Made by a program: the position numbers and the translations under genes
Part shown: positions 1 to 64,000 of the stretch, piece by piece
Layout: each line of letters starts with the position of its first letter
Position numbering within the stretch: position 1 is the first letter of the stretch
Notes under the pieces: model-generated
What the model was told of the DNA's origin: nothing
Databases searched by the model: none
Seen by the model: the letters and a program-made list of their open reading frames with translations, nothing else
Source: a virus
Virus genome (UHGV): UHGV-1550212
DNA length: 64,000 nucleotides
Strand: one strand, 5' to 3'

Positions 1-635
1 CGATACCAAGGGTCAATGAATGCTTTGACAACTTTGTTTTTACCAAGCCACATATGTCGTAATACATGACGTTTAATGAAGCTTAGATATGTTTCATTGC
101 ATTGCAGCCATGTCATTTTGTCATCTGTGCCATCAATGTTTGTGACAAGTCCAAGACCTGTATCTTCGCAAATCTTCTTTATGACATCAATGCTTGTCAT
201 GTCATCAAATGATTGAACCATTGTTTGCTTCAATGCATCATCGACAAACAAATGTGCAGAAATTCGAATGTTGCCATTGTCTTGTTCTGCATTATCAATC
301 AAAAAGTCGGCTTTGATGACCTTAAATTCTGTGTCAGCAGTGTTGCCAATGTAAAGCGTTGCGATGTCATGCACAAGCGGAAAGTCATTGAACATAAAGT
401 TCGCATTGTCATTAAATGACAACTCAAACTGCGGCAAAAAATCTTTGCCATATGACAGCTCAAAGTACTGAATTGACCCAAAGGGCACATTCGTGTTGCA
501 CACATACACAAGTGGCACAAGTTTACCTGCAGACTTCAGCACAGATTTTGTCGAGTCTTCATTGACAGGGTCATAGTTGACCATTATGTCTCGCACTTCA
601 TCAATCAAAGTGCCCTTCAAAACTTCTTTGAGCAT
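1..635 (-). CDS. hypothetical protein, 3' end runs off the window start
   Basis: Minus-strand ATG at 635-633; frame open with no stop down to position 1 (translated by hand: MLKEVLKGTLIDEVRDIMVNYDP...). Not in the supplied track because it is partial. Confidence 0.5.
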   Translation of the reverse strand, partial: MLKEVLKGTLIDEVRDIMVNYDPVNEDSTKSVLKSAGKLVPLVYVCNTNVPFGSIQYFELSYGKDFLPQFELSFNDNANFMFNDFPLVHDIATLYIGNTADTEFKVIKADFLIDNAEQDNGNIRISAHLFVDDALKQTMVQSFDDMTSIDVIKKICEDTGLGLVTNIDGTDDKMTWLQCNETYLSFIKRHVLRHMWLGKNKVVKAFIDPWY

Positions 636-636
636 G

Positions 637-1101
637 TCAGAAGATGATTTTGCCTGCTTGCTGATTGATAATTACATGTGATGTGCTTCGCCTGTTTGCG
701 ACAATTGATGCATTAGATGCTTGTGCTTCAACTTTGTCTGTTGTAGTTTTATTGACTGTCTGTGGAACTGTTTTTGCATCTGCATTCTGCTTGTATGTCA
801 GCACTGTTATGGCATCATATACAGAAGTCTCAGGCACAAGCAAGATGTCATTAGGCTCAAAATCAAATGGGGACTTGCGATTGTTGAATGTCATCAATTG
901 CTCAATGCCGCGTTTATGCGCGTATACGTACTCAGATAAGCCAATAGGATTTGCTGCATACACAGGATGCACAAGAGCAACACCGCCGACACCGACAGTG
1001 TCAAATTGTCTTGATTGCGTAGCTGTTATGGGTTCATCTGAGTGCAATGTAACATTGTCAAGCAATGGCATTGCAACATCATCATAATTATCTGTGACCA
1101 T
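637..1101 (-). CDS. hypothetical protein
   Basis: 154-aa ORF tightly packed in the minus-strand array; no recognisable motif. Confidence 0.5.
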   Translation of the reverse strand: MVTDNYDDVAMPLLDNVTLHSDEPITATQSRQFDTVGVGGVALVHPVYAANPIGLSEYVYAHKRGIEQLMTFNNRKSPFDFEPNDILLVPETSVYDAITVLTYKQNADAKTVPQTVNKTTTDKVEAQASNASIVANRRSTSHVIINQQAGKIIF

Positions 1102-1153
1102 GGTAGATGTGGTTTATGCTTATGAGATTGAGACATGAAATTGAACATCAATG

Positions 1154-1777
1154 TTATGCATTGGCAATTTCAGATGGCATTCTGAACTTGATGTCATTAT
1201 ACACAAATGTCAATGTGAATGTCATCACGTTCTGGTCTACACGAGTTTTGTCATATGTGAGTTCTGAAATTGCAGAAAACACGACATCAATGAAGTCGAT
1301 GCCAAACAATGGTTTCTTTGCACCGCCATATGTCGCTACAAATCTGCAGGGCTGAAAGTAGATAGTTTCGCGTTTATCGTTAGCGTATCTGAACAAACTC
1401 TCTAAGCAACAAAAATAGCTTAAACCACCATTCGTCAATCTGCATGTCACCTGGATTCGCTTATCAAGTGCTTGATGAATTGTCTTGCTGCCCTTATGAA
1501 ACTGTGTAATTGACTTCTTCATGCCACTGTCATCAAGAACTTTATTGACATTCTGAGTAACAATTGGCATCGATATGCCCATCAATGACACAGACTGAAT
1601 TGAATCATGCAACAAGTCATTGATGTCATAAATGATTTGTGTTGGTTGTTGCACAAACACTTTATTGTAAGTATCAGCAATATCTTGCGGAATCAAATCA
1701 ATTGGCAAGTCAAAGCGAAACTGGTCTGACCGTGTATCGAGAATGAGCATATTTTTGATAATTTGTTTATGTACCAT
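1154..1777 (-). CDS. hypothetical protein
   Basis: 207-aa ORF; stop abuts the start of the upstream gene; no motif recognised. Confidence 0.5.
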   Translation of the reverse strand: MVHKQIIKNMLILDTRSDQFRFDLPIDLIPQDIADTYNKVFVQQPTQIIYDINDLLHDSIQSVSLMGISMPIVTQNVNKVLDDSGMKKSITQFHKGSKTIHQALDKRIQVTCRLTNGGLSYFCCLESLFRYANDKRETIYFQPCRFVATYGGAKKPLFGIDFIDVVFSAISELTYDKTRVDQNVMTFTLTFVYNDIKFRMPSEIANA

Positions 1778-2976
1778 TAACTGTCATACGACCAGTGACC
1801 ACAGTCATACACTGGCACAAATCCAGTGTCAAGCATTTCTTGCTCAATAAAGCCATCATCAAGCAAATGTTCACCTGACTTCGTATTGACCCAATGCTTC
1901 TTAATTGTGCATTCATCAACCACAAAGGGATTAAGTGCATTGTCAGTGCAATCAATGAACACATTATTCAAATGCGCGTCAATGACATGCAGCACAATTT
2001 CTGGGTTGTGCCAATCAAATATCATAAGTGGCGTGTAGCCACATACAATTGCAAGTTGTTGCTTCCACCAATGATAGTTTGGCTGTTTTGCTTCTGCGGC
2101 ATTTCGTTTAAAGCCATACACGCTATTATGAGTATGCGTCGGGTTAACGTCAATTAGCAGATTGCCATAATACAGGTCATATGATGTTATGCCAACATCA
2201 TGTTCAAACTCAAAATGCACACCAAGATGTTCTTCAATGTATGATTGCCACCATCTGTTTGGCGCAGATATGATTTGCCCATTTGCTTGCATACATTTAT
2301 TTGTCATGCAAAACCATGGCACACCGTAACGTTCCATACAGGTTTTTGAAATTGCAGCAAGCCATTCATCTTTGTCTCTATGCGGCCATGCATAACCATA
2401 ACGCAGACGACATGTTTGTTGAGCTTTAGCAACGATTGGCGCTAAACGTTCACCGTATATTTCACGTTTAGTTGCGATGGCTTTGCGTGGATTAGTCCAT
2501 CCAGCATCACCCCATCGCTCAAGCTTCGTTTGCTGAGATTTTTCAACAATCAGTTCAAGATTCTCACCATATTTTTGACGACGAGTTTGCATTGCTGCAA
2601 CATAATCTGTAATGCATCTATGGCCATACAAACGTTCTTTTGTCGCACTATGTGCTTTATCGCCATATGAACTGCCGTAGCGTGCAACTTTAGTGGCAAT
2701 TGTTTGCTTGATGTTGCCTGCTTTAGAACCATAACGAGCTTCTTTAGTTGCTACGCATTTTTGTTTGACTTCTGCTCTGTTCCAATTATGCTCAACGCCA
2801 TGTTTACGAAGATGGCCAATTTTCATGTTGTACACGTTTTTGATATGACCATGAGATGTCTTACGTGGTGCATATCGTACAAATGGTGTTTCTGCAAGCA
2901 ACTTATCTCGTTCAGCTTCAAGCTCTTTAATTCGAGCTTCAAGAGCTTCACCAGTCAAATGCTCTACATGTTTCAT
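1777..2976 (-). CDS. tandem-repeat protein (about 8 x TK..RYG-type units) with C-terminal nuclease-like domain; possible homing-endonuclease-like gene
   Basis: N-terminal coiled-coil LTGEALEARIKELEAERDKLL, then ~17-20 aa repeats (ATKEARYGSKAG, ATKVARYGSSYG, KYGENLE, RYGYAWP, ERYGVPWF), C-terminal LLIDVNP...H block. Paralog of 55801..56967 with identical 5' nucleotide stretch. Confidence 0.55.
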   Translation of the reverse strand: MKHVEHLTGEALEARIKELEAERDKLLAETPFVRYAPRKTSHGHIKNVYNMKIGHLRKHGVEHNWNRAEVKQKCVATKEARYGSKAGNIKQTIATKVARYGSSYGDKAHSATKERLYGHRCITDYVAAMQTRRQKYGENLELIVEKSQQTKLERWGDAGWTNPRKAIATKREIYGERLAPIVAKAQQTCRLRYGYAWPHRDKDEWLAAISKTCMERYGVPWFCMTNKCMQANGQIISAPNRWWQSYIEEHLGVHFEFEHDVGITSYDLYYGNLLIDVNPTHTHNSVYGFKRNAAEAKQPNYHWWKQQLAIVCGYTPLMIFDWHNPEIVLHVIDAHLNNVFIDCTDNALNPFVVDECTIKKHWVNTKSGEHLLDDGFIEQEMLDTGFVPVYDCGHWSYDS

Positions 2977-3473
2977 TCGTGTTTGCCAGTTTGAAATAAC
3001 GAATCAATTGGGATGTGAATACCAGGTTTGGATTGAATGTTCCATCCGCGCGCCAAACCATTAAGTACGCAGCTCGTAAGGTAAGAAAACGCGTTTTGAG
3101 TTACTGTTGGGTCAAACATTTGCCACTTTGACGCCAAAATTAACATGGCTTCTGCTGCGACATCTGCTTGTAAGTCTTTGTCCCTGTAGTATAAACGTCT
3201 CTGCACATGTTTGATAAGCAACTCAAACATGTGTATAAGTTTATTTGACAGCTGTCCAGATACTTTGCATGCGCATATTTCTGCACAAAGTTCTTTGCTG
3301 TTGATGTAATAGTTTGATGGCTGACCTCGCTTCTTTGTGTTTGCAGCTTCTTCACGAAGTTGGTCTTCAAGTTGTGTCAACATGTCATCATCTGACACGT
3401 ATTGAATATGCTTGTCTTCTGGTAGTTTAGATTCTATTGGTTGTAAGTTTTGCAGTGGCATAGCAGTGAGCAT
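2973..3473 (-). CDS. hypothetical protein (start trimmed)
   Basis: Track ORF begins at 3518 but would span the promoter at 3490-3518 and approach the terminator at 3523-3550; first ATG downstream of the -10 box is 3473. ATGA overlap with the downstream gene at 2973-2976. Confidence 0.45.
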   Translation of the reverse strand: MLTAMPLQNLQPIESKLPEDKHIQYVSDDDMLTQLEDQLREEAANTKKRGQPSNYYINSKELCAEICACKVSGQLSNKLIHMFELLIKHVQRRLYYRDKDLQADVAAEAMLILASKWQMFDPTVTQNAFSYLTSCVLNGLARGWNIQSKPGIHIPIDSLFQTGKHE

Positions 3474-3489
3474 TAAAATTCCTATATAA

Positions 3490-3518
3490 ATTGTACAACG
3501 CTTTGTGCACATTTGCAA
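3490..3518 (-). promoter_or_regulatory. sigma70-like promoter (TTGCAA-N17-TACAAT on coding strand)
   Basis: Plus-strand ATTGTA at 3490-3495 and TTGCAA at 3513-3518, spacer 17; upstream of 2973..3473. Confidence 0.5.
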
Positions 3519-3522
3519 TCAT

Positions 3523-3550
3523 AAAAAAGCTCAGCCAATTACGGCTGAGC
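3523..3550 (-). terminator. intrinsic terminator
   Basis: Perfect 8-bp stem GCTCAGCC/GGCTGAGC with 6-nt loop, followed on the minus strand by UUUUUU; downstream of 3578..4867. Confidence 0.6.
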
Positions 3551-3577
3551 TTTCATTGAGATGCGTCTTGTCTGCCA

Positions 3578-4867
3578 CTATTCTTTTGGCAGAAGTTCAG
3601 CAATGCGTGACTGCAATTGCTCTTTCTGCTTCAAGTAGCTATCAAGAATTTGCTGATGAGCTGCATAGCCCTCTGATGTCGGGTCCATGCTCTGCATTGT
3701 TACTTGAACTGCAGCAATGTCTGATTCAACATTATTGAGCACTGTTTGATATGCATCAACTTGTGCAGATGCACGAATTGCAGCTTTCATTGCAGTATCA
3801 TAATGTTCACGCCACATTGACTTGATGCATTCGATTTCTGGTGTGCTTACAGAAATTGACTGCAATGCTGCAATGAGTGCAACAATGCCGCCATACACTG
3901 TAATGATGCCAGACTGAGTATCAAGCATATTGAAGTGATTGCCATCAACTGCATATACAATGATAGGCGCAGATTGCAGCTTAACTGAATTGTCGAGAAC
4001 TGCAAGCTTTGTGAACTGCTGTGCTACTGCAATGACTGCATTGCAAATTGCCTCTGCAGTCTCAAATTCGCCAGCAACTTGCATGCTAACTTGATTGAGT
4101 TGCATATAAGTCTTGACTTTCTCAGCGAATTCAAGTGCAGTCATAACTTGTGAATCAAGCTCAACTGCATCTTGGCCAACAATGCGAACATGGCCGACAA
4201 TTGTGTCAGCAAAGAATGCTTCAGTCTTTGGACAATACTGAACAAGTGATATTGCATTCATCAATGCGATAGATTCTGCTGATGGCTCAGATGTTGTAGC
4301 ATACAGCAAATTGCCATCAGACACAGTGAACCACTTGCCAACTACAGGCAGACCCATGATGTCACCTGCAATAATTGCAAGCACATGCTGGCAATCACCT
4401 GTAGCAATGATGTGTTCGGGATTTGCTGCGTAGTAGATGTCTTTTGCCTGCTTAATGAGCGACTTCACCTCAGGGTACATGTCATAATTGTCAAGCACGC
4501 CATCAACTGCAATTGCTCGAATGATTGGCTCATCAGTTGATGCAACATCTACTGCATCTTCGATTGCTGACGCAGCCCTTTGCATATTTGCAGAGCCATC
4601 ACTCATCAAATCCTCCATGACAAGTGATGCTTTGAAGCCAAAGCCATCTGCACCAATTGCTGTTTTCTGTGATTTTGCAAATGCGCGTACAGCAGCATCT
4701 TTGCTATTTGCGGCGCTTTCCAAAATCAATGCAGCTTTTCGAAGAGTCAGACCAGACTTTTTGATTTGTGCAAGTGACTCATTGACAAAGTTTGCACCGC
4801 CAAAAGTCAATGCTTTGATGCCTTTGATACCTTGAACAAATGCATCAACGTTTACAGTATGTTTCAT
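3578..4867 (-). CDS. hypothetical protein with C-terminal coiled-coil
   Basis: 429-aa ORF followed by an intrinsic terminator; C-terminal heptad-like region (QQILDSYLKQKEQLQSRIAELL). Confidence 0.55.
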   Translation of the reverse strand: MKHTVNVDAFVQGIKGIKALTFGGANFVNESLAQIKKSGLTLRKAALILESAANSKDAAVRAFAKSQKTAIGADGFGFKASLVMEDLMSDGSANMQRAASAIEDAVDVASTDEPIIRAIAVDGVLDNYDMYPEVKSLIKQAKDIYYAANPEHIIATGDCQHVLAIIAGDIMGLPVVGKWFTVSDGNLLYATTSEPSAESIALMNAISLVQYCPKTEAFFADTIVGHVRIVGQDAVELDSQVMTALEFAEKVKTYMQLNQVSMQVAGEFETAEAICNAVIAVAQQFTKLAVLDNSVKLQSAPIIVYAVDGNHFNMLDTQSGIITVYGGIVALIAALQSISVSTPEIECIKSMWREHYDTAMKAAIRASAQVDAYQTVLNNVESDIAAVQVTMQSMDPTSEGYAAHQQILDSYLKQKEQLQSRIAELLPKE

Positions 4868-4874
4868 AGTCTAC

Positions 4875-6365
4875 TTATGCCTTTTTAGATTTGCGCTTTG
4901 CGGCAACTACGACTTCTGCTACGATAGCTTCTACAGTAGCTTCAGTTACAACAGACTTGTCTGCAACTTTTACAAGAGCTGCATGCAACTTGTAGTTGCC
5001 GACTTTGCTGAAAGTGCACTTGAATTCTGTTGTTGCGTTGTATTCTGCAGGTACTGCAAAACCACTGTCAGGACCCCATACACCAGTGTCTTCAAATGTC
5101 CAAGACTGTCCTTGTGAATCTGTTGCAGCGAATGTCACATGACCATCTTCAGGTGCTTCTACAATTTCATATTGCAGCTGAACGCCATCAACACCTGCTT
5201 TACCAACGACTTCAGTTGCAAGTGTTGCATTGATTGCAACTTCTGTTGTAGGCTGAATACTTGCAGGGACATCTACAGAAATCTTGTATTCTGACACTTC
5301 AGGCTGAACTGGCTCAGCAACAACTACTGTAGACTCTGCTTCAACAACTACACTGTCATCAGCAACCTTGGCAAGAACTGCATGCAACTTGTATGCGCCT
5401 GCCTTGCTAAAGATTACAGTGAACTTTGTAGTTGCATTGTATTCTGCTGGAATGTCAAAGCCTACTGCAGGACCCCAAGTTCCATTATCGACGAATGTGT
5501 ATTCATTGCCAGTTGTGTCAGTAGCCTTGAATGTCACATGACCATCTTCAGGTGCTACGTCCACGCCATAACGGAACTGAACTTTGTCAACGCCGACGTC
5601 GCCAACAGTCTTCGTTTTGAATGTTGCATCAAGCTCAACTTCAGTGTTTTCGATTATTGTTTCAGGTGCAGACATTTCGAACTCGTACTCAGACACTGTT
5701 TGTGCAGCTTGTTCAAGTTTGATGTTCTTTGTCTTGTTTGAACTCATAGTCTCACGACCAGCATGGCTAATGTAGCCCTCTTTAGACACTTCCCATACAA
5801 TTTCTTCGCCTGACAAAACAGTCAACGAATTGCGAACTTCGCCATTCATCTTGATAACTGCATCTGCAGGTTCTACATTAATTGTCAGTGTAGCTTTGCT
5901 AAGCTTAACAAGCTCCACTACTTGAATGACATCATGATTTGTGAGCGTGATTGTGCCCTCCTGAGATTCATAGCCCTCTTTCGACACTTCCCACTTAATT
6001 GGAATGCCTGCGGGCACATTCTCAAGCATCTTTGTAGCCTCACCATTGATTTCTACATGAGCATCTTCAGGCACTGGCTGAATTGTGATGCTGAACTTGT
6101 CTTTACCAGGTTCAGGGTCTGGTCCGGGTCCTGGGTCATCACCAGTAATTGCAGGGATGATAGTGTTTTCGATGACTTTCTGAGCTTCTGCAGTTGTGCC
6201 ATAGAATTTGAGAGTTTTCTTGGCTTCTTCTACAGACATCTTCTCAAGATTATCTGCAAGATATGTCAGACCAGTGACTGCAGCAATTTTCTGCCGCATT
6301 TCTGGGCTAATGACTACACCAGTAGATTTGACTACTGGAGCAGCTTGTTTTTGTTTCTTTGCCAT
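4875..6365 (-). CDS. protein with tandem internal beta-sandwich-like (Ig-like?) repeats
   Basis: Two ~125-aa near-duplicate blocks (VAPEDGHVTFKATD...PAEYNATTKF / VEAPEDGHVTFAATD...PAEYNATTEF) plus shorter WEVSKEGY repeats; start moved to in-frame ATG (MAKKQKQ) at 6365. Confidence 0.55.
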   Translation of the reverse strand: MAKKQKQAAPVVKSTGVVISPEMRQKIAAVTGLTYLADNLEKMSVEEAKKTLKFYGTTAEAQKVIENTIIPAITGDDPGPGPDPEPGKDKFSITIQPVPEDAHVEINGEATKMLENVPAGIPIKWEVSKEGYESQEGTITLTNHDVIQVVELVKLSKATLTINVEPADAVIKMNGEVRNSLTVLSGEEIVWEVSKEGYISHAGRETMSSNKTKNIKLEQAAQTVSEYEFEMSAPETIIENTEVELDATFKTKTVGDVGVDKVQFRYGVDVAPEDGHVTFKATDTTGNEYTFVDNGTWGPAVGFDIPAEYNATTKFTVIFSKAGAYKLHAVLAKVADDSVVVEAESTVVVAEPVQPEVSEYKISVDVPASIQPTTEVAINATLATEVVGKAGVDGVQLQYEIVEAPEDGHVTFAATDSQGQSWTFEDTGVWGPDSGFAVPAEYNATTEFKCTFSKVGNYKLHAALVKVADKSVVTEATVEAIVAEVVVAAKRKSKKA

Positions 6366-6452
6366 AAGATATTGTGAATTTGGTTGTTTATTCTTAACAA
6401 AATATGTACATACAGATGCAACAGATGATATGTCAGATACACAAAGCTGCAT

Positions 6453-6494
6453 AAAATGACCAGACTTGCAAATAAATTTAAGCAAGTCTGGTCA
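6453..6494 (-). terminator. intrinsic terminator
   Basis: 13-bp stem TGACCAGACTTGC/GCAAGTCTGGTCA, 12-nt loop, U-tract on minus strand; just downstream of the polymerase C-terminal ORF. Confidence 0.6.
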
Positions 6495-6509
6495 TCAGTT
6501 TTGATTGCA

Positions 6510-7802
6510 CTACAACAATGACGGCACTCGTTGAGTTTCAAGTGGGTCGCTGACATTGATGCCTGTGTATGCAACAAGTCGTTGTATTGGGCCAAGTACG
6601 AGTTTTTCGAACATGAGTCGTTTGTTCATTGGCGGCACATCTGGCATATACTTCGGTGTCGGCATTTCGCCTGGTGCAAAGCCAAATGCATCGCAATATT
6701 GACGAGAGCCAATTGGTATATTTGACAAATCTGACTTTGCTCTGTCAACAAAGTAGTAGAACACTCGACCGCCTTCAATCAATGGGTATCGTGTTTCCAA
6801 TCCATGTGCTTTGACAAGACAGTTATGCCAACAACATGCTCTATATTGAGGCAGTACACCTTTTGCTAACTGCCATTCACCATCATAGCTTAGCACATAG
6901 TCATGATACTTGTTTGCATTGACATATGCACAAAGTTTCTCCAAGTCTTGCTCGGCTTCAAAGCGTTTCCATAATTTCTGTATGAGCTTTGGATATGTCG
7001 CAGAAGTTAATTCGCCTCTGAACATTTTCTTGAATGCATAATCAAGCATTTGTCTAACAAGCATTGACGAGCCTGTTTGAATAAGTTCGATGCCTTTGCC
7101 TTGAATGTGCTCAGTAGGGTCTTCGAATACTCGACCATCTACATATATTTGAGCCTTTAAGTACTTTTTCTTTTGGGCAAATAATGCAGTGTCAGAAATC
7201 GTTTCGAGGTCAAATAGCAAAATTGAATTGCCGTGGCGTTTTGCGAGGTCTGCTGCATATGCACCATTGAATAACTCTTCCATACGATATTTGAATATCG
7301 CAAGAATCAAGTCATACCAATTTTTGCCTATGTAGCCAATTGATTTGACAGTTGGCTCAAAGTGAATGTACAAAGAGTCTGTATCAATGTACAACACTTT
7401 GTCTTCATAAGGCTCTTGCTTTGGCGACACAGACAAATCAAAATTGCCCTTCAATTGTGGGTCATTACGCAGCTTTTCATGCAATTCATAATCACACCAC
7501 CACTTATTGTTGAGATAGTCATTTGCTACTCGTTCACCAAAGTGAATGAAGTTGCGGCCTTCAGCAGTAATTGATTCTGCAACTGCCATATTAAAGAAGT
7601 GATAGAAACGATTGCTTGTAGCGCCATATATTGAGTTTCGACAACATTTTGCTGAGACTTGCAGTCCTGCATGCTTTAGTGATTCTTGCATTGCAAAATC
7701 TCTCAATTCAAATAGACGTTCAGTAGACAACTGGCTTAAATCACCAGTCAAATCTACTCCATCTATTTCAATTTTTGACATATCTATCTGAGCTTCTGCC
7801 AT
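6510..7802 (-). CDS. family B DNA polymerase, C-terminal part (motifs B and C)
   Basis: Contains K-x3-NSxYG (KCCRNSIYGATSN), YIDTDS and KKKY motifs; has its own promoter (7824-7853) and terminator (6453-6494). Confidence 0.85.
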   Translation of the reverse strand: MAEAQIDMSKIEIDGVDLTGDLSQLSTERLFELRDFAMQESLKHAGLQVSAKCCRNSIYGATSNRFYHFFNMAVAESITAEGRNFIHFGERVANDYLNNKWWCDYELHEKLRNDPQLKGNFDLSVSPKQEPYEDKVLYIDTDSLYIHFEPTVKSIGYIGKNWYDLILAIFKYRMEELFNGAYAADLAKRHGNSILLFDLETISDTALFAQKKKYLKAQIYVDGRVFEDPTEHIQGKGIELIQTGSSMLVRQMLDYAFKKMFRGELTSATYPKLIQKLWKRFEAEQDLEKLCAYVNANKYHDYVLSYDGEWQLAKGVLPQYRACCWHNCLVKAHGLETRYPLIEGGRVFYYFVDRAKSDLSNIPIGSRQYCDAFGFAPGEMPTPKYMPDVPPMNKRLMFEKLVLGPIQRLVAYTGINVSDPLETQRVPSLL

Positions 7803-7823
7803 AAGTTGTTTATTTTTGATTAA

Positions 7824-7853
7824 ATTGTACTACACATGTTGCAATTTTTGCAA
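7824..7853 (-). promoter_or_regulatory. sigma70-like promoter (TTGCAA-N18-TACAAT)
   Basis: 22 nt upstream of the polymerase C-part ATG (7802). Confidence 0.5.
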
Positions 7854-7866
7854 TACACATGTTAAA

Positions 7867-7899
7867 CCAAAATGCAGCAGCAGATGTTCTGCTGCTGCA
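7867..7899 (-). terminator. intrinsic terminator
   Basis: 11-bp stem TGCAGCAGCAG/CTGCTGCTGCA with 5-nt loop, U-rich tail on minus strand; downstream of 7944..8771 and upstream of the polymerase C-part promoter. Confidence 0.6.
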
Positions 7900-7943
7900 T
7901 CGGCAGGTATCTTCACAATTGTTTGAGTTGATTGCAATGCGAT

Positions 7944-8771
7944 TTAGAATGGCAGGTCGCCATCATCACCTACAGCATCAAAATCAGCAGCAATGTCATA
8001 TACCAACGTCATTGCGATTCGCAAATCACGTTTCTTAGATTTCAGACGCATGATGTCATGACCTGAATTGTTTGTGATGACTGAGCATTCAAACTCTTCA
8101 TTGCCGTCGATGAATGACAGCATTGATTTGTGAATTGTGATTGGCGACAAATCTGACGGATATGACGAATCAATCACATATTCAAAGTTGTTGTTCTTGG
8201 CAATTAGGCCTCGTTCAGTTGTGCGAATCTCAATGCCGGGCAGTTCCTTGTCACCTGTATTCAATGAGCCATACGATGACATGATGCCAAAGTGATTTGA
8301 CGTCAAATCGAGCTTTCTCAGATTTGTTGTGCTATCAAACAGCATTGACATATCATTGTCAGACAGCTCAAAGTAGCCAAGTGATGGCATTGAACAAACC
8401 TGATTGATTTTGAGCTGATTGTTTGAGATTACAATGAGCTCTGCAATTGTATCTGTACCAATTTGTTTGACATAGATTTCAATCATTGCATATGAGCCAA
8501 ATGCAGCAAGTACTCGATTGTTGAATTGCGTGCCATTGTAAATAAGCGCCTTGACTGTGACATCTTTGAGTGTAGACTCATAATGTTCGCAAATGTCAAG
8601 CACATTAAGTGTCTGCGACTTTACAAAGCTACTATTGCCAGCATCAGTTCTGATTCGCTGGTCATTGAGTGAAAAGCTAAGCTTGCCATCGCATTTTAAT
8701 GATGATGCAAACAATGCTCGCAGCATATCAATGTTTGCATTGCGTAACGTAATTTTGTTCAGATTTTCCAT
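7944..8771 (-). CDS. putative replisome/ssDNA-binding protein with SSB-like acidic C-terminal tail
   Basis: Ends ...DFDAVGDDGDLPF, resembling the polymerase-interacting acidic tip of SSBs (DDDIPF). No OB-fold evidence seen by eye, so function is tentative. Confidence 0.4.
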   Translation of the reverse strand: MENLNKITLRNANIDMLRALFASSLKCDGKLSFSLNDQRIRTDAGNSSFVKSQTLNVLDICEHYESTLKDVTVKALIYNGTQFNNRVLAAFGSYAMIEIYVKQIGTDTIAELIVISNNQLKINQVCSMPSLGYFELSDNDMSMLFDSTTNLRKLDLTSNHFGIMSSYGSLNTGDKELPGIEIRTTERGLIAKNNNFEYVIDSSYPSDLSPITIHKSMLSFIDGNEEFECSVITNNSGHDIMRLKSKKRDLRIAMTLVYDIAADFDAVGDDGDLPF

Positions 8772-8805
8772 CTTGTATCTATGTTGTTGATTTTCAATTT
8801 AATAT

Positions 8806-8834
8806 ATTGAACAACATTTGTTGACATTTTGCAA
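8806..8834 (-). promoter_or_regulatory. sigma70-like promoter (TTGCAA-N17-TTCAAT)
   Basis: Upstream of 7944..8771. Confidence 0.45.
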
Positions 8835-8839
8835 CATTG

Positions 8840-9214
8840 TCATCGATTGTCGCCTGACCCATGCAATACACCTCGCAATTTTCGAGACTGCAGTTTCTGA
8901 ATGTTAAGCTGACAAATGTCAGTTAAGCTGTAGCCCAAATCATGTGCAAGAGTTGCAGCATACCACATGACATCGCTGAGCTCTTTTGCGATTTCCTTGC
9001 GAATGTCTTCATTATCAAAATCACCATTCTTGTCTCGAATGACTTTTTTGACTTTGTCTGCAACTTCGCCTGCTTCACCCGTTAAGCCAAGTGTTGGATA
9101 GATAATTGCAGCTGATTTAGGATATACTGCGCTATCAAGCGCAGCAGTCTGATATTCATCAATAGTTGAAATCCAAGTGTGGTCGATTACGCCGTGTTCA
9201 TCTCGTTTAAGCAT
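8840..9214 (-). CDS. mazG: MazG-like nucleoside triphosphate pyrophosphohydrolase
   Basis: LGLTGEAGEVADKVKK ... EIAKELSDVMWYAATLAHDLGYSLTD is the typical all-alpha NTP-PPase pattern. Confidence 0.75.
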   Translation of the reverse strand: MLKRDEHGVIDHTWISTIDEYQTAALDSAVYPKSAAIIYPTLGLTGEAGEVADKVKKVIRDKNGDFDNEDIRKEIAKELSDVMWYAATLAHDLGYSLTDICQLNIQKLQSRKLRGVLHGSGDNR

Positions 9215-9215
9215 A

Positions 9216-9707
9216 TCATTTACGTTTTTGTTTGACTCTTAATCGTTTTTGCATAAATGCTCTTGTAGCTTCACCAAAAGCCATCTCGTCTCGTTCGCCA
9301 CCACAAAGCTTTGCAAGCTTATTGAATGTGTCTTGGTCAATCATTGTGTACGTTGAGTTGTTGACCACATGCAATGCAAACTGAATCAGCGGTGCGCCTG
9401 GCTGCAAGCAGAATGGCTCTTTACCTGCATTGTACACTGCAAGATGAATCTCGCCATGATAGTCTGAATCTACAAACTCACTTGTTTTGATGATAAGATG
9501 ATTTCGTGAAATGCCCGACTTATTGTAGGCAATCAATGCATGACCGGCAGGCACAAGTGCTTTGATGCCAGATGGAATTGCAATGCCCTCACCAGGTTGC
9601 AGCATTGTTTGCACAAAATCATTGGGTATGCAAAAGTCCCATGCGCCAGATTCTGCTGTTGACTTAAAAGGACTTTCTACATTTCTGCATTTTGCAAAGA
9701 ATAACAT
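9216..9707 (-). CDS. dut: dUTP diphosphatase (dUTPase)
   Basis: dUTPase-like motifs SGAWDF, VDSDYHGEI, LIQFAL and C-terminal GGERDEMAFGEATRAF. Confidence 0.7.
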   Translation of the reverse strand: MLFFAKCRNVESPFKSTAESGAWDFCIPNDFVQTMLQPGEGIAIPSGIKALVPAGHALIAYNKSGISRNHLIIKTSEFVDSDYHGEIHLAVYNAGKEPFCLQPGAPLIQFALHVVNNSTYTMIDQDTFNKLAKLCGGERDEMAFGEATRAFMQKRLRVKQKRK

Positions 9708-9730
9708 ATTAAGTATGTGTTTGTATGTTG

Positions 9731-10081
9731 TTAGTACATTTCTCGTTTAACAAGAGCTTTGCGTTTTGAGCGTAGCCCTGCCCTATTACGTAATTCTACT
9801 GACCAATCACGAATCATTTGCCATGCAATCCCACCACGTTGAATACCACCGTGCTTGAACATTTCATTGCAAATACCTTGAATAAACACCGCATCAGACT
9901 TTGTCAATGCGTCAACAATTTGACCATGGTTGTCTTCTGTCTTGACATCATTGCAAAGCTTAAGCTCATCTACTGAAAGTTCGCCAAGCAGCTCATAGTA
10001 GTATATGAGAGCTTTGCGTGCGGCAATTGCTTTTCTTGAATTGCCAGAATAAGACAAAGTCACATGTTTGCTCATATTCAA
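9731..10081 (-). CDS. hypothetical protein
   Basis: 116-aa ORF lying inside the insert that splits the polymerase; no motif recognised. Confidence 0.45.
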   Translation of the reverse strand: MNMSKHVTLSYSGNSRKAIAARKALIYYYELLGELSVDELKLCNDVKTEDNHGQIVDALTKSDAVFIQGICNEMFKHGGIQRGGIAWQMIRDWSVELRNRAGLRSKRKALVKREMY

Positions 10082-10095
10082 TTATTGTTATGGTG

Positions 10096-11601
10096 TTACA
10101 ATTTGATTGCGCCTCTACGAGCAAGCTCTTCTTCAATCAATCGAACATGATTGTTAGCATACCAAAATTGCAATTTTTTGTGATAATTGCGAACGTTGCC
10201 AAGCTGTTCTTGAGTTTCTTTATACATTGAAGGCTCTCTGTTGTCATACAGACAATTGTTGACTGACACAAAGTAATTTGGGTCTGCTTTGTAATGCTCA
10301 ATTTCATCAGGATTTGTTAAACGTCTAATAAAGTTGTCTGGTGAAATATTCGCCGAGCGCATACTTGACGGATACAATGAGTTTGCGTCAACACAGACAA
10401 CCATACGAGCCCAATGGTTAAATGGTTGCTTAACAAAGCCGCCCTCAAATGAATGTACTACATTCTCTGGGCCACCTTGAGCACATACAACTTTGCCGCC
10501 ATATTTGTTGTATAAGTATGTCATCATGACGCCCTCAGATTGCTTAACTGGTCCTTGGCAGTGATTCATGTCAATATTTGTCATATTTGACAATGACATC
10601 ACATTTGATATCAAGTCAGTTTTTGCAGCAATCATTGCATTGACCATAGTATCGACAGCATTGTATGCAATGAATGTGCATGGATGATACAAATACAGCT
10701 CTTTAAGTGTGCAATCATAGGGCAACTTACCTACGCCGAACATACGATGTGCAATGTAGTCAAGTCGCAATGATTCCTTTTGCCACACTGAATAGTCGTA
10801 TGTGTCCATGAGCTGCATGTAGTCATCAATGTACTTGTGATATGGCATACCATTGCCCCAGACAGTTCTGCCAACTGGAGATGCCAATGCTAAATCAATA
10901 TTGTGCATTGCGCATCGATTTTTGACATAGATGTTATCGAAGTCATTGATGTTCCAGCCTGTCAATGCAGGAATGTTTTTGAAGAGCTTAGTCACCCAAA
11001 AATGCAACAATTCATGCTCATTTGCATGTTGAAAAATTTTGACAGTTGGATGTTCTTTCAAATACGCAGCAAAGCAATGTTGACCCATATACTCTTGAAT
11101 GATGCCATTGACAAACTCAAATGCATCATCCAATGTTGGGTTTTGTTTGCCGCAGCTTTTGCGCAAATCATCATCATTCAACAAGTCAACAGTAGTCTGA
11201 ATGACACAATTGCATTGTTCATCGCATGTACTTATTGCATTAATGGGCATTTCAGCTTTGTCAGGCTTTGGAAAGCCATTGCCAATTTCAGTCTCAATAT
11301 CGTAAAAGTACAACTTTGGTCTACGATAAGCAAACAATTCAGCTTTGTCAGCTTCAGGCAATTCAAATAAGAATTGCAGCAAGTCAAATTGATTGAATCG
11401 TTTTGCTGTGACTCGAGTCACTGGCAATTTACGCCAATCTTGAATATCTGCATATTGAGGCTCTACGTGGTCTGATATTTGCCACACTGGAAATTGATAT
11501 GGCTGTTCACAGACTGGGTATGTTTTGATGTCAATGCCACCTTGCTCATTAACATATGAGACTTCAATGCCATGTGACAAATATGCTACGTCAACAATCA
11601 T
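10096..11601 (-). CDS. family B DNA polymerase, N-terminal part (3'-5' exonuclease domain and motif A)
   Basis: Exo I FYDIETE, Exo II NINDFD, Exo III YNAVDT, polymerase motif A DANSLYPS; stops ~100 aa after motif A; own promoter at 11630-11658. Confidence 0.85.
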   Translation of the reverse strand: MIVDVAYLSHGIEVSYVNEQGGIDIKTYPVCEQPYQFPVWQISDHVEPQYADIQDWRKLPVTRVTAKRFNQFDLLQFLFELPEADKAELFAYRRPKLYFYDIETEIGNGFPKPDKAEMPINAISTCDEQCNCVIQTTVDLLNDDDLRKSCGKQNPTLDDAFEFVNGIIQEYMGQHCFAAYLKEHPTVKIFQHANEHELLHFWVTKLFKNIPALTGWNINDFDNIYVKNRCAMHNIDLALASPVGRTVWGNGMPYHKYIDDYMQLMDTYDYSVWQKESLRLDYIAHRMFGVGKLPYDCTLKELYLYHPCTFIAYNAVDTMVNAMIAAKTDLISNVMSLSNMTNIDMNHCQGPVKQSEGVMMTYLYNKYGGKVVCAQGGPENVVHSFEGGFVKQPFNHWARMVVCVDANSLYPSSMRSANISPDNFIRRLTNPDEIEHYKADPNYFVSVNNCLYDNREPSMYKETQEQLGNVRNYHKKLQFWYANNHVRLIEEELARRGAIKL

Positions 11602-11616
11602 ATATCATTATCTTTT

Positions 11617-12027
11617 TTAGAATAGAGATATTGTACAACAATTTGATTCAGGTTGCCATTCTACAATATGCGCATCAAAGTGTTTGTTAAGCCAATGTGC
11701 AAGTATGTGTCTATGACAAAATGCAGATAGTCTGCACCAACATAACAATACAATGTCTCGTTCGCCTGCAAGAATCTTTATGCGATGCAGCATCAAACTT
11801 ATCTGTGACAATGCAGCGTCAAGTTTTGCTGCATATTGCTCTGCATATTGTGCATTGTCAAGCAAGCCTGCTTTATGCAAACGAACAAGTGACATGTAAT
11901 CAGGCATGACGTCAGTCCATGTAAAATCTGCTATGAAGCCCTTAGGCTTTGTTGCAGACACTTGAACAAGAAATGCGTTATCAGGCAGATGCCTGCATGC
12001 ATAATATGAAGTTAAGATTCTTGTCAT
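11617..12027 (-). CDS. hypothetical protein
   Basis: 136-aa ORF with Cys/His-rich C-terminal segment (LLCWCRLSAFCHRHILAHW). Confidence 0.45.
   Translation of the reverse strand: MTRILTSYYACRHLPDNAFLVQVSATKPKGFIADFTWTDVMPDYMSLVRLHKAGLLDNAQYAEQYAAKLDAALSQISLMLHRIKILAGERDIVLLCWCRLSAFCHRHILAHWLNKHFDAHIVEWQPESNCCTISLF
11630..11658 (-). promoter_or_regulatory. sigma70-like promoter (TGGCAA-N17-TACAAT)
   Basis: 29 nt upstream of the polymerase N-part ATG (11601); lies inside the 3' end of the preceding gene. Confidence 0.5.
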
Positions 12028-12947
12028 TCTACAATAATTGTTGCAAGTTTGTTAATTGGCTGTATGAACACATCAAAACCCTTAACAGTGCCGAACGCGT
12101 TTCGTTTGACTGCATATAACATTGCAGTGTTCACATCATGCTTTGCATAACGAGTTTCAATGACTTGACTGATGTAGCCTTTTGAGTCTCGAATGTATTC
12201 TATGCTTGTAGCAATTTTGTTTGCTTTGATAGAATTTACTGTTATCAATGCATCATTCTGACCATACGCATATTGCATTGTTGCTGTAGATGGCTTTGCA
12301 GCATTTACACTTAACTGCTGAATGACTTGCATTTTGCGACCATGCGAATCATAGTAATATGTGAATGTGCATGGAAACTTGCCAACCAAACTGTTCAAAT
12401 GATGCAACTGCTCATAATGATAGCTGAACTGCACTACACTGCTATTAGATTCGCAAATGCTGCTTGGTCTATAGTAGCCATTGAAGTACCCATACTGAAT
12501 TGAGTATGTTTCAAAACGACCTCTACGATACAAACTCAACAAACTAAGCATATTCGTCGCTTCATCAATATGCAAGAACTTGATGTCTGCGCATGCATTG
12601 CTCTTGGCATAATCAGCTGCATTCCACTTATCAACGACTTTCCAAGAGTAGCATTTGATGCTTTGATTGCGCTCATTGACAAAGTGTATACCATTTGACT
12701 GCACCTTTACAATGTCATAGCAATTCAAATGCCCATTACTGTCAATGAATTTTTGCAGCCAATTTAAAGCCATGATGTTTGTTGCAAATGTCTGTGCAAA
12801 TGCAATTTGGCCATCTGCAAATGCTGCAGTGTATGTCTTGTTCTTATCGTAGATTGGCAATGTCGCATCTGCATATGATGCTGCTACAAATGCATAGCCA
12901 ATCACATTATTCTCAGAACTCAAATTAGAGTGTCTTAACTGTTCCAT
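12024..12947 (-). CDS. hypothetical protein
   Basis: 307-aa ORF; 4-nt overlap with downstream gene. Confidence 0.5.
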   Translation of the reverse strand: MEQLRHSNLSSENNVIGYAFVAASYADATLPIYDKNKTYTAAFADGQIAFAQTFATNIMALNWLQKFIDSNGHLNCYDIVKVQSNGIHFVNERNQSIKCYSWKVVDKWNAADYAKSNACADIKFLHIDEATNMLSLLSLYRRGRFETYSIQYGYFNGYYRPSSICESNSSVVQFSYHYEQLHHLNSLVGKFPCTFTYYYDSHGRKMQVIQQLSVNAAKPSTATMQYAYGQNDALITVNSIKANKIATSIEYIRDSKGYISQVIETRYAKHDVNTAMLYAVKRNAFGTVKGFDVFIQPINKLATIIVE

Positions 12948-13144
12948 GTGCCATTACGCTTACGACGTTCAATTTCTGCTTCAACGTCATCAATGTCGTG
13001 ATTTATTTGAGCAAGACGAATGTCATTGTCGTACTCTTTAAGCAATTGTTCAAACAAATCTTCTTTGAACTGCTTCAAACGTTCATTTGAAAATGCTCTT
13101 ACATTCATATCAAAGTCTACAGTCTTTTTCAAGTTTCTTGTCAT
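12935..13144 (-). CDS. hypothetical small protein
   Basis: 69-aa charged ORF in the gene array. Confidence 0.35.
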   Translation of the reverse strand: MTRNLKKTVDFDMNVRAFSNERLKQFKEDLFEQLLKEYDNDIRLAQINHDIDDVEAEIERRKRNGTWNS

Positions 13145-13679
13145 TTATGACTGCATTCAACAAATAATTGACATGCTTACATGAATGACGATACATAAAG
13201 CCTGGGCAATCACAATATGCTTGCATTGATTCAGGATATAACACAAGTACATGTGAATTGCCTCGTGAGCCAAAGACCTTGTACTTGACTGGCGCTGTTG
13301 GCATGCCAATCAAATTGTTAATGTCTTGTGAATGCCTGATATTATGCAGTTGTTTAAGTGAAACCCAGTGTTCTGCGGCTTCAGTAGCAGACATCAAATC
13401 AATGCCAAATGCTTGTTTGTATTGTTGTTTGCAAAACAATTGCCATTTGTGTGCATATACAGAGTTCTTTTGCAGCATCTCTTTATGCAACAAATACTCT
13501 TCAATGTATCTTGGCTGCCAACGAGTTGACCATGACACAAATTCAGGCACAAACTGAATGTCTTCAAGAGTTGTGCCTGCTGGTACAGAATGCCAAGCAT
13601 CACCTGTGCATGCATAAGTACCGGTCGTTGTTACAATTATTGCCGGATTACATTTGCCAATGATTTGAATCTTGTCCAT
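13110..13679 (-). CDS. SWIM zinc-finger protein
   Basis: C-terminal CDCPGFMYRHSCKH fits the C-x-C-xn-C-x-H SWIM pattern; promoter at 13723-13751. Confidence 0.5.
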   Translation of the reverse strand: MDKIQIIGKCNPAIIVTTTGTYACTGDAWHSVPAGTTLEDIQFVPEFVSWSTRWQPRYIEEYLLHKEMLQKNSVYAHKWQLFCKQQYKQAFGIDLMSATEAAEHWVSLKQLHNIRHSQDINNLIGMPTAPVKYKVFGSRGNSHVLVLYPESMQAYCDCPGFMYRHSCKHVNYLLNAVINDKKLEKDCRL

Positions 13680-13722
13680 CTTATTTATGATTTGATGTCT
13701 TGTTATATTATTATATGTTGAT

Positions 13723-13751
13723 ATTGTACAACGCTAAGTGTCATTTTGCAC
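13723..13751 (-). promoter_or_regulatory. sigma70-like promoter (GTGCAA-N17-TACAAT)
   Basis: Upstream of 13110..13679. Confidence 0.5.
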
Positions 13752-13891
13752 TATCGCCGCCAATTTTTATTGATGGCGTTGCAAACAATGCAAGCAAACA
13801 CCAGCCACTTTTAGTAACTGCACAAGCAACTGCTATTGCAGCAAAGAAGCTTGCATAAATGATTGCTGCAGCAAGCCAACTTGTTTTATCG

Positions 13892-14143
13892 CTACATTTG
13901 TTGTTCGATGAGTTCTCCATTGATAATGTCTTTTCTGATGTAAACGCCCTTTAATGTTGGATGCTGCTGTACAAATGTCATGTGACCAATAACATGCACT
14001 TTGTGATTTTTGGGCAGTACAATGCCATACTCGAATATGGCATGAGTATCTGTAAATCGTAACAGTTTTACTGGAGATGTAACACAATTGACGAAGTATA
14101 GCTTGCCAACTTGCGCATCTGCTGCTTTGATTTTGTCTTTCAT
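13892..14143 (-). CDS. hypothetical protein
   Basis: Start trimmed to ATG at 14143 (MKDKIKAAD), immediately after the upstream stop at 14146. Confidence 0.35.
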   Translation of the reverse strand: MKDKIKAADAQVGKLYFVNCVTSPVKLLRFTDTHAIFEYGIVLPKNHKVHVIGHMTFVQQHPTLKGVYIRKDIINGELIEQQM

Positions 14144-14145
14144 TG

Positions 14146-14424
14146 TTATGCAATTTGAGTGCTGGCGTATTTTACTAGCCAAGCGTACACGTCATAATGA
14201 AAAATCTTCACATAATGTGGCATGCTAAAGCATTCACCGCAGCTACAATGAGCGTCAATATTACCTGTAATGACATTGTACGTCAGCCGAACAATTTCAT
14301 ATGACTCAGAACCCATTTGACAATGCTGCTTAATGTCAATTGTTCTGCCAAATCGCTTACGAAACCATATTACAAGCTGAGCATACAACTCATCAACGTT
14401 TGATGTCATTGAGCAATCTTTCAT
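14146..14424 (-). CDS. hypothetical Cys-rich protein
   Basis: 92-aa ORF with CSCGEC motif. Confidence 0.4.
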   Translation of the reverse strand: MKDCSMTSNVDELYAQLVIWFRKRFGRTIDIKQHCQMGSESYEIVRLTYNVITGNIDAHCSCGECFSMPHYVKIFHYDVYAWLVKYASTQIA

Positions 14425-14896
14425 ATGCGCAAGGATATTCAGGATTTGTCAGTATATGTTTGATGAACTGTTTAAGCTGCATTTTGCTGTCGAATGCTTG
14501 AACTGCAGGCTTGCCAACAAATTTGAGATATTTAATTGCTTCTTTAGCAAATTTGCCTGCAGAATTGCTGTCAAGCATTATGTATGATGTCAGAGTATCA
14601 ATCATAAAAATGCTTCGCCAACTTGGTGCGCCGCAAATGACTTCTACTGCATTTCTGTTAGGAATGCGTCGTACACGCACATTAAGAATAGTCATCAAGT
14701 CATTCCAAGATGCATCTCTGCATGTACATGGCTGCAAGTTCCGCTGACGTGTCATATGACACCAATACAAAATTGTGTTTGCAGGCAATTCTGCTCGTTC
14801 AGCTTTGCTAAGCTTATGGCCATCTGCTGCATAGACTGCTTGTCTGCTAATTTGAACAGAGCTAAGCTTGCCTCGTTTGTGCGTAACTGCTACCAT
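14393..14896 (-). CDS. hypothetical protein
   Basis: 167-aa ORF. Confidence 0.45.
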   Translation of the reverse strand: MVAVTHKRGKLSSVQISRQAVYAADGHKLSKAERAELPANTILYWCHMTRQRNLQPCTCRDASWNDLMTILNVRVRRIPNRNAVEVICGAPSWRSIFMIDTLTSYIMLDSNSAGKFAKEAIKYLKFVGKPAVQAFDSKMQLKQFIKHILTNPEYPCAYERLLNDIKR

Positions 14897-15288
14897 GTCT
14901 TTGCGTAGTTAATGAGCTGCTTAATATCACAGAATACAGGATTGTCGTACGCAGACTTGTTGTAATCGAAGATGACACAAATGTTGTTGCCAAGCAATCT
15001 GCAGTTGCCATAGATTTTTGCAATCTTTGTGTTACGTTTATTGTCAACGCAAATATTGATTGCTCGTACTTTCATGACATCAAGCCACTGACCAGTACAT
15101 TCATTCTGAACTGCAGATGGTTCACAAGTTGGCAATGCAAGCACATATGTCTTACCACTGTCAAGTCGTTCAATGACTTCACCATGATATTGAGGTTCAA
15201 GAATGTTGATGCCATTGACATCAGGATTTGCTGTTCGTAATGCAACTTTCAATTCTTCTGTAGTTGCGTTGTAATTTATTCTGTACAT
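14890..15288 (-). CDS. hypothetical protein
   Basis: 132-aa ORF. Confidence 0.45.
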   Translation of the reverse strand: MYRINYNATTEELKVALRTANPDVNGINILEPQYHGEVIERLDSGKTYVLALPTCEPSAVQNECTGQWLDVMKVRAINICVDNKRNTKIAKIYGNCRLLGNNICVIFDYNKSAYDNPVFCDIKQLINYAKTW

Positions 15289-15303
15289 ATCTATTGATAT
15301 TTG

Positions 15304-15540
15304 TTATTCGAAATCCGTGTCATCTGCATTTTCATTAGGGTCATAGATAAGCCATACAAATGCTGCACAGCCAAGTATGAATAAGCCTCCGCCAATGATT
15401 GTCGTAAAAACCGAACCAATCCAATGCTTCATAATATCACCGAGCGGATTCAATGTTTCATAGCCAATCATAAATGCGACAAATACAACTATTATTGCTG
15501 CTATTGCTTTGTTTGTGGTATTTCGTTTTATTGTTGCCAT
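15304..15540 (-). CDS. small membrane protein (2 predicted TM helices)
   Basis: Track ORF trimmed to ATG at 15540 (MATIKRNT...); the longer form would run through the conserved leader element and promoter; hydrophobic segments AIAAIIVVFVAFMIGY and TTIIGGGLFILGCAAFVWLIY. Confidence 0.45.
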   Translation of the reverse strand: MATIKRNTTNKAIAAIIVVFVAFMIGYETLNPLGDIMKHWIGSVFTTIIGGGLFILGCAAFVWLIYDPNENADDTDFE

Positions 15541-15567
15541 TGTAGTAGAGGTTTGTTGTGTTCTGTA

Positions 15568-15600
15568 TATTATGTTCGAATATATGAGGACATATATTAT
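15568..15600 (-). promoter_or_regulatory. conserved structured leader element, copy 3 (core only)
   Basis: Core TTATGTTCGAATATATGAG(G/A)ACATATATTAT with inverted repeat TATGTTC/GAACATA; in the 5' leader of 15304..15540. Confidence 0.45.
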
Positions 15601-15608
15601 ATATAGAT

Positions 15609-15637
15609 ATATTACAACACGCAAATCATTTTTGCAC
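15609..15637 (-). promoter_or_regulatory. sigma70-like promoter (GTGCAA-N17-TAATAT)
   Basis: Upstream of 15304..15540; the conserved leader element lies between -10 and the ATG. Confidence 0.45.
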
Positions 15638-15663
15638 ACTTTTATAAACCAAATTTCACAAAA

Positions 15664-15969
15664 ATGCAAACACAAGAAGTTTTAGATGCAATTGACATGT
15701 CGCAGTCAGCTCGCAATTATGCGCTTGGCACTGTATGCGATGCAGAAGAGCATGAAGATGCTGTTGAAGCAGTTATCGAAGATTACATGCAAGGCGCAAG
15801 AGAAATGTACGTCAAGCTGACTACATTTGTCAATGTTAATGATGCAGTGCCTGCAAACAACTACCCAGTCATTGCAAAGCTTGCAAATGACTCATATGCA
15901 GTTGCAACGTTTGAAAATGACATGTGGTCTGTCGACAACGTAGTTGCATGGCGCAAGTTGCACATTTAA
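15664..15969 (+). CDS. hypothetical acidic protein
   Basis: One of only three plus-strand genes; followed by a bidirectional hairpin terminator. Confidence 0.5.
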   Translation: MQTQEVLDAIDMSQSARNYALGTVCDAEEHEDAVEAVIEDYMQGAREMYVKLTTFVNVNDAVPANNYPVIAKLANDSYAVATFENDMWSVDNVVAWRKLHI

Positions 15970-15981
15970 GCCCTACAGCAC

Positions 15982-16015
15982 AAAAAAAGTCCGAGCATTG
16001 CTCGGACTTTTTTTG
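15982..16015. terminator. bidirectional intrinsic terminator
   Basis: Stem GTCCGAGC/GCTCGGAC with 4-nt loop, flanked by A7 and T7; sits between convergent genes 15664..15969 (+) and 16032..19373 (-). Confidence 0.65.
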
Positions 16016-16031
16016 TTGTGCATTGATTGGC

Positions 16032-19000
16032 CTATCGAACAATCGATGTAATTGATGCTACTGGTATCGTACCAATGATTGATGTAGTTGAGCGGAAGTC
16101 TGCATAGACTTTAATGTCAAATGTGAACTCCTTGCCACCAATGTAGCATATGAAATTCATTGTTTTTGTGTATGACAGCTTATTTTGCTGAGCATTGCTA
16201 TCAATATCAGATGAACCAACTGCATCAGTCATACGAGCTTGGAACAGCAATGGTATCAACAATGCATTATTTTCGCCAGGCTTAACTACATAAGCTGCAG
16301 AATCAGTGCTATTCGAAACTTGCATTTGATTGACTGCAGTTGGATTCAACAACAAGAATGCACCACGACTATTTGCACCAACTGCATAGACATCATTGTC
16401 TGTGAATGCACATTTAGGTGCGTTTTCTGCAGTAAGTTCAAGTGGCAGAATCTGCTGATACTTTGATTTGATGACAGAATTGAACTTAGCAAGCTCTGCA
16501 AATGCTGCAGTCAATGTTGCTTTTGTTTGTTCATTCTTATTTGCTGAGTATGCAATCCATGCTGGATGCTGAACAGACATCAGATTGTATGCATCTGGTG
16601 ATACTGTCGACTTCAATGCGATTGCTTCATAATCATCGCCATTCTTATGAACGAACTTGCGATTTGCTGCTTGTGCAGAAGTATCAATGTTTTGTGTTTC
16701 TACAGTAGACGATGATGGTGTTTCTGCAGCAACGTACAGCTTTTCTGTGCCTGCTACGTTTTTCAAGCCAGCATACAATGTTTGACCCATGTATTGACGA
16801 GTGCCATACGGTGCTAAGATGTCATTGCTGTCATATGCATCGCTGTTAAGTACAACAGGTACGTCATAGACATCTGCGAAATCTTGCAGCTTGTCTGTAA
16901 TATGCTGTGACAAGTCGCCATGATATCGTGGGTACAATGAGATGTTTTCTGCACCAATGTTGTAGAACTTCAACCAATATTGTCGAGTAAGCACTTTGCC
17001 ATAGTTGTCTGCTGAAGTGATGTCAAACTTATCTGCATAAGTGCCTGCAAACAAAACATTGCTTGACCCATTCAGAATTTCTGTTTGATTGCCCTCATCA
17101 TCTACAATTGCGACTCGAAGCATTGAGCCTTGATTCAAAATGATGTCTTTGAGCTGCGCAACTTCATTGCTAAGCGACAGTAGTTTTTCATATGTAGTCA
17201 CTTTTGCAAGCTCTGATGTGAAGAAGCCTGATGCAATGTTTTGAGCATTGTGGGCGTAGTAGATGTTGTTTTCTGAGAATGCATCTGCAATATGCTTGAT
17301 AAGTCCTTTGTTCTCAAGCATATTTTCAAGAGCCACATTTTGCTTATCAATTGCAAGTTCATCTTTAAGCGTGACGAACATTGCAGAAGCTGCAAGACTT
17401 TCTGGGAACTGAATGCTGACAATGTTTGACCACTCAGACTCATTGAGCACGTTTGGATAGCCTGCTTCACCAATCGCCTTAACGCGGAACTGAACAATCT
17501 CATTAGCAGAAATTGGAATTTCAAGCTGATTGCATGAGATTGCGTCAATTGATTCTGAATTGATTGGCTCCCATTGAATGCTACCATCGACAATGATTTT
17601 GCGACGAAGTGGCGTAAATACTTCATTCCATGTGCTAAATGCTGCTGTCGTAATTGTGCCTGCTGCATTTTCGATGTCAAATGTGTCTGCCTTTGCTACT
17701 GTGCCATTCAATGATGCATATCTGTACTGCACCTTGAATTGCACAATGTTTTGTGCTGCAGTAAACCTACTGATTGCAGGGTCTTGTACCGGTAAGAAGC
17801 CTCGAACTCTGAACTTTGGATTGTACAATGCGTCATATGCAGCACCATTGATATTCAGCATCTCATCAATGATATTTGTGAGTGTTTGCAGTCGTTCTGC
17901 TCTTTGCTGAGTCAATGTAACATATTGTGTAGATGCTTTTTGACGTTCAACGTCATTCTTGAAATTATTTGTATTGAGCTTTGACATCACAGATGCGATA
18001 TCAGAGTCAAGTACCGACATTTCTTGCTGAACTGCTCGTTTTTGATTGTACAATGACAAAATTCGAGATTTGTCAGTGTTGTCAATCAAATGCGTGTTAA
18101 GTTGAATGACTTTGAATGCTTCTGCTGACAATTGTAGACGATTTGGCTTAATTGCATATTGCGATGGCGCAAGCATATCAGTAGTCAATGCTGCAATATA
18201 AGCGCCAATTGATGCGTCGCCATGTGACAACATATACGAGTTTGCATTGACAAGCTCATTTGTTGCAGTACGAATTGTAAGTGTTGCAGTGTCAATCAAA
18301 ACTGCTGGGCTGTACTGAGCTACTGTGTTGTATGCATCATGCACAGGCGACAAGAACAGCACGAATTTTTCAGAATGTCGAAGTGGCACTTCAACGACTT
18401 TTCTAACAACAGGCTCTACAAAGACGAGGTCAGTGACTTCTACATTCAATGCATTCAAGCCTGCAGTACGCTGCAGTATGCATGTTTGTGACAGTTTGTC
18501 AATTGAGACAATTTGCAGTAATACTGAACCAGTCGGGTCTGATAACGTGTCACCGACTTTCAATGTCAGTGAACCGGCAGCCTTTGCGTCAATTGCATCA
18601 TATACAATGCTGTCAAGTTTGACAGCGATTGTGCCATTGTTCGCATTTTGCTTCTTGAGAATTTTGAAGCTGCCACTTGATGCTGCTCGTCGTGGTCGCA
18701 AATTAACTGTGAAGTCTTCAAGAGTATAGTCATCATCAGTATGCCAGCCATGCGCATCAATTTCAGCAAGCAATGCAGCATGGCTCATTTCAATGCCTGT
18801 TTGTGCCACAATTTGCTGCAATGCAGCAAACATGGCGTCTGAGCATATGTACTTTGTAACTTGACATTGTTTAAGATACGATGATGCTTGACCAGTCACA
18901 TCAATTTGCACGTGCATACCAAGCGCTGTTGTGCGTTCAAGCATATCATTGCCAAGTGCGACAACATTGTTATCTTCTGCTATCGTGCCTTGCAAAGTTT

Positions 19001-19373
19001 TCAAAGTCTCAGGCTGATTCAACAAGCTCATATGCACCATTGTACGCATATTGTTGTTTGCATCTACAAGTTGTGCATACAACTGCTCGCCATTATTTAA
19101 GCCTGTCAAGACTTTCATGTTTTGCTCAATGACAGCCATGCGACGTTGAATTGACGCAAAGCTTGGTACAGTAATGCTTGTTGTGCTGCCATCGTCATTT
19201 GTCAATGTTATTGTGACTGTATCTTCTGATGATGACACTGCAGCTTGCAGCACATCAAGGTATTGCAGACTATTGTCATACAGTTGCTTAATGTCTGACA
19301 GCAATTGTTGCATTGCATTTGTTGAAACTTCTGACATATGCTTAAAATGTGGTGTTTGAATATGTACAAACAA
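16032..19373 (-). CDS. large hypothetical protein (1113 aa), possibly virion-associated
   Basis: Long uninterrupted ORF, Ser/Thr/Asn-rich with a central coiled-coil-like stretch; no P-loop or catalytic motif recognised. Confidence 0.6.
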   Translation of the reverse strand: MFVHIQTPHFKHMSEVSTNAMQQLLSDIKQLYDNSLQYLDVLQAAVSSSEDTVTITLTNDDGSTTSITVPSFASIQRRMAVIEQNMKVLTGLNNGEQLYAQLVDANNNMRTMVHMSLLNQPETLKTLQGTIAEDNNVVALGNDMLERTTALGMHVQIDVTGQASSYLKQCQVTKYICSDAMFAALQQIVAQTGIEMSHAALLAEIDAHGWHTDDDYTLEDFTVNLRPRRAASSGSFKILKKQNANNGTIAVKLDSIVYDAIDAKAAGSLTLKVGDTLSDPTGSVLLQIVSIDKLSQTCILQRTAGLNALNVEVTDLVFVEPVVRKVVEVPLRHSEKFVLFLSPVHDAYNTVAQYSPAVLIDTATLTIRTATNELVNANSYMLSHGDASIGAYIAALTTDMLAPSQYAIKPNRLQLSAEAFKVIQLNTHLIDNTDKSRILSLYNQKRAVQQEMSVLDSDIASVMSKLNTNNFKNDVERQKASTQYVTLTQQRAERLQTLTNIIDEMLNINGAAYDALYNPKFRVRGFLPVQDPAISRFTAAQNIVQFKVQYRYASLNGTVAKADTFDIENAAGTITTAAFSTWNEVFTPLRRKIIVDGSIQWEPINSESIDAISCNQLEIPISANEIVQFRVKAIGEAGYPNVLNESEWSNIVSIQFPESLAASAMFVTLKDELAIDKQNVALENMLENKGLIKHIADAFSENNIYYAHNAQNIASGFFTSELAKVTTYEKLLSLSNEVAQLKDIILNQGSMLRVAIVDDEGNQTEILNGSSNVLFAGTYADKFDITSADNYGKVLTRQYWLKFYNIGAENISLYPRYHGDLSQHITDKLQDFADVYDVPVVLNSDAYDSNDILAPYGTRQYMGQTLYAGLKNVAGTEKLYVAAETPSSSTVETQNIDTSAQAANRKFVHKNGDDYEAIALKSTVSPDAYNLMSVQHPAWIAYSANKNEQTKATLTAAFAELAKFNSVIKSKYQQILPLELTAENAPKCAFTDNDVYAVGANSRGAFLLLNPTAVNQMQVSNSTDSAAYVVKPGENNALLIPLLFQARMTDAVGSSDIDSNAQQNKLSYTKTMNFICYIGGKEFTFDIKVYADFRSTTSIIGTIPVASITSIVR

Positions 19374-19400
19374 AAAGACTGCTGCAAATTATTGCAGCAG
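19366..19400 (-). terminator. intrinsic terminator
   Basis: 11-bp stem GACTGCTGCAA/TTGCAGCAGTC with 4-nt loop, then UUUUUGUUU on the minus strand. Confidence 0.6.
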
Positions 19401-19423
19401 TCTTTGATAATTGCTTGTTTATG

Positions 19424-20317
19424 CTATGTCAATGCAATAAAGACATCACCAGATTGCTCAGCCTCAAGCTCTTTTTCAACTGTCTGTTGCATTGTTTGAC
19501 CTTTTGACGCAAGTCTATCAAAGTTAATGCGAACATTGCCGGGCAACTTGAAGTCATATGTGCCAATGATATCTGCAAGTTCTTGCATGCATTGACCAGT
19601 GCAGTATCTCAAGAAACGTCTGTCTTCATACAATGACTGCAGTGGCACTCTTACCCAACACATCAACACCAAATCAGACCCTTCATTGTCACCAAGAATG
19701 TTCAGCTTATGACTAAATCTGTTGAAGTTATACGTGATTGTTCGTTGCAAAATGCTTTCATACGTGCCAATTTCATACATTGTCACCCACAAGTCATCTG
19801 CAATTGATGCATTTTGAGAACCTGCAGGCCCAGCGTAGTTAAATGACACACCGTTTGCTTCACTGTAAAAGTTAATTGAGTTGCTAAGCAGTCGTTCAAG
19901 ATAAAAGTTTGCACGACGCATTGACAGCTTATGCTGTGATTCAAGCAACTGCACATCTGATACAGCCCAGATTTGTGGCGGCAATTTGACAATTTTGTTT
20001 GCACCATCAGTCATGTCAATATCGCGAACAACAAACCAGCGCTCTTCAAGAGCAGACTCAGAATGTTCAAAAAACCATTCTGCGCATGTTTCAATGATTT
20101 GCGGCATACGAGTCTTCGGAATTGCAAAGGGCAATGCACAGCCTCGTGTGACTTCTTGAACAAGTCGCTCAATGAATCGCAAGTCTACACTGTAGTCGTA
20201 TTTAGAATTGATATTTTCGACTTCAGGCTTATTGCACTCATTTGTTGTTGCGCCTTCGACTTTCCAAGAAGTTGCGCCGTCATTGATTGGTGGCGCTGGT
20301 TTACGTTGAACTTTCAT
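19424..20317 (-). CDS. hypothetical protein
   Basis: 297-aa ORF followed by a terminator at 19366-19400. Confidence 0.5.
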   Translation of the reverse strand: MKVQRKPAPPINDGATSWKVEGATTNECNKPEVENINSKYDYSVDLRFIERLVQEVTRGCALPFAIPKTRMPQIIETCAEWFFEHSESALEERWFVVRDIDMTDGANKIVKLPPQIWAVSDVQLLESQHKLSMRRANFYLERLLSNSINFYSEANGVSFNYAGPAGSQNASIADDLWVTMYEIGTYESILQRTITYNFNRFSHKLNILGDNEGSDLVLMCWVRVPLQSLYEDRRFLRYCTGQCMQELADIIGTYDFKLPGNVRINFDRLASKGQTMQQTVEKELEAEQSGDVFIALT

Positions 20318-20375
20318 GCTTGATAACGTTGAACTTTCATGTGTCTTGTCTATGGTCTACGGTGTGTGAAACACT

Positions 20376-20933
20376 CTACGGTATGATGTTGAAATTGACT
20401 GCAAGCAACAATGATGTGACATCTTCGCCCAATGGAAATGAACCTGTAGTAAAACCAACTGTTTTTGTTTGTGTATATTGGCTGCTCAAATCGAAGTAGT
20501 ATTGTGATGGCGACAATTCTGGTGTAGCATGCGGCTCAGTTTGACCATTTCGAACAACCATCAATCGTACTGGACCATTGAATGTTGCTTTATGATTCGG
20601 CAATGCAGAACCGTTGTAGTTAAGCGACATGTATTGCATCGTAATTCGAATCTGCTCAGCATATGATTTGCTAAGGTCAAGTTGCTGAGTGCCTTGAACA
20701 CGTAGAATACTTGATTGTCCAGATGACTGCCAATTTGCATACACAGATTGCTCGTTGGTCGTTATGATGGCATTGCCATCAATATCGAGTAGTTCAACAG
20801 TCATCTGACCTGTCAAGCTGATTCGATTGCCAAGATTGTTGCCTACTACTGCAATGCTAACTGAAACGGGCTTCAAAGACCCCCCCTGCGCCACATTTTG
20901 TGAACGATAGTGGTCTTGTGTAACTGTTGACAT
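20376..20933 (-). CDS. hypothetical protein with 5' poly-G tract (paralog 1)
   Basis: Track start is a TTG; first ATG at 20933 gives MSTVTQDHYRSQNVAQGGS; a G7 run (coding strand) at 20880-20886 encodes the Gly-Gly. Confidence 0.5.
   Translation of the reverse strand: MSTVTQDHYRSQNVAQGGSLKPVSVSIAVVGNNLGNRISLTGQMTVELLDIDGNAIITTNEQSVYANWQSSGQSSILRVQGTQQLDLSKSYAEQIRITMQYMSLNYNGSALPNHKATFNGPVRLMVVRNGQTEPHATPELSPSQYYFDLSSQYTQTKTVGFTTGSFPLGEDVTSLLLAVNFNIIP
20880..20886 (-). repeat. homopolymeric G7 tract (coding strand) in 5' coding region
   Basis: C7 on plus strand; codons for Gly-Gly at residues 16-17 of 20376..20933. Confidence 0.8.
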
Positions 20934-20980
20934 ATCATAAAGTGTTTTGCGATGATGCAATCCACTTTATGAATGCATCA

Positions 20981-21352
20981 TCAGTTAAATAATGTTTGAA
21001 TTTTTATTGTAACGTCATTGCAGCCTTTTAGCAAGTCGACTTGAATCATATCGACAAATGCTGAACGATAACTTAAACCATTGCTGTACTGAACGTAAAA
21101 GTACTTGATATGCTCCCAATCATTTACGCAAGCTTTCGTAAAGTTATCTGACAACTGAATGCTTGTTGCTGATAGAGTCGTACATGCAACGTACGAATCA
21201 ACAAATATATGCAAGTCATTTACATTGATGTAACCAACGACATCAAGTTGATTTGTAAACGTGCTCAGCGGCAATGTCAGTATGATGTGGCCTAACTTAA
21301 CAGAGCCCCCCGCGTTTTGTGAACGATAGTGGTCTTGAGTAACGTGTGACAT
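20981..21352 (-). CDS. hypothetical protein with 5' poly-G tract (paralog 2)
   Basis: ATG at 21352 gives MSHVTQDHYRSQNAGGS; G6 run at 21306-21311; 5' nucleotides near-identical to 20376..20933. Confidence 0.5.
   Translation of the reverse strand: MSHVTQDHYRSQNAGGSVKLGHIILTLPLSTFTNQLDVVGYINVNDLHIFVDSYVACTTLSATSIQLSDNFTKACVNDWEHIKYFYVQYSNGLSYRSAFVDMIQVDLLKGCNDVTIKIQTLFN
21306..21311 (-). repeat. homopolymeric G6 tract (coding strand) in 5' coding region
   Basis: C6 on plus strand; residues 15-16 of 20981..21352. Confidence 0.8.
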
Positions 21353-21383
21353 ACTGTAATGAAATTGTTTGTTTGAATATGTA

Positions 21384-21995
21384 TTATGGTGTAATAATCG
21401 GTCCACCGCCAGGCAAACTTGAACATGTTTGCATATATGTGTACAACAAGTTACCTGCATTTTGCATAATGTTTGCAAACATCAATGTGATGCCTCGCAA
21501 ATCTGCTTCGCCTTCAAATGTGTTGATGAACGCTTGCTGTGCACATGCAAACATTACTGGCACAGTCGATGCACTTGTCATTGCAATCACAGGACCGCCA
21601 GGCGACAAGGGCAACACTGGTGGCGATGCAGGCACAGTTAAGTTTGTTGGAATCCATGCTGCAACTGCTGCAGCATAAGGCTTAAAGCCATTGCCAAACT
21701 TTATTGCAATGTTCTTTGGGTCTGCTTCACCTTGAAACGTTTCTATAAGTGCTTGTCTGCCTGCTTCAAATAAAGATTGCTCAAGTGCAGCAGTTGGACC
21801 TGCAGTTATTGGACCGCCAACAGGCAATCCTGTGCAAGTTGCAATGTAGCTTGCTACGCCTGTTGCAAACAATTGACTGAACTTGTTGGCAAACTTTGTC
21901 GCAATTTGTGGTCTATCATGCTCACCTTGAAAAGTTGCAGTATATGCTTGATATGCAATAGGCTGCACAGCAGCTTGCAATGTGGCACCTGGCAT
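21384..21995 (-). CDS. protein with three tandem ~70-aa repeats
   Basis: Repeats TFQGEHDRPQIATKFANKF / TFQGEADPKNIAIKFGNGF / TFEGEADLRGITLMFANIM, each followed by a PxGGP segment; start set to the ATG abutting the upstream stop. Confidence 0.5.
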   Translation of the reverse strand: MPGATLQAAVQPIAYQAYTATFQGEHDRPQIATKFANKFSQLFATGVASYIATCTGLPVGGPITAGPTAALEQSLFEAGRQALIETFQGEADPKNIAIKFGNGFKPYAAAVAAWIPTNLTVPASPPVLPLSPGGPVIAMTSASTVPVMFACAQQAFINTFEGEADLRGITLMFANIMQNAGNLLYTYMQTCSSLPGGGPIITP

Positions 21996-21996
21996 A

Positions 21997-22281
21997 TCAA
22001 TCCAACAATTGAGCAGCAGCAATTGCGCCAAGTGCTGCAGATATAAATGATTGCACAATGTATGATAAACTCCAGCAACGTTCTATTGCATAGAGTTTTG
22101 ACAAGCCACATGCAATGATATCAAGTGCGACTGCACACAATGTAACTGCAAGCAAATGTGTTCGCAATGGCACTTCAATTGTGTCGTATGTCATTAGTGT
22201 TGTTGCAAATGCAATGAATGCGATTATTACGCAGTGCAGCAGTGCAAACATCAAGCGTTCAATGAAATGTTGACTGTTCAT
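21997..22281 (-). CDS. small membrane protein
   Basis: 94 aa, three hydrophobic helices. Confidence 0.4.
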   Translation of the reverse strand: MNSQHFIERLMFALLHCVIIAFIAFATTLMTYDTIEVPLRTHLLAVTLCAVALDIIACGLSKLYAIERCWSLSYIVQSFISAALGAIAAAQLLD

Positions 22282-22283
22282 AT

Positions 22284-23162
22284 TTAGTCTTGGCCTTTAT
22301 CAATTGTTGCGATTTTTGATAGTGTCTCAGGCAAAAAGTCTGAGTCTTTTTTGTGTGTGTTGTTTGATGGTTGCTGCACTTTTGCAGGATATGTGCCAAA
22401 TACAGGTGCAAGTGGGCTTGTGTATGGGTTGCTTTGCGCAGTTGTTTGCAATTGCTTCATGACTTTTGCAAGATTGTCAACAACTTCTTTCACGTAATCA
22501 AGAACATTTTGATGCGCAGTTTTGTTGTCATCTCCAACTACACAAGGCTGTTCTGATTTATCTGTGCTGCCAAAGCTTAAGTGACCATCAGCAGTCATAT
22601 GAATGACACCATTTTTGTCAGCGTCAGTAGTCATATGAATTGATTTATCCTTACGCAAATTGATGTCTGTGCCATTGTAGTAAATGTGCCAGCCTTGTTC
22701 AGGTGTCCACCATATGCCAAACTTACCCTCTGCACCATATCGTTCAGCGTCATCGTAGACAACAATCTTTGCTTTGGCGTTTTCATCACCAATGACATCT
22801 TTTACTATATCTGAGCGAGAATCAAGATGCATCCAAGTCATATTATAGACGCCTCGACTCAAATCAAGCATAACCCAGTCACCCACAATTGGCGCATCAT
22901 ACATGTTCATCATGCTGCTATCTGCATAGCACCATGGCAGCTTGTCTGCAGCAATTTCATTGTCAGCAAATCGAGTAAAGCCGTCAATTTGACAGCGGAT
23001 GCGACATTGCAACATGTCATCATCAACATCAACAACTTCACCAATAAGCTTAACTGGCATGCCCTCTGTCAAAGACCCAATTGATGATGCAGTTATTGAT
23101 GCATTGTATGCTGATATCTTTTCAAACAGCTCTTCTTGAGTAACAAGCAACATATCAGACAT
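22284..23162 (-). CDS. hypothetical protein
   Basis: 292-aa ORF with repeated IHMT.D segments; 1-nt overlap with upstream gene. Confidence 0.5.
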   Translation of the reverse strand: MSDMLLVTQEELFEKISAYNASITASSIGSLTEGMPVKLIGEVVDVDDDMLQCRIRCQIDGFTRFADNEIAADKLPWCYADSSMMNMYDAPIVGDWVMLDLSRGVYNMTWMHLDSRSDIVKDVIGDENAKAKIVVYDDAERYGAEGKFGIWWTPEQGWHIYYNGTDINLRKDKSIHMTTDADKNGVIHMTADGHLSFGSTDKSEQPCVVGDDNKTAHQNVLDYVKEVVDNLAKVMKQLQTTAQSNPYTSPLAPVFGTYPAKVQQPSNNTHKKDSDFLPETLSKIATIDKGQD

Positions 23163-24592
23163 TACATTGAATCTTCATACACATTGATACGACCAAGCTT
23201 TGGCGACTTTTCTTGGTCAGGCTCATACACAGGATTTGCAAGTGCTTTCTGTGATAAGCTGTCATCATATTTTGCTACTGCAGACCCTTTGAGCAATTGC
23301 TTTGCTCTTGAATATGCAAACTGTGGATTTGTCAATGCTGCAATTTCAACAGCATTCAAGCCATAGACATTGCCAACAGTCTTGCCAACAAGTATTCGAC
23401 TTGCTTGCATATTAATTTCAGCCAACGCATTTGCTGCAGTTGACAATGCAAACTCTTTTGCATACTCAAGCGCTTCTTTAGCGGCTTTGTTGACTGCGTC
23501 TTTGAGTAGCTGTTTGACTGACTGGCCTTTCATTGTCGACACAACTTGCTGTGTAATCTTGCCATACTTGCTATCTTTTGCAAGCTTGACAAATTGCTGG
23601 CCATATGTCTCTTTCTTTTTCTCAACTGTTTCTGATGTGTCAGTGTCACTAAGAATTTTTTGAGACTGCACTACAAGACCCTTATGACTGTCTTTCATTG
23701 CTGCAAATGCAGACGAAATTGACAATGTGCCATATGACACTTTGATGTTGTTTGTCGCCATTGTAGGCTCAGCAGTGTTATCTATGTCTTGCACAAAGTT
23801 TGCACCAGAATCGGGCATAAATGCGCATTGACCAAAATTGAAGAGCACATACTGACCAGCGTTAATTACGACTGCGATGTCATCTGGTCTTGCCATTTGA
23901 GTTGATGATGACACGCCTTCTATACGTGCTTGCTGAATTGCTTTGATGTCTTCACCGTAGTTTGCAACTTCTGTTCTCGTATCACCAAAACTGTGCTCTG
24001 ACATACCAAGCATTTGCTCAACTTCATTGTCAAGTTTTAATGACTTGTCATCTGCAAGCTCTTCTTGGAATATGCGAACTTCTGTTACATACACAAACAT
24101 GTTGAAGCGTTGCAAGTTCAGTGGTAGCACATAGACCATGCGGTCGTAGTCATATAACACTTGCTTGAGCAGCGTGTTAATTGTCGCAAATCGCCAGTCA
24201 ACGCTTTCTGTCACAGTAAGCCCAATGGTTTTGTCATTCAAAATGACTTCTTTCATTGTTCGCTTATACGCATCAGCAAGCCCTTGAATGCCTGTAAAGC
24301 AATGAAACGCAGAGTCCTGAATTGCTTGCAGCATCTTTATGACAATTTCAAGCTGTGCATATCGCGTGTCATCACCAATTCGCTTCAAATATGCCAATGC
24401 GCTGTTCTTAAACTTAGCATCTGCAAGTAAACCCATTTCAGAGTCAAAGTTAAAGAACACTCTAAATGTCAAATACGTTGGGTCTTGATATGCATTGCAC
24501 AACACACCATTTATGACCTCTGGGTCAAGTGACATGAATTGGTATACACCATTGAACATGTCTATGCGTGAAGTTGCGTGATTTGATGGCAT
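23162..24592 (-). CDS. hypothetical protein
   Basis: 476-aa ORF with Lys-rich coiled-coil-like C-terminal region. Confidence 0.5.
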   Translation of the reverse strand: MPSNHATSRIDMFNGVYQFMSLDPEVINGVLCNAYQDPTYLTFRVFFNFDSEMGLLADAKFKNSALAYLKRIGDDTRYAQLEIVIKMLQAIQDSAFHCFTGIQGLADAYKRTMKEVILNDKTIGLTVTESVDWRFATINTLLKQVLYDYDRMVYVLPLNLQRFNMFVYVTEVRIFQEELADDKSLKLDNEVEQMLGMSEHSFGDTRTEVANYGEDIKAIQQARIEGVSSSTQMARPDDIAVVINAGQYVLFNFGQCAFMPDSGANFVQDIDNTAEPTMATNNIKVSYGTLSISSAFAAMKDSHKGLVVQSQKILSDTDTSETVEKKKETYGQQFVKLAKDSKYGKITQQVVSTMKGQSVKQLLKDAVNKAAKEALEYAKEFALSTAANALAEINMQASRILVGKTVGNVYGLNAVEIAALTNPQFAYSRAKQLLKGSAVAKYDDSLSQKALANPVYEPDQEKSPKLGRINVYEDSM

Positions 24593-24648
24593 ATTGTGTG
24601 TAGTTTGCTTTCTTAATTTTTGGATATATACACATACTCAAACAGCAC

Positions 24649-24681
24649 AAAAAAACTTCGCATCAATAACTTGATGCGAAG
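24649..24681 (-). terminator. intrinsic terminator
   Basis: 11-bp stem CTTCGCATCAA/TTGATGCGAAG, loop TAAC, U7 on minus strand; downstream of the secreted-protein gene. Confidence 0.65.
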
Positions 24682-24699
24682 TGTACTCAATACAATATG

Positions 24700-26361
24700 C
24701 TAACGACCGTAGCTGTATGCATTCGCCTTATCAGCATTTGCTTTGCGTGCATTGTTTCGTTGAGTTTGACTACGAATTGCTTTCTTATTGCCAGACGCTT
24801 CAAGTGCAGTATTGTACTGCTTAACTGCTGCATTGAGCTCATTCACAAATTGCTGTGTATTGCATTGTTCAAGCAGCAGCATGTTAGATGTCAATTGAGC
24901 AGACTCAGTATTGTCATTGAGCTGCTCCAAATCACGACAATTGTAATATGTGGTGACGTCATCATCTGTAATGCTGACACAAGTTGATGCAAATGCCACT
25001 GTAGGCTTAGCAATGTTGCATTCATATTCATAGTATTTGACGTCTTGATAGTCATATCCACCACTCAAGCGCTTAACTTTGACATTATTGCGAACTTTTT
25101 CTACTTTCTGAATGTTTGCTATCTGTGCAAGCTGTGCATACTTAGACGCATCAATGGTTGCAACTCCAAGCGATTCAGATGCTTTAATGTCTTCAAGCAA
25201 TTCATAAATTGCTGCAGCAATGTTTGACTTGATGCCTACATAATTTGCTGTTAGCTGCTGAGGCGTACGAGCTTGTTCAACAATCTTTACATTTTGACGA
25301 AGCTTAGCAAAGTTGTCAGTGCTTGTTAGCAATGCATTGTAGAGCAAAGTGTCATTTGCAGGCTCACCACCGTATTTGGCGCATAATGCATCATTAGGCT
25401 TGCCAAAAATGTCTTCAATGCGCTTTGCATAGATACCAGTTGGAATTCGTGCAACACTTCTGTTTGTCACATAGATTTCATTACCAGCTTCATCACAAAT
25501 TGCTAAATACTGGTTGTCTTCTGTGTACACTCTGTAAGTTTTGCCTTTGATGTTTTTGAGCTTGTATTTGCGATTGCTATTGTCAAACCACACACTATCG
25601 CTTTTGATGACATTGCCATCGGTGTCATAGTTTGCAAACCACTGAAAAGTTTTAGAATTGAAACTCTTAGACTGCACTGCATCGTTAGGTTCCCAAGTTG
25701 CATTTGGCAGCTGACGAGCATGCGTAGTCAATTCATATCGTCCATCGTCAGCATTCCATGTTTTTGTAATGATATGCGCCTTTGTTTTGTCTGTCCATAC
25801 AGTGCAAGTGCCATCAGATGTTCGCTCAGAATACATTTCACCAATAGGACTGATTTCCCAAAAGATGTCACCAGTTTTGCCAGCAGTCTGTACAAACTTG
25901 CGATTGTCTTCACCAGTGATTCTATCGATGCGACCAACAAGTTCATATTTGCTTACAGTGTATTCATAGCCATTGTCGTCATATGCAATAGTGTGTTTGA
26001 GTCTGCACTGATATTTGCCATTGTCGGTATACAACTCCTGATAAACTTCACGGCCTTTGCTGTCATATGACCACTTGCCTAACAGTTGACCAAGTGAATT
26101 GTATTCAAGCCAAGTGCCTGACTGCTTGCCATCATTGTCCCAAGTTCGAATCATAGCAAGTTGAGCGTTATCGAACCACTGTTCGTCTTTAATGACAACG
26201 CCTGCAGCATTCGTAGTAGTTCTACTACGCAAGCATTTGTCTACAAGACTTCCGTCTTTAAGTGTTTGCCAATGCGTCGTCGTGACTTTTTGTGCGTCTG
26301 CGTTTACATGCATAAGCACACTTGCCGCTAATACAAGCAGCAACATTTTTAGTGTTTTCAT
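24700..26361 (-). CDS. secreted repeat protein (MORN/YD-like repeats) with N-terminal signal peptide
   Basis: Signal-peptide-like MKTLKMLLLVLAASVLMHVNADAQ; repeated W/Y-x-x-Y-D/N-x-x-G-K units; terminator at 24649-24681. Confidence 0.6.
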   Translation of the reverse strand: MKTLKMLLLVLAASVLMHVNADAQKVTTTHWQTLKDGSLVDKCLRSRTTTNAAGVVIKDEQWFDNAQLAMIRTWDNDGKQSGTWLEYNSLGQLLGKWSYDSKGREVYQELYTDNGKYQCRLKHTIAYDDNGYEYTVSKYELVGRIDRITGEDNRKFVQTAGKTGDIFWEISPIGEMYSERTSDGTCTVWTDKTKAHIITKTWNADDGRYELTTHARQLPNATWEPNDAVQSKSFNSKTFQWFANYDTDGNVIKSDSVWFDNSNRKYKLKNIKGKTYRVYTEDNQYLAICDEAGNEIYVTNRSVARIPTGIYAKRIEDIFGKPNDALCAKYGGEPANDTLLYNALLTSTDNFAKLRQNVKIVEQARTPQQLTANYVGIKSNIAAAIYELLEDIKASESLGVATIDASKYAQLAQIANIQKVEKVRNNVKVKRLSGGYDYQDVKYYEYECNIAKPTVAFASTCVSITDDDVTTYYNCRDLEQLNDNTESAQLTSNMLLLEQCNTQQFVNELNAAVKQYNTALEASGNKKAIRSQTQRNNARKANADKANAYSYGR

Positions 26362-26668
26362 TGTTTGTTGTTATTTGAGATGGTTTTGGACAATTAGCAA
26401 AGAATGGATTGCATTTGTAGTTGTTCAGTCGCAAATCATCATACTGTGACTTGTCAATGTATTGCACTGTGACTTTGTTAAACGCTAGTTTAACGCCAAA
26501 TCGAGCAGCACATTGACCATACAACATATAACGATAATTGACGTTCTTACGAGATATGCTGCTGTCCTTATTAAAGGCTATTTTTCGTGTGCTTATGTAT
26601 GCAAATGTAACATCGCCATCAAGACATGTAAACTTGCGTGCATACACATATACTCGAACAGTTTTCAT
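26258..26668 (-). CDS. hypothetical protein (uncertain)
   Basis: Fills an otherwise non-coding 310 bp; start trimmed to the ATG after the upstream stop; 3' end overlaps the 5' end of 24700..26361 by ~100 nt in another frame. Confidence 0.3.
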   Translation of the reverse strand: MKTVRVYVYARKFTCLDGDVTFAYISTRKIAFNKDSSISRKNVNYRYMLYGQCAARFGVKLAFNKVTVQYIDKSQYDDLRLNNYKCNPFFANCPKPSQITTNNENTKNVAACISGKCAYACKRRRTKSHDDALANT

Positions 26669-26672
26669 AGCA

Positions 26673-27938
26673 TTACCGATATTTGATGTGCCATGGCCGC
26701 ATAAATGCACATACATTGATGCGGTTTGCATACACATATCGAAGCATTGCAACTGCATTGCTGACATCACTTACTGCAGCAGGTTCATAATTTGCATGCC
26801 CGCCAATCTTGGCATTCAAAGCATCACGAGTAACTGGCGTAAGACTGCCATTTCTGAGTTCAGGCCATAATTGTGCTGCAAGTGATGCATTGTTTACAAT
26901 GGCTTGCTTATGAAAGATTGCGTTTTCTCGTGCGTTCTTTTTGCAATTTGACTGCCACATGCCATATACGAAGTATGGCTGATGCATAACCACACAATTG
27001 CCAGATAACTGCAAAATTGCATGTACAAAGTCGATTGCAGTATCTGCGTCAAGACCCTTTGTTTTGCAGTCATTGTAGTCAATATTGTACAGCTTCAGCC
27101 ACTCTGCATCGAACAACTCATACGGGTCATTGATGTAAATGTGCTTGAACCACAGCAGCTCTGCATCAGAAGACATCACTGCAATATCTACTTGTGCAAT
27201 ACGCTGCCAGTCATTGTCAAATATGCTGCTTGGGATGTTGTCATGCTTTGCGCCACTGTAGCATGTCATTGCTGCTGTACAATGCAGCATTGGCCAAACT
27301 TGAAGTCGCTTGCAACATTCAGCAAAGACATCTGCACATGCATTGACATCAGCAAGAGCATCATGAGCGGATTCAAAGTCATGACCAAACAAGCCTCGAT
27401 ATGCATCTACAAGTTTTGCAGACCCATTGCTCAAATGCTTTGCAAAGCCTTTGTACAGAAACTTCGTGTCAATGACGGGGTATTGAGTCATAAAGTTTGC
27501 AGTTTTGCAACGCTGACATTCATAATCAAGAATCGTCAAGTCATACGGCGCATTGTGTGCAATGAGATGTGTTACGCCAAAACGTTCCAAGTCAAGTCTG
27601 AACTGGTCAAGCACTTTTTGCATGGGCTCTCCATGTTCATACAACTGCTCCATAGTATGACCATGCACAGCAAGAGCTTCTGCTGGCATATCATCAAAAC
27701 TGCTGTTGAATCTGCCAAGTGGCATTACAAGCATGTTGTTTCGATGCAGTTCTATAATGTTGCCCGCATAGTCAAGTCTGAAGATTTTGTATGCAAGCTG
27801 AACTACAAATGACATCTCTCGCAAGTCAATGACATCTTGCTTGTGATAATAGTCAACTGCTAAGCCTGTTGACTCAGTATCTATGCATGCGCATATCAGC
27901 TCTGTGATATGCTCTTTACTTTTATTGATATGTTCCAT
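26673..27938 (-). CDS. DEDDh-type 3'-5' exonuclease domain protein (DnaQ-like) with extra C-terminal domain
   Basis: Exo I CIDTESTGL, Exo II HNAPYDL, Exo III HDALADV. Confidence 0.7.
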   Translation of the reverse strand: MEHINKSKEHITELICACIDTESTGLAVDYYHKQDVIDLREMSFVVQLAYKIFRLDYAGNIIELHRNNMLVMPLGRFNSSFDDMPAEALAVHGHTMEQLYEHGEPMQKVLDQFRLDLERFGVTHLIAHNAPYDLTILDYECQRCKTANFMTQYPVIDTKFLYKGFAKHLSNGSAKLVDAYRGLFGHDFESAHDALADVNACADVFAECCKRLQVWPMLHCTAAMTCYSGAKHDNIPSSIFDNDWQRIAQVDIAVMSSDAELLWFKHIYINDPYELFDAEWLKLYNIDYNDCKTKGLDADTAIDFVHAILQLSGNCVVMHQPYFVYGMWQSNCKKNARENAIFHKQAIVNNASLAAQLWPELRNGSLTPVTRDALNAKIGGHANYEPAAVSDVSNAVAMLRYVYANRINVCAFMRPWHIKYR

Positions 27939-27940
27939 GC

Positions 27941-28606
27941 TTATGAGATTTTTTCTGCAATCAAGCCAGATGTAAAATCAGGATGGAACTGCAGAGGCCC
28001 ATTATCAATGACATTGATTTCAATATGGTTGCCATCGATGTCTATGACAGATGCTTTGTCAAAGCCTACAGGGCTATTGTAGATGTATGCAGTGCCTGAT
28101 TTGTCAATGACAATGTCACCATGAACAAAGTACTCACGTTCAGTTACTGCAAAGCCTCCGCAAGTTGCAGCATTGTTTGAATCTTGTTCGACATCGTAGT
28201 CAGCTTTCAATGCTTGTGCAAGTATAATGACATTTTTGTTGTACTTTCTGCGGCCAATAGGTGTGTCAATCATATTGATGAGCGACACAATCTTATCTTG
28301 CGGCGACATGTTCATAGCAGCATATTGCAATGCAGACACATAATACAACAATGTTTCAGTGCCATCATTGTCAATGCGAATTTGACAAATATCGCCAATT
28401 GCGATGTCATCAATATTGATGCAGACAACATGTTTAACATTGAATGTTTCATTACGATGCATTGACTTGACTACAATTTTCGTAATTACATTGTCATAAT
28501 CTCTTTCGATATGTGCTACTGTACAAATGTACATATCGTCATGCTCTGTAAAGCGATATTGTTTACTCATATGTGTAAGTGTGAAGTTGTTCAAAAACGT
28601 CTTCAA
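27941..28606 (-). CDS. hypothetical protein
   Basis: 221-aa ORF. Confidence 0.5.
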   Translation of the reverse strand: MKTFLNNFTLTHMSKQYRFTEHDDMYICTVAHIERDYDNVITKIVVKSMHRNETFNVKHVVCINIDDIAIGDICQIRIDNDGTETLLYYVSALQYAAMNMSPQDKIVSLINMIDTPIGRRKYNKNVIILAQALKADYDVEQDSNNAATCGGFAVTEREYFVHGDIVIDKSGTAYIYNSPVGFDKASVIDIDGNHIEINVIDNGPLQFHPDFTSGLIAEKIS

Positions 28607-28784
28607 TCAAGTTTGTTTCAAATGCAAACTCATTTTTTGATATGCAAGTGACCATATAAATGCCATCAATGTTTACGATGCTGCAATCATGACCATCTGG
28701 ACTAAATTTTCTGTCTTTGTACAGAATTTCAGCCATGATGAGTCGTTGATTAAGCATAAGTGGATTGCTATAGAATCGTTTCAT
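28563..28784 (-). CDS. hypothetical small protein
   Basis: 73-aa ORF; overlaps the downstream gene by 44 nt, so the start is uncertain. Confidence 0.35.
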   Translation of the reverse strand: MKRFYSNPLMLNQRLIMAEILYKDRKFSPDGHDCSIVNIDGIYMVTCISKNEFAFETNLIEDVFEQLHTYTYE

Positions 28785-28788
28785 ATCA

Positions 28789-29010
28789 TTAAGCTTCTTT
28801 GAAATTCAAGCAATTATTGAACCAGAGTTCTTCTGAAATCGTAAGCTCCAATTCAAAGCAGTTATTCTTGATGAAGTCGGTCGGGTCATAATTGAAATAC
28901 ACATATTCACCTGAATAGTGAAAAGGCTGTTCCATAGCAATCAATGCGAACATTAAACGGTCAATGTCCTTTTTATTGCCGTATGCTACGTAAACTTTAA
29001 TCTGTTTCAT
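28789..29010 (-). CDS. hypothetical small protein
   Basis: 73-aa ORF with promoter at 29040-29068 and the shared AAAACCTCTACAACA-ATG initiation context. Confidence 0.4.
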   Translation of the reverse strand: MKQIKVYVAYGNKKDIDRLMFALIAMEQPFHYSGEYVYFNYDPTDFIKNNCFELELTISEELWFNNCLNFKEA

Positions 29011-29039
29011 TGTTGTAGAGGTTTTATATTATATATTAA

Positions 29040-29068
29040 TATATTACAACATTTGTTGTCAATTTGCA
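29040..29068 (-). promoter_or_regulatory. sigma70-like promoter (GTGCAA-N17-TAATAT)
   Basis: Upstream of 28789..29010. Confidence 0.45.
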
Positions 29069-29100
29069 CAATTGTTGTTAACAAAATGCATTACATTGAC

Positions 29101-29135
29101 AAAAAAATAAAGGCTCAGTTTGTATAACTGAGCCT
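29101..29135 (-). terminator. intrinsic terminator
   Basis: 8-bp stem AGGCTCAG/CTGAGCCT with 9-nt loop, U-rich tail; downstream of thyA. Confidence 0.55.
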
Positions 29136-29155
29136 CTTGAAATGACACGAACTTA

Positions 29156-30214
29156 TTACTGCTTCAAGCCTGTGAACAGTTCATACTTGAATGCAGGCCC
29201 TGCTGTGTAAGCCTCAAAGTAGAAGTCACCAATATTGATGCTTGCAATAGCGTCATCGACAGCTTTCTTGTAGCCTACACGTTCAATTGTCTGCTTATCG
29301 CATTTACGCCAATATGTGCTGTGCATCATAAGCGTGGGTGATGCAGCATAGTCTACTGCAAGCTGTTGTTTTGCAGTGTCAATGTGATGTTCATAGATGT
29401 GCACATCATTGCCAGTCCAAATGAACTCTCTTGCCACACAGTTAGTCAATGTTGCAACAATATGTGTAAGCAATGCATATGATGCGATATTGATGGGCAC
29501 ACCAAGACACATGTCACAGCTACGCTGAGTAAGCGCACAGTCAAGCCACATGCTTGGTACTTGAGCAGAATCAAGGCATTCTGCAGAACCATCATGCACA
29601 AGCATGCTATCATTAGCAATCTGAATTCGTTCTTCAAGAGTCATTGGCTGACAATTGAACTGAAACAGCATATGACATGGCGGCAATGCCATCTGAGACA
29701 TTTGCGCAGGATTCCATGCAGACACGACTTTGTAGCGGCCAGTTGGATTGATGACAATGTCTTTAATGCAAGTTGCAAGTTGGTCAAATCCACTGTCATT
29801 GAAGTTGCGCCACTGATACCCATAGATAGGTCCGCAATCACCATACTCAGGTTTGCTGAATTTTGTGTTGTGCAGTTCTGTGCACCAAGTGTCAAAGTCG
29901 ACATCTTCACCTGGATGCAGCTTTTGCCAATGACGATATGCATCCTGATGCCAGAACTTTGTAATGCCAAGCGTGTCAAGCGTTTTGACATTAGTGTCAC
30001 CTGACATAAACCACAGAAGTTCTCCAATGACGCCTTTGACAAACATTCTCTTGGATGTCAACAGTGGAAAGCCTTTACGCAAATCAAATCGCATTGATTC
30101 TACAAACAATGACTTTGTGCGAGGCATGTTTTCACGAGCAGGTTCCTTAAATCTGCCATGCTCAATAACATTATTAAGTACTCTCAAGTACTCAGTGTCG
30201 TGTTTGATATTCAT
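29156..30214 (-). CDS. thyA: thymidylate synthase (ThyA family, dUMP-specific type)
   Basis: ThyA blocks GELLWFMSGDTN, GPIYGYQWR, SAWNPAQMSQMALPPCH, QRSCDMCLGVPINIASYALL (Asn retained), WTGNDVHIY; ~60-aa C-terminal extension. Confidence 0.85.
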   Translation of the reverse strand: MNIKHDTEYLRVLNNVIEHGRFKEPARENMPRTKSLFVESMRFDLRKGFPLLTSKRMFVKGVIGELLWFMSGDTNVKTLDTLGITKFWHQDAYRHWQKLHPGEDVDFDTWCTELHNTKFSKPEYGDCGPIYGYQWRNFNDSGFDQLATCIKDIVINPTGRYKVVSAWNPAQMSQMALPPCHMLFQFNCQPMTLEERIQIANDSMLVHDGSAECLDSAQVPSMWLDCALTQRSCDMCLGVPINIASYALLTHIVATLTNCVAREFIWTGNDVHIYEHHIDTAKQQLAVDYAASPTLMMHSTYWRKCDKQTIERVGYKKAVDDAIASINIGDFYFEAYTAGPAFKYELFTGLKQ

Positions 30215-30875
30215 GAATGGGATGTTTATGAGTGTCTAATGATATGTCTGAGAATTCATATGCATACTTTGATATTGCAACACCATTTGCGTCTTCAAAT
30301 GCTTCTGTAAAGTTGCTGTCAATCCATCGTTTGACAGACTTAACTCCGCCTAAATGACATGCTGCAAGCAATGATGCTTCGGTTATTATAAATGCGCTAT
30401 CATTGTATGTCGCTTTACGCCCAATTGCGTCATAGCAATTGTAGTGCTGCAGCAATTCTTGTTGACGTTCAAGTAGCATATGCTGTGCCGCAATCTGCTT
30501 TGTAGAATCTTTGGCAATTTCTTGCAGTGACCAAGTCAATCCTTTGTATCGTACCAAGTCATCATGAGCAATCTTTGTTAGCTGCCATCGCCCTGTTGCG
30601 CCAAATCGATTTGTGATATGCCAACGATTACGAGATTCAAGATAGCCCAGCTTGTCTAAGTATTCTGCAAAGCTGCAAGTTTCTGGTTCAGTGACGTCTA
30701 ACAAGACGTGTACATTTGACAAATTTGCGACTGGCGCATATGTGACATGTTTTGTTGCAGTGCAATCACATAATGTCGGCCATGCAATGATAAAAGCAAC
30801 ACCAATTTTGATGAGCGATTCACATAATCTTATCATTTGTTTGAAATTAGTGAAGAGCACTTGCAGGCAGCTCAA
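30192..30875 (-). CDS. membrane-anchored lytic transglycosylase-like (SLT domain) protein
   Basis: YLESRNRWHITNRFGATGRWQL resembles the SLT motif ES..N..A.S..GA.GLMQ; N-terminal hydrophobic anchor. Confidence 0.5.
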   Translation of the reverse strand: MSCLQVLFTNFKQMIRLCESLIKIGVAFIIAWPTLCDCTATKHVTYAPVANLSNVHVLLDVTEPETCSFAEYLDKLGYLESRNRWHITNRFGATGRWQLTKIAHDDLVRYKGLTWSLQEIAKDSTKQIAAQHMLLERQQELLQHYNCYDAIGRKATYNDSAFIITEASLLAACHLGGVKSVKRWIDSNFTEAFEDANGVAISKYAYEFSDISLDTHKHPIHEYQTRH

Positions 30876-30901
30876 TCTCCTGACAGTACACTGTCATGCA
30901 A

Positions 30902-32779
30902 TCAAAAGCCTGCAAAGAAATCAGCATCAGCAGCATCTTGCTGAGGTGTCGACTCTTGTTCAATCACAAATCGACTGTGCAACTTTTGATTATGTTTTAT
31001 GTATGGCATAATGCGCCGGATTGATTCGTCAATGACAAATGTTTCACACCAGTCATTTGCATGTCGAATGCCTCGACCAACTGACTGTACGAAGCTTTGA
31101 TAGCACTTGTTGCGATACCAGCTTTCGTGATTTGCAGCCTTTGTTTTTACTACGATATCACCAAGTGACTGCCAAGGTAATTTTGCAACAATTTGACATC
31201 TACAACGATTGTCTGGTAAGTCAACGCCTTCAGTAATGCTAAAGCCTACAAGTACGTAGTTAGTGCCATCAGCAAGCATTGCAAGTTTATTTTGTTTGTC
31301 TTCAGCATTGACATATGTCAGCATTCTGCGTTTGTGCTTGCTGTTGTTGATGATATAGTTTGCAATGTCTCGTGTTGATGTGTGTATGATACAGTTGCAG
31401 TCATGTGTATCAAGAATGCTGTCAATCTTCTCAACAAGTCGAGGCATATTTGCTGCTTTATTCTTGTAGCTCAATGACAACGCAGGTTTGCACAGTACAA
31501 TGGGCGATTTGCTAAAATCCCAATCAGGCTCCATGTAGAATGCTACATAGTTTTTGATGCCATTGAGCGTAGCAAATGTATCAATGTCACCAATTGTCGC
31601 TGACATCCACAATTGTGCATGCGTAGCATCACTATGATGCACCAGTGTATTTGCAAGAAGCTCATCATTGACACATTTGAATTGCAAGCTGTTTGTTGCA
31701 GCATCAAGTACTACAAGCATGTCACCAGGTGATTGTTCAGTTGCATCAAGCATTGTAATGATTGAATATGACAACGTATCACAGCTGGCAACAAAGCGAA
31801 TGAACGCTTTCTCAAATTGACCAAGCATTTTGCCTGAATCCTGAAGTTCACGTAGCTTTTCATATGCAGTATGCAAAAAGTCTACAAGTTCTGACAACTG
31901 CTGTGCAAGCACTCTTGCTTCTGCTCGCATTGTTGCAATGTCATATTGTGTTGTTGCAAGCTTAATGACTGCTTTGACTTGTGCAAACACATTGTTGCGA
32001 AGTTCTACATATTTGTTCTGATTTTCAAGAGTCATGATACCTGCAATCAGTGACTCGGCCTTTGTGCAATTCTGAATGAATCGAGGACCAATTGACGTGT
32101 CAAGAAAGCCTGACAAAATGTCATCAATCTTATGGCACTCATCGAATATCGTCAATTCACGAGGCCCAAACAAGTTTTTGACGCAATTAACTTGTATCAA
32201 CCAGTACGCATAGTTAAGCACTGTGCAATTTGCTGCGGCAGCCTTTTGACGAGTCTGCAAATATGCGCATTTAGGTCCACATGGCAATGCAAGAGCTTTC
32301 TTTGATGACAACCCGTCTTGTTGGCATTTGCCCATACTGAATGGCAGACCATTGACATGACAAATGTAATTGTCTCGACCTTTGAGCATTACACAACTTC
32401 TGAATGCTGAAGTAGTTGTGTCTGCTTTAGCATTGTTGTCGTACAAATATTGTTGAATGAACTTGTCATACTGGTCTTGCAGCAGTTTATCAGAAGTCAG
32501 CACATACGACTTGAAGAATGTTGCGCAAAACATCGCAACCACAGATTTTCCCGTTCCAGTCGCTCCCTGCAATATGACATGTTGCCCATTTGCAATTGCT
32601 CGAATAATGTCGATGATTAGATGACGCTGAGTTGCATCAAAACGCGCTTGGTCCCACTTGCATGTCTTTGATTGCGCAAGATATGCTGAGAATTTATCAA
32701 TATGTGCTACAATAAGCTCATCAAGTTCTTGCTGAGATTGCTCTTCTGTCTTATGTTCTGCTGGTGTTAGTCTACCCAT
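30902..32779 (-). CDS. Rad3/XPD/DinG-like SF2 DNA helicase (Fe-S type)
   Basis: Walker A GATGTGKS, DECH box, four-Cys cluster between motifs (CHVNG...C...C...C), motif VI QSVGRGIRH; preceded by promoter and conserved leader element. Confidence 0.75.
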   Translation of the reverse strand: MGRLTPAEHKTEEQSQQELDELIVAHIDKFSAYLAQSKTCKWDQARFDATQRHLIIDIIRAIANGQHVILQGATGTGKSVVAMFCATFFKSYVLTSDKLLQDQYDKFIQQYLYDNNAKADTTTSAFRSCVMLKGRDNYICHVNGLPFSMGKCQQDGLSSKKALALPCGPKCAYLQTRQKAAAANCTVLNYAYWLIQVNCVKNLFGPRELTIFDECHKIDDILSGFLDTSIGPRFIQNCTKAESLIAGIMTLENQNKYVELRNNVFAQVKAVIKLATTQYDIATMRAEARVLAQQLSELVDFLHTAYEKLRELQDSGKMLGQFEKAFIRFVASCDTLSYSIITMLDATEQSPGDMLVVLDAATNSLQFKCVNDELLANTLVHHSDATHAQLWMSATIGDIDTFATLNGIKNYVAFYMEPDWDFSKSPIVLCKPALSLSYKNKAANMPRLVEKIDSILDTHDCNCIIHTSTRDIANYIINNSKHKRRMLTYVNAEDKQNKLAMLADGTNYVLVGFSITEGVDLPDNRCRCQIVAKLPWQSLGDIVVKTKAANHESWYRNKCYQSFVQSVGRGIRHANDWCETFVIDESIRRIMPYIKHNQKLHSRFVIEQESTPQQDAADADFFAGF

Positions 32780-32827
32780 TCTAAATGAGATTTAGATTAT
32801 GTTCGAATATATGAGAACATATATTAT
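32779..32827 (-). promoter_or_regulatory. conserved structured leader element, copy 1
   Basis: ~48-bp element with two inverted repeats (ATGTTC-N10-GAACAT and CTAAAT-CTC-ATTTAG) ending at the ATG of the Rad3/DinG-like helicase. Confidence 0.5.
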
Positions 32828-32837
32828 TTGTAAAAAT

Positions 32838-32866
32838 ATAATACTACAATCAGCATACATTTGCAC
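32838..32866 (-). promoter_or_regulatory. sigma70-like promoter (GTGCAA-N17-TATTAT)
   Basis: Upstream of the Rad3/DinG-like helicase; leader contains the conserved element. Confidence 0.45.
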
Positions 32867-33018
32867 TTTGACATAACTGATTGATACTCAATCAGTTATG
32901 AGTTTATAAAAGTTTTCAAAAGTAGGGTGTTGTTGTTTGAGTAGAGTGTTGCTGATTCTGTCAGCTGTCTTGTTTGCGTTATCGATTGCTTGCAAACTGT
33001 CAGCTGTCATAGAACATC

Positions 33019-33056
33019 ACAAAAGCAAGCAGACTACAATTGCAGTCTGCTTGCTT
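33019..33056 (-). terminator. intrinsic terminator
   Basis: 13-bp stem AAGCAAGCAGACT/AGTCTGCTTGCTT, then UUUUG; near-identical palindrome recurs at 49383-49410. Confidence 0.55.
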
Positions 33057-33077
33057 TGACATAGTTGTAATGTGAGT

Positions 33078-33434
33078 CTACTTGCGCATAAACAATGCAG
33101 CAAGCCAATTCACTGGCTTGTCAATAAGCTGCTTCCACATAGTCCAATTGTACATGCCATGCGCAAACATTGTAAGAGCAAACAACAGCATGCACATTGA
33201 TACAAGCCAATCAGCAAATGGCATATTGCCCCATCGAATGTACTCGAAAATGCCAACTTTAACAAGCTGAGCAAACAAAATGAGCATTACAGCCATTGCA
33301 AGTCGCATCCAGACTACATATTGCTGAGTCTTATCTACAAACTTTGCAATCAATGCTGGCACAAAGTACATAATGTACGCAAACAGCAACAAGCAAAAGC
33401 CTGCATACAGCAGATTAGAAATAAAAGCTCCCAT
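33078..33434 (-). CDS. multi-pass membrane protein (holin-like?)
   Basis: 118 aa, 3-4 hydrophobic helices; terminator at 33019-33056. Confidence 0.5.
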   Translation of the reverse strand: MGAFISNLLYAGFCLLLFAYIMYFVPALIAKFVDKTQQYVVWMRLAMAVMLILFAQLVKVGIFEYIRWGNMPFADWLVSMCMLLFALTMFAHGMYNWTMWKQLIDKPVNWLAALFMRK

Positions 33435-33437
33435 ATT

Positions 33438-34319
33438 TTATCGTTTGAATTTGATGAAGTGTTCAGCATCAAGGCCCTCAAATATGTACGGGTCAAGAGT
33501 TTCCCAGAAGTTTGAGTATGTCGTTGTCTTTGCAATACTTGTCTGCTTTGACAAGTTCATGTTTGGATAGCCAAGCATTGCATAGTGTCGCTCATATATG
33601 TGCATTGACGTTGCATTATGCATATAAGCGCCAAGCTTAAGACCAAGTTCATTTGCGACAAGTTCTTGCAACAAAGTGAATGCAAACTGGTCGTTACAGA
33701 AGCCCCAAATGACATCATTGCTTCGCATATATGTTGTCAAGTACAGCTTATCACCACGAACATTGAAAACAAGATTCAATGTGCACGGCATATCTTTGCC
33801 AGTGTAGTTTGCATATTGCGGCTCATAAATGCTAATAACTGCTCGTCTTGTGCATTCATGATTTCGCAAACGTTCAATGACATCTGCAATCTGCTTGTGC
33901 CAAATTGCGCCATACTGTGAATTGACATTGACGCCATCATCACTGAACTGCTTCCAACGAGGCAAATAACGTTCAATGCATTCAACTGCAGGATTGGCTG
34001 TCATATACCATGCAAATTCTGCAGCAGCATTGAGCTTTTTCCATGGTCGTACATCAATCTTGATTTGTCGCTGTGAAGGGTCCTGAATAACTACAGACAC
34101 ATTCAGCAATTCTTTTGTTCGAGTCACTGTTTGTGCATTGTTGCCCTTTGATTCTACAAACTCACCTCTACAATGAAGTTCATACAAAATTGAGCGAAAT
34201 GCTTCTGTTGCAGTGTTTTCAACGATTGTCGTCTGTTGATAGCATAAATTTGACGACAATGCTTCAGCATCATTGTACTTTATGCTGTCATTGTCATAAG
34301 GTGAATTTTTTGTGTGCAT
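33438..34319 (-). CDS. ThyA-family pyrimidine hydroxymethylase/methylase, cytosine-specific type (dCMP hydroxymethylase-like)
   Basis: ThyA-like blocks EFAWYMTANP, YGAIWHKQ, TRRAVISIYEP, DMPCT (catalytic Cys), YMRSNDVIWGFCNDQFAF where the ThyA Asn aligns with Asp; start trimmed to 34319 to avoid a 116-nt overlap. Confidence 0.55.
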   Translation of the reverse strand: MHTKNSPYDNDSIKYNDAEALSSNLCYQQTTIVENTATEAFRSILYELHCRGEFVESKGNNAQTVTRTKELLNVSVVIQDPSQRQIKIDVRPWKKLNAAAEFAWYMTANPAVECIERYLPRWKQFSDDGVNVNSQYGAIWHKQIADVIERLRNHECTRRAVISIYEPQYANYTGKDMPCTLNLVFNVRGDKLYLTTYMRSNDVIWGFCNDQFAFTLLQELVANELGLKLGAYMHNATSMHIYERHYAMLGYPNMNLSKQTSIAKTTTYSNFWETLDPYIFEGLDAEHFIKFKR

Positions 34320-34344
34320 ATTTTGGGATGTTTGTTTTTTATTA

Positions 34345-35439
34345 TCATACAACGATAGTATCTCGTTTGCAATCTGTTTTGTCAAATATTGAACAACAAT
34401 ACGATGCAGATTGTTCTTTGATTTCAAGAGCTTCATCATTATCAAGTGATGAAATGCCATCTATGTATGCTTTTGCATTGCCAGCAATGTCATCATTTGT
34501 TAACAACGCTGCACGACGTTCAGTGCCAAAGAAGCCAAAGCACAATTGATGTTGCAGTGCTTCACGAGAAGTCTTGTCATCAAACTCTGATTTCATGTGT
34601 TGCATAAATTCGACAATATCATCAATGTCGCATTGAGTAAAGTCAATGCACAATTTATGCATGTACTTGAATCGTTTGTAGTCTGTTGCAAGAATTTCTG
34701 GGTGCACAATGAACAACGTCTTTTTGCTGTCTATTGGATTTGCAATGACTGATGCTTGAACATAATCGACAAGCATACCAGATTCACGAAGTTGCTCAAT
34801 TGTTTTGCCAAACACATGCCCAAGCGTGTCATCAAACCACTTCAAGTATGCTTCACTGTCTTCATCTTTTGACGCGCCAACAATGTAAATCTCATTGACT
34901 CCAAGTGCTTTGAGACGAGTATCAGACAACATAGTATTCAATTGATGCTGCACGTACAGCATTGGGCTGCTATGCAAAACCGTTTTAACAATCTCACAAG
35001 CAATGTCCATATATGCATAGTCAAGCTTTGCAGATTTTGACACATACACTGCACGTTGCTGCAATGGCTCAATTGCCGAGCATGTAGTTACAAAGTTGCC
35101 AACACATTCTGCTACTGCAATGTCATGCAAGTCATCTGCAATGTACACAATACTTGACAAGTCATCAAATGTTTGAACAAGTTGCTGAAGCTTTGTTTTG
35201 TAATTGCAGAGCATCAATGACTTGATGTTGCAATTACTTAGCATTGTCTTGATGAGTCGTTGACCTGCTTCAGTGCTGTCACCAGAAATGACATGCACAT
35301 CGCAGTCAAACCAGTTCAGCATGTCAATTGCATGCCGAACACCATATTGCATTTGTTTTGCAAACTTACCAGATTCATTGAACAGCATTTCACCTGACAT
35401 AATGCCGTCAAAGTCACATACGATTTGAAGTCTGTCCAT
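34345..35439 (-). CDS. HAD-superfamily (KdsC-like) sugar-phosphate phosphatase domain protein with unknown C-terminal domain
   Basis: IVCDFDGIMSGEMLFNESGKF (DxDG motif I), VHVISGDS, YIADDLHDIAV (motif IV), resembling KdsC/YrbI-type phosphatases. Confidence 0.5.
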   Translation of the reverse strand: MDRLQIVCDFDGIMSGEMLFNESGKFAKQMQYGVRHAIDMLNWFDCDVHVISGDSTEAGQRLIKTMLSNCNIKSLMLCNYKTKLQQLVQTFDDLSSIVYIADDLHDIAVAECVGNFVTTCSAIEPLQQRAVYVSKSAKLDYAYMDIACEIVKTVLHSSPMLYVQHQLNTMLSDTRLKALGVNEIYIVGASKDEDSEAYLKWFDDTLGHVFGKTIEQLRESGMLVDYVQASVIANPIDSKKTLFIVHPEILATDYKRFKYMHKLCIDFTQCDIDDIVEFMQHMKSEFDDKTSREALQHQLCFGFFGTERRAALLTNDDIAGNAKAYIDGISSLDNDEALEIKEQSASYCCSIFDKTDCKRDTIVV

Positions 35440-35443
35440 GCTG

Positions 35444-35749
35444 CTACAATTTTGAAGTTAAGTCAATTCGAATTTTGTCTGCATTGCTTTGGTCTACAAA
35501 TCTGTCATCAAAGAAACATTCAACTACGACAAGCTTCTTTGAATTCACAAATTCAATTAGCGATTTTTGCATTGCATCAAGCTGTTTCATGCATTTGCAA
35601 AAACTGCTGTATGACATGATTTGCTTTGGTGACATATCAAATGCATCCGCAATTCGCTGATGAGCAATCTTTTTTGATGTTGCAATAATGACATCTGCTT
35701 TGTTATCATTTGCATGATTGCCAAATATCGCAATATGATAAACTTTCAT
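35444..35749 (-). CDS. hypothetical protein
   Basis: Start set to ATG at 35749 (MKVYHIAIFG...); alternative start at 35776. Confidence 0.4.
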   Translation of the reverse strand: MKVYHIAIFGNHANDNKADVIIATSKKIAHQRIADAFDMSPKQIMSYSSFCKCMKQLDAMQKSLIEFVNSKKLVVVECFFDDRFVDQSNADKIRIDLTSKL

Positions 35750-35803
35750 TGTATGAGTGATTTTACTGTTATACATTTATGTTATATATGCACATTGTGC
35801 CAG

Positions 35804-38800
35804 TTAACAAATTGATGATGTGCCATCAGTGTTTGCTACAACTGTCAATGCGCTATCAAACTCATCTTGCTGTAACACATGGTCAACTATGAGTGTTTTG
35901 CGAATTGCAGAAAGCTTAGTAAGCAACTGCATCAACACTTGCTGATAATTGATGGTGTTGACGTCATGCTCAGCGCCAACAATCTGCCCGTTGCTAAGCT
36001 TGCCGCTAATTTCATCAATGAGCAAGATGTTGCCAACTTTGTTTAAGCGTTGAGTCAAAATGAGATGCACGATTGCAAGACCTGCGAAAGTCCCTTCCAT
36101 ACCAGACATTTGACTTACACTTCGAATTGACTTCGAGCCCATCAAGTCAATCATCTTTAGCACATTGTTGTCATTGATGTCAAAGAACACTCGGTAGTTC
36201 AATGAATCAAGCAAATCATTGAGCTGTGCATTCAGTGATGTTGCAATTGCTGCAAAGACATATGAAACTAAGCCTCGTTTGCTTGTGCACTGCTTATATG
36301 CATTGTACACCAAGTTTGCAATGTTCCACTTTTTCGAAGCTTGCAAATCTTTCTTGAGAGCTTCAATTCGCACATTGTTTGCTGACAAGTCTGCTTGCAT
36401 TGTTGCAATTTCTGCATTGATGCTTAGCAGTTTTGAGTTTGCTTCAGTTTCATGCTGCTTAGCATCATCAATGTCGACTTGCAATGCAGCGTTTGCCACA
36501 ATATGCTGCTGAGTTTGCTGTGCATGTTCAAGTGCAAATGCTGCAGCAGTCTTGTCAATCTCAAGTTGTTTAAGAGTAGACTCATATGATGCTTTCTTAT
36601 CATATTCTGCTTGAGCAATTTCAAGTTCAGCATTTATTGCAGCCAGTTCTGATTCTACTGCAGATTTTGATTGCAATACATCTTGCTTTGCTTGTTCAGC
36701 TTTACGTTTGATGTCTGCAAGTTGATTTGTGATATCTGCAATTTGCGTTTTGACTGCTTCAACTTCAAGCAATGTTGCTGCAGTAGCCATTGGCTGTGCA
36801 ATGAATGCATCCAAGTCTCTTTGCGCATTGACTACAGTTCTTTGCAAGTCATTAAGCTTTTCTGCATGCATATCATATGCAGCTTTATGTGCTGTATTCA
36901 GTGCAGCAATTATTGCATTTGAATCTGTGACATCAATGATTGCTGCTTGCAATTGCTCAATCTCATACTTCAAATTGCCAATTTTGACAACATTCTCATT
37001 GAATTGCTCTGTCTTTTGCGCGTATTCTTGACGCAACTTAGCAAGCTCAGTTGACAACCACAGCTTGTATGCTTGCCCTGTGCCAGATGTCAAATCATTT
37101 GTGCACACAGGACATTTATCATTTTCAAGTTGCTTTTGCTTGTCTATAACATTGTCGATGTTTGTTTTTGCAGCAGATACTTCTGTTCTAAGTGCATTTT
37201 GAACAGTGTTGATGTCTTCAATTTGCTTTTGCAAAGCATCTATTTTTGCCCGAGTGTCTGCATTATATGACTTGCCAAGATTTACCAGCACAGAATCAAT
37301 GCGCTGCTTTGCTGCATCATATGCAAGCTTTGATTCATCAAGCTTTGTTCTGTACAATGATTCTGCATGCGCAACTTCTTTCTGCACTTTTGCAGATAGC
37401 TCATTCTGTTTTGTAAGCAGCTCAGCATATGTATTGTGCAGCTGTGAGCCAGATGCTATGACATTTGTGTATGCTGCATTAGCTTCATTGTCAATATTAG
37501 TGAGTTGTTGCTCAATCTGCGCTTTTACTGTTTGCAATTTAGACATGTCTTGCAATGCAAGTGCAGCAATGTCAAGCTCAACTTTGCGAATCTTTGCAAC
37601 GATGCTATCGACATTTGCTGTTGCATCTTCTACAGTTAAAATATCTGCAGGAATTTGATGCAGTCTTTTTGAGAGCTCTTCTACTTTTGCACGTGCTTTT
37701 GTAAGTTTTGCAGACCATTCCCTTTGATTATCTTGTCGTAACTGCAAAGAGTCATTGAGTTCATTGCAAGTTGTATTGAGAGACTCAAGTTCTGCTTTTA
37801 TTGCGACATCAGTCAATGCGGGCTTACTAAGGCCATCAAACAATGCGGCCTTTGCAGCATCATTAGAATTGCCCAGTTGCACGAATGTGTTGATGCCAAG
37901 AGTATCAAGCAACCAGTCATTCAATGAATTTGAATCCATTGCAATGATTTGGTCAAGTAATGTCTGATTGATGCAGACATATCGCGACAATTCCCAGATA
38001 GAACCAAAGATTGCGTATAGCGTGTCTTTGATTTCATGCTGTGGCACTACGTAGTCATCTGACAATCTTACAAGCTGCACAGTCTCATTGACTGCTGACA
38101 CGTTATCTCGCCATGAGCCATCTGCATTTATTCGAGAGCCCCGTTTGAATCTACGTTCAAGTGTTCGAGTTAATTTGTAGTGAACATTTTGACCAGCTAC
38201 TACATGTACAAATACACAAGATGCTTCAAGCTTATCATATGACTCATTGTCAATCAATTTGTCATTGAAGTATGTCAAAGCGTTCTGCTTTGTTGCTGCA
38301 GAAGACTGTCCAGCGTCAATAAAGCCAGTCAGCAGCCATTTAATGAGTCTGAAGATTGTTGTTTTGCCATTGCCGTTGTTGCCTCTAACTTGTGTAAGCT
38401 GTGCAAGATTGTCAAAGCTGACATCGACATCTTTCAATGCCATGAACTGATTTGCTTTGACATTTTGAATGACGTATTTTGCAACTTCAGTGTCAAAAGA
38501 CAATTTATCAATTTGCTCATCAATCAATGACTTGAACATGTCAACAAACTGCTGAGCGTCTTCAGTAGCAACTATAGCATTGCGTTCAATGTACGCATTG
38601 ACCCAGTCAAGTGCAGCATCTTTAAGCCATTCAGCAGTTTGAACTTTTTGCAGCAAATTGTCGCCATTTGCATCTACAGCATTGATTGAATCAATGACAG
38701 CAGAATCATACAGAATGTCAATTGCGGCAACAACGTATGAACTTACAAGATTCTGTGCAATGCGCTCAACAATGCCAGACAGTTCGGGCTTTGTGACCTT

Positions 38801-39730
38801 TGACTTGATTTTGATTTTGTTGATGCGACCAGGATTGATGAGTGCAATCTTATCTGTTTTGATGTCATTGTCAATTGTGATTGTATGATAATGCACAAGC
38901 TGCTCAAGCGAATGCCACTCTACTACAATTCGCTTGTTGTCAATATCGATGTCAAGCAAGTTGTAGCCATGTTCTGCAGTGCCCTGTTGCGTTGCAGTGT
39001 CATTCAACAAATAGTCGCCTTCACCAAAATCTCTGACAATTGGCGAGCCGCAGTATGTCAATGTCTTGGTGCCAGAAGTCCATATTGCATGTTTGTGAAT
39101 ATCACCCATTGCAACAAAGTTGCTGTGAAACTGTGTTGCATCTATACGACTGTCATTGTCACCACGAACAATGCAGTCATCAAAGTTGACGCAATTCTTT
39201 ACAGGGTCATGGAACAGCTCAATAACACACATTGATGACAATGCAGCAATCTGCGATTCGTCAAGTGATGCCCAAGGCGAATATGTGCCACCAGACCACT
39301 TCTCATTTTGAGCCCATACTGCAGCAGCAAAACCAGGTGCAAGCAGTTCAACTCTTGAACTGTTGATATACTTGATTCGCTTGTCATCAATTGCAGTTAC
39401 AAGCTTGTCAATGCTATCTGTCCACTGCATTTGTGAACCATCACCAGCATCAAATGTGTTATCACGTTGCTTCAAATCATGATTGCCAGCAGTAATGACA
39501 ATTTGAAGCTTGTCATTGACTTCAAGCATGCCTTTGAGCAGCTTAACAAACAGCGACTCTTCAAGTGAATTGCTGTTCCACTGCTCAAACACATCGCCAA
39601 CAATAAACACAAACTCAACCGACTTTGCTTTGTCAATTAGTTGTTTGTTGATGTGCTCATATTCTACGAAACGTCGTAAATGCCCTTGTCGAACATTATA
39701 TTGAATGTCTGCTATGTGAAGTGCTTTCAT
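35804..39730 (-). CDS. fused SbcD-SbcC (Mre11-Rad50-like) nuclease/ATPase
   Basis: N-terminal calcineurin-like phosphoesterase motifs (HIADIQ, IVGDVFE, TAGNHD, GDIHKH); Walker A GNNGNGKTT; long coiled coil with CPVC zinc hook; C-terminal LLIDE Walker B. Confidence 0.8.
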   Translation of the reverse strand: MKALHIADIQYNVRQGHLRRFVEYEHINKQLIDKAKSVEFVFIVGDVFEQWNSNSLEESLFVKLLKGMLEVNDKLQIVITAGNHDLKQRDNTFDAGDGSQMQWTDSIDKLVTAIDDKRIKYINSSRVELLAPGFAAAVWAQNEKWSGGTYSPWASLDESQIAALSSMCVIELFHDPVKNCVNFDDCIVRGDNDSRIDATQFHSNFVAMGDIHKHAIWTSGTKTLTYCGSPIVRDFGEGDYLLNDTATQQGTAEHGYNLLDIDIDNKRIVVEWHSLEQLVHYHTITIDNDIKTDKIALINPGRINKIKIKSKVTKPELSGIVERIAQNLVSSYVVAAIDILYDSAVIDSINAVDANGDNLLQKVQTAEWLKDAALDWVNAYIERNAIVATEDAQQFVDMFKSLIDEQIDKLSFDTEVAKYVIQNVKANQFMALKDVDVSFDNLAQLTQVRGNNGNGKTTIFRLIKWLLTGFIDAGQSSAATKQNALTYFNDKLIDNESYDKLEASCVFVHVVAGQNVHYKLTRTLERRFKRGSRINADGSWRDNVSAVNETVQLVRLSDDYVVPQHEIKDTLYAIFGSIWELSRYVCINQTLLDQIIAMDSNSLNDWLLDTLGINTFVQLGNSNDAAKAALFDGLSKPALTDVAIKAELESLNTTCNELNDSLQLRQDNQREWSAKLTKARAKVEELSKRLHQIPADILTVEDATANVDSIVAKIRKVELDIAALALQDMSKLQTVKAQIEQQLTNIDNEANAAYTNVIASGSQLHNTYAELLTKQNELSAKVQKEVAHAESLYRTKLDESKLAYDAAKQRIDSVLVNLGKSYNADTRAKIDALQKQIEDINTVQNALRTEVSAAKTNIDNVIDKQKQLENDKCPVCTNDLTSGTGQAYKLWLSTELAKLRQEYAQKTEQFNENVVKIGNLKYEIEQLQAAIIDVTDSNAIIAALNTAHKAAYDMHAEKLNDLQRTVVNAQRDLDAFIAQPMATAATLLEVEAVKTQIADITNQLADIKRKAEQAKQDVLQSKSAVESELAAINAELEIAQAEYDKKASYESTLKQLEIDKTAAAFALEHAQQTQQHIVANAALQVDIDDAKQHETEANSKLLSINAEIATMQADLSANNVRIEALKKDLQASKKWNIANLVYNAYKQCTSKRGLVSYVFAAIATSLNAQLNDLLDSLNYRVFFDINDNNVLKMIDLMGSKSIRSVSQMSGMEGTFAGLAIVHLILTQRLNKVGNILLIDEISGKLSNGQIVGAEHDVNTINYQQVLMQLLTKLSAIRKTLIVDHVLQQDEFDSALTVVANTDGTSSIC

Positions 39731-39731
39731 A

Positions 39732-39781
39732 TTCTAAATGAGATTTAGATTATGTTCGAAATATATGAGAACATATATTAT
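39732..39781 (-). promoter_or_regulatory. conserved structured leader element, copy 2
   Basis: Near-identical to the 32779-32827 copy (one A insertion); immediately upstream of the SbcD-SbcC ATG. Confidence 0.5.
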
Positions 39782-39789
39782 ATGTTGAT

Positions 39790-39818
39790 ATTGTACAACA
39801 TATGTTATCATTTTGCAA
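39790..39818 (-). promoter_or_regulatory. sigma70-like promoter (TTGCAA-N17-TACAAT)
   Basis: Upstream of the SbcD-SbcC gene; leader contains the conserved element. Confidence 0.55.
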
Positions 39819-40155
39819 GCATTTTGATGATTGCATCTATCACAGTTTCACTGAGCAAGTAGTAGACAACGCTTATCAGCAATGATATCAGTACTGCAGC
39901 TGTGATAAATTGCAACGCATTCACAATTGCACGCACAAATGTTATCTGCGTGTTGTATGCAAGCACTATGCAGCATAGCACAATAATGACACACCAGACT
40001 ACAATTGCATATGCAGGCATCAATGAATTTGTCCATATGCAGTACAATACAGTAATTAGCATCAAAAATGCTATTGCTCTGATAACTGACACAATGATGT
40101 CTATGTAAGGCTTCATTGCACGCAAATGAACTCTTGGTTTATGTTGCTTCATCAT
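39808..40155 (-). CDS. multi-pass membrane protein
   Basis: 115 aa, highly hydrophobic. Confidence 0.5.
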   Translation of the reverse strand: MMKQHKPRVHLRAMKPYIDIIVSVIRAIAFLMLITVLYCIWTNSLMPAYAIVVWCVIIVLCCIVLAYNTQITFVRAIVNALQFITAAVLISLLISVVYYLLSETVIDAIIKMLAK

Positions 40156-41390
40156 GACTTTATGTACAATTCTGCAAGTTGTCTGGTGTACAGTCGTGGA
40201 TTATGATATGCTTTCCAATACGCAGTAGACTTTATTGCAGCAAGAATTTCATCATAATGTTTGACTGCTTCTGCTACAACTTCATCAAGCACGCTCAAAT
40301 CTTCTACACTGACAAGCAACCATTTTTCTACAATATCAATGAACTCCTGATTGCAATTGAAGCCATACTTGTAGTTGCAAGTATCAAGTACAAGTGGAAT
40401 GCAATCATTTGTCAATGCTTCAAAAAATCTACGAAGACTGAAACAATTCTCATCATATGATGGAATGCTCAATGTAAACTTGGCAGTCTTGATGAGTTGC
40501 AAATACTCTTCGTATGGAATCAGAGGACCATTGTGCTTCCATTGATTATTGTGTCGTCTTGTCGTGTACTTGAACAAAAACTTTGAATTGTCAAGTTCAC
40601 AAAGATGGTCCATGCGTAAAATGTAGTTATAGCGGTCTCTTCTGTCAGGCCAACTGTCAGTCATCGCAAACACAAAGTCTCTTTGCTTGTCACATTTTGC
40701 TGACATACCTCTATGCTGACACATGCAATACCAATATTGCTGCGATGGGCTGAACTCAAACTTTGAATGATGCTCACTTCCATCTTTGCATTGCTGAACA
40801 TAAATGTTGTCAGGCACAAAGTGAAAATAAAAGTGTCGAATTTGCAAGTCATTGATGTAGTCAAGCTTATGCTGCAATGGGTCTTCACAGAAATTGTAAC
40901 ACTGAATATGCTTTGCTGCTGCGTACTCAGCAACTATGAACGTGCACATCCATTGCAATGCAATATCTTCACTCTTCAAAAAGTTTACAAGCGGCTCATT
41001 TGGATGCGCTTTGCATTCATTGAACATTTTGTACCACTTGCATTGCTCCATATCGTACTTTGATACTGTATTGCCATTAAAGAACGACACAGTGTCAATT
41101 TTGAATGCATCAAGTTGTTTATGCACAATGTCAAGTGCTTGTGCGTATGTGATTGTCTCATCAGACATTATCTGCGCAAACTTGATTGGATGCGCATGCA
41201 AATTTGCGATAGTGTCTGCCGACATTTTACGCTGTGTGTGATAATCGACATACAAAAACTGACACTTGTCTGTAAGCAATTCAAGCATTGCTACAGATTT
41301 CCATCGAATTGCTTGAAAGAAATTGAAGTGTGCAGTTTGAAAGATGAGATGCGTAGGTTTATCAGAATGAGTCAAAGTTTGCATGGACAA
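40152..41390 (-). CDS. putative glycosyltransferase-like protein (cassette copy A1)
   Basis: Paralog of 44432..45988 (shared EDPLQHKL, PSQQYWY, FTLSIPSYDENCFSLRRFFEAL...CIPLV); the last block resembles a GT-B C-terminal motif. Confidence 0.4.
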   Translation of the reverse strand: MSMQTLTHSDKPTHLIFQTAHFNFFQAIRWKSVAMLELLTDKCQFLYVDYHTQRKMSADTIANLHAHPIKFAQIMSDETITYAQALDIVHKQLDAFKIDTVSFFNGNTVSKYDMEQCKWYKMFNECKAHPNEPLVNFLKSEDIALQWMCTFIVAEYAAAKHIQCYNFCEDPLQHKLDYINDLQIRHFYFHFVPDNIYVQQCKDGSEHHSKFEFSPSQQYWYCMCQHRGMSAKCDKQRDFVFAMTDSWPDRRDRYNYILRMDHLCELDNSKFLFKYTTRRHNNQWKHNGPLIPYEEYLQLIKTAKFTLSIPSYDENCFSLRRFFEALTNDCIPLVLDTCNYKYGFNCNQEFIDIVEKWLLVSVEDLSVLDEVVAEAVKHYDEILAAIKSTAYWKAYHNPRLYTRQLAELYIKS

Positions 41391-42547
41391 ATGTCGCAGT
41401 TATGTTGATGTTTGTGTTTATTTATGAAGTCATATGTCACTGCAAAAAAGTGCTTTGCAATGTCATATCGAGTTTTCAAATATGCTGCTTGGCGTTCACA
41501 AAACGCTGCATAAATGTCTGGGTGTCGTTTGAATGCAGCAATGCGTTGCTGTACTTGTTCTGCAGAATGTACATATGACACTTTGCTCAAATATGCATCA
41601 TCTGCAAATAATCGTCTGTCTTTGTCAACTGCGCAATCAACAAAAGTTGCAATTCGTGCAACAATGGCTTCACCAACACGATTTGGCATCAACCCATATT
41701 GCTCATATTGTTGGTCACCGATAGCAATGTGCGCTGCTGCATATGACATTGCATATGGCACACTATAAAATGGCACACTAAAATCAAATGAGCAATTTGA
41801 CTGTAGTAGTTGCGTTTGTGCATCAGACAATCTACTTGTCAAGTTGCCTGTATGTTTGTGCTCACCAAGAAAACTTGAGCGACAACCTGAATCTACATAG
41901 TATCGAATGACTTTGTTTATGCGACTGTCAGATAGCATATGCCAATCTCTTGTAGCATATATCAAGTCTACTGTTTTTGCACCAATATGACGAGGCTCTA
42001 TCGCAACATTGCTGTATGTTGGCAGCATGAACAATGGCAGCCATTTGACATTGTTGAACACTGAATGTTCATTTGACAAATTCATGCACTGGCTAAGTTC
42101 AAGTACTGGCTCATCATACACGCCATGCAGTTCAACTCTGCCTGCATGCACAAAGTTGACACGCTTAAATGGAAATCGCATATCAGTGCAAACCGTCATT
42201 CTTGCTGCAGTAGACATTCGCCACATAGCATGCAGCTTAACAACTGCTTCGGCTTGAGGTCGAGGCAGCATATTTAGCAAATCAATCCAGCCACCCCACA
42301 AAATCCAAACATCATTTGAACAGATGTTGAATTGCAAACTCAATATGTCTTCTACTGTTGCAGCAATGATGTCATGCCCATTGATGCTTGCAAGGTGCTT
42401 TCGTTGATTTGCAATAAGAATGACTTGACTGAACGGAGACTCTGGAAATGACACAAGCGCCTTTGCAAACAACACGGGTTCTTGTGATACCAAGTTGTTT
42501 GAGTATGGGTCGATTATGCAATCAAGCTTGTGTATGAAAAGTCTCAT
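41372..42547 (-). CDS. hypothetical enzyme-like protein (cassette copy B1)
   Basis: Paralog of 45985..47151 (shared N-terminus LFI.K.D, TDxRF.F, L.PNR). Confidence 0.45.
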   Translation of the reverse strand: MRLFIHKLDCIIDPYSNNLVSQEPVLFAKALVSFPESPFSQVILIANQRKHLASINGHDIIAATVEDILSLQFNICSNDVWILWGGWIDLLNMLPRPQAEAVVKLHAMWRMSTAARMTVCTDMRFPFKRVNFVHAGRVELHGVYDEPVLELSQCMNLSNEHSVFNNVKWLPLFMLPTYSNVAIEPRHIGAKTVDLIYATRDWHMLSDSRINKVIRYYVDSGCRSSFLGEHKHTGNLTSRLSDAQTQLLQSNCSFDFSVPFYSVPYAMSYAAAHIAIGDQQYEQYGLMPNRVGEAIVARIATFVDCAVDKDRRLFADDAYLSKVSYVHSAEQVQQRIAAFKRHPDIYAAFCERQAAYLKTRYDIAKHFFAVTYDFINKHKHQHNCDICPCKL

Positions 42548-43278
42548 TTTGCAGACGATTCAAAAAATTTGTAGACATCACAGTTAGCAATGTGGTCATT
42601 CCAAGCATCTTCAGAGTCTGCAACAAAGCCACAATGACAGCGTTTTGGCTGCCAAACTGGTTCAACTACTGCAGGCATTGCTTCTTCAATAGTGTTTGCA
42701 GGTTCATTATCTGCTGGCAATACTTCAACGTCTTCAACTTGTGCTGCATCTTGTTGTGCACGCTGCTCAATGACATTGCCCTCAAAGTCAAACTGAATGC
42801 CAGCTTGTTCTGCTTTTGTACGATTGTTACGAGCTACGAACAAATACGCAAAGATGAATTCGACAAGCGCTATGGCAAGTGACTTCAGTGCATTGACAAG
42901 AAGCATGATGCCCGTTGACAAGTGGCCGTCAAAGCTCAAAAATACGAACACGCATGTAAAGCATGACATAAACACTGCAATCAGTGGAATGTTCTTGTAT
43001 TTTGGCAACAAATCAGAGTTGACTGATGTAAGCAACACAACGAATTGATAACCTATTGCAAGCCAATAGTCGCCAAACACTGCATAGATATGCGTAGTGA
43101 TGCCAATAAGAAATGTGATAGTCACAATCATAATGAGCAACACACTTGTCAGAAAGTCTGCAATAGAATTGCTGAGCTTGTCATACCAGTGTTTGTTGAC
43201 AATTGATGTGTTGGCTACGCGCACTTTACTAAGTGCATCTATGCCGCTTTTGATATTTGATTGTGCTTTCATACACAT
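42544..43278 (-). CDS. membrane protein with cytoplasmic acidic C-terminal domain
   Basis: 244 aa, about four TM helices, then Cys/His-containing tail (CHCGF...HIANCD). Confidence 0.5.
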   Translation of the reverse strand: MCMKAQSNIKSGIDALSKVRVANTSIVNKHWYDKLSNSIADFLTSVLLIMIVTITFLIGITTHIYAVFGDYWLAIGYQFVVLLTSVNSDLLPKYKNIPLIAVFMSCFTCVFVFLSFDGHLSTGIMLLVNALKSLAIALVEFIFAYLFVARNNRTKAEQAGIQFDFEGNVIEQRAQQDAAQVEDVEVLPADNEPANTIEEAMPAVVEPVWQPKRCHCGFVADSEDAWNDHIANCDVYKFFESSAK

Positions 43279-43284
43279 ATAATG

Positions 43285-43422
43285 TTATATCATATCTACA
43301 CACAAAGCAAATGCTACTGCAAGTGCAGCCATAATTGCATATACGACTATCGATGCAATATAATCTGATTCAGGATTCCACTTATCAGGTGTGTTAAGCT
43401 TGTGATACTTGTCTCGTCTCAT
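43285..43422 (-). CDS. possible small membrane protein (45 aa)
   Basis: Hand-translated MRRDKYHKLNTPDKWNPESDYIASIVVYAIMAALAVAFALCVDMI; sits just downstream of a terminator-like hairpin; below the track length cutoff. Confidence 0.25.
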   Translation of the reverse strand: MRRDKYHKLNTPDKWNPESDYIASIVVYAIMAALAVAFALCVDMI

Positions 43423-43430
43423 CTTGAGTC

Positions 43431-43481
43431 AAAAAATGATGGCTGCTGCTACATTTTGTGAAATCATGTGCAGCAGCCATC
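43431..43481 (-). terminator. terminator-like hairpin (possible attenuator or sRNA 3' end)
   Basis: 12-bp perfect stem GATGGCTGCTGC/GCAGCAGCCATC with 20-nt loop, followed by UUUUUU on the minus strand; lies ~55 nt downstream of a promoter. Confidence 0.5.
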
Positions 43482-43530
43482 TGGCAGGTTTCTTGCTTTG
43501 TAAAGCTTGGATAGAGGATGGATTTTATAT
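43431..43530 (-). ncRNA. candidate ~100-nt small RNA or transcription attenuator (speculative)
   Basis: Defined only by promoter (-10 at 43537-43542) upstream and a strong hairpin/U6 terminator at its 3' end; no sequence family recognised. Confidence 0.2.
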
Positions 43531-43536
43531 GTTGAT

Positions 43537-43565
43537 ATTGTACAACATGCAAAATGCATTTGCAT
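43537..43565 (-). promoter_or_regulatory. sigma70-like promoter (ATGCAA-N17-TACAAT) with adjacent 17-bp tandem repeats
   Basis: Followed ~55 nt downstream by the terminator-like hairpin 43438-43481. Confidence 0.4.
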
Positions 43566-43594
43566 TTTGATACAACATGCATTTTGATACAACA
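43561..43594. repeat. perfect 17-bp tandem direct repeat x2 (TGCATTTTGATACAACA)
   Basis: Read directly; overlaps the -35 region of promoter 43537-43565, next to an AAAATGCA-TT-TGCATTTT palindrome. Confidence 0.7.
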
Positions 43595-43601
43595 TATATT
43601 G

Positions 43602-43817
43602 TCATTTTGCACAGTCTGAGGCAATCAAATCTTTGTCAAAGCATTCATCTATAATGTCTTCAATAAGATACGCTTCGACATTGTTAAGCTTCAAGATATC
43701 TACGAGTTTTGCTTTGATATCGCAAGCTAATGCAGATTCAACTGTATGCAATATGACTGATGATGCGACATGCTTGTCTGTCATCATTTGTAATTGCTGT
43801 GGTGTTACTCTACTCAT
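43602..43817 (-). CDS. hypothetical small protein
   Basis: 71-aa ORF with 4-nt overlap to the upstream kinase gene. Confidence 0.35.
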   Translation of the reverse strand: MSRVTPQQLQMMTDKHVASSVILHTVESALACDIKAKLVDILKLNNVEAYLIEDIIDECFDKDLIASDCAK

Positions 43818-44386
43818 GCGCCAAGTTCAGCTAAGCATTTTAGCACATTGTCTTGCAGACTTACATTGTTGTCGATTTCGACAATATGCAATGGTGAGTT
43901 CTTTCGCCACTCATCATATGCAGCAATCATTTTATTGCGTTTGTTGACATCAATGTTGACATCGCCACAAAAGTTATCAACAAAATCTGGTGCAACATCA
44001 CGCTTGCATAAGAACACTATATGCGGCAATGTTGCAAGCTTCTTTTCATATGCTTCAAAGAATGCTTGATGCTTATCAGTGTGCAACTCTTTGTAAAGCG
44101 TTGTGTTAAAGATTTGATGTGTGATGAACGAACGGTCACACAAAAATGTTGCTTTGCCAAAGCCTTTAGAGTCATTTCCAATGAACTCTAAGAAGAAGCG
44201 CCAATCATAAAAGAACGCTTCATTGAGGTCCCAAGGTTCGGGCATTGGGTCATCACCTGACTCATGCTGTTGCCACCAAGAACGAGATGTTCGTTTGCAA
44301 TTGATAAACCATGGGCGCCACTTCATCAATTCATTGATGAGTGTTGTTTTGCCTGAAGCTTCTACACCTTCAAATATCGCTATCAT
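43814..44386 (-). CDS. P-loop deoxynucleoside monophosphate kinase-like protein
   Basis: Walker A IFEGVEASGKTT and a CDRSF (DRY/DRS-like) motif as in thymidylate/dNMP kinases. Confidence 0.6.
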   Translation of the reverse strand: MIAIFEGVEASGKTTLINELMKWRPWFINCKRTSRSWWQQHESGDDPMPEPWDLNEAFFYDWRFFLEFIGNDSKGFGKATFLCDRSFITHQIFNTTLYKELHTDKHQAFFEAYEKKLATLPHIVFLCKRDVAPDFVDNFCGDVNIDVNKRNKMIAAYDEWRKNSPLHIVEIDNNVSLQDNVLKCLAELGA

Positions 44387-44411
44387 TGTGTATTATGTTT
44401 GATTTTTGATT

Positions 44412-44440
44412 ACAGTACAACGTAGTTATGCTCATTGCAC
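44412..44440 (-). promoter_or_regulatory. weak sigma70-like promoter (GTGCAA-N17-TACTGT)
   Basis: Upstream of the dNMP kinase gene; -10 is a poor match. Confidence 0.3.
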
Positions 44441-45988
44441 TTCTACGAATGGCTCTTTCAACACAAAGCTGTCACCATTGCAACATGCGGCTGAGCCATC
44501 GTCTGCATCAAGTGCACATGACATATCAGACTTGCAGAACTTGCAATATAAACATGACCATGCATGACTCATGAAGTTGTTTGCTTCACAAATTGCGCAA
44601 CGCTCATGCATAAGTGCATTGTCGCAATTATCACAAGACTTCTTGATTGGCACAGTTTTGTTGATGTATGCAAGATGCAATGCAATATCATACACAAAGT
44701 CACCCGTATATTGCTGAATGAAATCAGTATGCCACAACTCTTTTAACAATTGTGCATGTCTATATGGCTGAACAATGTCTTCAAGATGCTGCAAGTCATC
44801 ATCGCTAACCATGAGCTTCTTAATGACAAATTGTTTGAACTGTGGCCATCTGTCAAACATATAGAGTTTGCATGAGTTGTGCACAAGTGGAACACAGCCA
44901 AGCACAATGCTTTCACAGAATCTACGCAAACTAAAACAGTTTGCATCATATGACGGCACAATCAATGTGAATCTGCTATGCTTGATGAGTTCAAGGTATG
45001 TGTCATATGGCAGTAGCTTATCTGACAATTGCTGTTGTTGTTTGTCTCTGCTGAAAAATCTGAACACAATACCCTTGTCAATTGCATCTTGATTGTGCAG
45101 ATGCATGAGTTTGTTGATGAGTTCTGTGCGTTCAGTTTTGTCTCGCCAAGTATTCGTCAATGCAAATGCAAAATTCAGTCGCTTGTCATCAAACGTCGCT
45201 TCAATATCATTCCAAGTTTTGTCATGCAAATACCAGTATTGCTGTGATGGGCACCATCCATAATATGCAATAGCATCTTGTTCTGCTGTAACGTCATACA
45301 CATATGCAGAATTGTATTCAAGGCCAAGCCTTTTGACGTTGTTGCAGTCATGAAAGTACCAATGCTGCACTTTGAATATCTTTGATGCACTGAATGCGCT
45401 TTCATATGGCCCTGAATAGCGATAGTCAATGTAATTGAGCTTGTGCTGCAATGGGTCTTCGACAAAGTTGTTTATGACTGTGCCTTGTTGTTTGCCCTTA
45501 GTCTTGCGAGCATTCAATGCAACATTGTATTGCATGATGACTGACAGCATCTCATACACTACATACATGAGTGCTTTGTAGACTGAGCCTGCTGCGTCAA
45601 TTAGTGGCAAATCACGTTTGACTGATGTAGCGCCAAATGTCTTGCAATATGCAGAAAATGTGTCAAGTTCTGCTTGCTGAAATGAATTGCATGCACCATT
45701 GAATATGTTGAATGTTGCAATGTAGCTCATATTGCAAGATGTCATTGACATATCAAGACGCTTCATAATGTCGACAATGCGACATTGAGCAAAATCTGAC
45801 ACATCAACATATTTGACATGATGGCCTGATGTAGTCAAGCCATCTGCGACATCTTTCATCTGTGGCACAAAGCCTACAACAATGAATAAGTCATCTTTGT
45901 TTGCTCGTTCAAACATTGCTGCACTTTTCCAAGTCAATGAATTGAAAAAGTCTATGTAGCCAGTTTGAGTGATTATATGCGTTCTCAT
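44432..45988 (-). CDS. putative glycosyltransferase-like protein (cassette copy A2) with Cys-rich C-terminal extension
   Basis: Paralog of 40152..41390 (EDPLQHKLNY, PSQQYWY, FTLIVPSYDANCFSLRRFCESIVLGCVPLV); extra CDNCDN...C cluster. Confidence 0.4.
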   Translation of the reverse strand: MRTHIITQTGYIDFFNSLTWKSAAMFERANKDDLFIVVGFVPQMKDVADGLTTSGHHVKYVDVSDFAQCRIVDIMKRLDMSMTSCNMSYIATFNIFNGACNSFQQAELDTFSAYCKTFGATSVKRDLPLIDAAGSVYKALMYVVYEMLSVIMQYNVALNARKTKGKQQGTVINNFVEDPLQHKLNYIDYRYSGPYESAFSASKIFKVQHWYFHDCNNVKRLGLEYNSAYVYDVTAEQDAIAYYGWCPSQQYWYLHDKTWNDIEATFDDKRLNFAFALTNTWRDKTERTELINKLMHLHNQDAIDKGIVFRFFSRDKQQQQLSDKLLPYDTYLELIKHSRFTLIVPSYDANCFSLRRFCESIVLGCVPLVHNSCKLYMFDRWPQFKQFVIKKLMVSDDDLQHLEDIVQPYRHAQLLKELWHTDFIQQYTGDFVYDIALHLAYINKTVPIKKSCDNCDNALMHERCAICEANNFMSHAWSCLYCKFCKSDMSCALDADDGSAACCNGDSFVLKEPFVEVQ

Positions 45989-47151
45989 GATTTGAATGTT
46001 TGTTCAAGAATTGTATAGCACTGTGCAATCATTGTTGCAAGAGCTTTTTGCTGAAGCTGTTTGCAATTTGAAGATATTGTGTATTGCTGACGCTCAGTTG
46101 TAGTACTGCTTAATGTCGCAAATTGCAGGTACTCATCTTCTGACATGATATCAGCAAACAATGCAGACAATTCATAATCTACAATGACATTTGAGCAGTT
46201 TGCAAGTACGCCTTCAACCCATCGATTTGGCAACAAACATGCTTGCACATACAATGAATCGCCGACTACAAGATTGCACATTGACTGCGACATTACATAC
46301 GTCATCATGTCATATGGCACTTTGTACTTAAGTGTGAAGTTTTGTGCTGCTGACTTAATTGCTTGCAGAATTGTGTCATCAAGATATGATGTTATAAGGC
46401 AAGTATTGTATGCCTGCATAATGTAACGCTCAATCACGCTTCTACGATACTCGTCAAGATATGTGAAACCTGCACAACTTGCACAACATGCATATTGCTG
46501 CTTTATGTCAGCAAAGCTACACACATGCGCTTCAATTGCATTTTGCATTGTTGCTTGTCGTTTGAGCAATCTTGGCTCTTTAATGCATTGAAGCTTCAAT
46601 GCATTGACTGCTGCAATGATTTGCAATGGCACAAACACGCATTGAGACTCATCAAGCCAAGCATACTTGAGATTTTTATGTTGACACAGATGCGTAATGT
46701 TGTCTTTTTGTGATTCTAAGTACTCTTTGTAATTATGCAATCGCTTTGTCAATGTGCACTCTTTGTCAAAATCAAATCGCAAATCAGTTGTTAGTGTAAA
46801 TTTGCGAACATTTGACAAGCACCATGCTTTGAATGCATTCCACAGAACATCTTGCTGAAATTCTGAACAATGTTCAAGAGCAGCCTTTGAGCCCTGCCAG
46901 AATATTGCGCAATCATCTGATTTTGCACACTTCAGCATATCTTGCCATGCATGTATGCTATTGATGATATGCACTTTATTATGCACAAGCTCATTAAGTG
47001 TTGCATGCTTGTTCTCAGGGTCGCCAAACACGTATACTGTATCAAACATTGTTTGAACAAACCCTGCAAATGCAATGGGTTCTGTATGTTTAAGATGCTG
47101 TATGTCTGAACGCACACATGTGTCAAATTTCAAAATGAAGAGTTTGCTCAT
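45985..47151 (-). CDS. hypothetical enzyme-like protein (cassette copy B2)
   Basis: Paralog of 41372..42547; promoter at 47181-47210. Confidence 0.45.
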   Translation of the reverse strand: MSKLFILKFDTCVRSDIQHLKHTEPIAFAGFVQTMFDTVYVFGDPENKHATLNELVHNKVHIINSIHAWQDMLKCAKSDDCAIFWQGSKAALEHCSEFQQDVLWNAFKAWCLSNVRKFTLTTDLRFDFDKECTLTKRLHNYKEYLESQKDNITHLCQHKNLKYAWLDESQCVFVPLQIIAAVNALKLQCIKEPRLLKRQATMQNAIEAHVCSFADIKQQYACCASCAGFTYLDEYRRSVIERYIMQAYNTCLITSYLDDTILQAIKSAAQNFTLKYKVPYDMMTYVMSQSMCNLVVGDSLYVQACLLPNRWVEGVLANCSNVIVDYELSALFADIMSEDEYLQFATLSSTTTERQQYTISSNCKQLQQKALATMIAQCYTILEQTFKS

Positions 47152-47848
47152 ATGCTTTGCAATTATCTATTACATGTTGATATTGTACTTCATCTATGAT
47201 GTGATTTGCAATGACACCATATGACGTGTCATACATTGGCATCTTCTCATATGACAATGCTGCGTCAAGATTGCATATCACATAATTGCAATGCACAATG
47301 TCATCTACATTGTCACTAACTGCTACGATATTGACGCAATTTGCAAGAAATGCATCATCAAAGTCTACTTGATTGCATGCAACCTCATAATCTGCAGCAC
47401 TTCTTGGGTACCAATATAACTCAATGCCGGCACTACTAAGTAGTCGCAAGCCATCTATGTGATGATACAAGTCAACAAAATGCACTTGCTTAACGCCTGC
47501 TTGCAAAATAAGCTTTGCGCAATCAATGCATGGACTATATGTTACATATAGCACTGCGTCATTTGCAGTCGCATTGCCATATTTGCACAGCTTCATCAAT
47601 GCATTTGATTCTGCATGCAAAACTTCTTTGTTGGTTTTGATGCCTGCTGATGTTGCATGTTCACAACAATTTGACATGCCAGTTGGCATGCCATTGTAGC
47701 CATCTGAAATTATGCAGCCATCTTTTACAAGCAATGCGCCGACTTTTGCTCGCTGAGCATGTGAATTTAATGACCAGAGCTCAGCCATTTTAAGATATAT
47801 GAGATTTCGTTGAAACCACTTTGTTTCAGACCAAGTTAGCCATTTCAT
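47123..47848 (-). CDS. dCMP deaminase (zinc-dependent cytidine/deoxycytidylate deaminase family)
   Basis: HAESNAL and YSPCIDCAKLI zinc-binding motifs; ~90-aa C-terminal extension. Confidence 0.8.
   Translation of the reverse strand: MKWLTWSETKWFQRNLIYLKMAELWSLNSHAQRAKVGALLVKDGCIISDGYNGMPTGMSNCCEHATSAGIKTNKEVLHAESNALMKLCKYGNATANDAVLYVTYSPCIDCAKLILQAGVKQVHFVDLYHHIDGLRLLSSAGIELYWYPRSAADYEVACNQVDFDDAFLANCVNIVAVSDNVDDIVHCNYVICNLDAALSYEKMPMYDTSYGVIANHIIDEVQYQHVIDNCKAYEQTLHFEI
47181..47210 (-). promoter_or_regulatory. sigma70-like promoter (TTGCAA-N18-TACAAT)
   Basis: Upstream of 45985..47151, inside the 3' end of the dCMP deaminase gene. Confidence 0.45.
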
Positions 47849-47852
47849 ATGC

Positions 47853-49235
47853 TTATAGTGAATTTATGATTTTGCTGAAGTCTGTTACAATGTTTGAATG
47901 CAACTCAATGAGATAGTTGTCTTGCAATGTCATAAGCTCATCAAGTTCATCTACACTTAATGACTTGAAGACTTCTGCACAATGCTTGGCATTTTTGATG
48001 TGTGCGACTTTATGATACTTGATAAAGTCAGGACACACACAATTATTCACGTACATACAAGGCAAGCCTGCAAGCATTGATTCAGTTGCTCTGAATGTAA
48101 TTGCGTTGCATTGTTTCATATTCTCTTCACACACAATGTATGCAAAATCGAACTGTGACAAGTATGTTAACATGTCAAAATACTTGATTGTGCCATCATA
48201 GACATGTGGCATATCAATGTCAATATTGCCGACAACATGAGTTTCGATGTCTGCGCAGCCAAGCAAATCAATGACTTCTTGTTTGCGTTCAGCACACATG
48301 TCATTCCAAGCCACCATCGGCATTGCAGTAGTCAACTTGCCTGATTGCAATTTTGCTAAACGTTTTTCATTATGTGATGCATACAATGGAATGCCTTCAA
48401 GTCTTGCATGCTGAATTGCGTTGACATTGATTTCTGTCAACATTGACAACGCATTATGTATGTTCTGCGCTTGTGTGACAACTGTCATCTTTTTGCAGTG
48501 CAATCTAAAGTTTGCAATGTGTGGCACGAGTCGTAAATCATACCATAGCCATACAATGTCGCCCTTCCATGATTCAATGAGCTGCTTGTGCTGTTTGTAG
48601 ATGACTGACTGACTCATCGAGTCATTCATTGCTGAGCATACAATGTACAACACACCATATTTGTCAATTGAGTGCTGCACATAGTCAGCTGAGCAGCATA
48701 GCACATCTTTGTCGAAAAGTTTTGGGTCATGCACTTCTGCATCATCTACAATAAGATGCGCCTTGTATTGATGCCGCTTTGTTACATCAATGATGCGAGC
48801 AATTGCGAAACATTCTCTGCTTTGAATGTCTGTCTTGTCTTGTCGCAGCTGGTCTTGTGTTCGTACTGGATACGCAGGTTTCAGTATTACAGGCACAAAA
48901 TGTGTTTTTGCAGAATATGGTGCATCTACTGCAGCAAACTCCGCGTTGCATCGTTGTGAATGCAGATGTCGTGCATATGATTGCAACAATTCATGAATCA
49001 TTGCAATATACTCTTCCAATTCAAACAGCTCGTGTTCAGTTGCGTTTGTTATGTCAACTACGACAGTTTGTCGCACAATTGGATACACACAAATAACGTA
49101 ATCATTATATGGCAGTGGAATGCCTATAAATGTTGAGCATCTGTTTCGAAGCCATGCAATGCAATCAACATCAAACACAATTTCATATTGCTGCTGCAAA
49201 GCATTTAATTGCGCTATAATCAAATCATTGTGCAT
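47853..49235 (-). CDS. putative GT-B fold glycosyltransferase
   Basis: C-terminal ...YIVCEENMKQCNAITFRATESMLAGLPCMYVN resembles the E-x7-E / G.P donor-binding motif of GT1/GT4 enzymes; two tandem promoters upstream. Confidence 0.45.
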   Translation of the reverse strand: MHNDLIIAQLNALQQQYEIVFDVDCIAWLRNRCSTFIGIPLPYNDYVICVYPIVRQTVVVDITNATEHELFELEEYIAMIHELLQSYARHLHSQRCNAEFAAVDAPYSAKTHFVPVILKPAYPVRTQDQLRQDKTDIQSRECFAIARIIDVTKRHQYKAHLIVDDAEVHDPKLFDKDVLCCSADYVQHSIDKYGVLYIVCSAMNDSMSQSVIYKQHKQLIESWKGDIVWLWYDLRLVPHIANFRLHCKKMTVVTQAQNIHNALSMLTEINVNAIQHARLEGIPLYASHNEKRLAKLQSGKLTTAMPMVAWNDMCAERKQEVIDLLGCADIETHVVGNIDIDMPHVYDGTIKYFDMLTYLSQFDFAYIVCEENMKQCNAITFRATESMLAGLPCMYVNNCVCPDFIKYHKVAHIKNAKHCAEVFKSLSVDELDELMTLQDNYLIELHSNIVTDFSKIINSL

Positions 49236-49264
49236 GTTCGTATTGTTTTATCATATATGAATAT

Positions 49265-49293
49265 ATTGTACAACATGTATTGAGCTTTTGCAC
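49265..49293 (-). promoter_or_regulatory. sigma70-like promoter, proximal of a tandem pair (GTGCAA-N17-TACAAT)
   Basis: 29 nt upstream of the GT-B gene ATG (49235). Confidence 0.5.
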
Positions 49294-49317
49294 AACACTT
49301 GTTGTTAAAATATCGTC

Positions 49318-49346
49318 ATTGTACAACATAAAGTGCATACTTGCAC
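49318..49346 (-). promoter_or_regulatory. sigma70-like promoter, distal of a tandem pair (GTGCAA-N17-TACAAT)
   Basis: ~53 bp upstream of the first copy; a third, degenerate unit overlaps the terminator palindrome. Confidence 0.45.
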
Positions 49347-49374
49347 TTTGTGTTGCTAAAAATATCGTTATTGT

Positions 49375-49410
49375 ACATAAAACAAGCAGACTGCAATTGC
49401 AGTCTGCTTG
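49375..49410 (-). terminator. intrinsic terminator
   Basis: 28-bp perfect palindrome CAAGCAGACTGCAATTGCAGTCTGCTTG followed by UUUUAUG on the minus strand; downstream of 49456..50001. Confidence 0.55.
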
Positions 49411-49455
49411 CACTTTACTAACCCTTAAAATCAATGACACTATGTCAATGTCATT

Positions 49456-50001
49456 TTAATTTGCGTCTGCTTCCTGCAATTCAGCTTCAGCAGTCTTTTC
49501 AGCAAGTTCGGCTTGCTTACGCTTGTCGATTTCCTGCAAACATGCGTCAAGTGCAGTGGCGTTTTCACGATACTGCTCATCGAACTTCTGTACTTCTGCT
49601 GCAGGTGCCTCAAGCAGATTGTTGAGTGAATCAAGTGCTGCAGCAACCTGAGCACCCTTGAACTTCGTCGTCGATACAGCACGAACAATGTACTTGAACT
49701 CGAAGATGCCCATGGTGCTTCGTCCTTTTGCAGCGCCCGTAGCCCATGCAGCAAATGCGACAACATCACGCATAAGTTGCATATCAAACTCAAGCTGCGG
49801 CAAAACAAGTTCGCACACATTACGTGCAACAGACTTGAGCAATTCGCCATCAGTCGTGACAATCATCTGCATTGACTGCGATTTGTCTTCGAGTTCTTTT
49901 CGAGCTTCACTGAGCGACTTTTTGAGTGCTTCCAGTTGCTCCATTGTCATGTCTTTGAGTTCAGTTGCAGGCTTTGCTGCAACAGCATTTTTCTTTGCCA
50001 T
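49456..50001 (-). CDS. hypothetical Lys/Ala/Glu-rich protein
   Basis: Start set to ATG at 50001 (MAKKNAVAAKP...); coiled-coil-like; locally GC-richer coding sequence. Confidence 0.45.
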   Translation of the reverse strand: MAKKNAVAAKPATELKDMTMEQLEALKKSLSEARKELEDKSQSMQMIVTTDGELLKSVARNVCELVLPQLEFDMQLMRDVVAFAAWATGAAKGRSTMGIFEFKYIVRAVSTTKFKGAQVAAALDSLNNLLEAPAAEVQKFDEQYRENATALDACLQEIDKRKQAELAEKTAEAELQEADAN

Positions 50002-50015
50002 ATGAATAAATTGTG

Positions 50016-50576
50016 TTATGAGATGATTTTGATGATTGCTAATGCTAATGCTGCTAAGCACAATGCACTTAACAGAATCTTCCATATTGCAGCGGAACAT
50101 CTTAACAATCGTAAGGGCTGTTCTTCTGCATATGCAAGATATTCAAGTTCAGCAACATTTGACATCACAGTTCTAATGATGCCATTACCAGTGTAGTTAT
50201 GTCGAAGCGTTACGACATCAAGCAGATTGTTTTGCACAAGTTGATTGAAGACAGGTTCCATGCGTTCATGCATGATGTGCTCAACAATTGCAACTGAGTC
50301 AAGTGCTTCAAATTCTGTACCTTGTATTGTTGCAATGACTTCAGCAGGGAGCTGCGTATGCACAATGAGACATCGTTGTTCATTGAACAATGCAAATCCA
50401 CTGTTCTTCAAAAATGTCAAAAAGTACTCATGCTCAGGGTCATTAAGATAGTCAAGCAGATATTGATGCCACTTGTTAGCTTCTGCATCAAGCTTGTTTA
50501 GACGTCGAATGACACCAAATGGCCATAAAGCCAATTTGACGTTGTGGAGGATGGTTTTATATTTCATATGCATCAA
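50016..50576 (-). CDS. hypothetical protein with C-terminal membrane anchor
   Basis: 186 aa ending in hydrophobic LSALCLAALALAIIKIIS. Confidence 0.45.
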   Translation of the reverse strand: MMHMKYKTILHNVKLALWPFGVIRRLNKLDAEANKWHQYLLDYLNDPEHEYFLTFLKNSGFALFNEQRCLIVHTQLPAEVIATIQGTEFEALDSVAIVEHIMHERMEPVFNQLVQNNLLDVVTLRHNYTGNGIIRTVMSNVAELEYLAYAEEQPLRLLRCSAAIWKILLSALCLAALALAIIKIIS

Positions 50577-51571
50577 TGTTCAAGATGACATGCGCCATTC
50601 TGACAGCCTGTATTGCCATCTGACACGCTTGCAAGATTTGCATTGTTGCTGCCGCCAGCAGCTTGACCAGCATTGCCAGATGAGCCTACAATGCTTATGA
50701 GTCTGCTATCAGACATTGCAGAGCCTACATTAGCTGAACCTGATTTGCTTGGCAATGATATTCTGGCTTCATCATAGTTGCCACCAAATGTGATGTTCAA
50801 ATCAAGTGTAGAATCATCACCATCAATGTCAATGTCGTGCTCGTAGTCTGTAATGATGTCATCGCCAGCCCATATATTATCGCCAGAATTAATTGCAGGA
50901 TATTGCAAGTGTAATGTCAATGGAAGCTTGATGACTGCATCAATGTCTTCTTTGCCATGCGCAATTGTATGCTGAGCATCCATAGAAGACACATCAAATT
51001 CATATGATGCGCCATGCATGGTGCCTGCCCAGACAAAGCCATACATGTTCAACTGATACAGCTTGCTAAGCAAATACTCGTAAGTCTCAAGCGCAGTTAG
51101 CCAATCTGTTGAAAACACTTGAGCATTGATTGCAAAGTCTACTGGTATTCGTCTCATTGTGCTATACAATGCAACAGGCACGCCGTCAATTGTAGCAATC
51201 AAACGAATCTGTGTATCTTGCATGCCAAGTGCTTGTTTGTTGATTCGATGCGACTCTACTTCAACAACACATCGTGGCACAGTTTGAACAAAGTTCTTCG
51301 CGTCAACTAATGCATTTTCAAGTGAATTTGTTGGTGTATTGCCAACTGGGCTTGAGCCTTTACCAACAAGTTCACCTGACCAATATCGTTGGTCGCCAGT
51401 GCTCAGCATGTATGTTGGCATATTCAGACGAGCATACAAATCAGACAGCAGACCAATAAATGCATTACGAAAGAAGTGCTGAAATGTCACGTCTTTTGCA
51501 TTGACTTGCTGTTTGATTGCAGCTTGAGCTGATTTCAGCTCAGCTGAGCCTCTGTTCAGTGAATCTTTCAT
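50573..51571 (-). CDS. hypothetical protein with Gly/Ser/Asn-rich C-terminus
   Basis: 332-aa ORF; 4-nt overlap with upstream gene. Confidence 0.5.
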   Translation of the reverse strand: MKDSLNRGSAELKSAQAAIKQQVNAKDVTFQHFFRNAFIGLLSDLYARLNMPTYMLSTGDQRYWSGELVGKGSSPVGNTPTNSLENALVDAKNFVQTVPRCVVEVESHRINKQALGMQDTQIRLIATIDGVPVALYSTMRRIPVDFAINAQVFSTDWLTALETYEYLLSKLYQLNMYGFVWAGTMHGASYEFDVSSMDAQHTIAHGKEDIDAVIKLPLTLHLQYPAINSGDNIWAGDDIITDYEHDIDIDGDDSTLDLNITFGGNYDEARISLPSKSGSANVGSAMSDSRLISIVGSSGNAGQAAGGSNNANLASVSDGNTGCQNGACHLEH

Positions 51572-52002
51572 TGGTCAAGCATGTCATTAGCTGCTTTTTG
51601 CTGCATAACAAGTTTTAGCAAAGCGTCATTACCCTGTGATTCAAGCATGTCTTTAGCTATGATGAGCTTGTTTGTGTATGACAACTGGTCCCAACAAAGC
51701 TTTGTGTCAAGCTCATAGTATGTGTTGATTGCATCAAACACATCAATAAGCTGCAAAGCATTTCTTGTTAACGCAGCGCATTTTGCGATGCACTCATTGT
51801 ATTTTGTAGGCTCAATGAACTTGTATTTGCGAAGTCTTATTCTAATGTACCTGTGATACGAAGACTTTTGCAAAAACTGTTCTATTGTAGATGTTGCTGA
51901 TGCTACTACAGTGTCGTCATTGATTGAAAGCTTGTCGTATTTGATTTCAAACCGCTCAAGTTCCGTAGATAGCCATTCATTGTCAAATATCGACTTGCCC
52001 AT
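51568..52002 (-). CDS. hypothetical protein
   Basis: 144-aa ORF. Confidence 0.45.
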   Translation of the reverse strand: MGKSIFDNEWLSTELERFEIKYDKLSINDDTVVASATSTIEQFLQKSSYHRYIRIRLRKYKFIEPTKYNECIAKCAALTRNALQLIDVFDAINTYYELDTKLCWDQLSYTNKLIIAKDMLESQGNDALLKLVMQQKAANDMLDQ

Positions 52003-52026
52003 AGCGTATGAACTGCTTATAGTGTG

Positions 52027-52344
52027 TTATTGCATATTGTCGACAATCAGCTGTTCAAGTGCAATAGCTGACAATGCACCAGTAGCACGACCAACTTCAA
52101 TGCAATCACGAAAGACAATTGTCGTTGGCACTGAACGAACATTGTGAGTGCTATCAAGTTCATCGCACTCTTCAACATTCACTTCAGCAAATGTCACCTT
52201 GCCATTGAATTTCTTTTCAGTTGACTCGAAAATTGGCGCATAGCCTTGACAAGGCACGCACCATGGCGCACTGAACTTCACTACAACGAGCGGATTGTTT
52301 GCAAGCGCTCGAGCCATTTCGGCTTTATGTTTGAGTTGCAACAT
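52027..52344 (-). CDS. thioredoxin
   Basis: Active-site WCVPC within a thioredoxin-like context (VVVKFSAPWCVPCQGYAPIFE). Confidence 0.8.
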   Translation of the reverse strand: MLQLKHKAEMARALANNPLVVVKFSAPWCVPCQGYAPIFESTEKKFNGKVTFAEVNVEECDELDSTHNVRSVPTTIVFRDCIEVGRATGALSAIALEQLIVDNMQ

Positions 52345-52384
52345 ATCTTTGTATTTTTGTTATTGCAGTTATATTTATACGCAA

Positions 52385-52825
52385 TCATGCATTGTCTTCT
52401 ACAGCAAGAACAACTTCAAGCAATCTTGCGGTGCTTTTGCTAATGTTCTTATCTTTGACGTTGGTGAGCTTTTTAAGGTCATACTGCATGATACGCTCAA
52501 GCTTCTTTGCAGACTTGACTATGTCAACATCTTCAGCACGCATTGCTTTTGCAATTTGTGCTGCAAAGATGCGCTTATAGATATCAAGTTCTACGAAATC
52601 TACTGCTTTGATGCCCTGTTCTTTGTACAGCTCAGTCAATGCTAAGCCAAACTGATTTGACGCTCTGTCAAAATCAACTTTTGTTGCGGGCTGTTGTGTT
52701 GCATTTGCTGCAGCTTGAATTCGCTTTGTGACAAGCAAATAAGTGTCAAACACACCTTTGAGGTCTCGCTGCTCAACTATAGGCCGCAGCATTTCTTTGA
52801 TTTCAGTAGAAGTGTATGGTTGCAT
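52385..52825 (-). CDS. hypothetical protein
   Basis: 146-aa ORF with promoter at 52845-52873. Confidence 0.45.
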   Translation of the reverse strand: MQPYTSTEIKEMLRPIVEQRDLKGVFDTYLLVTKRIQAAANATQQPATKVDFDRASNQFGLALTELYKEQGIKAVDFVELDIYKRIFAAQIAKAMRAEDVDIVKSAKKLERIMQYDLKKLTNVKDKNISKSTARLLEVVLAVEDNA

Positions 52826-52844
52826 ATTGTTTTGTTATATGATT

Positions 52845-52873
52845 AATGTACTACGTAGCATCAACTTTTGCAC
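52845..52873 (-). promoter_or_regulatory. sigma70-like promoter (GTGCAA-N17-TACATT)
   Basis: Upstream of 52385..52825. Confidence 0.45.
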
Positions 52874-52878
52874 AAATG

Positions 52879-54474
52879 TCAAAGCTTGAATTTTTGCACT
52901 TTTGCATCTACTGGCATCTTTTCAGCGTCATAGATTCGTTTTCGAGCAGCAAAGTGTTGCATGTCATAATTGCAGTAGCAATAGCCTTTGCGAAGCTTGA
53001 CAAGCATATCACTGTGAATTGTAAGCTTATGTGCAATATCAATAATGATTGCTTTCTGCTTAAGTGGATGCTTACGCAACAGTCGCCCAATTGACTGCAA
53101 TGTTACGTTGTCAGATTTGCCAATCATCAAGAATGCAGCATAAAACCAAGCATGCACAGATACGCCTGTAGATAATGTACCAGTTGTTGCAATCATGATG
53201 TGTCTGTCAGGCTCTGCTTCCATCATTGCAAGCATGTCTTTGCGTTCATGCAAGGGTACATCACCTCTAATGATGTGAACAACCTTGTCAACACCAGACT
53301 GCTGTATGAATGTTTGACAAGCATCATAGATGTTCTGCACATGGTCTCGTCGTTTGCAAAGTACAAGAGCATTTTTGTCAAGCGAACAAATGATTTTTGC
53401 AATGAGCTTGTTAGCATCGACATAGTTCATGCAATGATGTTGTTCTGCTGGAAGCAGTCTTGCAGTGTTATCAAACACTTCAGGATGCTCTTCAAGATAC
53501 TGCACAAATGGCGCATCATATTCTGCTGAATGCTCAATGACTACTCGTTTGATTTCAAAGTCAGACACAATGTTCTTTTCAAGTGCTTGAGCTACGCCAA
53601 ATGTGCCCAATATTGGCCCAATGTATGATTCAATTGTCAAACGAGCTGCAGTATGCTCAAGTGGCAATGAACCAGACACTCCAAGACGATAATGAGCTTT
53701 TGTGCAATGACTGAAGATTTCACGAATTGATGCTGCAGGTGCACCATGAGCTTCATCAGTTACAATGAAGTCAAACTGTTCGAAAAAGTCTGCTGGCATA
53801 TTGACAAGACTTTGATATGTGCCGACAACCATATCTGCATCTTGCATCTTGTACTCATTGCGAACACCTGAATGGATTTTGTAGAGTTTGTAATTCTTGT
53901 TTGCTAAATCTGACTCATTTTGTTGATAGCTGACAACAATATCGTCAAACGCTTGTGACACGAGATGCACCGAGGGCACAATCATAAGTGTTTTGCCATT
54001 GATTCTCTTGCTGTCTTTTAAGAAGCGACTAATTACATAAACAAGAGCTGTTTTGCCATAAGAAGTCGCAAGGCGCAAACAACATTTCTTGAATTTGCAA
54101 GCAGTCAAAATGAATTTGAGCTGGTCATCACGCATGTCAAATGGCATATCAAGACATTCTGACCATTGCTCAAGCTCTTCAAGTGACACAATGCGGTCAA
54201 AGTTGTCAATGAGGCCCTCAATCTTGACTTCATATGGAATTGGCTTACGCAATTGTAGGTCCCAGATACGCTTCCATAAGCCAAATGGCAGGTATACGCC
54301 ATTGAACACATAGCAAATTTGCCCATTCCAATCTGTTTTGCGTCCTTTGCGCTTATTGACTGCTGCTGCAACAAAGTTTGGCACTTCTGCAGTAGCTTCA
54401 GCATACAATTGCTTGACTTCCAAATCATTTGCTTCGACAATCTGAAGCAAATCGCCTATGACTTTAAGTCTCAT
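52879..54474 (-). CDS. SF2 DEAH-box helicase (UvsW-like)
   Basis: Motif I LATSYGKTA, motif II IVTDEAHGA, motif VI QSIGRLLR; start trimmed to the ATG at 54474 downstream of the terminator hairpin at 54491-54528. Confidence 0.75.
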   Translation of the reverse strand: MRLKVIGDLLQIVEANDLEVKQLYAEATAEVPNFVAAAVNKRKGRKTDWNGQICYVFNGVYLPFGLWKRIWDLQLRKPIPYEVKIEGLIDNFDRIVSLEELEQWSECLDMPFDMRDDQLKFILTACKFKKCCLRLATSYGKTALVYVISRFLKDSKRINGKTLMIVPSVHLVSQAFDDIVVSYQQNESDLANKNYKLYKIHSGVRNEYKMQDADMVVGTYQSLVNMPADFFEQFDFIVTDEAHGAPAASIREIFSHCTKAHYRLGVSGSLPLEHTAARLTIESYIGPILGTFGVAQALEKNIVSDFEIKRVVIEHSAEYDAPFVQYLEEHPEVFDNTARLLPAEQHHCMNYVDANKLIAKIICSLDKNALVLCKRRDHVQNIYDACQTFIQQSGVDKVVHIIRGDVPLHERKDMLAMMEAEPDRHIMIATTGTLSTGVSVHAWFYAAFLMIGKSDNVTLQSIGRLLRKHPLKQKAIIIDIAHKLTIHSDMLVKLRKGYCYCNYDMQHFAARKRIYDAEKMPVDAKVQKFKL

Positions 54475-54490
54475 GACATGACTTGTTATG

Positions 54491-54528
54491 AAAAAGAGGC
54501 TCAGACAGACATTGTTTGTCTGAGCCTC
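54491..54528 (-). terminator. intrinsic terminator
   Basis: 11-bp stem GAGGCTCAGAC/GTCTGAGCCTC, U5 on the minus strand; downstream of 54554..55684. Confidence 0.6.
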
Positions 54529-54553
54529 GAGCATCTTTGATGCGTTTGTGCTA

Positions 54554-55684
54554 CTACTTGAGCCCGTTGATGAATGCTTCAGTTTCAGCATCCATCGTTG
54601 CTGCTGCAGGTGCTGCTGCCGGAGCTGCTGCAGGTGCAGGTTCTGGTGCAGGCGCTAAAGCTGCTGCAAACGGGTCAATGGCTGTCTGAGCTGCTGGTGC
54701 AGTAGCAGGCGCAGCTGCCTGAGCTGTTGCAGGTGCAGGCTGAGTAGTCTGTGCCTGCTGAGCTGCTGACGAATTGATGACAATGTCAGGCCAGATATCC
54801 GACACATCCTTGTAGTTAGCAAGGCGCATCTTAACCTGACGCTTGATGTCATCAGAAGCTTCGTGGTAGCCCCACTCCTTTTCGACATTCGGGTACTCCT
54901 TGAGCATGTCGACAATCTGCTGCATAATTTGCTGCTTGTATGCAGGGTCAGTGTCATACTTCGCCTGGTCAACAAGCGTGCCATCTGCAAGCAGCATCGA
55001 CGATACGTTGGGCGAAATCGTCGAAGTCTCGTAGTCACGCATTTCAACGCCATTGACGTCTTTCAGCGTAATCTTCAAGAGAATGTCGTGGCCCTTAACG
55101 GGATGGAACATGTCCATAGGCTGAGCACCCATCTGGATGTCTTCGTCGGTAGGCTTCATTGCAGACATGCAACGCTTGTAGATGGCTGCAGGGAGTCGAT
55201 ATGGGAGTACTTTCCCAACGTTCTCAGGGTGCACTGAATCAGCCTTGATTTGCACGAGGCAAGTGTACTGACTCTGCATGCTGAACTCTCGCTTTGCAAG
55301 CGCTTCCTGCTGAGCATCCTTGGTATTGATGAGTTCCCAGTAGAATGCCGAAATGGGACACCATCCATAGGGCTTCATCAAATTTTCAGGATTTTCAGGA
55401 TGCGGATTCGGCGAGCTCGGCGAATTGTAGCGGAAGCCCTGATTAGCGCCAGTGCCAAACCAGTAGTAACGGACGATTGAAATCGGCACCGCGGGGTCAT
55501 TCAAGTTCGGCAGAATTCGAATGACTGCTCGATAGATTCGGTCCTTACTTTCGGAAGGCTTAGGATTAAAAAACTCAGGTCCTGCAGAACGTTCCGGCTT
55601 AGCAAAGCTTGCTACATTGTCCGGCTGGACATCAAAGATTGACAGCGGCTGATTACCGGTCTGCCCATTTTCAATTTGTGACAT
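54554..55684 (-). CDS. hypothetical protein with Ala/Pro-rich low-complexity C-terminal region
   Basis: 376 aa; visibly GC-richer codon usage than neighbours; C-terminal (AP/AAP)n linker then a short conserved-looking tip; possible abundant DNA-binding protein. Confidence 0.5.
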   Translation of the reverse strand: MSQIENGQTGNQPLSIFDVQPDNVASFAKPERSAGPEFFNPKPSESKDRIYRAVIRILPNLNDPAVPISIVRYYWFGTGANQGFRYNSPSSPNPHPENPENLMKPYGWCPISAFYWELINTKDAQQEALAKREFSMQSQYTCLVQIKADSVHPENVGKVLPYRLPAAIYKRCMSAMKPTDEDIQMGAQPMDMFHPVKGHDILLKITLKDVNGVEMRDYETSTISPNVSSMLLADGTLVDQAKYDTDPAYKQQIMQQIVDMLKEYPNVEKEWGYHEASDDIKRQVKMRLANYKDVSDIWPDIVINSSAAQQAQTTQPAPATAQAAAPATAPAAQTAIDPFAAALAPAPEPAPAAAPAAAPAAATMDAETEAFINGLK

Positions 55685-55771
55685 CGCAATAAAATTTTAG
55701 AAAGTTTAACAAAAAGTTTGAAATGAACTCTTCAGAAAAGCTTCAGAAGTTTATTTGTTATTTGTATATGT

Positions 55772-55800
55772 ATTGTATAACATGCAAAGTACTTTTGCAC
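55772..55800 (-). promoter_or_regulatory. sigma70-like promoter (GTGCAA-N17-TACAAT)
   Basis: Upstream of 54554..55684 with ~87-nt leader. Confidence 0.5.
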
Positions 55801-56967
55801 TTATCTTGCATGACCACAGTCATCTGCAAGCAGTTTAGCATGACCGCAGTCATATACTGCAACATAACCGACGTCAATCATCTCTTGTTCATCTTGACCG
55901 ATATCTTCAATATGTTCTTTTGTCTTCAAATGACACCAGTGCTTATGAATGGTTGACTTGTCATCTGACAACTGCGGGTTGAGCGCGAAGTCAGCTGAGT
56001 CTACTTGTTCACCTGCAAGATGCTTTCTAATGGCGTCAATGACTTCGTTGTCATCCATCCATTCGAATATTGTAATGCAAGTGTAGCCATGCTTAAGAGC
56101 AAGTTGAGTTTTGTCGAAGTGGTAGAATTTGCCAACTGGCTTATTGTGTTTTGTGCGCCCAGTTAAATATGCAAAGCCATATGTTGCATTGTGTGACCAA
56201 AGAGGATTAACTTCAATCAAAAGTTTGCAGTATTCATTACAATAGTCAAGGTCATATGACCATCGCCCAAGATTGACATTATCAAGCCCGCAATCAATAC
56301 CAAGTTCTTGCAGCAATTTGTCGTGCCACCAATGGTTTGCTCGTGATTTTACATGACCTTGAGCATCACGGCATTTAGTAGTCATACAAAACCATGGCAC
56401 ACCATGTCGTTCCATATTGACTTCTTGAACGCGTTCAAGATTGCCGCTCTTATTGCCATAACGTTGCTGTTTTGTTTGCAATGCAGCATCAATATTGCCC
56501 CATGCATTGCCATATCGTTTTACAACAGTTTGTTTGCGTTTTTCAACATCACAGCACTTATTGCCATATTTACGCAATTTAGTGTCAAATGCTTTTTGTG
56601 TATTGCCTATGCCACGTTTGCCCCATTTGCGCTCTTTGCCTTGTTGACATCGTTCTTGGTCACCCCATGTGCTGCCATATCGTTCTAAATTTGTTTGTCT
56701 ACGTTTTTCAACATTGCCTGCTTTGCATCCATGTCGTGCTAAATTTGTTTGTTGTTGTTTAGCTACGCAATCTTTGTTACGTGCAGGAAATTCAACGCCT
56801 AATGAACGTAGACAGCCAATTCTACGATTATAATTACGTTTAATATTGCCGTGTGATGTTTTACAAGGCCCATATCTTACAAACTCAGTTGTTCTCAACA
56901 ACTCATCTCGCTCTTGCTCAAGCTCTGCAATGCGCTTCTCAAGAGCTTCACCAGTTAGTGGCGTCAT
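55801..56967 (-). CDS. tandem-repeat protein (RYG/KYG units) with C-terminal nuclease-like domain; paralog of 1777..2976
   Basis: Same architecture: LTGEALEKRIAELEQERDELL coiled coil, repeats (ARHGCKAG, ERYGSTWG, KYGNKCC, RYGNAWG, RYGNKSG), C-terminal LLIEVNP...H. Confidence 0.55.
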   Translation of the reverse strand: MTPLTGEALEKRIAELEQERDELLRTTEFVRYGPCKTSHGNIKRNYNRRIGCLRSLGVEFPARNKDCVAKQQQTNLARHGCKAGNVEKRRQTNLERYGSTWGDQERCQQGKERKWGKRGIGNTQKAFDTKLRKYGNKCCDVEKRKQTVVKRYGNAWGNIDAALQTKQQRYGNKSGNLERVQEVNMERHGVPWFCMTTKCRDAQGHVKSRANHWWHDKLLQELGIDCGLDNVNLGRWSYDLDYCNEYCKLLIEVNPLWSHNATYGFAYLTGRTKHNKPVGKFYHFDKTQLALKHGYTCITIFEWMDDNEVIDAIRKHLAGEQVDSADFALNPQLSDDKSTIHKHWCHLKTKEHIEDIGQDEQEMIDVGYVAVYDCGHAKLLADDCGHAR

Positions 56968-57719
56968 TTCACTTCAGGTTTTGCTTGCTTGGCCAACTCA
57001 GCTTCAGCATTGAACTCTTTGCCCTCAGCTTTCATTGTTTCAGCATAAGTCTTTTCATCAGTGTAACGTTCTACGCCATCACCAAGCAGTTTTGCAACTT
57101 CATCATCTGCTTCAAACAATGGCTGTGGATTGTCATCATTGTCATCTTTGAGTTGCTCAAATGTGCTGTTATGCTTTTCTGCAATTTTGATGAGGTCAAC
57201 GATTGAACGAGTTACGAGTTCACCATTGATGCCTGACTGTTGTTCAGATTGACCAGTGCCTTGTTGCAATTCTGCTTGAGTTGCTCGAACATTATTATTG
57301 AGTGATGCAAGTACATTGGGAAGAGTTCGACAATATGATATATATTGCTGAACCAACGACATTGCATCATTCTGCAGTTTGATGAGAAACGCAAACTCAC
57401 CCATGCCTCCGCCTTGTGCATCAATGCGCTCGAATACTGAATCAAGTGCATGCATTGCATAGAACACTTGTTTGCAAAGTAAATTGATGTTTGTCTTCTC
57501 CATCTCAATTGATGCATCGATAAATGGCGACTTAACATCTGCTGCTATGCACAATTTGCGAACTTCATCAACGTATTTTGAACACTTGTCAAGTGTCTTG
57601 TCAAGTTTGCTTCGGTCAAACTGCTTGTAAACTTCTAACGCATCGCTTACTTCTGCAGCATCCAATATTGCATTTGCTGCAGCCAATTCTGATTCTCTGC
57701 TCATCTCAAAATGGTCCAA
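56964..57719 (-). CDS. hypothetical acidic protein
   Basis: 251-aa ORF with ATGA overlap to the upstream gene. Confidence 0.45.
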   Translation of the reverse strand: MDHFEMSRESELAAANAILDAAEVSDALEVYKQFDRSKLDKTLDKCSKYVDEVRKLCIAADVKSPFIDASIEMEKTNINLLCKQVFYAMHALDSVFERIDAQGGGMGEFAFLIKLQNDAMSLVQQYISYCRTLPNVLASLNNNVRATQAELQQGTGQSEQQSGINGELVTRSIVDLIKIAEKHNSTFEQLKDDNDDNPQPLFEADDEVAKLLGDGVERYTDEKTYAETMKAEGKEFNAEAELAKQAKPEVK

Positions 57720-58315
57720 GCTTCAATAATTGCTGAAAAATCTTCAAATGACATCGTAGTATAGCCTGCGTCGCCCCAAGATACACCCCAGCTATTCTTG
57801 ATGATGAATGCGTCTTTTGTGTAGCCCACAATTGACACTGCATGACCACCAAAATTACCATCGCCTTTCCAGAAATGCTCAGCTTCAATGTCTTTTACGA
57901 GCATGCCAACAAATACAGGCCCATTTGCCACAACAGCAGATTTGACTTCATCAATTGTGTAACAACGTCTATATGCAGTTATTGGCAATTGCTCTGAGCC
58001 CTTTGACATCTTGATTGGCTGCGCTTTGAGCAACTTAAAGACGTCACGTGGAATCATGCCCTCTTGAGGCGCATTTGAACGACGCTCATACAATGCTTTG
58101 ATGTCAAGCTTGCCTTGCATAGACAGCACAGAAGACCACCAGTCAATCATTGTTGCTGCTGTGTAAGCTGCACACATTGATGTACTGCCTTGGTCTTCTA
58201 CTTGAAGTTGAGCCAACTTGTACACAAGTGGCAAATCAGTTTTTGCATCAAAACGCAAGTCTCTGTCATCTTTAGGTGACTGGATGTAGCCCAGTCCATA
58301 TGTTGTATGTTTCAT
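57701..58315 (-). CDS. papain-like (C1 family) cysteine peptidase
   Basis: Catalytic-triad contexts QGSTSMCAAY (Cys), GGHAVSIVGY (His), IKNSWGVSWGDAGY (Asn-Ser-Trp). Confidence 0.65.
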   Translation of the reverse strand: MKHTTYGLGYIQSPKDDRDLRFDAKTDLPLVYKLAQLQVEDQGSTSMCAAYTAATMIDWWSSVLSMQGKLDIKALYERRSNAPQEGMIPRDVFKLLKAQPIKMSKGSEQLPITAYRRCYTIDEVKSAVVANGPVFVGMLVKDIEAEHFWKGDGNFGGHAVSIVGYTKDAFIIKNSWGVSWGDAGYTTMSFEDFSAIIEAWTILR

Positions 58316-58330
58316 ATCAGATAATGTATC

Positions 58331-58603
58331 TCATTGCTCATGCCAGTGCCTTGTCAAGTCAAACATTGCTTCACGTTGCGCCTTTGTGCATTTCGTAGTA
58401 CCTTCCACAGCTGTAATATCGAATGTAGCATAATTGCTCAAGTTCTGCAACTGGGTCATATGCAAGACTAATTGGCATATTGTATGCGTCAACAACTCTG
58501 GTTTGAGCTTTTGCAACAATATGTCAGCAGTTTTGCTATGTTCAGCAAAGTCACAGTAGGTGACTTGGCCTGATGGGCTTAACCAGCAAGATTGCATTGT
58601 CAT
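58331..58603 (-). CDS. hypothetical small protein
   Basis: 90-aa ORF. Confidence 0.35.
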   Translation of the reverse strand: MTMQSCWLSPSGQVTYCDFAEHSKTADILLQKLKPELLTHTICQLVLHMTQLQNLSNYATFDITAVEGTTKCTKAQREAMFDLTRHWHEQ

Positions 58604-58974
58604 TCATTTGGTTGAGGCTCAATTCGCATAACTACACGCACAGAATCTCTGTAAGGATACACTGATGCGACAATCAAATACCAACGTTTGTTGTCAACTT
58701 TGCCATTTGACTTAATGTATGGCGCTGAAGTAGTAATGTATCGAGCATGTTTGAATGTCGTATCTACTCTTGCAACAAGACAGGTAGAATCAGTCACTTG
58801 AGCATGCCACACATCAATTTCTGGTAAATACGTGTTATGAGCATTGCATACACTATCAACAAATTCTCGTGGTTGCAAAGTGACAGTTGACACATATGTT
58901 GGCTTAACTGCAGCGCATGCAATGCATACAATTGCAATGAACAACAATGTAAATCGTTTCATATTCTTAGACAT
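58600..58974 (-). CDS. putative lipoprotein
   Basis: N-terminal MKRFTLLFIAIVCIACAA signal with lipobox-like Cys. Confidence 0.45.
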   Translation of the reverse strand: MSKNMKRFTLLFIAIVCIACAAVKPTYVSTVTLQPREFVDSVCNAHNTYLPEIDVWHAQVTDSTCLVARVDTTFKHARYITTSAPYIKSNGKVDNKRWYLIVASVYPYRDSVRVVMRIEPQPNE

Positions 58975-59236
58975 TTTGTAGTTCTACAATATCATATCGC
59001 TTATGCAATTCAGACCAGTCATGAACGTAGCCTGTCATAAAGACGTGCAACATGTGTGGCTTGTTGTCAGCATACTTGACTGCACCTGCAGCATCTTTGA
59101 TTTGCTTGGCTGTTAGCCAAACTTCTGCATTGTTGTTTGCATACACGCAACGATACACCGGTTCTGATAATTCAGTCACTGTGATTTTCTTGCCATTGCG
59201 AAGTATGCATCGTACTTGTTTGTCCATTGCTTGCAA
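58967..59236 (-). CDS. hypothetical small protein
   Basis: 89 aa; shares a C-terminal GYV..W.EL...Y pattern with 59551..59745. Confidence 0.4.
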   Translation of the reverse strand: MQAMDKQVRCILRNGKKITVTELSEPVYRCVYANNNAEVWLTAKQIKDAAGAVKYADNKPHMLHVFMTGYVHDWSELHKRYDIVELQNV

Positions 59237-59257
59237 TTTATGATATTGTTAAGATAT

Positions 59258-59554
59258 CTACAAAAAGCAATACACCATAAAACCCAAGAACATAATTATT
59301 GCAGGCTGCATGATGCAATACATAAAGAAGTGTGCAGCAATCGGCAATTCACTGAACTTGTTAAATGCGTCATGATTCTTGAACAATGTCAGTACAAATG
59401 ATATCCCAATTGCATGCTTAAGCGATAACGCAGTCAATGCGGGCCACACAGGCATCACAAACCACTCCCAGAAGTTCATAATAATGCAGCCATTCAGAAT
59501 GTAGCCTAACAGCATGAACATAATGCATGCAACAGTTGTCAGAAAGTTTTTCAT
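59258..59554 (-). CDS. membrane protein
   Basis: 98 aa, three hydrophobic helices. Confidence 0.4.
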   Translation of the reverse strand: MKNFLTTVACIMFMLLGYILNGCIIMNFWEWFVMPVWPALTALSLKHAIGISFVLTLFKNHDAFNKFSELPIAAHFFMYCIMQPAIIMFLGFMVYCFL

Positions 59555-59745
59555 ATACGCTCAAGTTTTATGATGTCAGTTCTTAATGATTTGTATACAG
59601 CAAATAATTCAGTCCAGCCTCGTACATAACCAACGCCGATTACATGCAATGCGTGTGCATCTGGTTTTGTATGGCAATGTCTTGCATGAGGCTGCTGTTC
59701 AAGTTCTGCTTGTGTAAGATAAACCTTTGATGTGTCATCATACAC
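59551..59745 (-). CDS. hypothetical small protein
   Basis: 64-aa ORF; track start is GTG, true start uncertain; weak paralog of 58967..59236. Confidence 0.3.
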   Translation of the reverse strand: MYDDTSKVYLTQAELEQQPHARHCHTKPDAHALHVIGVGYVRGWTELFAVYKSLRTDIIKLERI

Positions 59746-59972
59746 AAAGCATGGAAATACTGGCTATGCAAGTTCTGTTATGTCAATGTCTTGGCCATTA
59801 GATAGCCTTGCAAGATATAATGTGTTAGTTTGCATATTACATTGAGATATTAAGAATTCGCTTGACTACAGAATCGATATCATTGTTTACAGAATTGCGC
59901 AGTTACATGTGAACATTAGAATCAATGAACAAGTTATGAAACGTTGACGCAGCTTGAACAACTTGTTCGATT

Positions 59973-60263
59973 TTATGCTCGTACGAGTTTGATGACACAG
60001 TGCCGACAAGCTGCAAAAGTACTCAATATTGTTTCTACTTTGACACTGTACTGCACGTCAATGACACGATATGTGCCACACAATGCAGACATTTCTTGAC
60101 GACGTTCTGCAGGTACATTGACACTGTCTGTCAAATTGATGATTGCGCCAATCTGCATAGATGACATGACTGCAAATTGTTCGGGACCTACTTCTGCTTT
60201 GCGATATGCGACTTGTTTGTTGTTTTCGCAAATGCTGAATGCTACTATATAATCTGGTGTCAT
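59973..60263 (-). CDS. hypothetical small protein
   Basis: 96-aa ORF. Confidence 0.35.
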   Translation of the reverse strand: MTPDYIVAFSICENNKQVAYRKAEVGPEQFAVMSSMQIGAIINLTDSVNVPAERRQEMSALCGTYRVIDVQYSVKVETILSTFAACRHCVIKLVRA

Positions 60264-60275
60264 GATAGTCGCGTT

Positions 60276-60755
60276 TTATTCATTATCGTCATCATATCCT
60301 ATGCAATCTTCAAGACTTGCAAAGTCATCATCAAAGTCATCGAATTCAGGCTCTTTATTGCACCATTTGTAAGGTGGATTGTTGAGCAATTCAAGCTCTA
60401 TTGCATTTGACTGTGCAGAAATCGGAACATATTCGAATGCTTTGACTGACATGTTAAATTTGATACAATGCAGCCACGGAAACATATCAGTGTCCTCATG
60501 CACAATTGGCTGACGAACGTAGTCTTTCATTGCAATGAACTTGCTGCTGTCGTCCCAGTCTTCAATAGGTATTTCAAACTGCGATATGACAGTATGACAG
60601 CTTTCAAAGAAATTGCAGGATACACCTACAATAACATGAGAGTCTGTACGTTGGCGTTCTATTGCAAGAAAGTCATATTTCTTAGAAAGACGAACTTCTC
60701 CATGCTTCTCTAAGAAGATTTTAAGAAGCTCTTTGTTAATGTCGTTGATGTTCAT
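60276..60755 (-). CDS. hypothetical protein with strongly acidic C-terminus
   Basis: 159 aa ending EFDDFDDDFASLEDCIGYDDDNE. Confidence 0.45.
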   Translation of the reverse strand: MNINDINKELLKIFLEKHGEVRLSKKYDFLAIERQRTDSHVIVGVSCNFFESCHTVISQFEIPIEDWDDSSKFIAMKDYVRQPIVHEDTDMFPWLHCIKFNMSVKAFEYVPISAQSNAIELELLNNPPYKWCNKEPEFDDFDDDFASLEDCIGYDDDNE

Positions 60756-60777
60756 TGTTGTAGAGATTTTAAGTTGT

Positions 60778-61089
60778 TTAATGCCGAGTTTTTGCAGATA
60801 TAGCTACTTTAATTGTTGCTTTAATTTGTTCGATTGCATCTTGTGAGAACAATTCTGACACTGCTAAATAGTGATACCATGATGTTGGCGCTGCCTGCAT
60901 ATCAGTTCGTTTAATTGCGAACCGAAGTTCTTTTGGTGAACCAAGGCAACCCATATATTGGCAGCTTATTAGCTTAACTTGCACATTGTTAATGCTGCTA
61001 TGAATAGCAAGATGAGACAGATTTATTCTGTCATAGAATTTTAGATGCTTGAGTTGTTTTTCAATTGCTTTGAATGTGTTTGTGTTCAT
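60778..61089 (-). CDS. hypothetical protein
   Basis: 103-aa ORF with promoter at 61128-61156 and the shared initiation context. Confidence 0.4.
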   Translation of the reverse strand: MNTNTFKAIEKQLKHLKFYDRINLSHLAIHSSINNVQVKLISCQYMGCLGSPKELRFAIKRTDMQAAPTSWYHYLAVSELFSQDAIEQIKATIKVAISAKTRH

Positions 61090-61127
61090 TGTTGTAGAGG
61101 TTTTATATCATATATTGATATATGATA

Positions 61128-61156
61128 ATTATACTACAACAATCATAAATTTGCAC
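61128..61156 (-). promoter_or_regulatory. sigma70-like promoter (GTGCAA-N17-TATAAT)
   Basis: Consensus -10; upstream of 60778..61089, in the divergent region shared with the plus-strand genes. Confidence 0.5.
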
Positions 61157-61255
61157 TAATTTAATATATATAATATGTCAATAAATTTCACATACAAAAG
61201 TCTTTTCGCTTATGAAAACTACTCAACTCTGGTTTGAACGCCAGCAGTCAATCGC

Positions 61256-61262
61256 GGGGGGG
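61256..61262 (+). repeat. homopolymeric G7 tract separating upstream ATG from the main ORF
   Basis: ATG at 61212 and ORF 61280..61912 are in different frames across this tract. Confidence 0.8.
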
Positions 61263-61279
61263 CTCTTCGTGACACAGGC

Positions 61280-61912
61280 GTGCACATATATGTGCGTGAC
61301 AATGCTGATAACATTGTTAATGGGTTAGCTTGCTATTTACACTGTATTGAAACAGGGCGAACACTTCAAAGAGGCTTGTATACAAGCAATAATGGTGATG
61401 GCGTCACATTTTACATAACTGGTGATGACTATAAGCAATTAGTCGGTTCAACAAAAGATGCACAGTTTTATCTTATTGACACACCTGATGCTGCAAATAT
61501 GTCTTGGTTATCTGTAGCATTTACACTTAGATATGGCGCAGATATTGCTAACAACACACTAAATGTCAATATTGAAGCGTTCAAATCATGCGAAGTAACA
61601 ATAACTAACAGTGGCAATACATGCAGTTGCACCGCAATGCTTGAATGCAAGTTGCCAGCGGCAATTAAACTGTCAACAATTTGCAATACATCAGTAGCAT
61701 CTAATGTCAATGTGTCAGTTAATATAACAGCAAATAGCTTGGCTGCTAATTTTAGAGTTGGCAATAGCTTATCTGCAAAATTGACACATGTCGGCATATG
61801 GTCTATTGCTAATGCTTCTTATGTTTCACCAATATATGAGGGCGCTATAATTGTAAGAACACTGTCTGACATATTTCATGTGTTCATAACAGATAATACA
61901 ACACTTGCCTAA
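61280..61912 (+). CDS. hypothetical protein; likely phase-variable (5' ATG at 61212 is out of frame across a G7 tract)
   Basis: Track ORF starts at a GTG; an upstream ATG (61212) reads MKTTQLWFERQQSIAGG through the G7 run at 61256-61262 and stops at 61328; one extra G would fuse it to this ORF. Confidence 0.4.
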   Translation: MHIYVRDNADNIVNGLACYLHCIETGRTLQRGLYTSNNGDGVTFYITGDDYKQLVGSTKDAQFYLIDTPDAANMSWLSVAFTLRYGADIANNTLNVNIEAFKSCEVTITNSGNTCSCTAMLECKLPAAIKLSTICNTSVASNVNVSVNITANSLAANFRVGNSLSAKLTHVGIWSIANASYVSPIYEGAIIVRTLSDIFHVFITDNTTLA

Positions 61913-61937
61913 GTTTTTAACATAAACTCCTCAAATC

Positions 61938-62435
61938 ATGAACATTACAATGAACTGGGGGGGCTCTAAATTAGTCTACCTGCAGCTTGTTATTGGTGAT
62001 GCTTCATTGTACAACTTTGGCACTACTGAAACAATGGCGATACAAGGTACAATATCGCTTGACAATGTGGCAGTTAACATACCAACGTCAGGCTTTCCTA
62101 TCAAAATGATGGAATGCCGCGGTGGTGAAACTTACGCCATTGGTGCGTTAATGATGCCAAAAGCTTATGACTACTCAAACTTTGCTGCAAAAATTGGCTT
62201 TGGCTGTTATGCAGCAGATGGCCGTGGCACCGGCAATATTTACAACATCAATGCGTATGCCAACATCAACAGCACAAGCCCTGGTGGCAATCCTATACTG
62301 TTAACTTCTATGGCATGGCAGTATCCATTGGGTGTTGGTGATAAGTTTACATTGCCAATGTCAAACCCATCTGTCAAAGTTAACAATGGAGATATCGTGT
62401 CAATCATACTTAAGAATGCAAAGAAAGTCAGCTAA
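61938..62435 (+). CDS. hypothetical protein with 5' poly-G tract (in frame)
   Basis: MNITMNWGGS...; G7 run at 61957-61963 in codons 7-9; followed by a plus-strand terminator. Confidence 0.5.
   Translation: MNITMNWGGSKLVYLQLVIGDASLYNFGTTETMAIQGTISLDNVAVNIPTSGFPIKMMECRGGETYAIGALMMPKAYDYSNFAAKIGFGCYAADGRGTGNIYNINAYANINSTSPGGNPILLTSMAWQYPLGVGDKFTLPMSNPSVKVNNGDIVSIILKNAKKVS
61957..61963 (+). repeat. homopolymeric G7 tract in 5' coding region
   Basis: Codons 7-9 (W-G-G) of 61938..62435. Confidence 0.8.
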
Positions 62436-62461
62436 CTGACAAACGCATCACATATAAGCAA

Positions 62462-62495
62462 TGCACCACTGAGATTTCTCAGTGGTGCATTTTTA
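62462..62495 (+). terminator. intrinsic terminator
   Basis: 13-bp stem TGCACCACTGAGA/TCTCAGTGGTGCA with 2-nt loop, followed by TTTTT; downstream of 61938..62435. Confidence 0.65.
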
Positions 62496-62500
62496 TGTTA

Positions 62501-62552
62501 TTTGCAAGTGGAGTTGTCACCCACCTCAGCACAATTTGGCGACCTCATTGAT
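62501..62552. repeat. 52-bp direct repeat, copy 1
   Basis: TTTGCAAGTGGAGTTGTCACCCACCTCAGCACAATTTGGCGACCTCATTGAT; identical except one base to 62586-62637. Confidence 0.75.
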
Positions 62553-62585
62553 GTTAATAAACATCATTCAGTGGTTGATGACTTG

Positions 62586-62637
62586 TTTGCATGTGGAGTT
62601 GTCACCCACCTCAGCACAATTTGGCGACCTCATTGAT
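62586..62637. repeat. 52-bp direct repeat, copy 2
   Basis: TTTGCATGTGGAGTTGTCACCCACCTCAGCACAATTTGGCGACCTCATTGAT; period 85 bp; in the convergent intergenic region 62496-62737. Confidence 0.75.
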
Positions 62638-62737
62638 AGTGCGTTGATGGCGAATTTTACACGACATCTATATACTTTAATGTACCAACCTAAGCATACG
62701 ATGATCTATATGCAAAAGTAAGAATTTTAAGTATTTA

Positions 62738-62771
62738 TACAATAAAAGCGACCCAAATCATTAGGTCGCTT
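62738..62771 (-). terminator. intrinsic terminator
   Basis: 8-bp stem AAGCGACC/GGTCGCTT with 10-nt loop and U-rich tail on the minus strand; downstream of the BNR lipoprotein gene. Confidence 0.5.
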
Positions 62772-62797
62772 CTTATATATTCCACCATTAAAACTGG

Positions 62798-63799
62798 CTA
62801 TTTTGCTGGCACAGCAATTATTCCACTTGGAACAGTTGTTATAATGCCTCCATTTTCATCTTTAACTATTTCTGTGGGTGTCCATGTTTCACCATCTATT
62901 GATGTTGTTATCATATTAACATATTTGGAATAACTATTATTCCAAGAACGGCCGACAGCAATAAACATTTCACCATTATATATGACATCCATCCAATTAC
63001 CATTAACATCTGTGGTGAATTTTGTCCAAGTTTGTCCATCATTGGATGTAAAAATATGCCCGTTAGAACTACTACATACGAATTTACCATTGCCAAACGC
63101 CATTCCATATCCTATAAGCATACTCGACGGTACTGCATATTTTGACCAAGTTGTACCATCAGTAGACACTCCAATATATGTACTACCATTGCCCATTGTA
63201 ACAAACCTGCCATTGCCATACGCAATTGACAACAAACCGTGACTTGAATCAAACCATTTCGGCGTTGTCCAACTTGTCCCATTGGCGGAGGTTGATATAC
63301 GGCCACTACTACCAACCACTACGAATTTACTATTACCGTATGCAATATCAGCCCAATTATATGTAGCAGAGGAATCTACTTTATAAGTTGTCCAATTTGT
63401 ACCATCAGTGGATACTGCGATATAACTATATTGGCCACAGACAACAAATTTTCCATTCGCATATATAATTCCATTCCATGTATAAGAAGAACCTGCTATT
63501 TGTTTCGGCGTTGTCCAATTCACGCCATCGGTTGACGTTGTTACATATCCATTCGCACCAACAGCTACGTATTTTCCATTACCATATGCAATGGCATTCC
63601 AACCATTTGTACCAACTACTGCCATAATGTTTTCTTCGATTTTAATTGTTCTTAAATCTTCGGTCAACGGCGGAGTAGTCGGTTCTTCCGGCTTTTCAAT
63701 AGGTGGTTCTACCGGCTCATCAAATCCCCCCCCGTCATTTTTCTCGCAGGATGCACACATCCAAGCACATACCGCAATGCAAATCATCTTTTTAATCAT
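62798..63799 (-). CDS. BNR/Asp-box repeat (beta-propeller-like) lipoprotein with 5' poly-G tract
   Basis: Lipoprotein-type signal MIKKMICIAVCAWMCASC; six repeats each with S-x-D-G-x-x-W-T (STDGVNWT, STDGTNWT, VSTDGTTWS...); G8 run at 63726-63733 encodes NDGGGF. Confidence 0.6.
   Translation of the reverse strand: MIKKMICIAVCAWMCASCEKNDGGGFDEPVEPPIEKPEEPTTPPLTEDLRTIKIEENIMAVVGTNGWNAIAYGNGKYVAVGANGYVTTSTDGVNWTTPKQIAGSSYTWNGIIYANGKFVVCGQYSYIAVSTDGTNWTTYKVDSSATYNWADIAYGNSKFVVVGSSGRISTSANGTSWTTPKWFDSSHGLLSIAYGNGRFVTMGNGSTYIGVSTDGTTWSKYAVPSSMLIGYGMAFGNGKFVCSSSNGHIFTSNDGQTWTKFTTDVNGNWMDVIYNGEMFIAVGRSWNNSYSKYVNMITTSIDGETWTPTEIVKDENGGIITTVPSGIIAVPAK
63726..63733 (-). repeat. homopolymeric G8 tract (coding strand) in 5' coding region
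   Basis: C8 on plus strand; encodes GGG just after the lipoprotein signal peptide of 62798..63799. Confidence 0.8.
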
Positions 63800-64000
63800 A
63801 ACTGCGTTTTTTAAGGTTTGTATAAATCGACATTAAAAGTAGTCATTTCAGATGATATTGCAAAATCGGAATTTCAGCAATCATTTCGGTTGTACGGTCG
63901 TTTTTACAATCGTGCCCTTTGTTCCGACAATAATTACATCCACAGTTTTTTTCGTCTTGGCTGCATTCTGTGCCCAATACCAAAGTGTCGTTACATTCAT

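Follow-up and report, generated by a model that had tools for sequence, protein, structure and literature searches.

The window, that is, the whole 64,000-nucleotide stretch of the virus genome UHGV-1550212 that was analysed, carries every substantial ORF on its minus strand and comes from a large phage, from the region devoted to replication and nucleotide metabolism. Its genes code for a gp32-type single-strand-binding protein, helicases, a split family-B DNA polymerase and a fused Mre11/Rad50-like protein, as well as two ThyA-like proteins, a dCMP deaminase and two GT47-like transferases. The probable T4-likeness of the phage is read from T4-type replication genes such as gp32, the split polymerase, the Mre11/Rad50-like protein and a protein with a beta-glucosyltransferase-like fold, together with a related contig of 175 kb. 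Based on gp32, the closest isolated phages are Chryseobacterium phages, with phage MA9V-1 as the nearest isolate at 31% identity, followed by T4-type coliphages. A DNA-level search of the phage collection with the window gave no match, nor did a ThyA search across bacterial genomes that could have given a clue to the host. A core Shine-Dalgarno sequence was found for 1/58 ORFs of the window, and its general absence hints at a Bacteroidota host. Housekeeping promoters in Bacteroidota are of a different kind, with -33 TTTG and -7 TAnnTTTG elements. The -7 motif TAnnTTTG is not enriched in the window (59 observed versus 63.6 expected), which rules out this promoter type as the one used here. A search for tRNA and tmRNA genes found none, and Rfam returned nothing at gathering thresholds over the whole window.

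The locus under study precedes a 460-amino acid gene (47853-49235, minus strand) whose product adopts a GT-B fold and is extended at the N terminus by an additional domain of ~110 amino acids. A 97%-identical copy is encoded on a 175.5-kb IMG/VR contig (IMGVR_UViG_3300045988_149023). No sequence match was obtained in Pfam, PHROG or PDB, and homologues are rare: a set of 1.8 billion representative proteins contains only about ten. The AlphaFold model, for which these homologues were used, is confident, with a pLDDT of 87, and its best PDB matches were T4 DNA beta-glucosyltransferase (1qkj, E 5.7e-12, TMt 0.72-0.77) and then other GT-B enzymes, which bears out the GT-B label first given to the gene from its sequence and makes a role of the modelled protein in DNA modification plausible.

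An intergenic gap of 220 bp (49236-49455) separates this gene, which starts at 49235, from an upstream 214-amino acid ORF (49456-50100, minus strand, stop codon TAA at 49458-49456) with only a weak match to DUF7784. Read along the minus strand, the order of elements is the TAA, an A/U-rich hairpin, AAAGTGCAAG, a palindrome, TTTT, an ATG, the TACAAT box of what we call unit 3, AACGATATTTTTAGCAACACAAA (between the unit 3 -10 box and the P2 -35 box), promoter P2, GACGATATTTTAACAACAAGTGTT (between the P2 -10 box and the P1 -35 box), promoter P1, 29 nt and the ATG of the 460-amino acid gene. Folding of the whole gap as RNA placed the A/U-rich hairpin, AATGACATTGACATAGTGTCATT followed by GATTTT (49433-49455, minus strand), directly 3' of the stop codon; it does not vary in three close relatives and is possibly a weak first terminator. 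A permissive Rfam scan of positions 49100-49600 gave only sub-threshold chance matches, and a known structured RNA at the locus was ruled out for want of any Rfam match. Two small ORFs cross the gap, one of 71 amino acids from a GTG at 49440 on the minus strand and one of 59 amino acids from a TTG at 49280 on the plus strand. They overlap the promoter and terminator elements and are unlikely to be genes, nothing supporting them.

Three TTGTACA boxes had been described here in units of ~50 bp, and all three are present, on the plus strand at 49266-49272, 49319-49325 and 49371-49377. On the coding (minus) strand they read as TGTACAAT boxes at 49377, 49325 and 49272, spaced by 52 and 53 bp, and three such boxes within 113 nt have an expectation of ~0.005. 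Two of the units have the full -35/-10 geometry that was originally predicted, each with the arrangement GTGCAA-17-TACAAT on the minus strand. P1 (49265-49293) has its GTGCAA at 49293-49288, a 17-nt spacer and TACAAT at 49270-49265, with a predicted start at ~49258; the 29 nt between its -10 box and the ATG hold no Shine-Dalgarno sequence before 49235. P2 (49318-49346) has GTGCAA at 49346-49341, a 17-nt spacer and TACAAT at 49323-49318, with a predicted start at ~49311. In both, as in a sigma-70-type promoter, the -10 box has an A at position 2 and a T at position 6, and the -35 element lies upstream at a distance within the 16-18 bp usual for that type; the sequences just after the -10 box differ (ATATTC versus GACGAT). 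Two minus-strand A/T tracts read from the sequence, ATATTTTTA (49357-49365, ~-54 to -46 of the predicted P2 start) and ATATTTTAA (49305-49313), precede the -35 boxes of P2 and P1, respectively, by ~10-20 nt and might act as UP-like elements.

A generic sigma-70 scanner called neither P1 nor P2. Nor did it call any other site of this class, because GTGCAA matches the E. coli TTGACA at only 3/6 positions. It is thus the motif recurring in the phage itself, and not the E. coli consensus, that underlies the promoter call. With a weight matrix built from six other sites, the three tested units being left out, 16 coding-strand sites scored above 14 bits and the other strand peaked at 5.0. P1 ranked sixth with 37.5 bits and P2 eleventh with 24.9 bits, so that their match to the phage consensus upholds both as promoters, at which initiation would be expected. 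In the window, TTGTACAAT occurs 12 times versus 1.7 expected, and of the sites matched by a -35/-10 regular expression, 12 are on the minus and 3 on the plus strand. The frequency of TGCA in the window is five times expectation, so ordinary shuffles understate the expected number of TGCA-containing -35 boxes. For this reason an internal control that keeps the odd k-mer content, the spacing of TGCAA to TACAAT compared strand against strand, was used: TGCAA precedes minus-strand TACAAT with a 17-nt spacer in 7/64 cases and with an 18-nt spacer in 2/64, ~0.4 being expected per spacing, and plus-strand TACAAT has TGCAA at 16-18 nt in 0/58 cases.

The sites of this class lie 20-90 nt upstream of ORF starts. 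Their consensus is TAGTGCAAAA-N11-TGTTGTACAATAT, with a longer form, GTTGTACAATATCAACATATAA, common to several sites; phage-wide it can also be written (G/T)TGCAAA-N-GTTGTACAATAT, with GTTG conserved before the -10 box. In relative L002, whose glucosyltransferase-like protein is 45% identical, the motif was found on the coding strand only and at orthologous places, namely upstream of gp32, downstream of the helicase and in front of the homologue of the 460-amino acid gene. It is not present in Chryseobacterium phage MA9V-1, and exact-pattern scans of viral contigs, both for the promoter and for the palindrome, retrieved one 175-kb IMG/VR relative only. We regard the comparative sequence evidence that the promoter class is real as good.

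Upstream of the promoters lies the perfect 28-bp palindrome that had been noticed from the sequence, CAAGCAGACTGCAATTGCAGTCTGCTTG (49383-49410, minus strand), with a 13-bp stem, a loop AATT and a T tract at 49382-49379. It lies 46 nt 3' of the stop codon of the upstream gene on the coding strand. The perfection of the palindrome is in itself unremarkable, needing merely a self-complementary 4-nt loop such as AATT. A terminator scanner called the element on the minus strand alone, with 13 pairs, of which 7 are G-C, the loop AATT and a tail TTTTAT; the RNA dG is -23.3 kcal/mol, and the DNA dG is -14 with a z of -4.5. In relative L003, one A-T pair of the stem is replaced by G-C with both sides changed, and this compensatory change supports the stem. 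The suggestion that the palindrome is a terminator is thus strengthened, and it reads as an intrinsic terminator of the coding strand. It has the G+C-containing 13-bp stem, the 4-nt loop, the T run and the position 3' of a stop codon that characterise such terminators, but differs from them in the shortness of its T tract (TTTT, four residues) and in the nesting of its stem between a -35 copy and a -10 copy.

The recurrence of the palindrome at 33023-33056, which the original prediction had pointed out, holds with one mismatch, and no further copies were found in the window at up to 3 mismatches. In this second terminator-cassette copy (33009-33058, minus strand), the stem CAAAGCAAGCAGACTGCAATTGTAGTCTGCTTGCTTTT contains one G-U pair, and after it come a degenerate box, TTCTAT (33014-33009), and GAC. 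Its homology to the 49.4-kb cassette, which has the same orientation, extends over ~55 nt and takes in degenerate forms of the -35 flank and of the -10 box (TTCTAT); the IMG/VR relative has an identical copy. A third terminator of the stem family lies at 19374-19405 (minus strand), with AGACTGC...GCAGTCT followed by TTTGTACATA and the geometry TTGCAG-15-TACATA, like unit 3; no other promoter is visible between it and the next gene. Altogether, 3/7 strong coding-strand terminators of the window (49.4, 33.0 and 19.4 kb) share the stem AGACTGC...GCAGTCT, and in each a TGTACA-like box follows the T run. Additionally, the terminators at 3554, 7901, 29137 and 49411 each have a consensus promoter directly after them.

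Unit 3, the most upstream of the three, was described as having a -10-like box alone, which did not hold. The unit has a -35 region of its own, AAAGTGCAAG (49407-49416, minus strand; GTGCAA at 49413-49408 plus flank), which makes up the left foot of the palindrome and is separated by 32 nt from the TACAAT -10 box at 49370-49375 (minus strand). In the window, AAAGTGCAAG has two copies only, in units 3 and 2, and is identical to the P2 -35 region; TACAATRACGATATTTT likewise has two copies only, in the same two units. Their confinement to units 3 and 2 indicates that the units are duplicates, beyond mere matches to a consensus. Judged by its sequence, unit 3 is a full paralogue of P2 with a spacer of 32 nt instead of 17, the spacer being this long because it contains the palindrome. 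The overlap with the palindrome that had been ascribed to the last unit is correct in so far as the palindrome sits in the unit 3 spacer, and incorrect for the -10 box, which starts 7 nt past the palindrome. As a promoter, unit 3 did not stand up, since it scored 1.8 bits, which is background, and its -35 copy is 32 nt from the -10 box. A second -35-like hexamer, TTGCAG (49396-49391), lies in the descending arm of the stem 15 nt from TACAAT, so that neither candidate falls within the 16-18 bp spacing. The -10 box of unit 3 is probably vestigial. The geometry TTGCAG-15-TACAnn is common to unit 3 and the 19.4-kb terminator, where no other promoter is seen, and on this ground unit 3 may hold a weak terminator-embedded promoter.

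The array-bearing lineage comprises the window, L001 and L003. Close relatives are ~95% identical in DNA, and the full array is kept in all three. L002, L012 and L013, which are 36-46% identical at the protein level, have just one promoter between a terminator and the gene, and their terminator stems differ in sequence; the junction is therefore old and the triplication specific to the lineage of the window. In the three close relatives, n=11 columns are variable between terminator and ATG, and 0 of these fall in the five hexamers, an avoidance which is weakly significant (P ~0.08). P1 and the upstream units do not differ significantly in constraint (3/64 versus 8/82 variable positions, P = 0.35). 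The retention of the array in all three close relatives makes some selective value of the duplication possible.

A survey of indels in a three-way alignment of ~15 kb at ~95% DNA identity showed that the larger non-coding indels lie in promoter cassettes at 43.6, 52.9 and 55.8 kb. Between the window and L001, the largest indels measure 26 nt (52.9 kb) and 17 nt (43.6 kb), both in promoter cassettes, and the rest consist of one of 6 nt and three of 2 nt. L003 differs by indels at the 43.6-kb and 55.8-kb cassettes. All of these indels are small, and none of the cassettes could be linked to an exchange of whole genes. The 43.6-kb promoter of L003 is a single, plain GTGCAA-17-TACAAT, to which the window adds 47 nt of repeated -10-like and TGCA pieces; the region is longer in L001 than in L003, with two TGTTGTA boxes, and falls short of the window only by one 17-nt repeat copy. 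A duplication of 26 nt gives the window a second -35 box at 52.9 kb, where L001 has a single GTGCAA-17-TACATT, and at 55.8 kb two tandem -10-like boxes are present in L003. Since these indels are polymorphic at promoter cassettes, duplication of the promoter part is recurrent, and because partial duplications are both common and polymorphic, slippage is indicated as the origin of the array rather than design. Tandem Repeats Finder did not report the 52-53-bp units, which are too diverged.

We consider it reasonably probable that a large T4-like phage has in this gap a composite cassette of terminator and promoter, that slippage duplicated the promoter part and that unit 3 is dead. According to this model, the 13-bp stem-loop and its T tract would stop or attenuate transcription coming from the upstream genes, and the tandem promoters P2 and P1, with predicted starts ~53 bp apart, would restart transcription of the beta-glucosyltransferase-like gene and of the nucleotide and DNA-modification genes behind it. 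The array would have originated by local tandem duplication of a ~52-bp promoter module (A/T tract, -35 box, 17-nt spacer and -10 box) via replication slippage or unequal recombination. The most upstream copy, in which the palindrome stretches the spacer to 32 nt, would for that reason most likely be dead as a promoter and serve as terminator. The locus would then represent a clean transcription-unit boundary for a cluster of DNA-modification genes.

Cassettes of this kind are already known from T4-like phages as promoter-early stem-loops, or PeSLs (Arbiol et al. 2010, PMC2839356; Comeau et al. 2014, PMC4122927), and no new mechanism is opened by the present one. A PeSL lies between genes and combines an A/T-rich tract and a sigma-70-like promoter with a terminator stem-loop, the latter placed between or overlapping the -35 and -10 boxes; PeSLs are repeated genome-wide near indels between close relatives, and degraded PeSLs with several mis-spaced -35/-10 copies have been put down to recombinational slippage (PMC2839356; PMC4122927). 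The cassette described here likewise combines an intergenic terminator stem-loop with a -35/-10 promoter and an upstream A/T-rich tract, its promoter part is repeated at many intergenic sites (~16 here), its stem-loops form a sequence family, indels between close relatives occur at the cassettes, and mis-spaced -35/-10 copies are found as in slippage-degraded PeSLs. The differences lie first in the consensus, (G/T)TGCAA-17-TACAAT with GTTG before the -10 box in contrast to TTGACA/TATAAT in PeSLs. The 17-nt spacing and the TACAAT fit a PeSL promoter, whereas the 3/6 match of GTGCAA to TTGACA left the generic scanner silent; published PeSL promoter sets also deviate from the consensus, with TTTACW and TTGYVH (PMC4122927). 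At the 3' end of the cassette there is a start codon but, unlike in PeSLs, no Shine-Dalgarno sequence. The stem is long (13-16 bp, AGACTGC...GCAGTCT) in contrast to the G-tract/C-tract stem of PeSLs, and the spacing becomes 32 nt where the stem-loop occupies the spacer. Gene shuffling and mini-circles are described for PeSLs, whereas the changes observed at the present cassettes are small indels. Moreover, the phage is distant from the T4 group in which PeSLs were studied (gp32 26-31% identical). The PeSL idea would thus be extended to a distant T4-like group in which terminator-promoter cassettes are hot spots of slippage and recombination, with promoter copy number caught changing between ~95%-identical genomes and a promoter consensus usable for annotating a poorly sampled phage lineage.

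A competing explanation holds that all three units are working promoters, selected because they let the DNA-modification genes be expressed very strongly or in stages (early versus middle). Judging from T4, it is plausible that a DNA glucosyltransferase has to be made early and in quantity. In spite of the 11 substitutions around them, the three -10 boxes and the two -35 boxes with 17-nt spacing do not vary in the three relatives, the whole array is kept in all of them, the difference after the -10 boxes of P1 and P2 could alter kinetics, and the TTGCAG-15-TACAnn of unit 3 recurs at the 19.4-kb terminator directly before a gene. The background score of unit 3 nevertheless argues against it, array retention says little among relatives ~95% identical, and similar partial duplications vary in copy number between the same relatives, which is the behaviour of neutral slippage. 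The original prediction had likewise taken the stacking as a sign of strong or differently timed expression; nothing in the data shows selection for it, and one promoter suffices at this position in the relatives at 36-46% identity. We hold the three-promoter explanation to be unlikely, and the array is explained no less well by slippage in a regulatory cassette prone to recombination than by adaptive stacking.

Alternatively, the three hairpins, i.e. the palindrome and the inverted repeats of P2 and P1, could be functional, either as DNA operators for a dimeric phage or host regulator or as elements of attenuation, stability or processing in the leader RNA of transcripts initiated farther upstream. 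P2 is enclosed in the inverted repeat CAACACAAAGTGCA/TGCACTTTATGTTG (49324-49355, minus strand), which spans its -35 box and spacer. Among 44-nt genome windows, a background which keeps the TGCA-rich composition, the P2 and P1 regions rank in the top 0.6% and top 0.8% for self-complementarity, the intergenic RNA taken whole (235 nt) has z = -5.7, and in each unit a hairpin ends just before TACAAT. PeSL stem-loops are similarly found between or overlapping the -35 and -10 boxes (PMC2839356). Against this, the three close relatives have no compensatory changes in the P1 and P2 hairpins, and the substitutions in the P2 hairpin of L001 and L003 are non-compensatory and weaken it. For most other promoters of the class, no unusual degree of structure was seen (overall test P = 0.085), the arms are built from parts of the consensus (TGCA, TGTTG) so that some self-complementarity comes free, and the structures have no Rfam match. 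A function of the three hairpins beyond termination is accordingly improbable in our view.

More speculatively, the cassettes could be the PeSL equivalents of a little-known T4-like lineage infecting a non-Shine-Dalgarno host, possibly of the Bacteroidota, in which the GTGCAAA-N-GTTGTACAATAT promoters would be read by a phage-encoded or reprogrammed sigma factor, and unit 3 and the 19.4-kb cassette would both be dual-purpose, joining a stem-loop terminator to a weak structure-dependent promoter (TTGCAG-15-TACAnn). The whole of this combination seems improbable to us.

Finally, the 49.4- and 33.0-kb cassettes flank a 16.3-kb block of DNA-modification and recombination genes. It is very improbable that the cassettes are chiefly a recombination module mediating excision, insertion or exchange of that block, as proposed for PeSL mini-circles. 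No relative was found without the block or with it exchanged, and in L002, L012 and L013 the genes around the glucosyltransferase-like gene keep their order, with terminators that differ; besides, PeSLs move small ORFan cassettes, unlike a 16-kb block with replication/recombination-type domains (the fused Mre11/Rad50-like protein). In favour of such a module are the homology of the two equally oriented copies over ~55 nt, the absence of any further strong coding-strand terminator from 33.0 to 49.4 kb, the concentration of indels at regulatory cassettes in close relatives, and the PeSL-mediated excision that was experimentally shown in RB49 and phi1 (PMC2839356).

Returning to the composite terminator-promoter cassette, its P2 and P1 resemble other tandem promoters. 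Tandem promoters for the host polymerase include A1/A2/A3 of T7 and P1/P2 of the E. coli rrn operons, which are roughly 120 bp apart. As in these and in native E. coli tandem promoters, at least two promoters in the same direction would feed one transcription unit. The spacing of 52-53 bp is tighter than in T7 and rrn, and the copies here are recent paralogues and predicted promoters. In E. coli, tandem promoters cease to occlude each other once their starts are separated by more than 35 bp, and their joint output is 1-2x that of a single promoter (PMC8830795); at 53 bp, no mutual start-site occlusion would be expected between P1 and P2, and their output would likewise be 1-2x that of one promoter.

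Examination of the terminators in the window revealed two copies of one cassette, at 33021-33058 and 49383-49416, which flank a 16.3-kb block devoid of any other strong coding-strand terminator. This block carries the BGT-like gene together with genes coding for a dCMP deaminase, two GT47-like proteins and kinase-like, Mre11/Rad50-like and ThyA-like proteins. It may be transcribed as a single long unit, or else constitute a module whose boundaries are the direct repeats. A further minus-strand terminator (19405-19374, in the region 19330-19405) precedes a 1113-aa ORF, the likely ATG of which lies within ~36 nt after it. No consensus promoter of the phage's own recurrent type was found between this terminator and that ATG, and the only promoter-like feature in the region is TTGCAG-15-TACATA, part of which lies within the stem. 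Its geometry is that of unit 3, the most upstream promoter copy of the 49.3-kb array.

Comparison with the close relatives L001 and L003 distinguished three promoter cassettes that vary. The first, a second array of promoter parts on the minus strand (43537-43620), contains the repeated 17-nt unit TGTTGTATCAAAATGCA. L001 lacks one of the window's repeat copies; the L003 counterpart, over which the window is 47 nt longer, is a plain GTGCAA-17-TACAAT promoter. In the second (52845-52905), the window and L003 share a 26-nt duplication that supplies an additional -35 box and is missing from L001. The third is the gp32 promoter (55770-55860), which is arranged differently in L003, with two -10-like boxes. 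Variation between the window and L003 was also seen within a 388-aa ORF (55801-56967), where window positions 56124-56963 were left out of the BLAST alignment with L003 (positions 260-1109) and showed many indels in a global alignment, between flanks 94-99% identical. This part of the gene may have been replaced, or may evolve rapidly.

Six genes (47853-49235, 47123-47848, 44432-45988, 40152-41390, 33438-34460 and 29156-30214) look like a DNA hypermodification set. They encode a protein similar to T4 beta-glucosyltransferase with an extra N-terminal domain of ~110 aa, a dCMP deaminase, two GT47-like transferases and two ThyA homologues; the divergent member of this last pair is possibly a pyrimidine hydroxymethylase.

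The oligonucleotide composition of the window (1-64000) is extreme. Relative to base composition, TGCA occurs 1136 times vs ~230 expected and TTGC 949 times vs 200 expected; 8-mers such as TTGCTGCA reach 27 occurrences vs 0.7 expected, and GATC is found once vs ~230 expected. These counts suggest enrichment of TGCA on both strands and, from the near-absence of GATC, strong restriction avoidance of this site.

Across all ORF starts in the window, a core Shine-Dalgarno 4-mer was found at -20 to -4 in only 1 of the 58 minus-strand ORFs, and the regions 5' of the starts are A-rich and G-poor. The near-absence of Shine-Dalgarno motifs, together with the affinity of gp32 to Chryseobacterium phages, hints at a Bacteroidota-type host, although the phage promoter motif in the window is not of the Bacteroidota -33/-7 type.

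Among the replication and recombination genes, two separate ORFs (6510-7802 and 10096-11601) encode a split family-B DNA polymerase, the halves being ~2.3 kb apart with other genes in between. A single 1308-aa protein (35804-39730) is a Mre11-like/Rad50-like fusion, comparable to a 1326-aa metallophosphoesterase of Chryseobacterium phage MA9V-1. The genome of MA9V-1 also has an annotated sigma factor gene.

Follow-up and report, generated by a model that had tools for sequence, protein, structure and literature searches.

In the 64-kb window, by which we mean the whole stretch of viral DNA that was analysed, a gene for a single-stranded DNA-binding protein (SSB) of the gp32 family lies between its own A+T-rich leader and an intrinsic terminator. 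A helicase gene follows downstream, and a homing-endonuclease-like gene is located just upstream. The encoded protein is composed of a conserved N-terminal segment, an OB-fold core, a disordered linker carrying a short linear motif, and a C-terminal tip (Table 1).

Table 1. Features of the SSB locus and of the second GC-rich gene in the window.
Feature	Coordinates	Strand	Evidence and remarks
gp32-family SSB CDS	54554..55684	-	376 aa + stop; Pfam, PHROG, PDB-sequence and Foldseek matches
N-terminal segment (aa 1-50)	55535..55684	-	conserved; candidate cooperativity segment; without basic LAST motif
OB-fold core + helical subdomain (aa 51-300)	54785..55534	-	pLDDT 87-98; GC3 0.58-0.64
Disordered Ala/Pro/Gln linker (aa 301-362)	54599..54784	-	composition; low pLDDT
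IDPF short linear motif in linker (aa 336-339)	54668..54679	-	conservation; MAFFT alignment with T4 LDAF
C-terminal tip TMDAETEAFINGLK (aa 363-376)	54557..54598	-	predicted amphipathic helix; family-wide motif
Intrinsic terminator	54491..54528	-	12-bp G+C-rich stem + two more pairs, then U5
A+T-rich leader, 116 nt	55685..55800	-	two TTCTGAAG copies, 55730..55737 and 55741..55748
UvsW-type SF2 helicase, 531 aa	52879..54474	-	PDB 2oca (T4 UvsW), 6.6e-32
Homing-endonuclease-like gene	55801..56967		PHROG 3339, 2.7e-9; just upstream of SSB gene
Second GC-rich gene, 181 aa, all-helical	49456..50001	-	codon style shared with SSB gene

The protein matches the Pfam gp32 profile PF08804 over profile positions 5-205 of 208 (E = 6.6e-17, with 62.7 bits where the gathering threshold is 26.8) and PHROG 224, annotated as single strand DNA binding protein (E = 2.2e-18), while the NCBIfam scan returned no family for it. 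A phmmer search of PDB sequences recovered the core of T4 gp32 (1GPC, E = 1.3e-8) and RB69 gp32 (2.7e-6), with no further significant match and only one other row, at E = 2.5. The AF2 model, built from 76 homologues, has a mean pLDDT of 83.9 and is mostly above 90 over residues 41-300. In a Foldseek comparison with the PDB, gp32 chains take all of the first six ranks (E 8e-13 to 7e-10), among them 2a1k_A, 1gpc and 8gme_A (E 8e-13 to 1e-10, probability 1.00, TM 0.66-0.71 when normalised by target length, with 0.70-0.71 to T4/RB69 gp32 in 2a1k/1gpc), and the first non-gp32 match appears only at E = 0.24. Among viral predicted structures, the best matches are annotated SSBs, headed by that of Tenacibaculum phage PTm1 (1.8e-22). 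Six T4 residues, Y84, Y115, Y137, R138, F183 and Y186, are taken by us, following the 1GPC literature, to be the aromatic and basic ssDNA contacts; five of these positions are kept in the alignment (Y84 as Y106, Y115 as Y140, Y137 as Y162, R138 as R163 and Y186 as Y218), and F183 aligns with M215. By homology, and through these conserved aromatic residues, the OB-fold core would coat ssDNA. The initial annotation had likened the protein to abundant DNA-binding proteins in which a flexible linker leads to an interaction tail, and the Pfam, PHROG, PDB, fold and contact-residue evidence indicates that this interpretation was right in kind: the protein is a divergent gp32-family member, encoded in the replication module of a large, uncultured phage.

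The closest cultured relatives are the SSBs of Chryseobacterium phages MA9V-1/2 and Tenacibaculum phages PTm1 and pT24, which are 31% identical to the window protein over 76% of its length (tblastn). They share an A/P/Q/V-rich linker and a hydrophobic tip, and their genomes show the same SSB-helicase gene order with a terminator after the SSB gene. In contrast to the window protein, the SSB of MA9V-2 has a tail without a DPF motif. When the 10 kb surrounding the gene were compared by megablast with 50,697 phage records, no match emerged, and a close relative of the phage is accordingly lacking among cultured ones. The nearest cultured relatives infect Flavobacteriia, and almost all genes of the phage are without Shine-Dalgarno sites.

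Like T4 and RB69 gp32, to which it is approximately 19-27% identical, the window SSB follows a three-part layout of N-terminal peptide, core and disordered C-terminal tail. The zinc site of T4 gp32 is not retained: the ligands H64, C77, C87 and C90 align with Y74, S88, C109 and S112, so that three of the four are missing and C87 (C109) alone is kept, as is likewise seen in the phmmer pairwise alignment with T4 gp32. The resulting Y-S/T-C-S pattern occurs in all close homologues, and the zinc-finger region is filled by a Pro-rich 20-residue insert, SPSSPNPHPENPENLMKPYGW. This loss extends to most of the 153 aligned representatives, with the full HCCC pattern in only three of them, T4 gp32 itself included. 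The SSB of MA9V-2, which this alignment did not include and whose sequence was read separately, is also without the T4 His/Cys ligand context around a retained CPVS. H95, C142, H152 or H194 of the window protein would be candidate ligands for an alternative metal site. Most representatives closest to the window SSB, its clade included, thus do without the zinc site regarded as a gp32 hallmark.

The N-terminus differs as well. In gp32, cooperativity is mediated by the N-terminal B-domain, which is basic and contains the LAST motif (K/R)3(S/T)2. We looked for this motif in the N-terminus of the window SSB, MSQIENGQTGNQPLSIFDVQPDNVASFAK, which has no K or R before residue 29 and is without the KRKST of T4/RB69 gp32. 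Its place is occupied by a different conserved peptide, PLSIFDV.P...SF.KP......FF.PKP, nearly invariant across nine homologues, and residues 1-30 are of low confidence in the AF2 model (pLDDT 47-58, disordered). This peptide probably mediates neighbour-to-neighbour cooperativity. As three zinc ligands and the LAST motif are missing, core stability and cooperativity may work differently from T4 gp32. The features absent here are typical of the T4 protein, and membership of the Pfam family as a whole is unaffected.

The tail also departs from that of T4. Ala and Pro together make up 40 of the 62 linker residues, far above the background of 11.5% (binomial P ~6e-23), and the maximum in any 62-residue window of 29 other proteins is 16, which bears out the Ala/Pro low-complexity region noted in the initial annotation. 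The linker is rich in Ala, Pro and Gln and almost uncharged (net charge -2), whereas that of T4/RB69 gp32 is Ser/Asp-rich and strongly acidic; the last 76 residues carry a net charge of -4, compared with -11 over the last 51 residues of T4. In the AF2 model, the C-terminal 75 residues are predicted to be disordered except for a terminal helix, with disorder predicted for residues 313-362 and a pLDDT of 42-52 over residues 311-360. A comparison of nine homologues (52-94% identity) shows that neither the length nor the sequence of the linker is preserved, whereas two elements stay fixed, namely [IV][DN]PF[AK] and T..AF[IV].G[LMI].

The first element, IDPF in the window protein, has an invariant P and F in all nine homologues; position 337 is occupied by D in seven of them and by N in the other two (INPF in P0003 and P0009). 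Relatives carry one to three DPF copies, and P0012 has four NPFG copies. The second element forms the tip, where the protein ends in ETEAFINGLK and a helix is predicted at residues 365-374 (block mean pLDDT 66 for residues 361-370 and 79 for residues 371-375). A MAFFT alignment of 153 sequences including T4 gp32 places IDPF on T4 L262-D263-A264-F265 and ETEAFINGL on the T4 terminal DLDDLLNDL. T4/RB69 gp32 and the window SSB have in common an upstream hydrophobic-D-x-F motif and a tip of the form [DE]x[DE]x-hydrophobic-hydrophobic-NxL. When scored as acidic-x-acidic-x-hydrophobic-hydrophobic-x-x-hydrophobic within the last 16 residues, the tip motif occurred in 76 of the 151 family representatives, whereas shuffled tails yielded 1.9, a 40-fold excess, and an internal tail window yielded 1; T4 gp32 itself fits the motif. 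The tip that had been described as conserved-looking is therefore conserved, both in the nine homologues and in the wider family, and is probably the ancestral gp32 tip. IDPF would be the equivalent of T4 LDAF, as suggested by an alignment that is weak evidence, since it runs within low-complexity sequence.

In T4, L262 and F265 are the hydrophobic contacts of a gp32 peptide bound to the Dda helicase, and the extreme acidic end of gp32 is thought to serve autoregulation of DNA binding (PMC11551737). Interaction with UvsW, gp59 and gp41 likewise requires the tail of T4 gp32 (PMC10391720). Since the window tail is far less acidic than that of T4, the autoinhibition model may not transfer. We postulate that the linker, uncharged and rich in Ala, Pro and Gln, serves as a flexible tether from which two docking peptides are presented. 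These peptides, IDPF and the acidic-amphipathic ETEAFINGL helix at the terminus, would by analogy with T4 gp32 recruit helicases and other replisome proteins. The adjacent UvsW homologue is a likely client. The terminal helix may also fold back onto the DNA-binding groove. Both functional T4 tail peptides thus seem to persist as short motifs despite the completely changed chemistry of the linker, and this persistence supports a view of SSB tails as a tether plus docking motifs.

The SSB gene is followed by a terminator that starts 26 nt past the stop codon and folds with -27.9 kcal/mol (z = -5.6; 0 of 200 shuffles as good). The hairpin was found by direct folding, as the rule of the terminator scan limited loops to 8 nt and missed the 9-nt loop in the 12-bp stem. 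A hairpin with a U-rich stretch of unrelated sequence is present at the equivalent site in L001, L003-L006 and MA9V-2, most of them with a clean U-run; in L002 the hairpin is less clear (region z -1.07) and no clean U-run follows. T4 and RB69 gene 32 likewise have their own terminator. In the window, the terminator sits within a listed 570-residue ORF, 52879..54591. Because the orthologue has 531 residues and the terminator lies inside the longer ORF, the helicase most likely starts at 54474. The SSB and helicase genes are also adjacent in L001, L002, L004, L005 and Chryseobacterium phage MA9V-2; the corresponding neighbour in T4 is gene 59.

On the other side of the gene, the two TTCTGAAG copies lie 11 nt apart in the leader. 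The repeat was considered as a possible phage promoter motif, and a search of the 64 kb found it nowhere other than in these two copies; the TTCTGAAG block is conserved in L001 and L003 and partly in L005. A sigma-70 promoter scan yielded no more than 9-of-12 matches, which are unconvincing. T4 gp32 represses its own translation via a leader pseudoknot and an unstructured UUAAA-rich tract. The window leader is A+U-rich and contains one UUAAA and one UAAAA, but no pseudoknot was detected: folding gave no structure beyond shuffles (z = +0.64), and an Rfam scan of 54300..56100 returned no family, only two sub-threshold chance matches (sok and sR30). A T4-style pseudoknot operator in the leader is not supported. 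With its own leader and a strong terminator, the gene forms an insulated unit, consistent with high and separately controlled expression.

The base composition of the gene sets it apart from the rest of the window. With a GC content of 0.515, it is the maximum among 67 non-overlapping ORFs of at least 80 residues each (mean 0.407, sd 0.025) and lies about 4.3 sd above their mean. In 200-nt windows, GC is 0.49-0.60 within the gene and 0.34-0.44 on either side. The excess arises from two sources that are independent of each other. Residues 1-290, the folded part, have an ordinary GC2 of 0.37 and a GC3 of 0.58, compared with 0.38 for the window, and GC3 reaches 0.58-0.64 over residues 51-290 (window mean 0.376); here the excess is synonymous. 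Residues 291-376 have a GC3 of just 0.35, while GC1 (0.71) and GC2 (0.64) are high because of Ala (GCN) and Pro (CCN) codons. The GCTGCTGCAGGTGC runs quoted in the initial annotation as a sign of GC-rich codon usage belong to this amino-acid-driven tail, where they encode (A/P)n, and a 12-nt unit, TGCTGCTGCAGG, is repeated in 3.2 copies at 54599..54637 (TRF). The broader claims of that annotation, a locally GC-rich gene with codons GC-richer than those of its neighbours, hold on calculation: the gene is clearly distinguishable in GC, its core differs sharply in synonymous choices, and a gp32 fold is predicted for its product.

Codon choice in the core favours AAG, CAG, TAC, GAC, CTC and NCG/NCC and shuns NCA, AAA and CAA. 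The fractions in the SSB gene and in the rest of the window are 0.89 and 0.42 for AAG, 0.83 and 0.36 for CAG, and 0.71 and 0.37 for TAC, whereas ACA (0 versus 0.54) and CCA (0.04 versus 0.55) are avoided; the chi-square per codon is the highest in the window. Five related contigs were recovered for orthologue comparison. In all five, at background GC of 0.33-0.41, the SSB gene is the GC-richest called gene, the GC3 of its core exceeds that of all neighbours save one short gene in L004, and the codon preferences agree. The codon deviation vector of the window SSB correlates with those of orthologues 52-72% identical to it (Spearman rho 0.42-0.78), compared with about zero for the adjacent helicase (-0.29 to 0.06). 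Synonymous sites are saturated at this level of identity, and the shared deviation therefore indicates continuing selection. We consider that the shared shift argues for selection on a very highly expressed gene and not for recent transfer. The synonymous preferences of the core would be the pattern of such a gene, and from the codon bias and the dedicated terminator we infer that the SSB is highly abundant. No tRNA genes lie within the 64-kb window, so phage tRNAs in the window cannot explain the bias. The GC3 excess is little or none in a T4-like phage and in MA9V-2, whose SSB gene has a GC3 of 0.273 against about 0.30. Strong bias is thus no general property of gp32 genes and is clade-specific.

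Only one other gene in the window shows SSB-like codon choice. This gene (49456..50001), to which the initial annotation had attributed a similar composition, indeed has a GC of 0.473 and a codon log-likelihood ratio of +0.147 per codon, which exceeds the mean for the window (-0.335, sd 0.116) by 4 sd. Its product is modelled by AF2 as all-helical (pLDDT 71.6). The homologue search gave two sequences only, and no match was found in Pfam, PHROG, NCBIfam or PDB sequences, or in a PDB fold search with AF2 and Foldseek. Judged by its codons, the 181-residue product is probably another highly expressed protein.

Taken together, we assign a probability of roughly 85% to the reading that the gene encodes a replication/recombination SSB of the gp32 family whose core owes its GC excess to selection on synonymous sites. 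A foreign origin, by which the gene was recently acquired or recombined in from a GC-richer phage, appears distinctly unlikely, although several observations speak for it. No other gene in the window deviates as strongly in composition and codon usage, and the free-standing homing-endonuclease-like gene inserted directly upstream, for whose product the NCBIfam scan gave no family, may have driven co-conversion in the manner of T4 SegG with gene 32. In T4, segG likewise lies upstream of gene 32 and co-transfers it (PMC535899). DNA identity to the sister contig L001 is 0.95-0.97 in the genes downstream and declines to 0.91 across the SSB core, 0.87 across the leader and 0.78 across the endonuclease-like gene. 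Against this, the GC3 and codon shift has the same direction in orthologues only 52-72% identical, on contigs of differing background GC, and amelioration at this divergence should have erased a single old transfer. The shift is also present in L003, where the endonuclease-like gene is absent and the orthologue of the gene preceding it directly abuts the SSB gene. Furthermore, the tail has a GC3 (0.35) typical of the genome, the codon style recurs in 49456..50001, an unlinked gene at a distance of 5 kb, and the SSB-UvsW synteny is ancestral. Local recombination near the SSB gene may well have taken place, but it does not explain a bias seen also in L003 and in the unlinked gene. It is very improbable that the GC excess is a mere by-product of Ala/Pro-rich composition, uninformative on expression or origin, since this explanation holds only for the last 86 codons, with their (A/P)n-encoding repeats and high GC1 and GC2, and is refuted for the core by its ordinary GC2, raised GC3 and sharply different synonymous choices.

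Beyond the favoured reading of a gp32-family SSB under synonymous selection, a more far-reaching picture can be drawn, which we regard as unlikely as a whole. The clade would here possess a zinc-independent gp32 in which the Pro-rich insert may replace the zinc-finger subdomain, and the acidic A-domain may have been rebuilt as an uncharged tether bearing one to four modular [DN]PF[AGK] peptides and the ancestral helix. The duplicated TTCTGAAG might be a new kind of gene-32 operator, and the 181-residue helical protein might be a second highly abundant replication-associated protein. The DPF peptides might mimic the tip of the host SSB (D-[IL]-P-F), drawing host SSB-client enzymes to phage ssDNA. 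The bacterial homotetrameric SSB, with its OB domain, Pro/Gly/Gln linker and DDDIPF tip, works in like fashion: both proteins are OB-fold ssDNA binders with a proline-containing disordered linker and a short acidic, Phe-containing docking peptide, and the D-P-F core resembles D-[IL]-P-F. The two are not homologous, however, as the window core is of the monomeric gp32 type, and the Pfam search of the window SSB gave no match to the bacterial SSB profile PF00436 at E <= 0.1. The DPF of the window protein is internal (residues 337-339), the chain ending in ...INGLK, and is without the free terminal carboxylate that SSB-tip pockets recognise; mimicry is unlikely for this protein.

For annotation, the outcome is a gp32-type SSB and a neighbouring 570-residue ORF to be trimmed to a UvsW-type helicase of 531 residues. 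A codon outlier conserved across divergent orthologues offers a cheap marker by which the early genes of highest expression can be recognised in uncultured phages, and here it also flags the uncharacterised 181-residue protein. The zinc-less core, the re-engineered tail with its DPF motifs and the leader repeat are of modest interest. Two ORFs on the + strand, 54516..54689 and 54863..55237, are antisense artefacts of the GC-rich gene, having no homology support and lying wholly inside the conserved CDS.

The A+T-rich leader of the gp32-family single-stranded-DNA-binding protein (SSB) gene carries two distinct sequence elements. The first, TTCTGAAG, is present twice, 11 nt apart, with no further copy in the 64-kb window. 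The sister contig L001 and the related contig L003 retain the block, and L005 retains part of it. The duplicated motif may represent a gene-specific operator. The second element is the palindrome GUGCAAAAGUACUUUGCAU, whose position is likewise kept in L001 and L003 (TGCAAA...TTTGCA). It sits at the leader's 5' edge and could serve as a small terminator or processing hairpin.

Coordinates of the SSB leader elements and of other features in the window
Feature	Position	Strand	Remarks
TTCTGAAG, two copies	55730..55737, 55741..55748	-	SSB leader
Palindrome GUGCAAAAGUACUUUGCAU	55781..55799	-	directly 3' of the endonuclease-like gene stop codon
Homing-endonuclease-like gene	55801..56967	-	388 aa; PHROG 3339 match
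Helicase ORF, as listed mechanically	52879..54591	-	570 aa
Ala-rich all-helical protein	49456..50001	-	181 aa; GC 0.473; SSB codon style
Putative DNA base modification cluster	29156..30214, 41372..42547, 44432..45988, 47123..47848	-	
Fusion-like protein	35804..39730	-	1308 aa; SbcD-like metallophosphoesterase N-terminal part, SbcC-like C-terminal part
Family-B DNA polymerase, apparently divided (two ORFs)	6510..7802, 10096..11601	-	

Upstream of the SSB gene, the 388-aa protein matches the PHROG 3339 'homing endonuclease' family (2.7e-9) and, weakly, DUF7487, and contains recurring '(R/K)YG..WG' units. Relative to L003, its gene is an insertion separating the SSB gene from a 251-aa gene, and its DNA identity to L001 is 0.78, versus 0.95-0.97 further downstream. 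The layout is similar to that of T4, in which segG lies upstream of gene 32.

At the other end of the SSB gene, the mechanically listed helicase ORF extends across the SSB stop codon, and the SSB terminator, a hairpin followed by U5, lies within this ORF. The true start of this UvsW-type helicase is most likely 54474, giving 531 aa as in L001.

The codon style of the SSB gene recurs in the window only in the gene of the Ala-rich 181-aa protein, which has only two homologues among 5.8 billion proteins; a fold search with this protein gave no match.

The putative modification cluster comprises a thymidylate-synthase-family enzyme, a beta-glucosyltransferase-like protein, an Exostosin/GT47-like protein (a weak match, seen with the L001 orthologue) and a dCMP-deaminase-family protein assigned through synteny with L001. 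Together, these genes hint at DNA base modification.

Across the window, a Shine-Dalgarno-like motif precedes only 2 of the 63 gene starts, and A-rich regions lie upstream of gene starts. Taken with the fact that the best relatives are Chryseobacterium and Tenacibaculum phages, these features suggest a host that does not use Shine-Dalgarno sites, possibly within the Bacteroidota.

Both ORFs of the apparently divided family-B DNA polymerase match PHROG 262: the 501-aa one corresponds to the N-terminal part of this family and the 430-aa one to its C-terminal part. The two ORFs lie approximately 2.3 kb apart, with four small ORFs between them.

Follow-up and report, generated by a model that had tools for sequence, protein, structure and literature searches.

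A lipoprotein gene family paired with short-form papain-family peptidase genes in phages of Bacteroidales

A gene for a papain-family (C1) cysteine peptidase and a gene for a small lipoprotein are co-inherited as a near-obligate pair, usually translationally coupled, in otherwise unrelated contexts among Bacteroidales phages. Dozens of such phages carry it. The pair was examined in a 64,000-nucleotide stretch of a gut phage, the virus genome UHGV-1550212 (the window), which encodes the peptidase at 57701–58315 and the lipoprotein at 58600–58974, both on the minus strand. The conserved unit consists of these two genes. The neighbouring membrane and small genes are outside it, and membership of the gene at 56964–57704 is uncertain. 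No description of a peptidase–lipoprotein unit was found in the searchable literature. What is new here is comparative: an uncharacterised lipoprotein family is tied to the short-form C1 peptidases of phages. Judging from sequence comparisons, the pair is likely to work on the host envelope when the cell lyses.

Bacteroidales are the dominant Gram-negative order of the human gut. Little is understood of how their phages break the envelope, and often no canonical spanin is found. The peptidase–lipoprotein unit, being widespread and mobile, is a testable candidate for a missing lysis or lysis-control function. If it has that function, family C1 gains a role in the bacterial envelope, and the pair may yield a new protease and partner (possibly an inhibitor) for biotechnology. 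If the pair is an accessory protease with a chaperone-like partner, its value would lie mainly in better annotation of two common phage gene families.

The peptidase and the lipoprotein

By sequence and by structural model, the 204-aa product of 57701–58315 is a genuine papain-family (C1A) peptidase of the short, xylellain-type form, with the full Gln/Cys/His/Asn set and the papain fold. It matches PF00112 (Peptidase_C1) with 41.5 bits (E 2e-10; gathering cut-off 20.7) and the PHROGs family phrog_16701, ‘peptidase’ (1e-20). The match to PF13529 (Peptidase_C39_2) is below threshold (20.3 bits, cut-off 24), and PADLOC and NCBIfam gave zero matches. A phmmer search of the PDB matched 161 C1 chains at E≤1 (best 7e-8), with ervatamin, mexicain, papain and cathepsins at 1e-7 to 1e-6. 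In the alignment, Gln42, Cys48, His158, Asn174 and Trp176 correspond to Gln19, Cys25, His159, Asn175 and Trp177 of papain. The segments GGH158AVSIVGY and IKN174SW176G carry the last three of these, and the spacing Q42-x5-C48 is that of papain Q19–C25. The initial annotation had called this product a papain-like C1 peptidase and had named catalytic residues off the papain triad as grounds for dropping the call; the residues do align, and the assignment stands. Q42, C48, H158, N174 and S175 are invariant across a 34-sequence peptidase alignment, in which W176 is conserved in at least 90%, and all six are invariant across 25 short-form homologues.

The AF2 model of the peptidase (pLDDT 92.9, pTM 0.90) has the two-lobed papain fold. 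Its best Foldseek match in the PDB is xylellain (3ois; E 2.7e-14, TMq 0.81), followed by papain, Der p 1 and cathepsins. There were 261 structural matches at E≤1e-3, and the best 50 of the 261 are all C1 peptidases. No I29 propeptide was matched in Pfam, and only 41 residues precede Q42. There is no signal peptide, the N-terminus being without a hydrophobic stretch, and the protein has only two Cys and no disulfide cysteines. Secreted C1A zymogens typically have a propeptide, a signal peptide and disulfides, but family membership does not need them.

C1 peptidases had been described as rare in phages, which is wrong for metagenomic phages: relatives are encoded in at least 426 IMG/VR stretches. 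The nearest phage relatives by protein are those of Lak megaphages, at 35% identity. A megablast search of the window region against 50,697 phage records gave zero matches.

The partner protein (58600–58974, minus strand) has 124 aa and, by hydropathy and a family HMM, a signal peptide with a lipobox-like C-I-A-C ending at Cys20. The signal has a basic n-region and a hydrophobic core, within a hydrophobic segment at residues 4–31. A local HMM of the family scores the protein at 59 bits (E 1.6e-16). The family has 60 members, and Cys20 falls on their invariant lipobox Cys, the sole invariant column of the family alignment. A PS51257-like lipobox is matched in 50 of the 60 members. The C-I-A-C of the window protein is non-canonical and leaves the strict pattern unmatched, its Cys being aligned with the invariant Cys of the family; a signal peptidase I site (A-C-A, cut before a further A) may be an alternative to the lipobox. 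With signal peptide and lipobox, the lipoprotein should therefore be exported and lipid-anchored. Acidic residues after the lipobox Cys are a mark of surface export in Bacteroidota. Because none of the 60 members has them, the sequence suggests a lipoprotein that faces the periplasm. The initial annotation was right about a lipobox-type protein here, to judge by the signal and Cys20, and wrong to place it after the peptidase. The genes are on the minus strand, so the lipoprotein and small genes are transcribed ahead of the peptidase, upstream of it.

Members of the lipoprotein family have about 100–125 aa and the motif (V/I/F)DS(M/I/V)C...LP...W. The family is represented by 251 cluster representatives (at least 251 clusters at 50% identity) in a library of 1.84 billion proteins. 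Neither the window protein nor the family has a match in Pfam, PHROGs, NCBIfam, PADLOC or the PDB sequences (E≤10). The AF2 model of the window lipoprotein, from a 13-sequence alignment, has a pLDDT of 51.5, and a Foldseek search with it returned nothing below E=2. A beta-alpha-beta4-like conservation pattern, along with the family of the target, had prompted the idea of a cystatin-like protein; hhalign comparison with four cystatin sequences gave a probability below 0.1%, and a cystatin-like protein is at most a candidate. The conserved Cys of the lipoprotein (DSxC) and the C-V-P-C motif of most of the peptidases did not covary in alignments inspected by eye.

Conservation of the pair and its neighbours

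Iterated HMM searches found the lipoprotein beside the peptidase in 45 of 86 peptidase-bearing sources (85 loci and the window), always adjacent; in most loci the gap is −4 to +11 nt. Once the set had been dereplicated at 80% identity, the HMM detected the lipoprotein with 32 of 36 short-form peptidase clusters, and one more was recognised by eye, whereas none of 27 long-form clusters has it. The reverse search used a lipoprotein profile built from a tighter subset of the family alignment, the full alignment being too divergent. All 30 loci that it found have a C1 peptidase of 200–213 aa directly downstream. Short-form matches in bacterial genome bins, from Bacteroidales, Prevotella and one ‘Clostridia’ MAG, have the lipoprotein in three of three cases. 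A Lak-like subclade of short-form peptidases is without an adjacent lipoprotein.

Jumbo phages carry the pair, as do one crAss-like contig and further contigs, and its flanks vary. They are NrdD/NrdG and a gp25 baseplate wedge in one phage group, a tail-sheath-like gene in another (the match to Phage_sheath_1 is weak, under the Pfam cut-off), and replication genes in the window. The link between peptidase and lipoprotein made in the initial annotation is thus a conserved adjacency over many phage lineages, stronger than could be known from the window.

The window differs in that one inserted ORF separates the two genes. This ORF (58331–58603, minus strand) encodes a cytoplasmic protein of 90 aa and is lineage-specific, with counterparts of 98–99 aa in the loci L006 and L089. 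Relative to these, the window copy has deletions of 1 and 23 nt that leave about 33 central residues out of frame, and the sequence is identical across three independent assemblies (L001–L003). It has no family matches in Pfam, PHROGs, PADLOC or NCBIfam. On the other side of the peptidase, an acidic protein of 246 aa (251 aa from an upstream TTG) is encoded at 56964–57704 on the minus strand, as in the gene calls of L001 and L002. Its ATG overlaps the peptidase stop (ATGA). The gene is conserved downstream of the peptidase only in the window lineage (L006 and L089, by phmmer) and weakly in the L030 group. The protein was grouped in blastp family F11 and has no significant match in Pfam, PHROGs or PADLOC.

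Three small minus-strand ORFs precede the lipoprotein gene. The nearest (58967–59236; 89 aa, cytoplasmic) has a stop that overlaps the lipoprotein start and is probably transcribed together with the pair. Its paralogue 59551–59745 (35% identity, E 1e-17, blastp) is a 64-aa remnant of a 98-aa paralogue, with an in-frame TAG where L006 has CAG (Gln). Between them, 59258–59554 encodes a membrane protein of 98 aa with 3–4 transmembrane or hydrophobic segments (hydropathy; phrog_2169, ‘membrane protein’, E 1.7e-6). This protein was considered as a holin and rejected: it has no holin family match, and its C-terminus is hydrophobic, without the typical charged tail. Counterparts of 58967–59236 and of 59258–59554 were seen only in the window and L006. 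Because 58967–59236 is lineage-specific, it is not a conserved part of the pair, and the membrane and small ORFs of 58967–59745 as a whole are limited to the window’s own lineage and absent beside the pair elsewhere. Of the membrane or small proteins that had been proposed as part of a cassette, the membrane protein is confirmed and the wider cassette is not. PADLOC and NCBIfam gave zero matches for the small window ORFs.

In the window, the pair belongs to a long overlapping operon, next to a homing-endonuclease-like gene and the genes of a gp32-type SSB and a helicase. Neither a holin nor any other lysis gene was recognised in the window, and ten further unannotated window ORFs were examined for lysins with none found. 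A scan of 56.5–61.5 kb for sigma-70 promoters and terminators did no better than shuffles. The ‘SLT lytic transglycosylase’ previously placed at 30192–30875 has no match in Pfam, PHROGs, NCBIfam or the PDB sequences.

A possible role at lysis

Some relatives of the peptidase are encoded within lysis cassettes. In THSA-485A a C1 peptidase adjoins a GH25 endolysin. In Gordonia phage Aleemily the ‘cysteine protease’ gp29 has the lysin A genes on one side and the genes for holin and lysin B on the other, and in Arthrobacter phage Mufasa8 the peptidase gp26 directly follows the holin gp25. Their profile scores against the peptidase family are 3e-38, 1e-16 and 2e-17, respectively. These examples are phages of Gram-positive or actinobacterial hosts, about 27–30% identical and without the lipoprotein partner. 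Because the C1 peptidases of cultured phages accompany a conventional endolysin, they may be accessory only. Among metagenomic loci, L017 has the order lipoprotein, holin (phrog_1299, 6.8e-7), peptidase and a second signal-anchored protein, and in the L009 family the gene just before that of the lipoprotein encodes 87 aa with several transmembrane segments.

A terminator of its own and a CTATTTAT motif accompany the pair in the group-B phages. The motif also precedes the sheath-like gene and conserved neighbouring genes for proteins of 162 and 134 aa, and 26 of its 38 occurrences are 15–50 nt upstream of an ORF start (1.9% expected). It is a promoter-like motif of late type, common to the pair and tail genes. 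Structural neighbours in BFVD include phage proteins named ‘Peptidoglycan binding-like’, ‘N acetylmuramidase’ and ‘Endolysin’, and some phage proteins, judged by these database names alone, fuse the papain fold to cell-wall-related domains. C1-family enzymes are not known to hydrolyse peptidoglycan; wall-cleaving cysteine peptidases are known from other clan-CA families (CHAP and NlpC/P60). The earlier proposal of a lysis-related or envelope-directed cassette is plausible from the relatives (the cassettes, the L017 holin, the motif and the fusions) and fits the window less well, where the pair is amid replication genes with no holin.

The explanation that we favour, at about even confidence, is a unit that would act on the envelope late in infection. 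The small lipoprotein would be exported, lipid-anchored and pre-positioned facing the periplasm. The peptidase, having no export signal, would build up in the cytoplasm and gain access to the periplasm only once the inner membrane becomes permeable at lysis. In the periplasm the lipoprotein would bind the arriving peptidase and either position or activate it at the interface of wall and outer membrane, or restrain it until lysis. The peptidase would then cleave envelope proteins or the peptide bonds of the wall and so help release the progeny. In the window lineage an extra small gene has been inserted between the genes of the pair, with its frame damaged in this strain. A more specific version, which we put forward only tentatively, is that the pair is an unrecognised two-component lysis device of Bacteroidales phages. 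The lipoprotein would capture or gate a papain-type protease after the inner-membrane breach, and the protease would cut protein or peptide links between wall and outer membrane as an alternative or supplement to spanins. Few spanins are known from phages of the host phylum.

A possible but doubtful alternative is that the lipoprotein is a periplasm-anchored inhibitor or immunity protein of the peptidase, which would shield the envelope from leaked or incoming enzyme or time its action. This overlaps with the favoured explanation, only the role of the partner being different. Analogues are staphostatin with staphopain, the Bfi lipoproteins with the Bfp proteases (C10) of Bacteroides fragilis, and T4 Spackle with the gp5 lysozyme. 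The lipoprotein gene precedes the peptidase gene, to which it is translationally coupled, as would be expected if a protector has to be made first, and the protein has about 85–105 aa once the signal is cleaved. Its sequence changes much faster than that of the enzyme (mean column identity 26%, compared with 51% for the peptidase), and it accompanies 32–33 of the 36 short-form clusters and none of the 27 long-form ones, and has a precedent from the same host order in the bfp/bfi pairs (PMC2873492). Against an inhibitor, the lipoprotein resembles no staphostatin, cystatin or PDB chain in sequence, and its structural model is too poor for use. Enzyme and putative inhibitor would be made in different compartments, whereas Bfp and Bfi are both exported, and the outer membrane is already a barrier to external enzyme. 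Immunity and exclusion genes often occur alone, yet there were no orphan lipoprotein genes, all 30 loci having the peptidase.

Two other alternatives give the lipoprotein a less direct part. That the peptidase is a cytoplasmic protease for host takeover or counter-defence, with a lipoprotein of indirect function (superinfection exclusion, for example) tied to it by co-expression only, is unlikely. A protein without signal peptide or disulfide cysteines appears built for the cytoplasm, the window pair is amid genes of replication and nucleotide metabolism, and most loci have no recognisable holin nearby. However, the two-way, near-obligate adjacency in contexts otherwise unrelated speaks for a function tied directly to that of an exported protein; homologues of the peptidase are found inside lysis cassettes, the promoter-like motif is common to the pair and tail genes, and there is no PADLOC match. 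Less probable still is a virion-associated entry enzyme that the tail or baseplate would carry for opening the wall at infection, with the lipoprotein excluding superinfecting phages by the logic of T4 gp5 and Spackle. Two phage groups place the pair beside the gp25 baseplate wedge or the tail-sheath-like gene, with the promoter-like motif in common. The peptidase, however, is a bare catalytic domain of 200 aa without a tail-attachment module, the pair is far from structural genes in the window, L005 and the L030 group, and none of the lipoprotein genes found was an orphan.

Comparison with known systems

Xylellain (3ois) has the same Pfam family, fold and Gln/Cys/His/Asn/Trp set as the window peptidase, but the two are only 23% identical. 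Unlike xylellain, the window peptidase has 204 aa and is without the I29 propeptide, signal peptide and disulfides, and the phage peptidases have a conserved N-terminal motif, G-(F/Y)-(I/V)-x-S...D (GYIQSPKDDRD in the window). Coupling to a lipoprotein gene is a property of the phage peptidases and is unreported for xylellain. Short C1A peptidases of the xylellain type have been acquired horizontally by Myoviridae, Siphoviridae and giant viruses (PMC10380794). No functional study of the phage copies was found in the searchable literature.

In Bacteroides fragilis, bfp and bfi genes form co-transcribed pairs within 35 bp, lipoprotein signals are predicted for Bfi1B and Bfi4, and mobile elements, one prophage-like and one CTn-like, carry two of the bfp genes (PMC2873492). 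Like Bfp/Bfi, the phage pair places a clan-CA cysteine peptidase gene beside a gene for a small protein with a signal or lipoprotein signal (Bfi, 116–138 aa), in the same host order. The lipoprotein gene is adjacent to the peptidase gene, as the genes of staphostatin-type and Bfi-type inhibitors are to those of their targets, with one ORF between them in the window. The window peptidase, however, is a C1 enzyme, unlike Bfp (C10) or staphopain (C47). The Bfp proteases are exported lipoproteins with pro-regions, whereas the window peptidase has no export signal, and the window lipoprotein has no detectable sequence similarity to Bfi or staphostatin.

The pair also resembles Gram-negative lysis cassettes (endolysin with Rz/Rz1 spanins) in that a small lipoprotein gene is by the gene of a signal-less enzyme, with a holin between them in L017. 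The lack of an i-spanin in most loci speaks against an o-spanin. An i-spanin-like neighbour was seen only in L005 (269 aa, with an N-terminal transmembrane segment and a coiled coil) and possibly in L017, and none in the window or groups A, B and C. Compared with typical o-spanins, which are short and proline-rich, the lipoprotein is larger, and its conserved alternating pattern suggests a folded domain. It is coupled to an enzyme gene, while an o-spanin is coupled to the other spanin subunit. A u-spanin of the T1 gp11 type was considered and rejected, since neither the window protein nor the family alignment shows a transmembrane segment at the C-terminus.

The ‘protease C39 domain’ of actinophage lysin A and the CHAP and NlpC/P60 endolysins have, like the window peptidase, a clan-CA cysteine peptidase fold, which in these lysins serves to cleave the wall at lysis, and Gordonia phage Aleemily encodes a C39-type lysin A domain and a C1 peptidase within one cassette. 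Unlike these enzymes, the window peptidase belongs to PF00112 proper and has the Asn-Ser-Trp motif.

The peptidase and its active site

The gene at 57701–58315 (-) encodes a protein of 204 aa that is a genuine C1 (papain-family) enzyme of the C1A, xylellain-like kind. The protein matches PF00112 at 41.5 bits (gathering cut-off 20.7) and phrog_16701 'peptidase' at 1e-20, and a phmmer search of PDB sequences matched it to 161 C1 chains, including ervatamin, mexicain, papain, cathepsins and xylellain. In these PDB alignments, papain residues 159, 175 and 177 fall on GGH158AVSIVGY and IKN174SW176G, and the spacing of the N-terminal motif DQ42GSTSMC48 is that of papain Gln19–Cys25. Q42, C48, H158 and N174 are invariant in an alignment of 34 sequences, as are, additionally, S175 and W176 in an alignment of 25 phage short forms. 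The alignment-based AF2 model (pLDDT 92.9) is closest in the PDB to xylellain (3ois, E 2.7e-14, TMq 0.81); papain, Der p 1 and cathepsins come next. The papain-type active site is intact. The initial annotation had named a C1 peptidase from its Cys, His and Asn-Ser-Trp contexts, and this identification stands because the catalytic residues do align to papain. Its remark that such enzymes are rare in phages fails for metagenomic phages, with relatives encoded on at least 426 IMG/VR stretches.

All of the defining C1A features tested were found in the window peptidase except the optional propeptide, signal and disulfides. These are typical of classical secreted C1A zymogens; here the signal peptide and the I29 propeptide are both absent and there are two cysteines only, which fits synthesis in the cytoplasm without disulfides. 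Most short-form phage peptidases carry their catalytic Cys within C-V-P-C (alignment A4, column of window C48); the window peptidase has C-A-A-Y at the same place. C-V-P-C is a CxxC at a helix N-terminus, like that of thiol-disulfide oxidoreductases, which suggests a possible redox switch in those short forms.

Pairing with a lipoprotein

A partner was first hinted at by two loci with distant homologues: L004, a contig of 49 kb that faintly matches a P22 portal, and the crAss-like contig L005. Immediately upstream of the peptidase gene, each has a gene for a protein of about 96–99 aa with a signal/lipobox and a (V/I)DS(V/I)(C/S) motif. This motif also occurs in the 124-aa protein with an N-terminal signal at 58600–58974 (-) in the window. 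An iterated HMM over the ORFs of 85 loci and the window found this lipoprotein in 45 of the 86 sources, adjoining the peptidase every time. The gap between the two genes is typically -4 to +11 nt, often with an ATGA overlap. Peptidases were dereplicated into clusters at 80% identity and divided into a short form (185–220 aa) and a long form (>220 aa). The HMM placed the lipoprotein with 32 of the 36 short-form clusters, and inspection added a 33rd, the L035 group (...FQVGCSS...QSIDSAMK), versus none of the 27 long-form clusters, many of which come from giant-virus bins. In the reverse search, with the lipoprotein profile against IMG/VR, all 30 loci had a 200–213-aa C1 peptidase immediately downstream, so there were no orphan lipoprotein genes among them. 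The lipoprotein is the constant companion of the short-form peptidase, in a near-obligate, translationally coupled co-inheritance.

Members of the lipoprotein family are about 100–125 aa long; LSC, TGC, IGC and VSC are among their lipoboxes, and the Cys is followed by basic residues. Searches of Pfam, PHROGs, NCBIfam, PADLOC and PDB sequences gave no match to the family; a library of 1.84 billion proteins yielded 251 representatives at E<=1e-3, all of them small and single-domain. A PS51257-like lipobox was present in 50 of 60 distinct members, and none of the 60 had acidic residues after the Cys. In the Bacteroidota lipoprotein export signal, acidic residues at this place are tied to surface exposure, and their absence from every member argues against a surface-exposed family. 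The window protein had been annotated as a lipobox protein, which is borne out by Cys20, aligned with the family's single invariant column, though the box itself, C-I-A-C, is non-canonical.

A search of 185,579 species genomes gave short-form hits in three bins only, and each of them carries the lipoprotein: a Bacteroidales MAG, Prevotella sp. CAG:1092 and one 'Clostridia' MAG. These hits, together with matches to Lak (Prevotella) megaphages, point to Bacteroidales hosts for the phages carrying the pair.

Some of the relatives appear to use altered codes. The peptidase of the Prevotella phage Lak-A1 (MK250016.1; locus L200, 3935–4564) reaches its full short-form length of 209 aa only when TAG is translated as Gln, and no lipoprotein gene was detected beside it, in contrast to most short forms. 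Two further loci (L082 and L084) have the same active-site motif as this peptidase, T-C-V-C-Q-S, and likewise lack the lipoprotein. The peptidase ORF of L004 (8001–8660; ENA MUNK22-1 scaffold_190, 49 kb) shows TGA in frame at precisely the conserved W positions (NS*G, EA*T, EF*N); in this phage contig TGA serves as a sense codon, apparently for Trp.

Extent of the cassette and its setting in the window

The genes around the pair are wholly different between phage lineages. In group A the pair is flanked by NrdD/NrdG on one side and a gp25 baseplate wedge gene (PF04965) on the other; in group B it follows a gene of about 950 aa whose match to a tail sheath is weak (PF04984, E 0.0026, below the Pfam cut-off). 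In the L009 family it comes after a coiled-coil gene and the gene of an 87-aa protein that has several transmembrane segments, and in the window and the L030 group it is found among replication or unknown genes. The pair thus appears to move as a unit. A terminator hairpin and a promoter-like motif of its own give it the look of a bicistronic operon in groups A and B.

The long ORFs between 54.5 and 61.1 kb are all on the (-) strand and are transcribed from high to low coordinates, with few-base overlaps at most junctions. In this order they encode proteins of 103 aa (60778–61089), 159 aa (60276–60755), 96 aa (59973–60263), 64 aa (59551–59745), 98 aa with 3–4 hydrophobic segments (59258–59554) and 89 aa (58967–59236), the lipoprotein, a 90-aa protein (58331–58603), the peptidase, a 246-aa protein (56964–57704), a homing-endonuclease-like protein (55801–56967), a gp32-type SSB (54554–55684) and a helicase (52879–54591). 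The lipoprotein and small genes had been described as following the peptidase; because all are on the (-) strand, they precede it. The window and its lineage (L006 and L089) have a cytoplasmic gene of about 98 aa inserted between lipoprotein and peptidase genes, and a gene for an acidic protein of 246–254 aa after the peptidase. The 98-aa membrane protein and two paralogous small ORFs (58967–59745) were found in the window and L006 only, whereas the pair occurs in many lineages, so the conserved cassette is two genes and not the whole 57701–59554 stretch first proposed. A holin reading of the 98-aa membrane protein was rejected: it matches phrog_2169 'membrane protein' and no holin family, and its C-terminus has no charged tail.

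Within a large phage genome, the window is the part for replication and nucleotide metabolism: it encodes a DNA polymerase, an SbcCD-like nuclease and helicases and has thymidylate-synthase-like genes. Two thymidylate-synthase-family genes, a beta-glucosyltransferase-like gene and a dCMP-deaminase-family gene (29156–30214, 33438–34460, 41372–42547 and 47123–47848, all (-)) form a set that resembles phages with hydroxymethylated or glycosylated bases. Searches of Pfam, PHROGs, NCBIfam and PDB sequences gave no match for the ORF annotated as an SLT lytic transglycosylase at 30192–30875 (-), which overlaps the end of the thymidylate-synthase-like gene at 29156–30214. No tRNA genes were found in the window.

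Exact copies of the peptidase sequence are carried by the 176-kb source contig, from an ENA metagenome (ERZ27261301 k119_106340), and by a further scaffold from a metagenome assembly (ZEEV15-1); a relative at 94% identity is L006, a 175.6-kb IMG/VR contig. No record in the phage collection was similar to the region at the DNA level. An IS1595-family transposase gene (Zn_ribbon_IS1595 and DDE_Tnp_IS1595; L001, 669–1589) is located close to one end of this source contig, about 50–970 bp past the window's right end.

Several small genes have changed relative to L006. The 90-aa ORF (58331–58603 (-)) is still open, with deletions of 1 and 23 nt that put about 33 central residues (the middle third) out of frame, including a GYIRYC(N/D)W motif conserved in L006 and L089. 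The 64-aa ORF, taken over 59551–59850 (-), is the tail of a 98-aa gene paralogous to 58967–59236, cut short by a TAG where L006 has CAG (Gln); it may be a pseudogene or else point to read-through of TAG. Both changes are identical in three independent assemblies (L001–L003), so they are real strain features. A deletion of about 770 bp at about 59750–60020 removes most of a 307-aa gene (L006 3501–4424), leaving no more than the codons at its two ends, in short ORF fragments.

Possible roles and known systems

In all three annotated cultured-phage loci examined, a C1-type peptidase lies within the lysis cassette. It directly follows a GH25 endolysin with a PG-binding domain in THSA-485A (family-profile match 3e-38), is gp29 'cysteine protease' in Gordonia phage Aleemily (1e-16), with the lysin A genes (gp26, gp27) on one side and the holin (gp30), a membrane protein and lysin B on the other, and as gp26 directly follows holin gp25 in Arthrobacter phage Mufasa8 (2e-17). 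In L017, a 254-kb contig, the order is lipoprotein, holin, peptidase and a second signal-anchored protein; the holin is a 107-aa two-transmembrane protein that matches phrog_1299 and phrog_1129 'holin' (6.8e-7). The small protein after the L017 peptidase (6552–6908) has an N-terminal hydrophobic segment and an I-I-S-C lipobox-like motif, and the cassette could be read as lipoprotein, holin, peptidase, lipoprotein. Predicted viral structures close to the AF2 model include a phage 'Peptidoglycan binding-like' protein (484 aa), an 'N acetylmuramidase' (385 aa), a 'Copper amine oxidase' (373 aa) and an 'Endolysin' (Gordonia phage OneUp); these names suggest that the fold is fused to wall-related modules in some phage proteins.

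In group B (L031, L032, L048, L064, L065, L070, L073, L075 and L044), the 8-mer CTATTTAT lies 15–50 nt upstream of ORF starts in 26 of its 38 occurrences, versus 1.9% expected. The extended motif, (A)CTATTTAT(A/T), often comes just after a hairpin and T-run, is absent from the window, and is probably the late promoter of these phages. Since CTATTTAT precedes the lipoprotein gene as well as the sheath-like gene, the conserved 162-aa and 134-aa neighbour genes and others, the pair in group B may be under the same regulation as the adjacent structural-region genes.

The evidence gives a lysis or envelope module about an even chance. The peptidase is built for the cytoplasm and its partner to be exported and lipid-anchored; one of the two proteins at least would therefore act in the envelope. 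The peptidase would build up in the cytoplasm, meet the lipoprotein only once the inner membrane is breached late in infection, and then degrade peptide links in the wall or in envelope proteins. The lipoprotein (structure model pLDDT 51.5) could be a docking or activating factor at the wall/outer-membrane interface, a role supported by the lack of orphan copies and by its coupling to the enzyme and not to an i-spanin. It might instead be a dedicated inhibitor or timer of the peptidase, which we consider less likely. In favour of this role, the lipoprotein gene comes first, the lipoprotein evolves faster than the enzyme (mean column identity 26% versus 51%), and there is a precedent in Bacteroides – C10 protease genes of B. 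fragilis adjoin staphostatin-like lipoprotein genes (PMC2873492). The data fit both roles.

The initial suggestion of an envelope-directed or lysis-related cassette is thus favoured by the relatives in lysis cassettes and the L017 holin, but in the window the pair lies among replication genes, with no holin or endolysin recognised. It also counts against a lysis role that these cultured phages carry a conventional endolysin as well, that a Lak-like subclade lacks the adjacent lipoprotein, and that no peptidoglycan hydrolase is known in family C1. It is improbable that the enzyme is a cytoplasmic takeover protease, and more improbable still that the pair is a virion entry enzyme with an exclusion factor.

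By its sequence, the lipoprotein appears to belong to no described family. It is not a u-spanin, since it has no C-terminal transmembrane segment, and the context of an o-spanin fails in most loci because there is no i-spanin. It has no detectable similarity to staphostatins or cystatins. Two of the B. fragilis C10 protease genes are on mobile elements, one of them prophage-like (PMC2873492). A full-text literature search found no paper joining endolysin, C1A and papain, and none on the lipoprotein–peptidase pairing; the obligate partner and the link to lysis appear undescribed. The C1A enzyme family itself is already known in phages, a survey having reported that tailed phages and giant viruses gained xylellain-type short C1A peptidases horizontally (PMC10380794).
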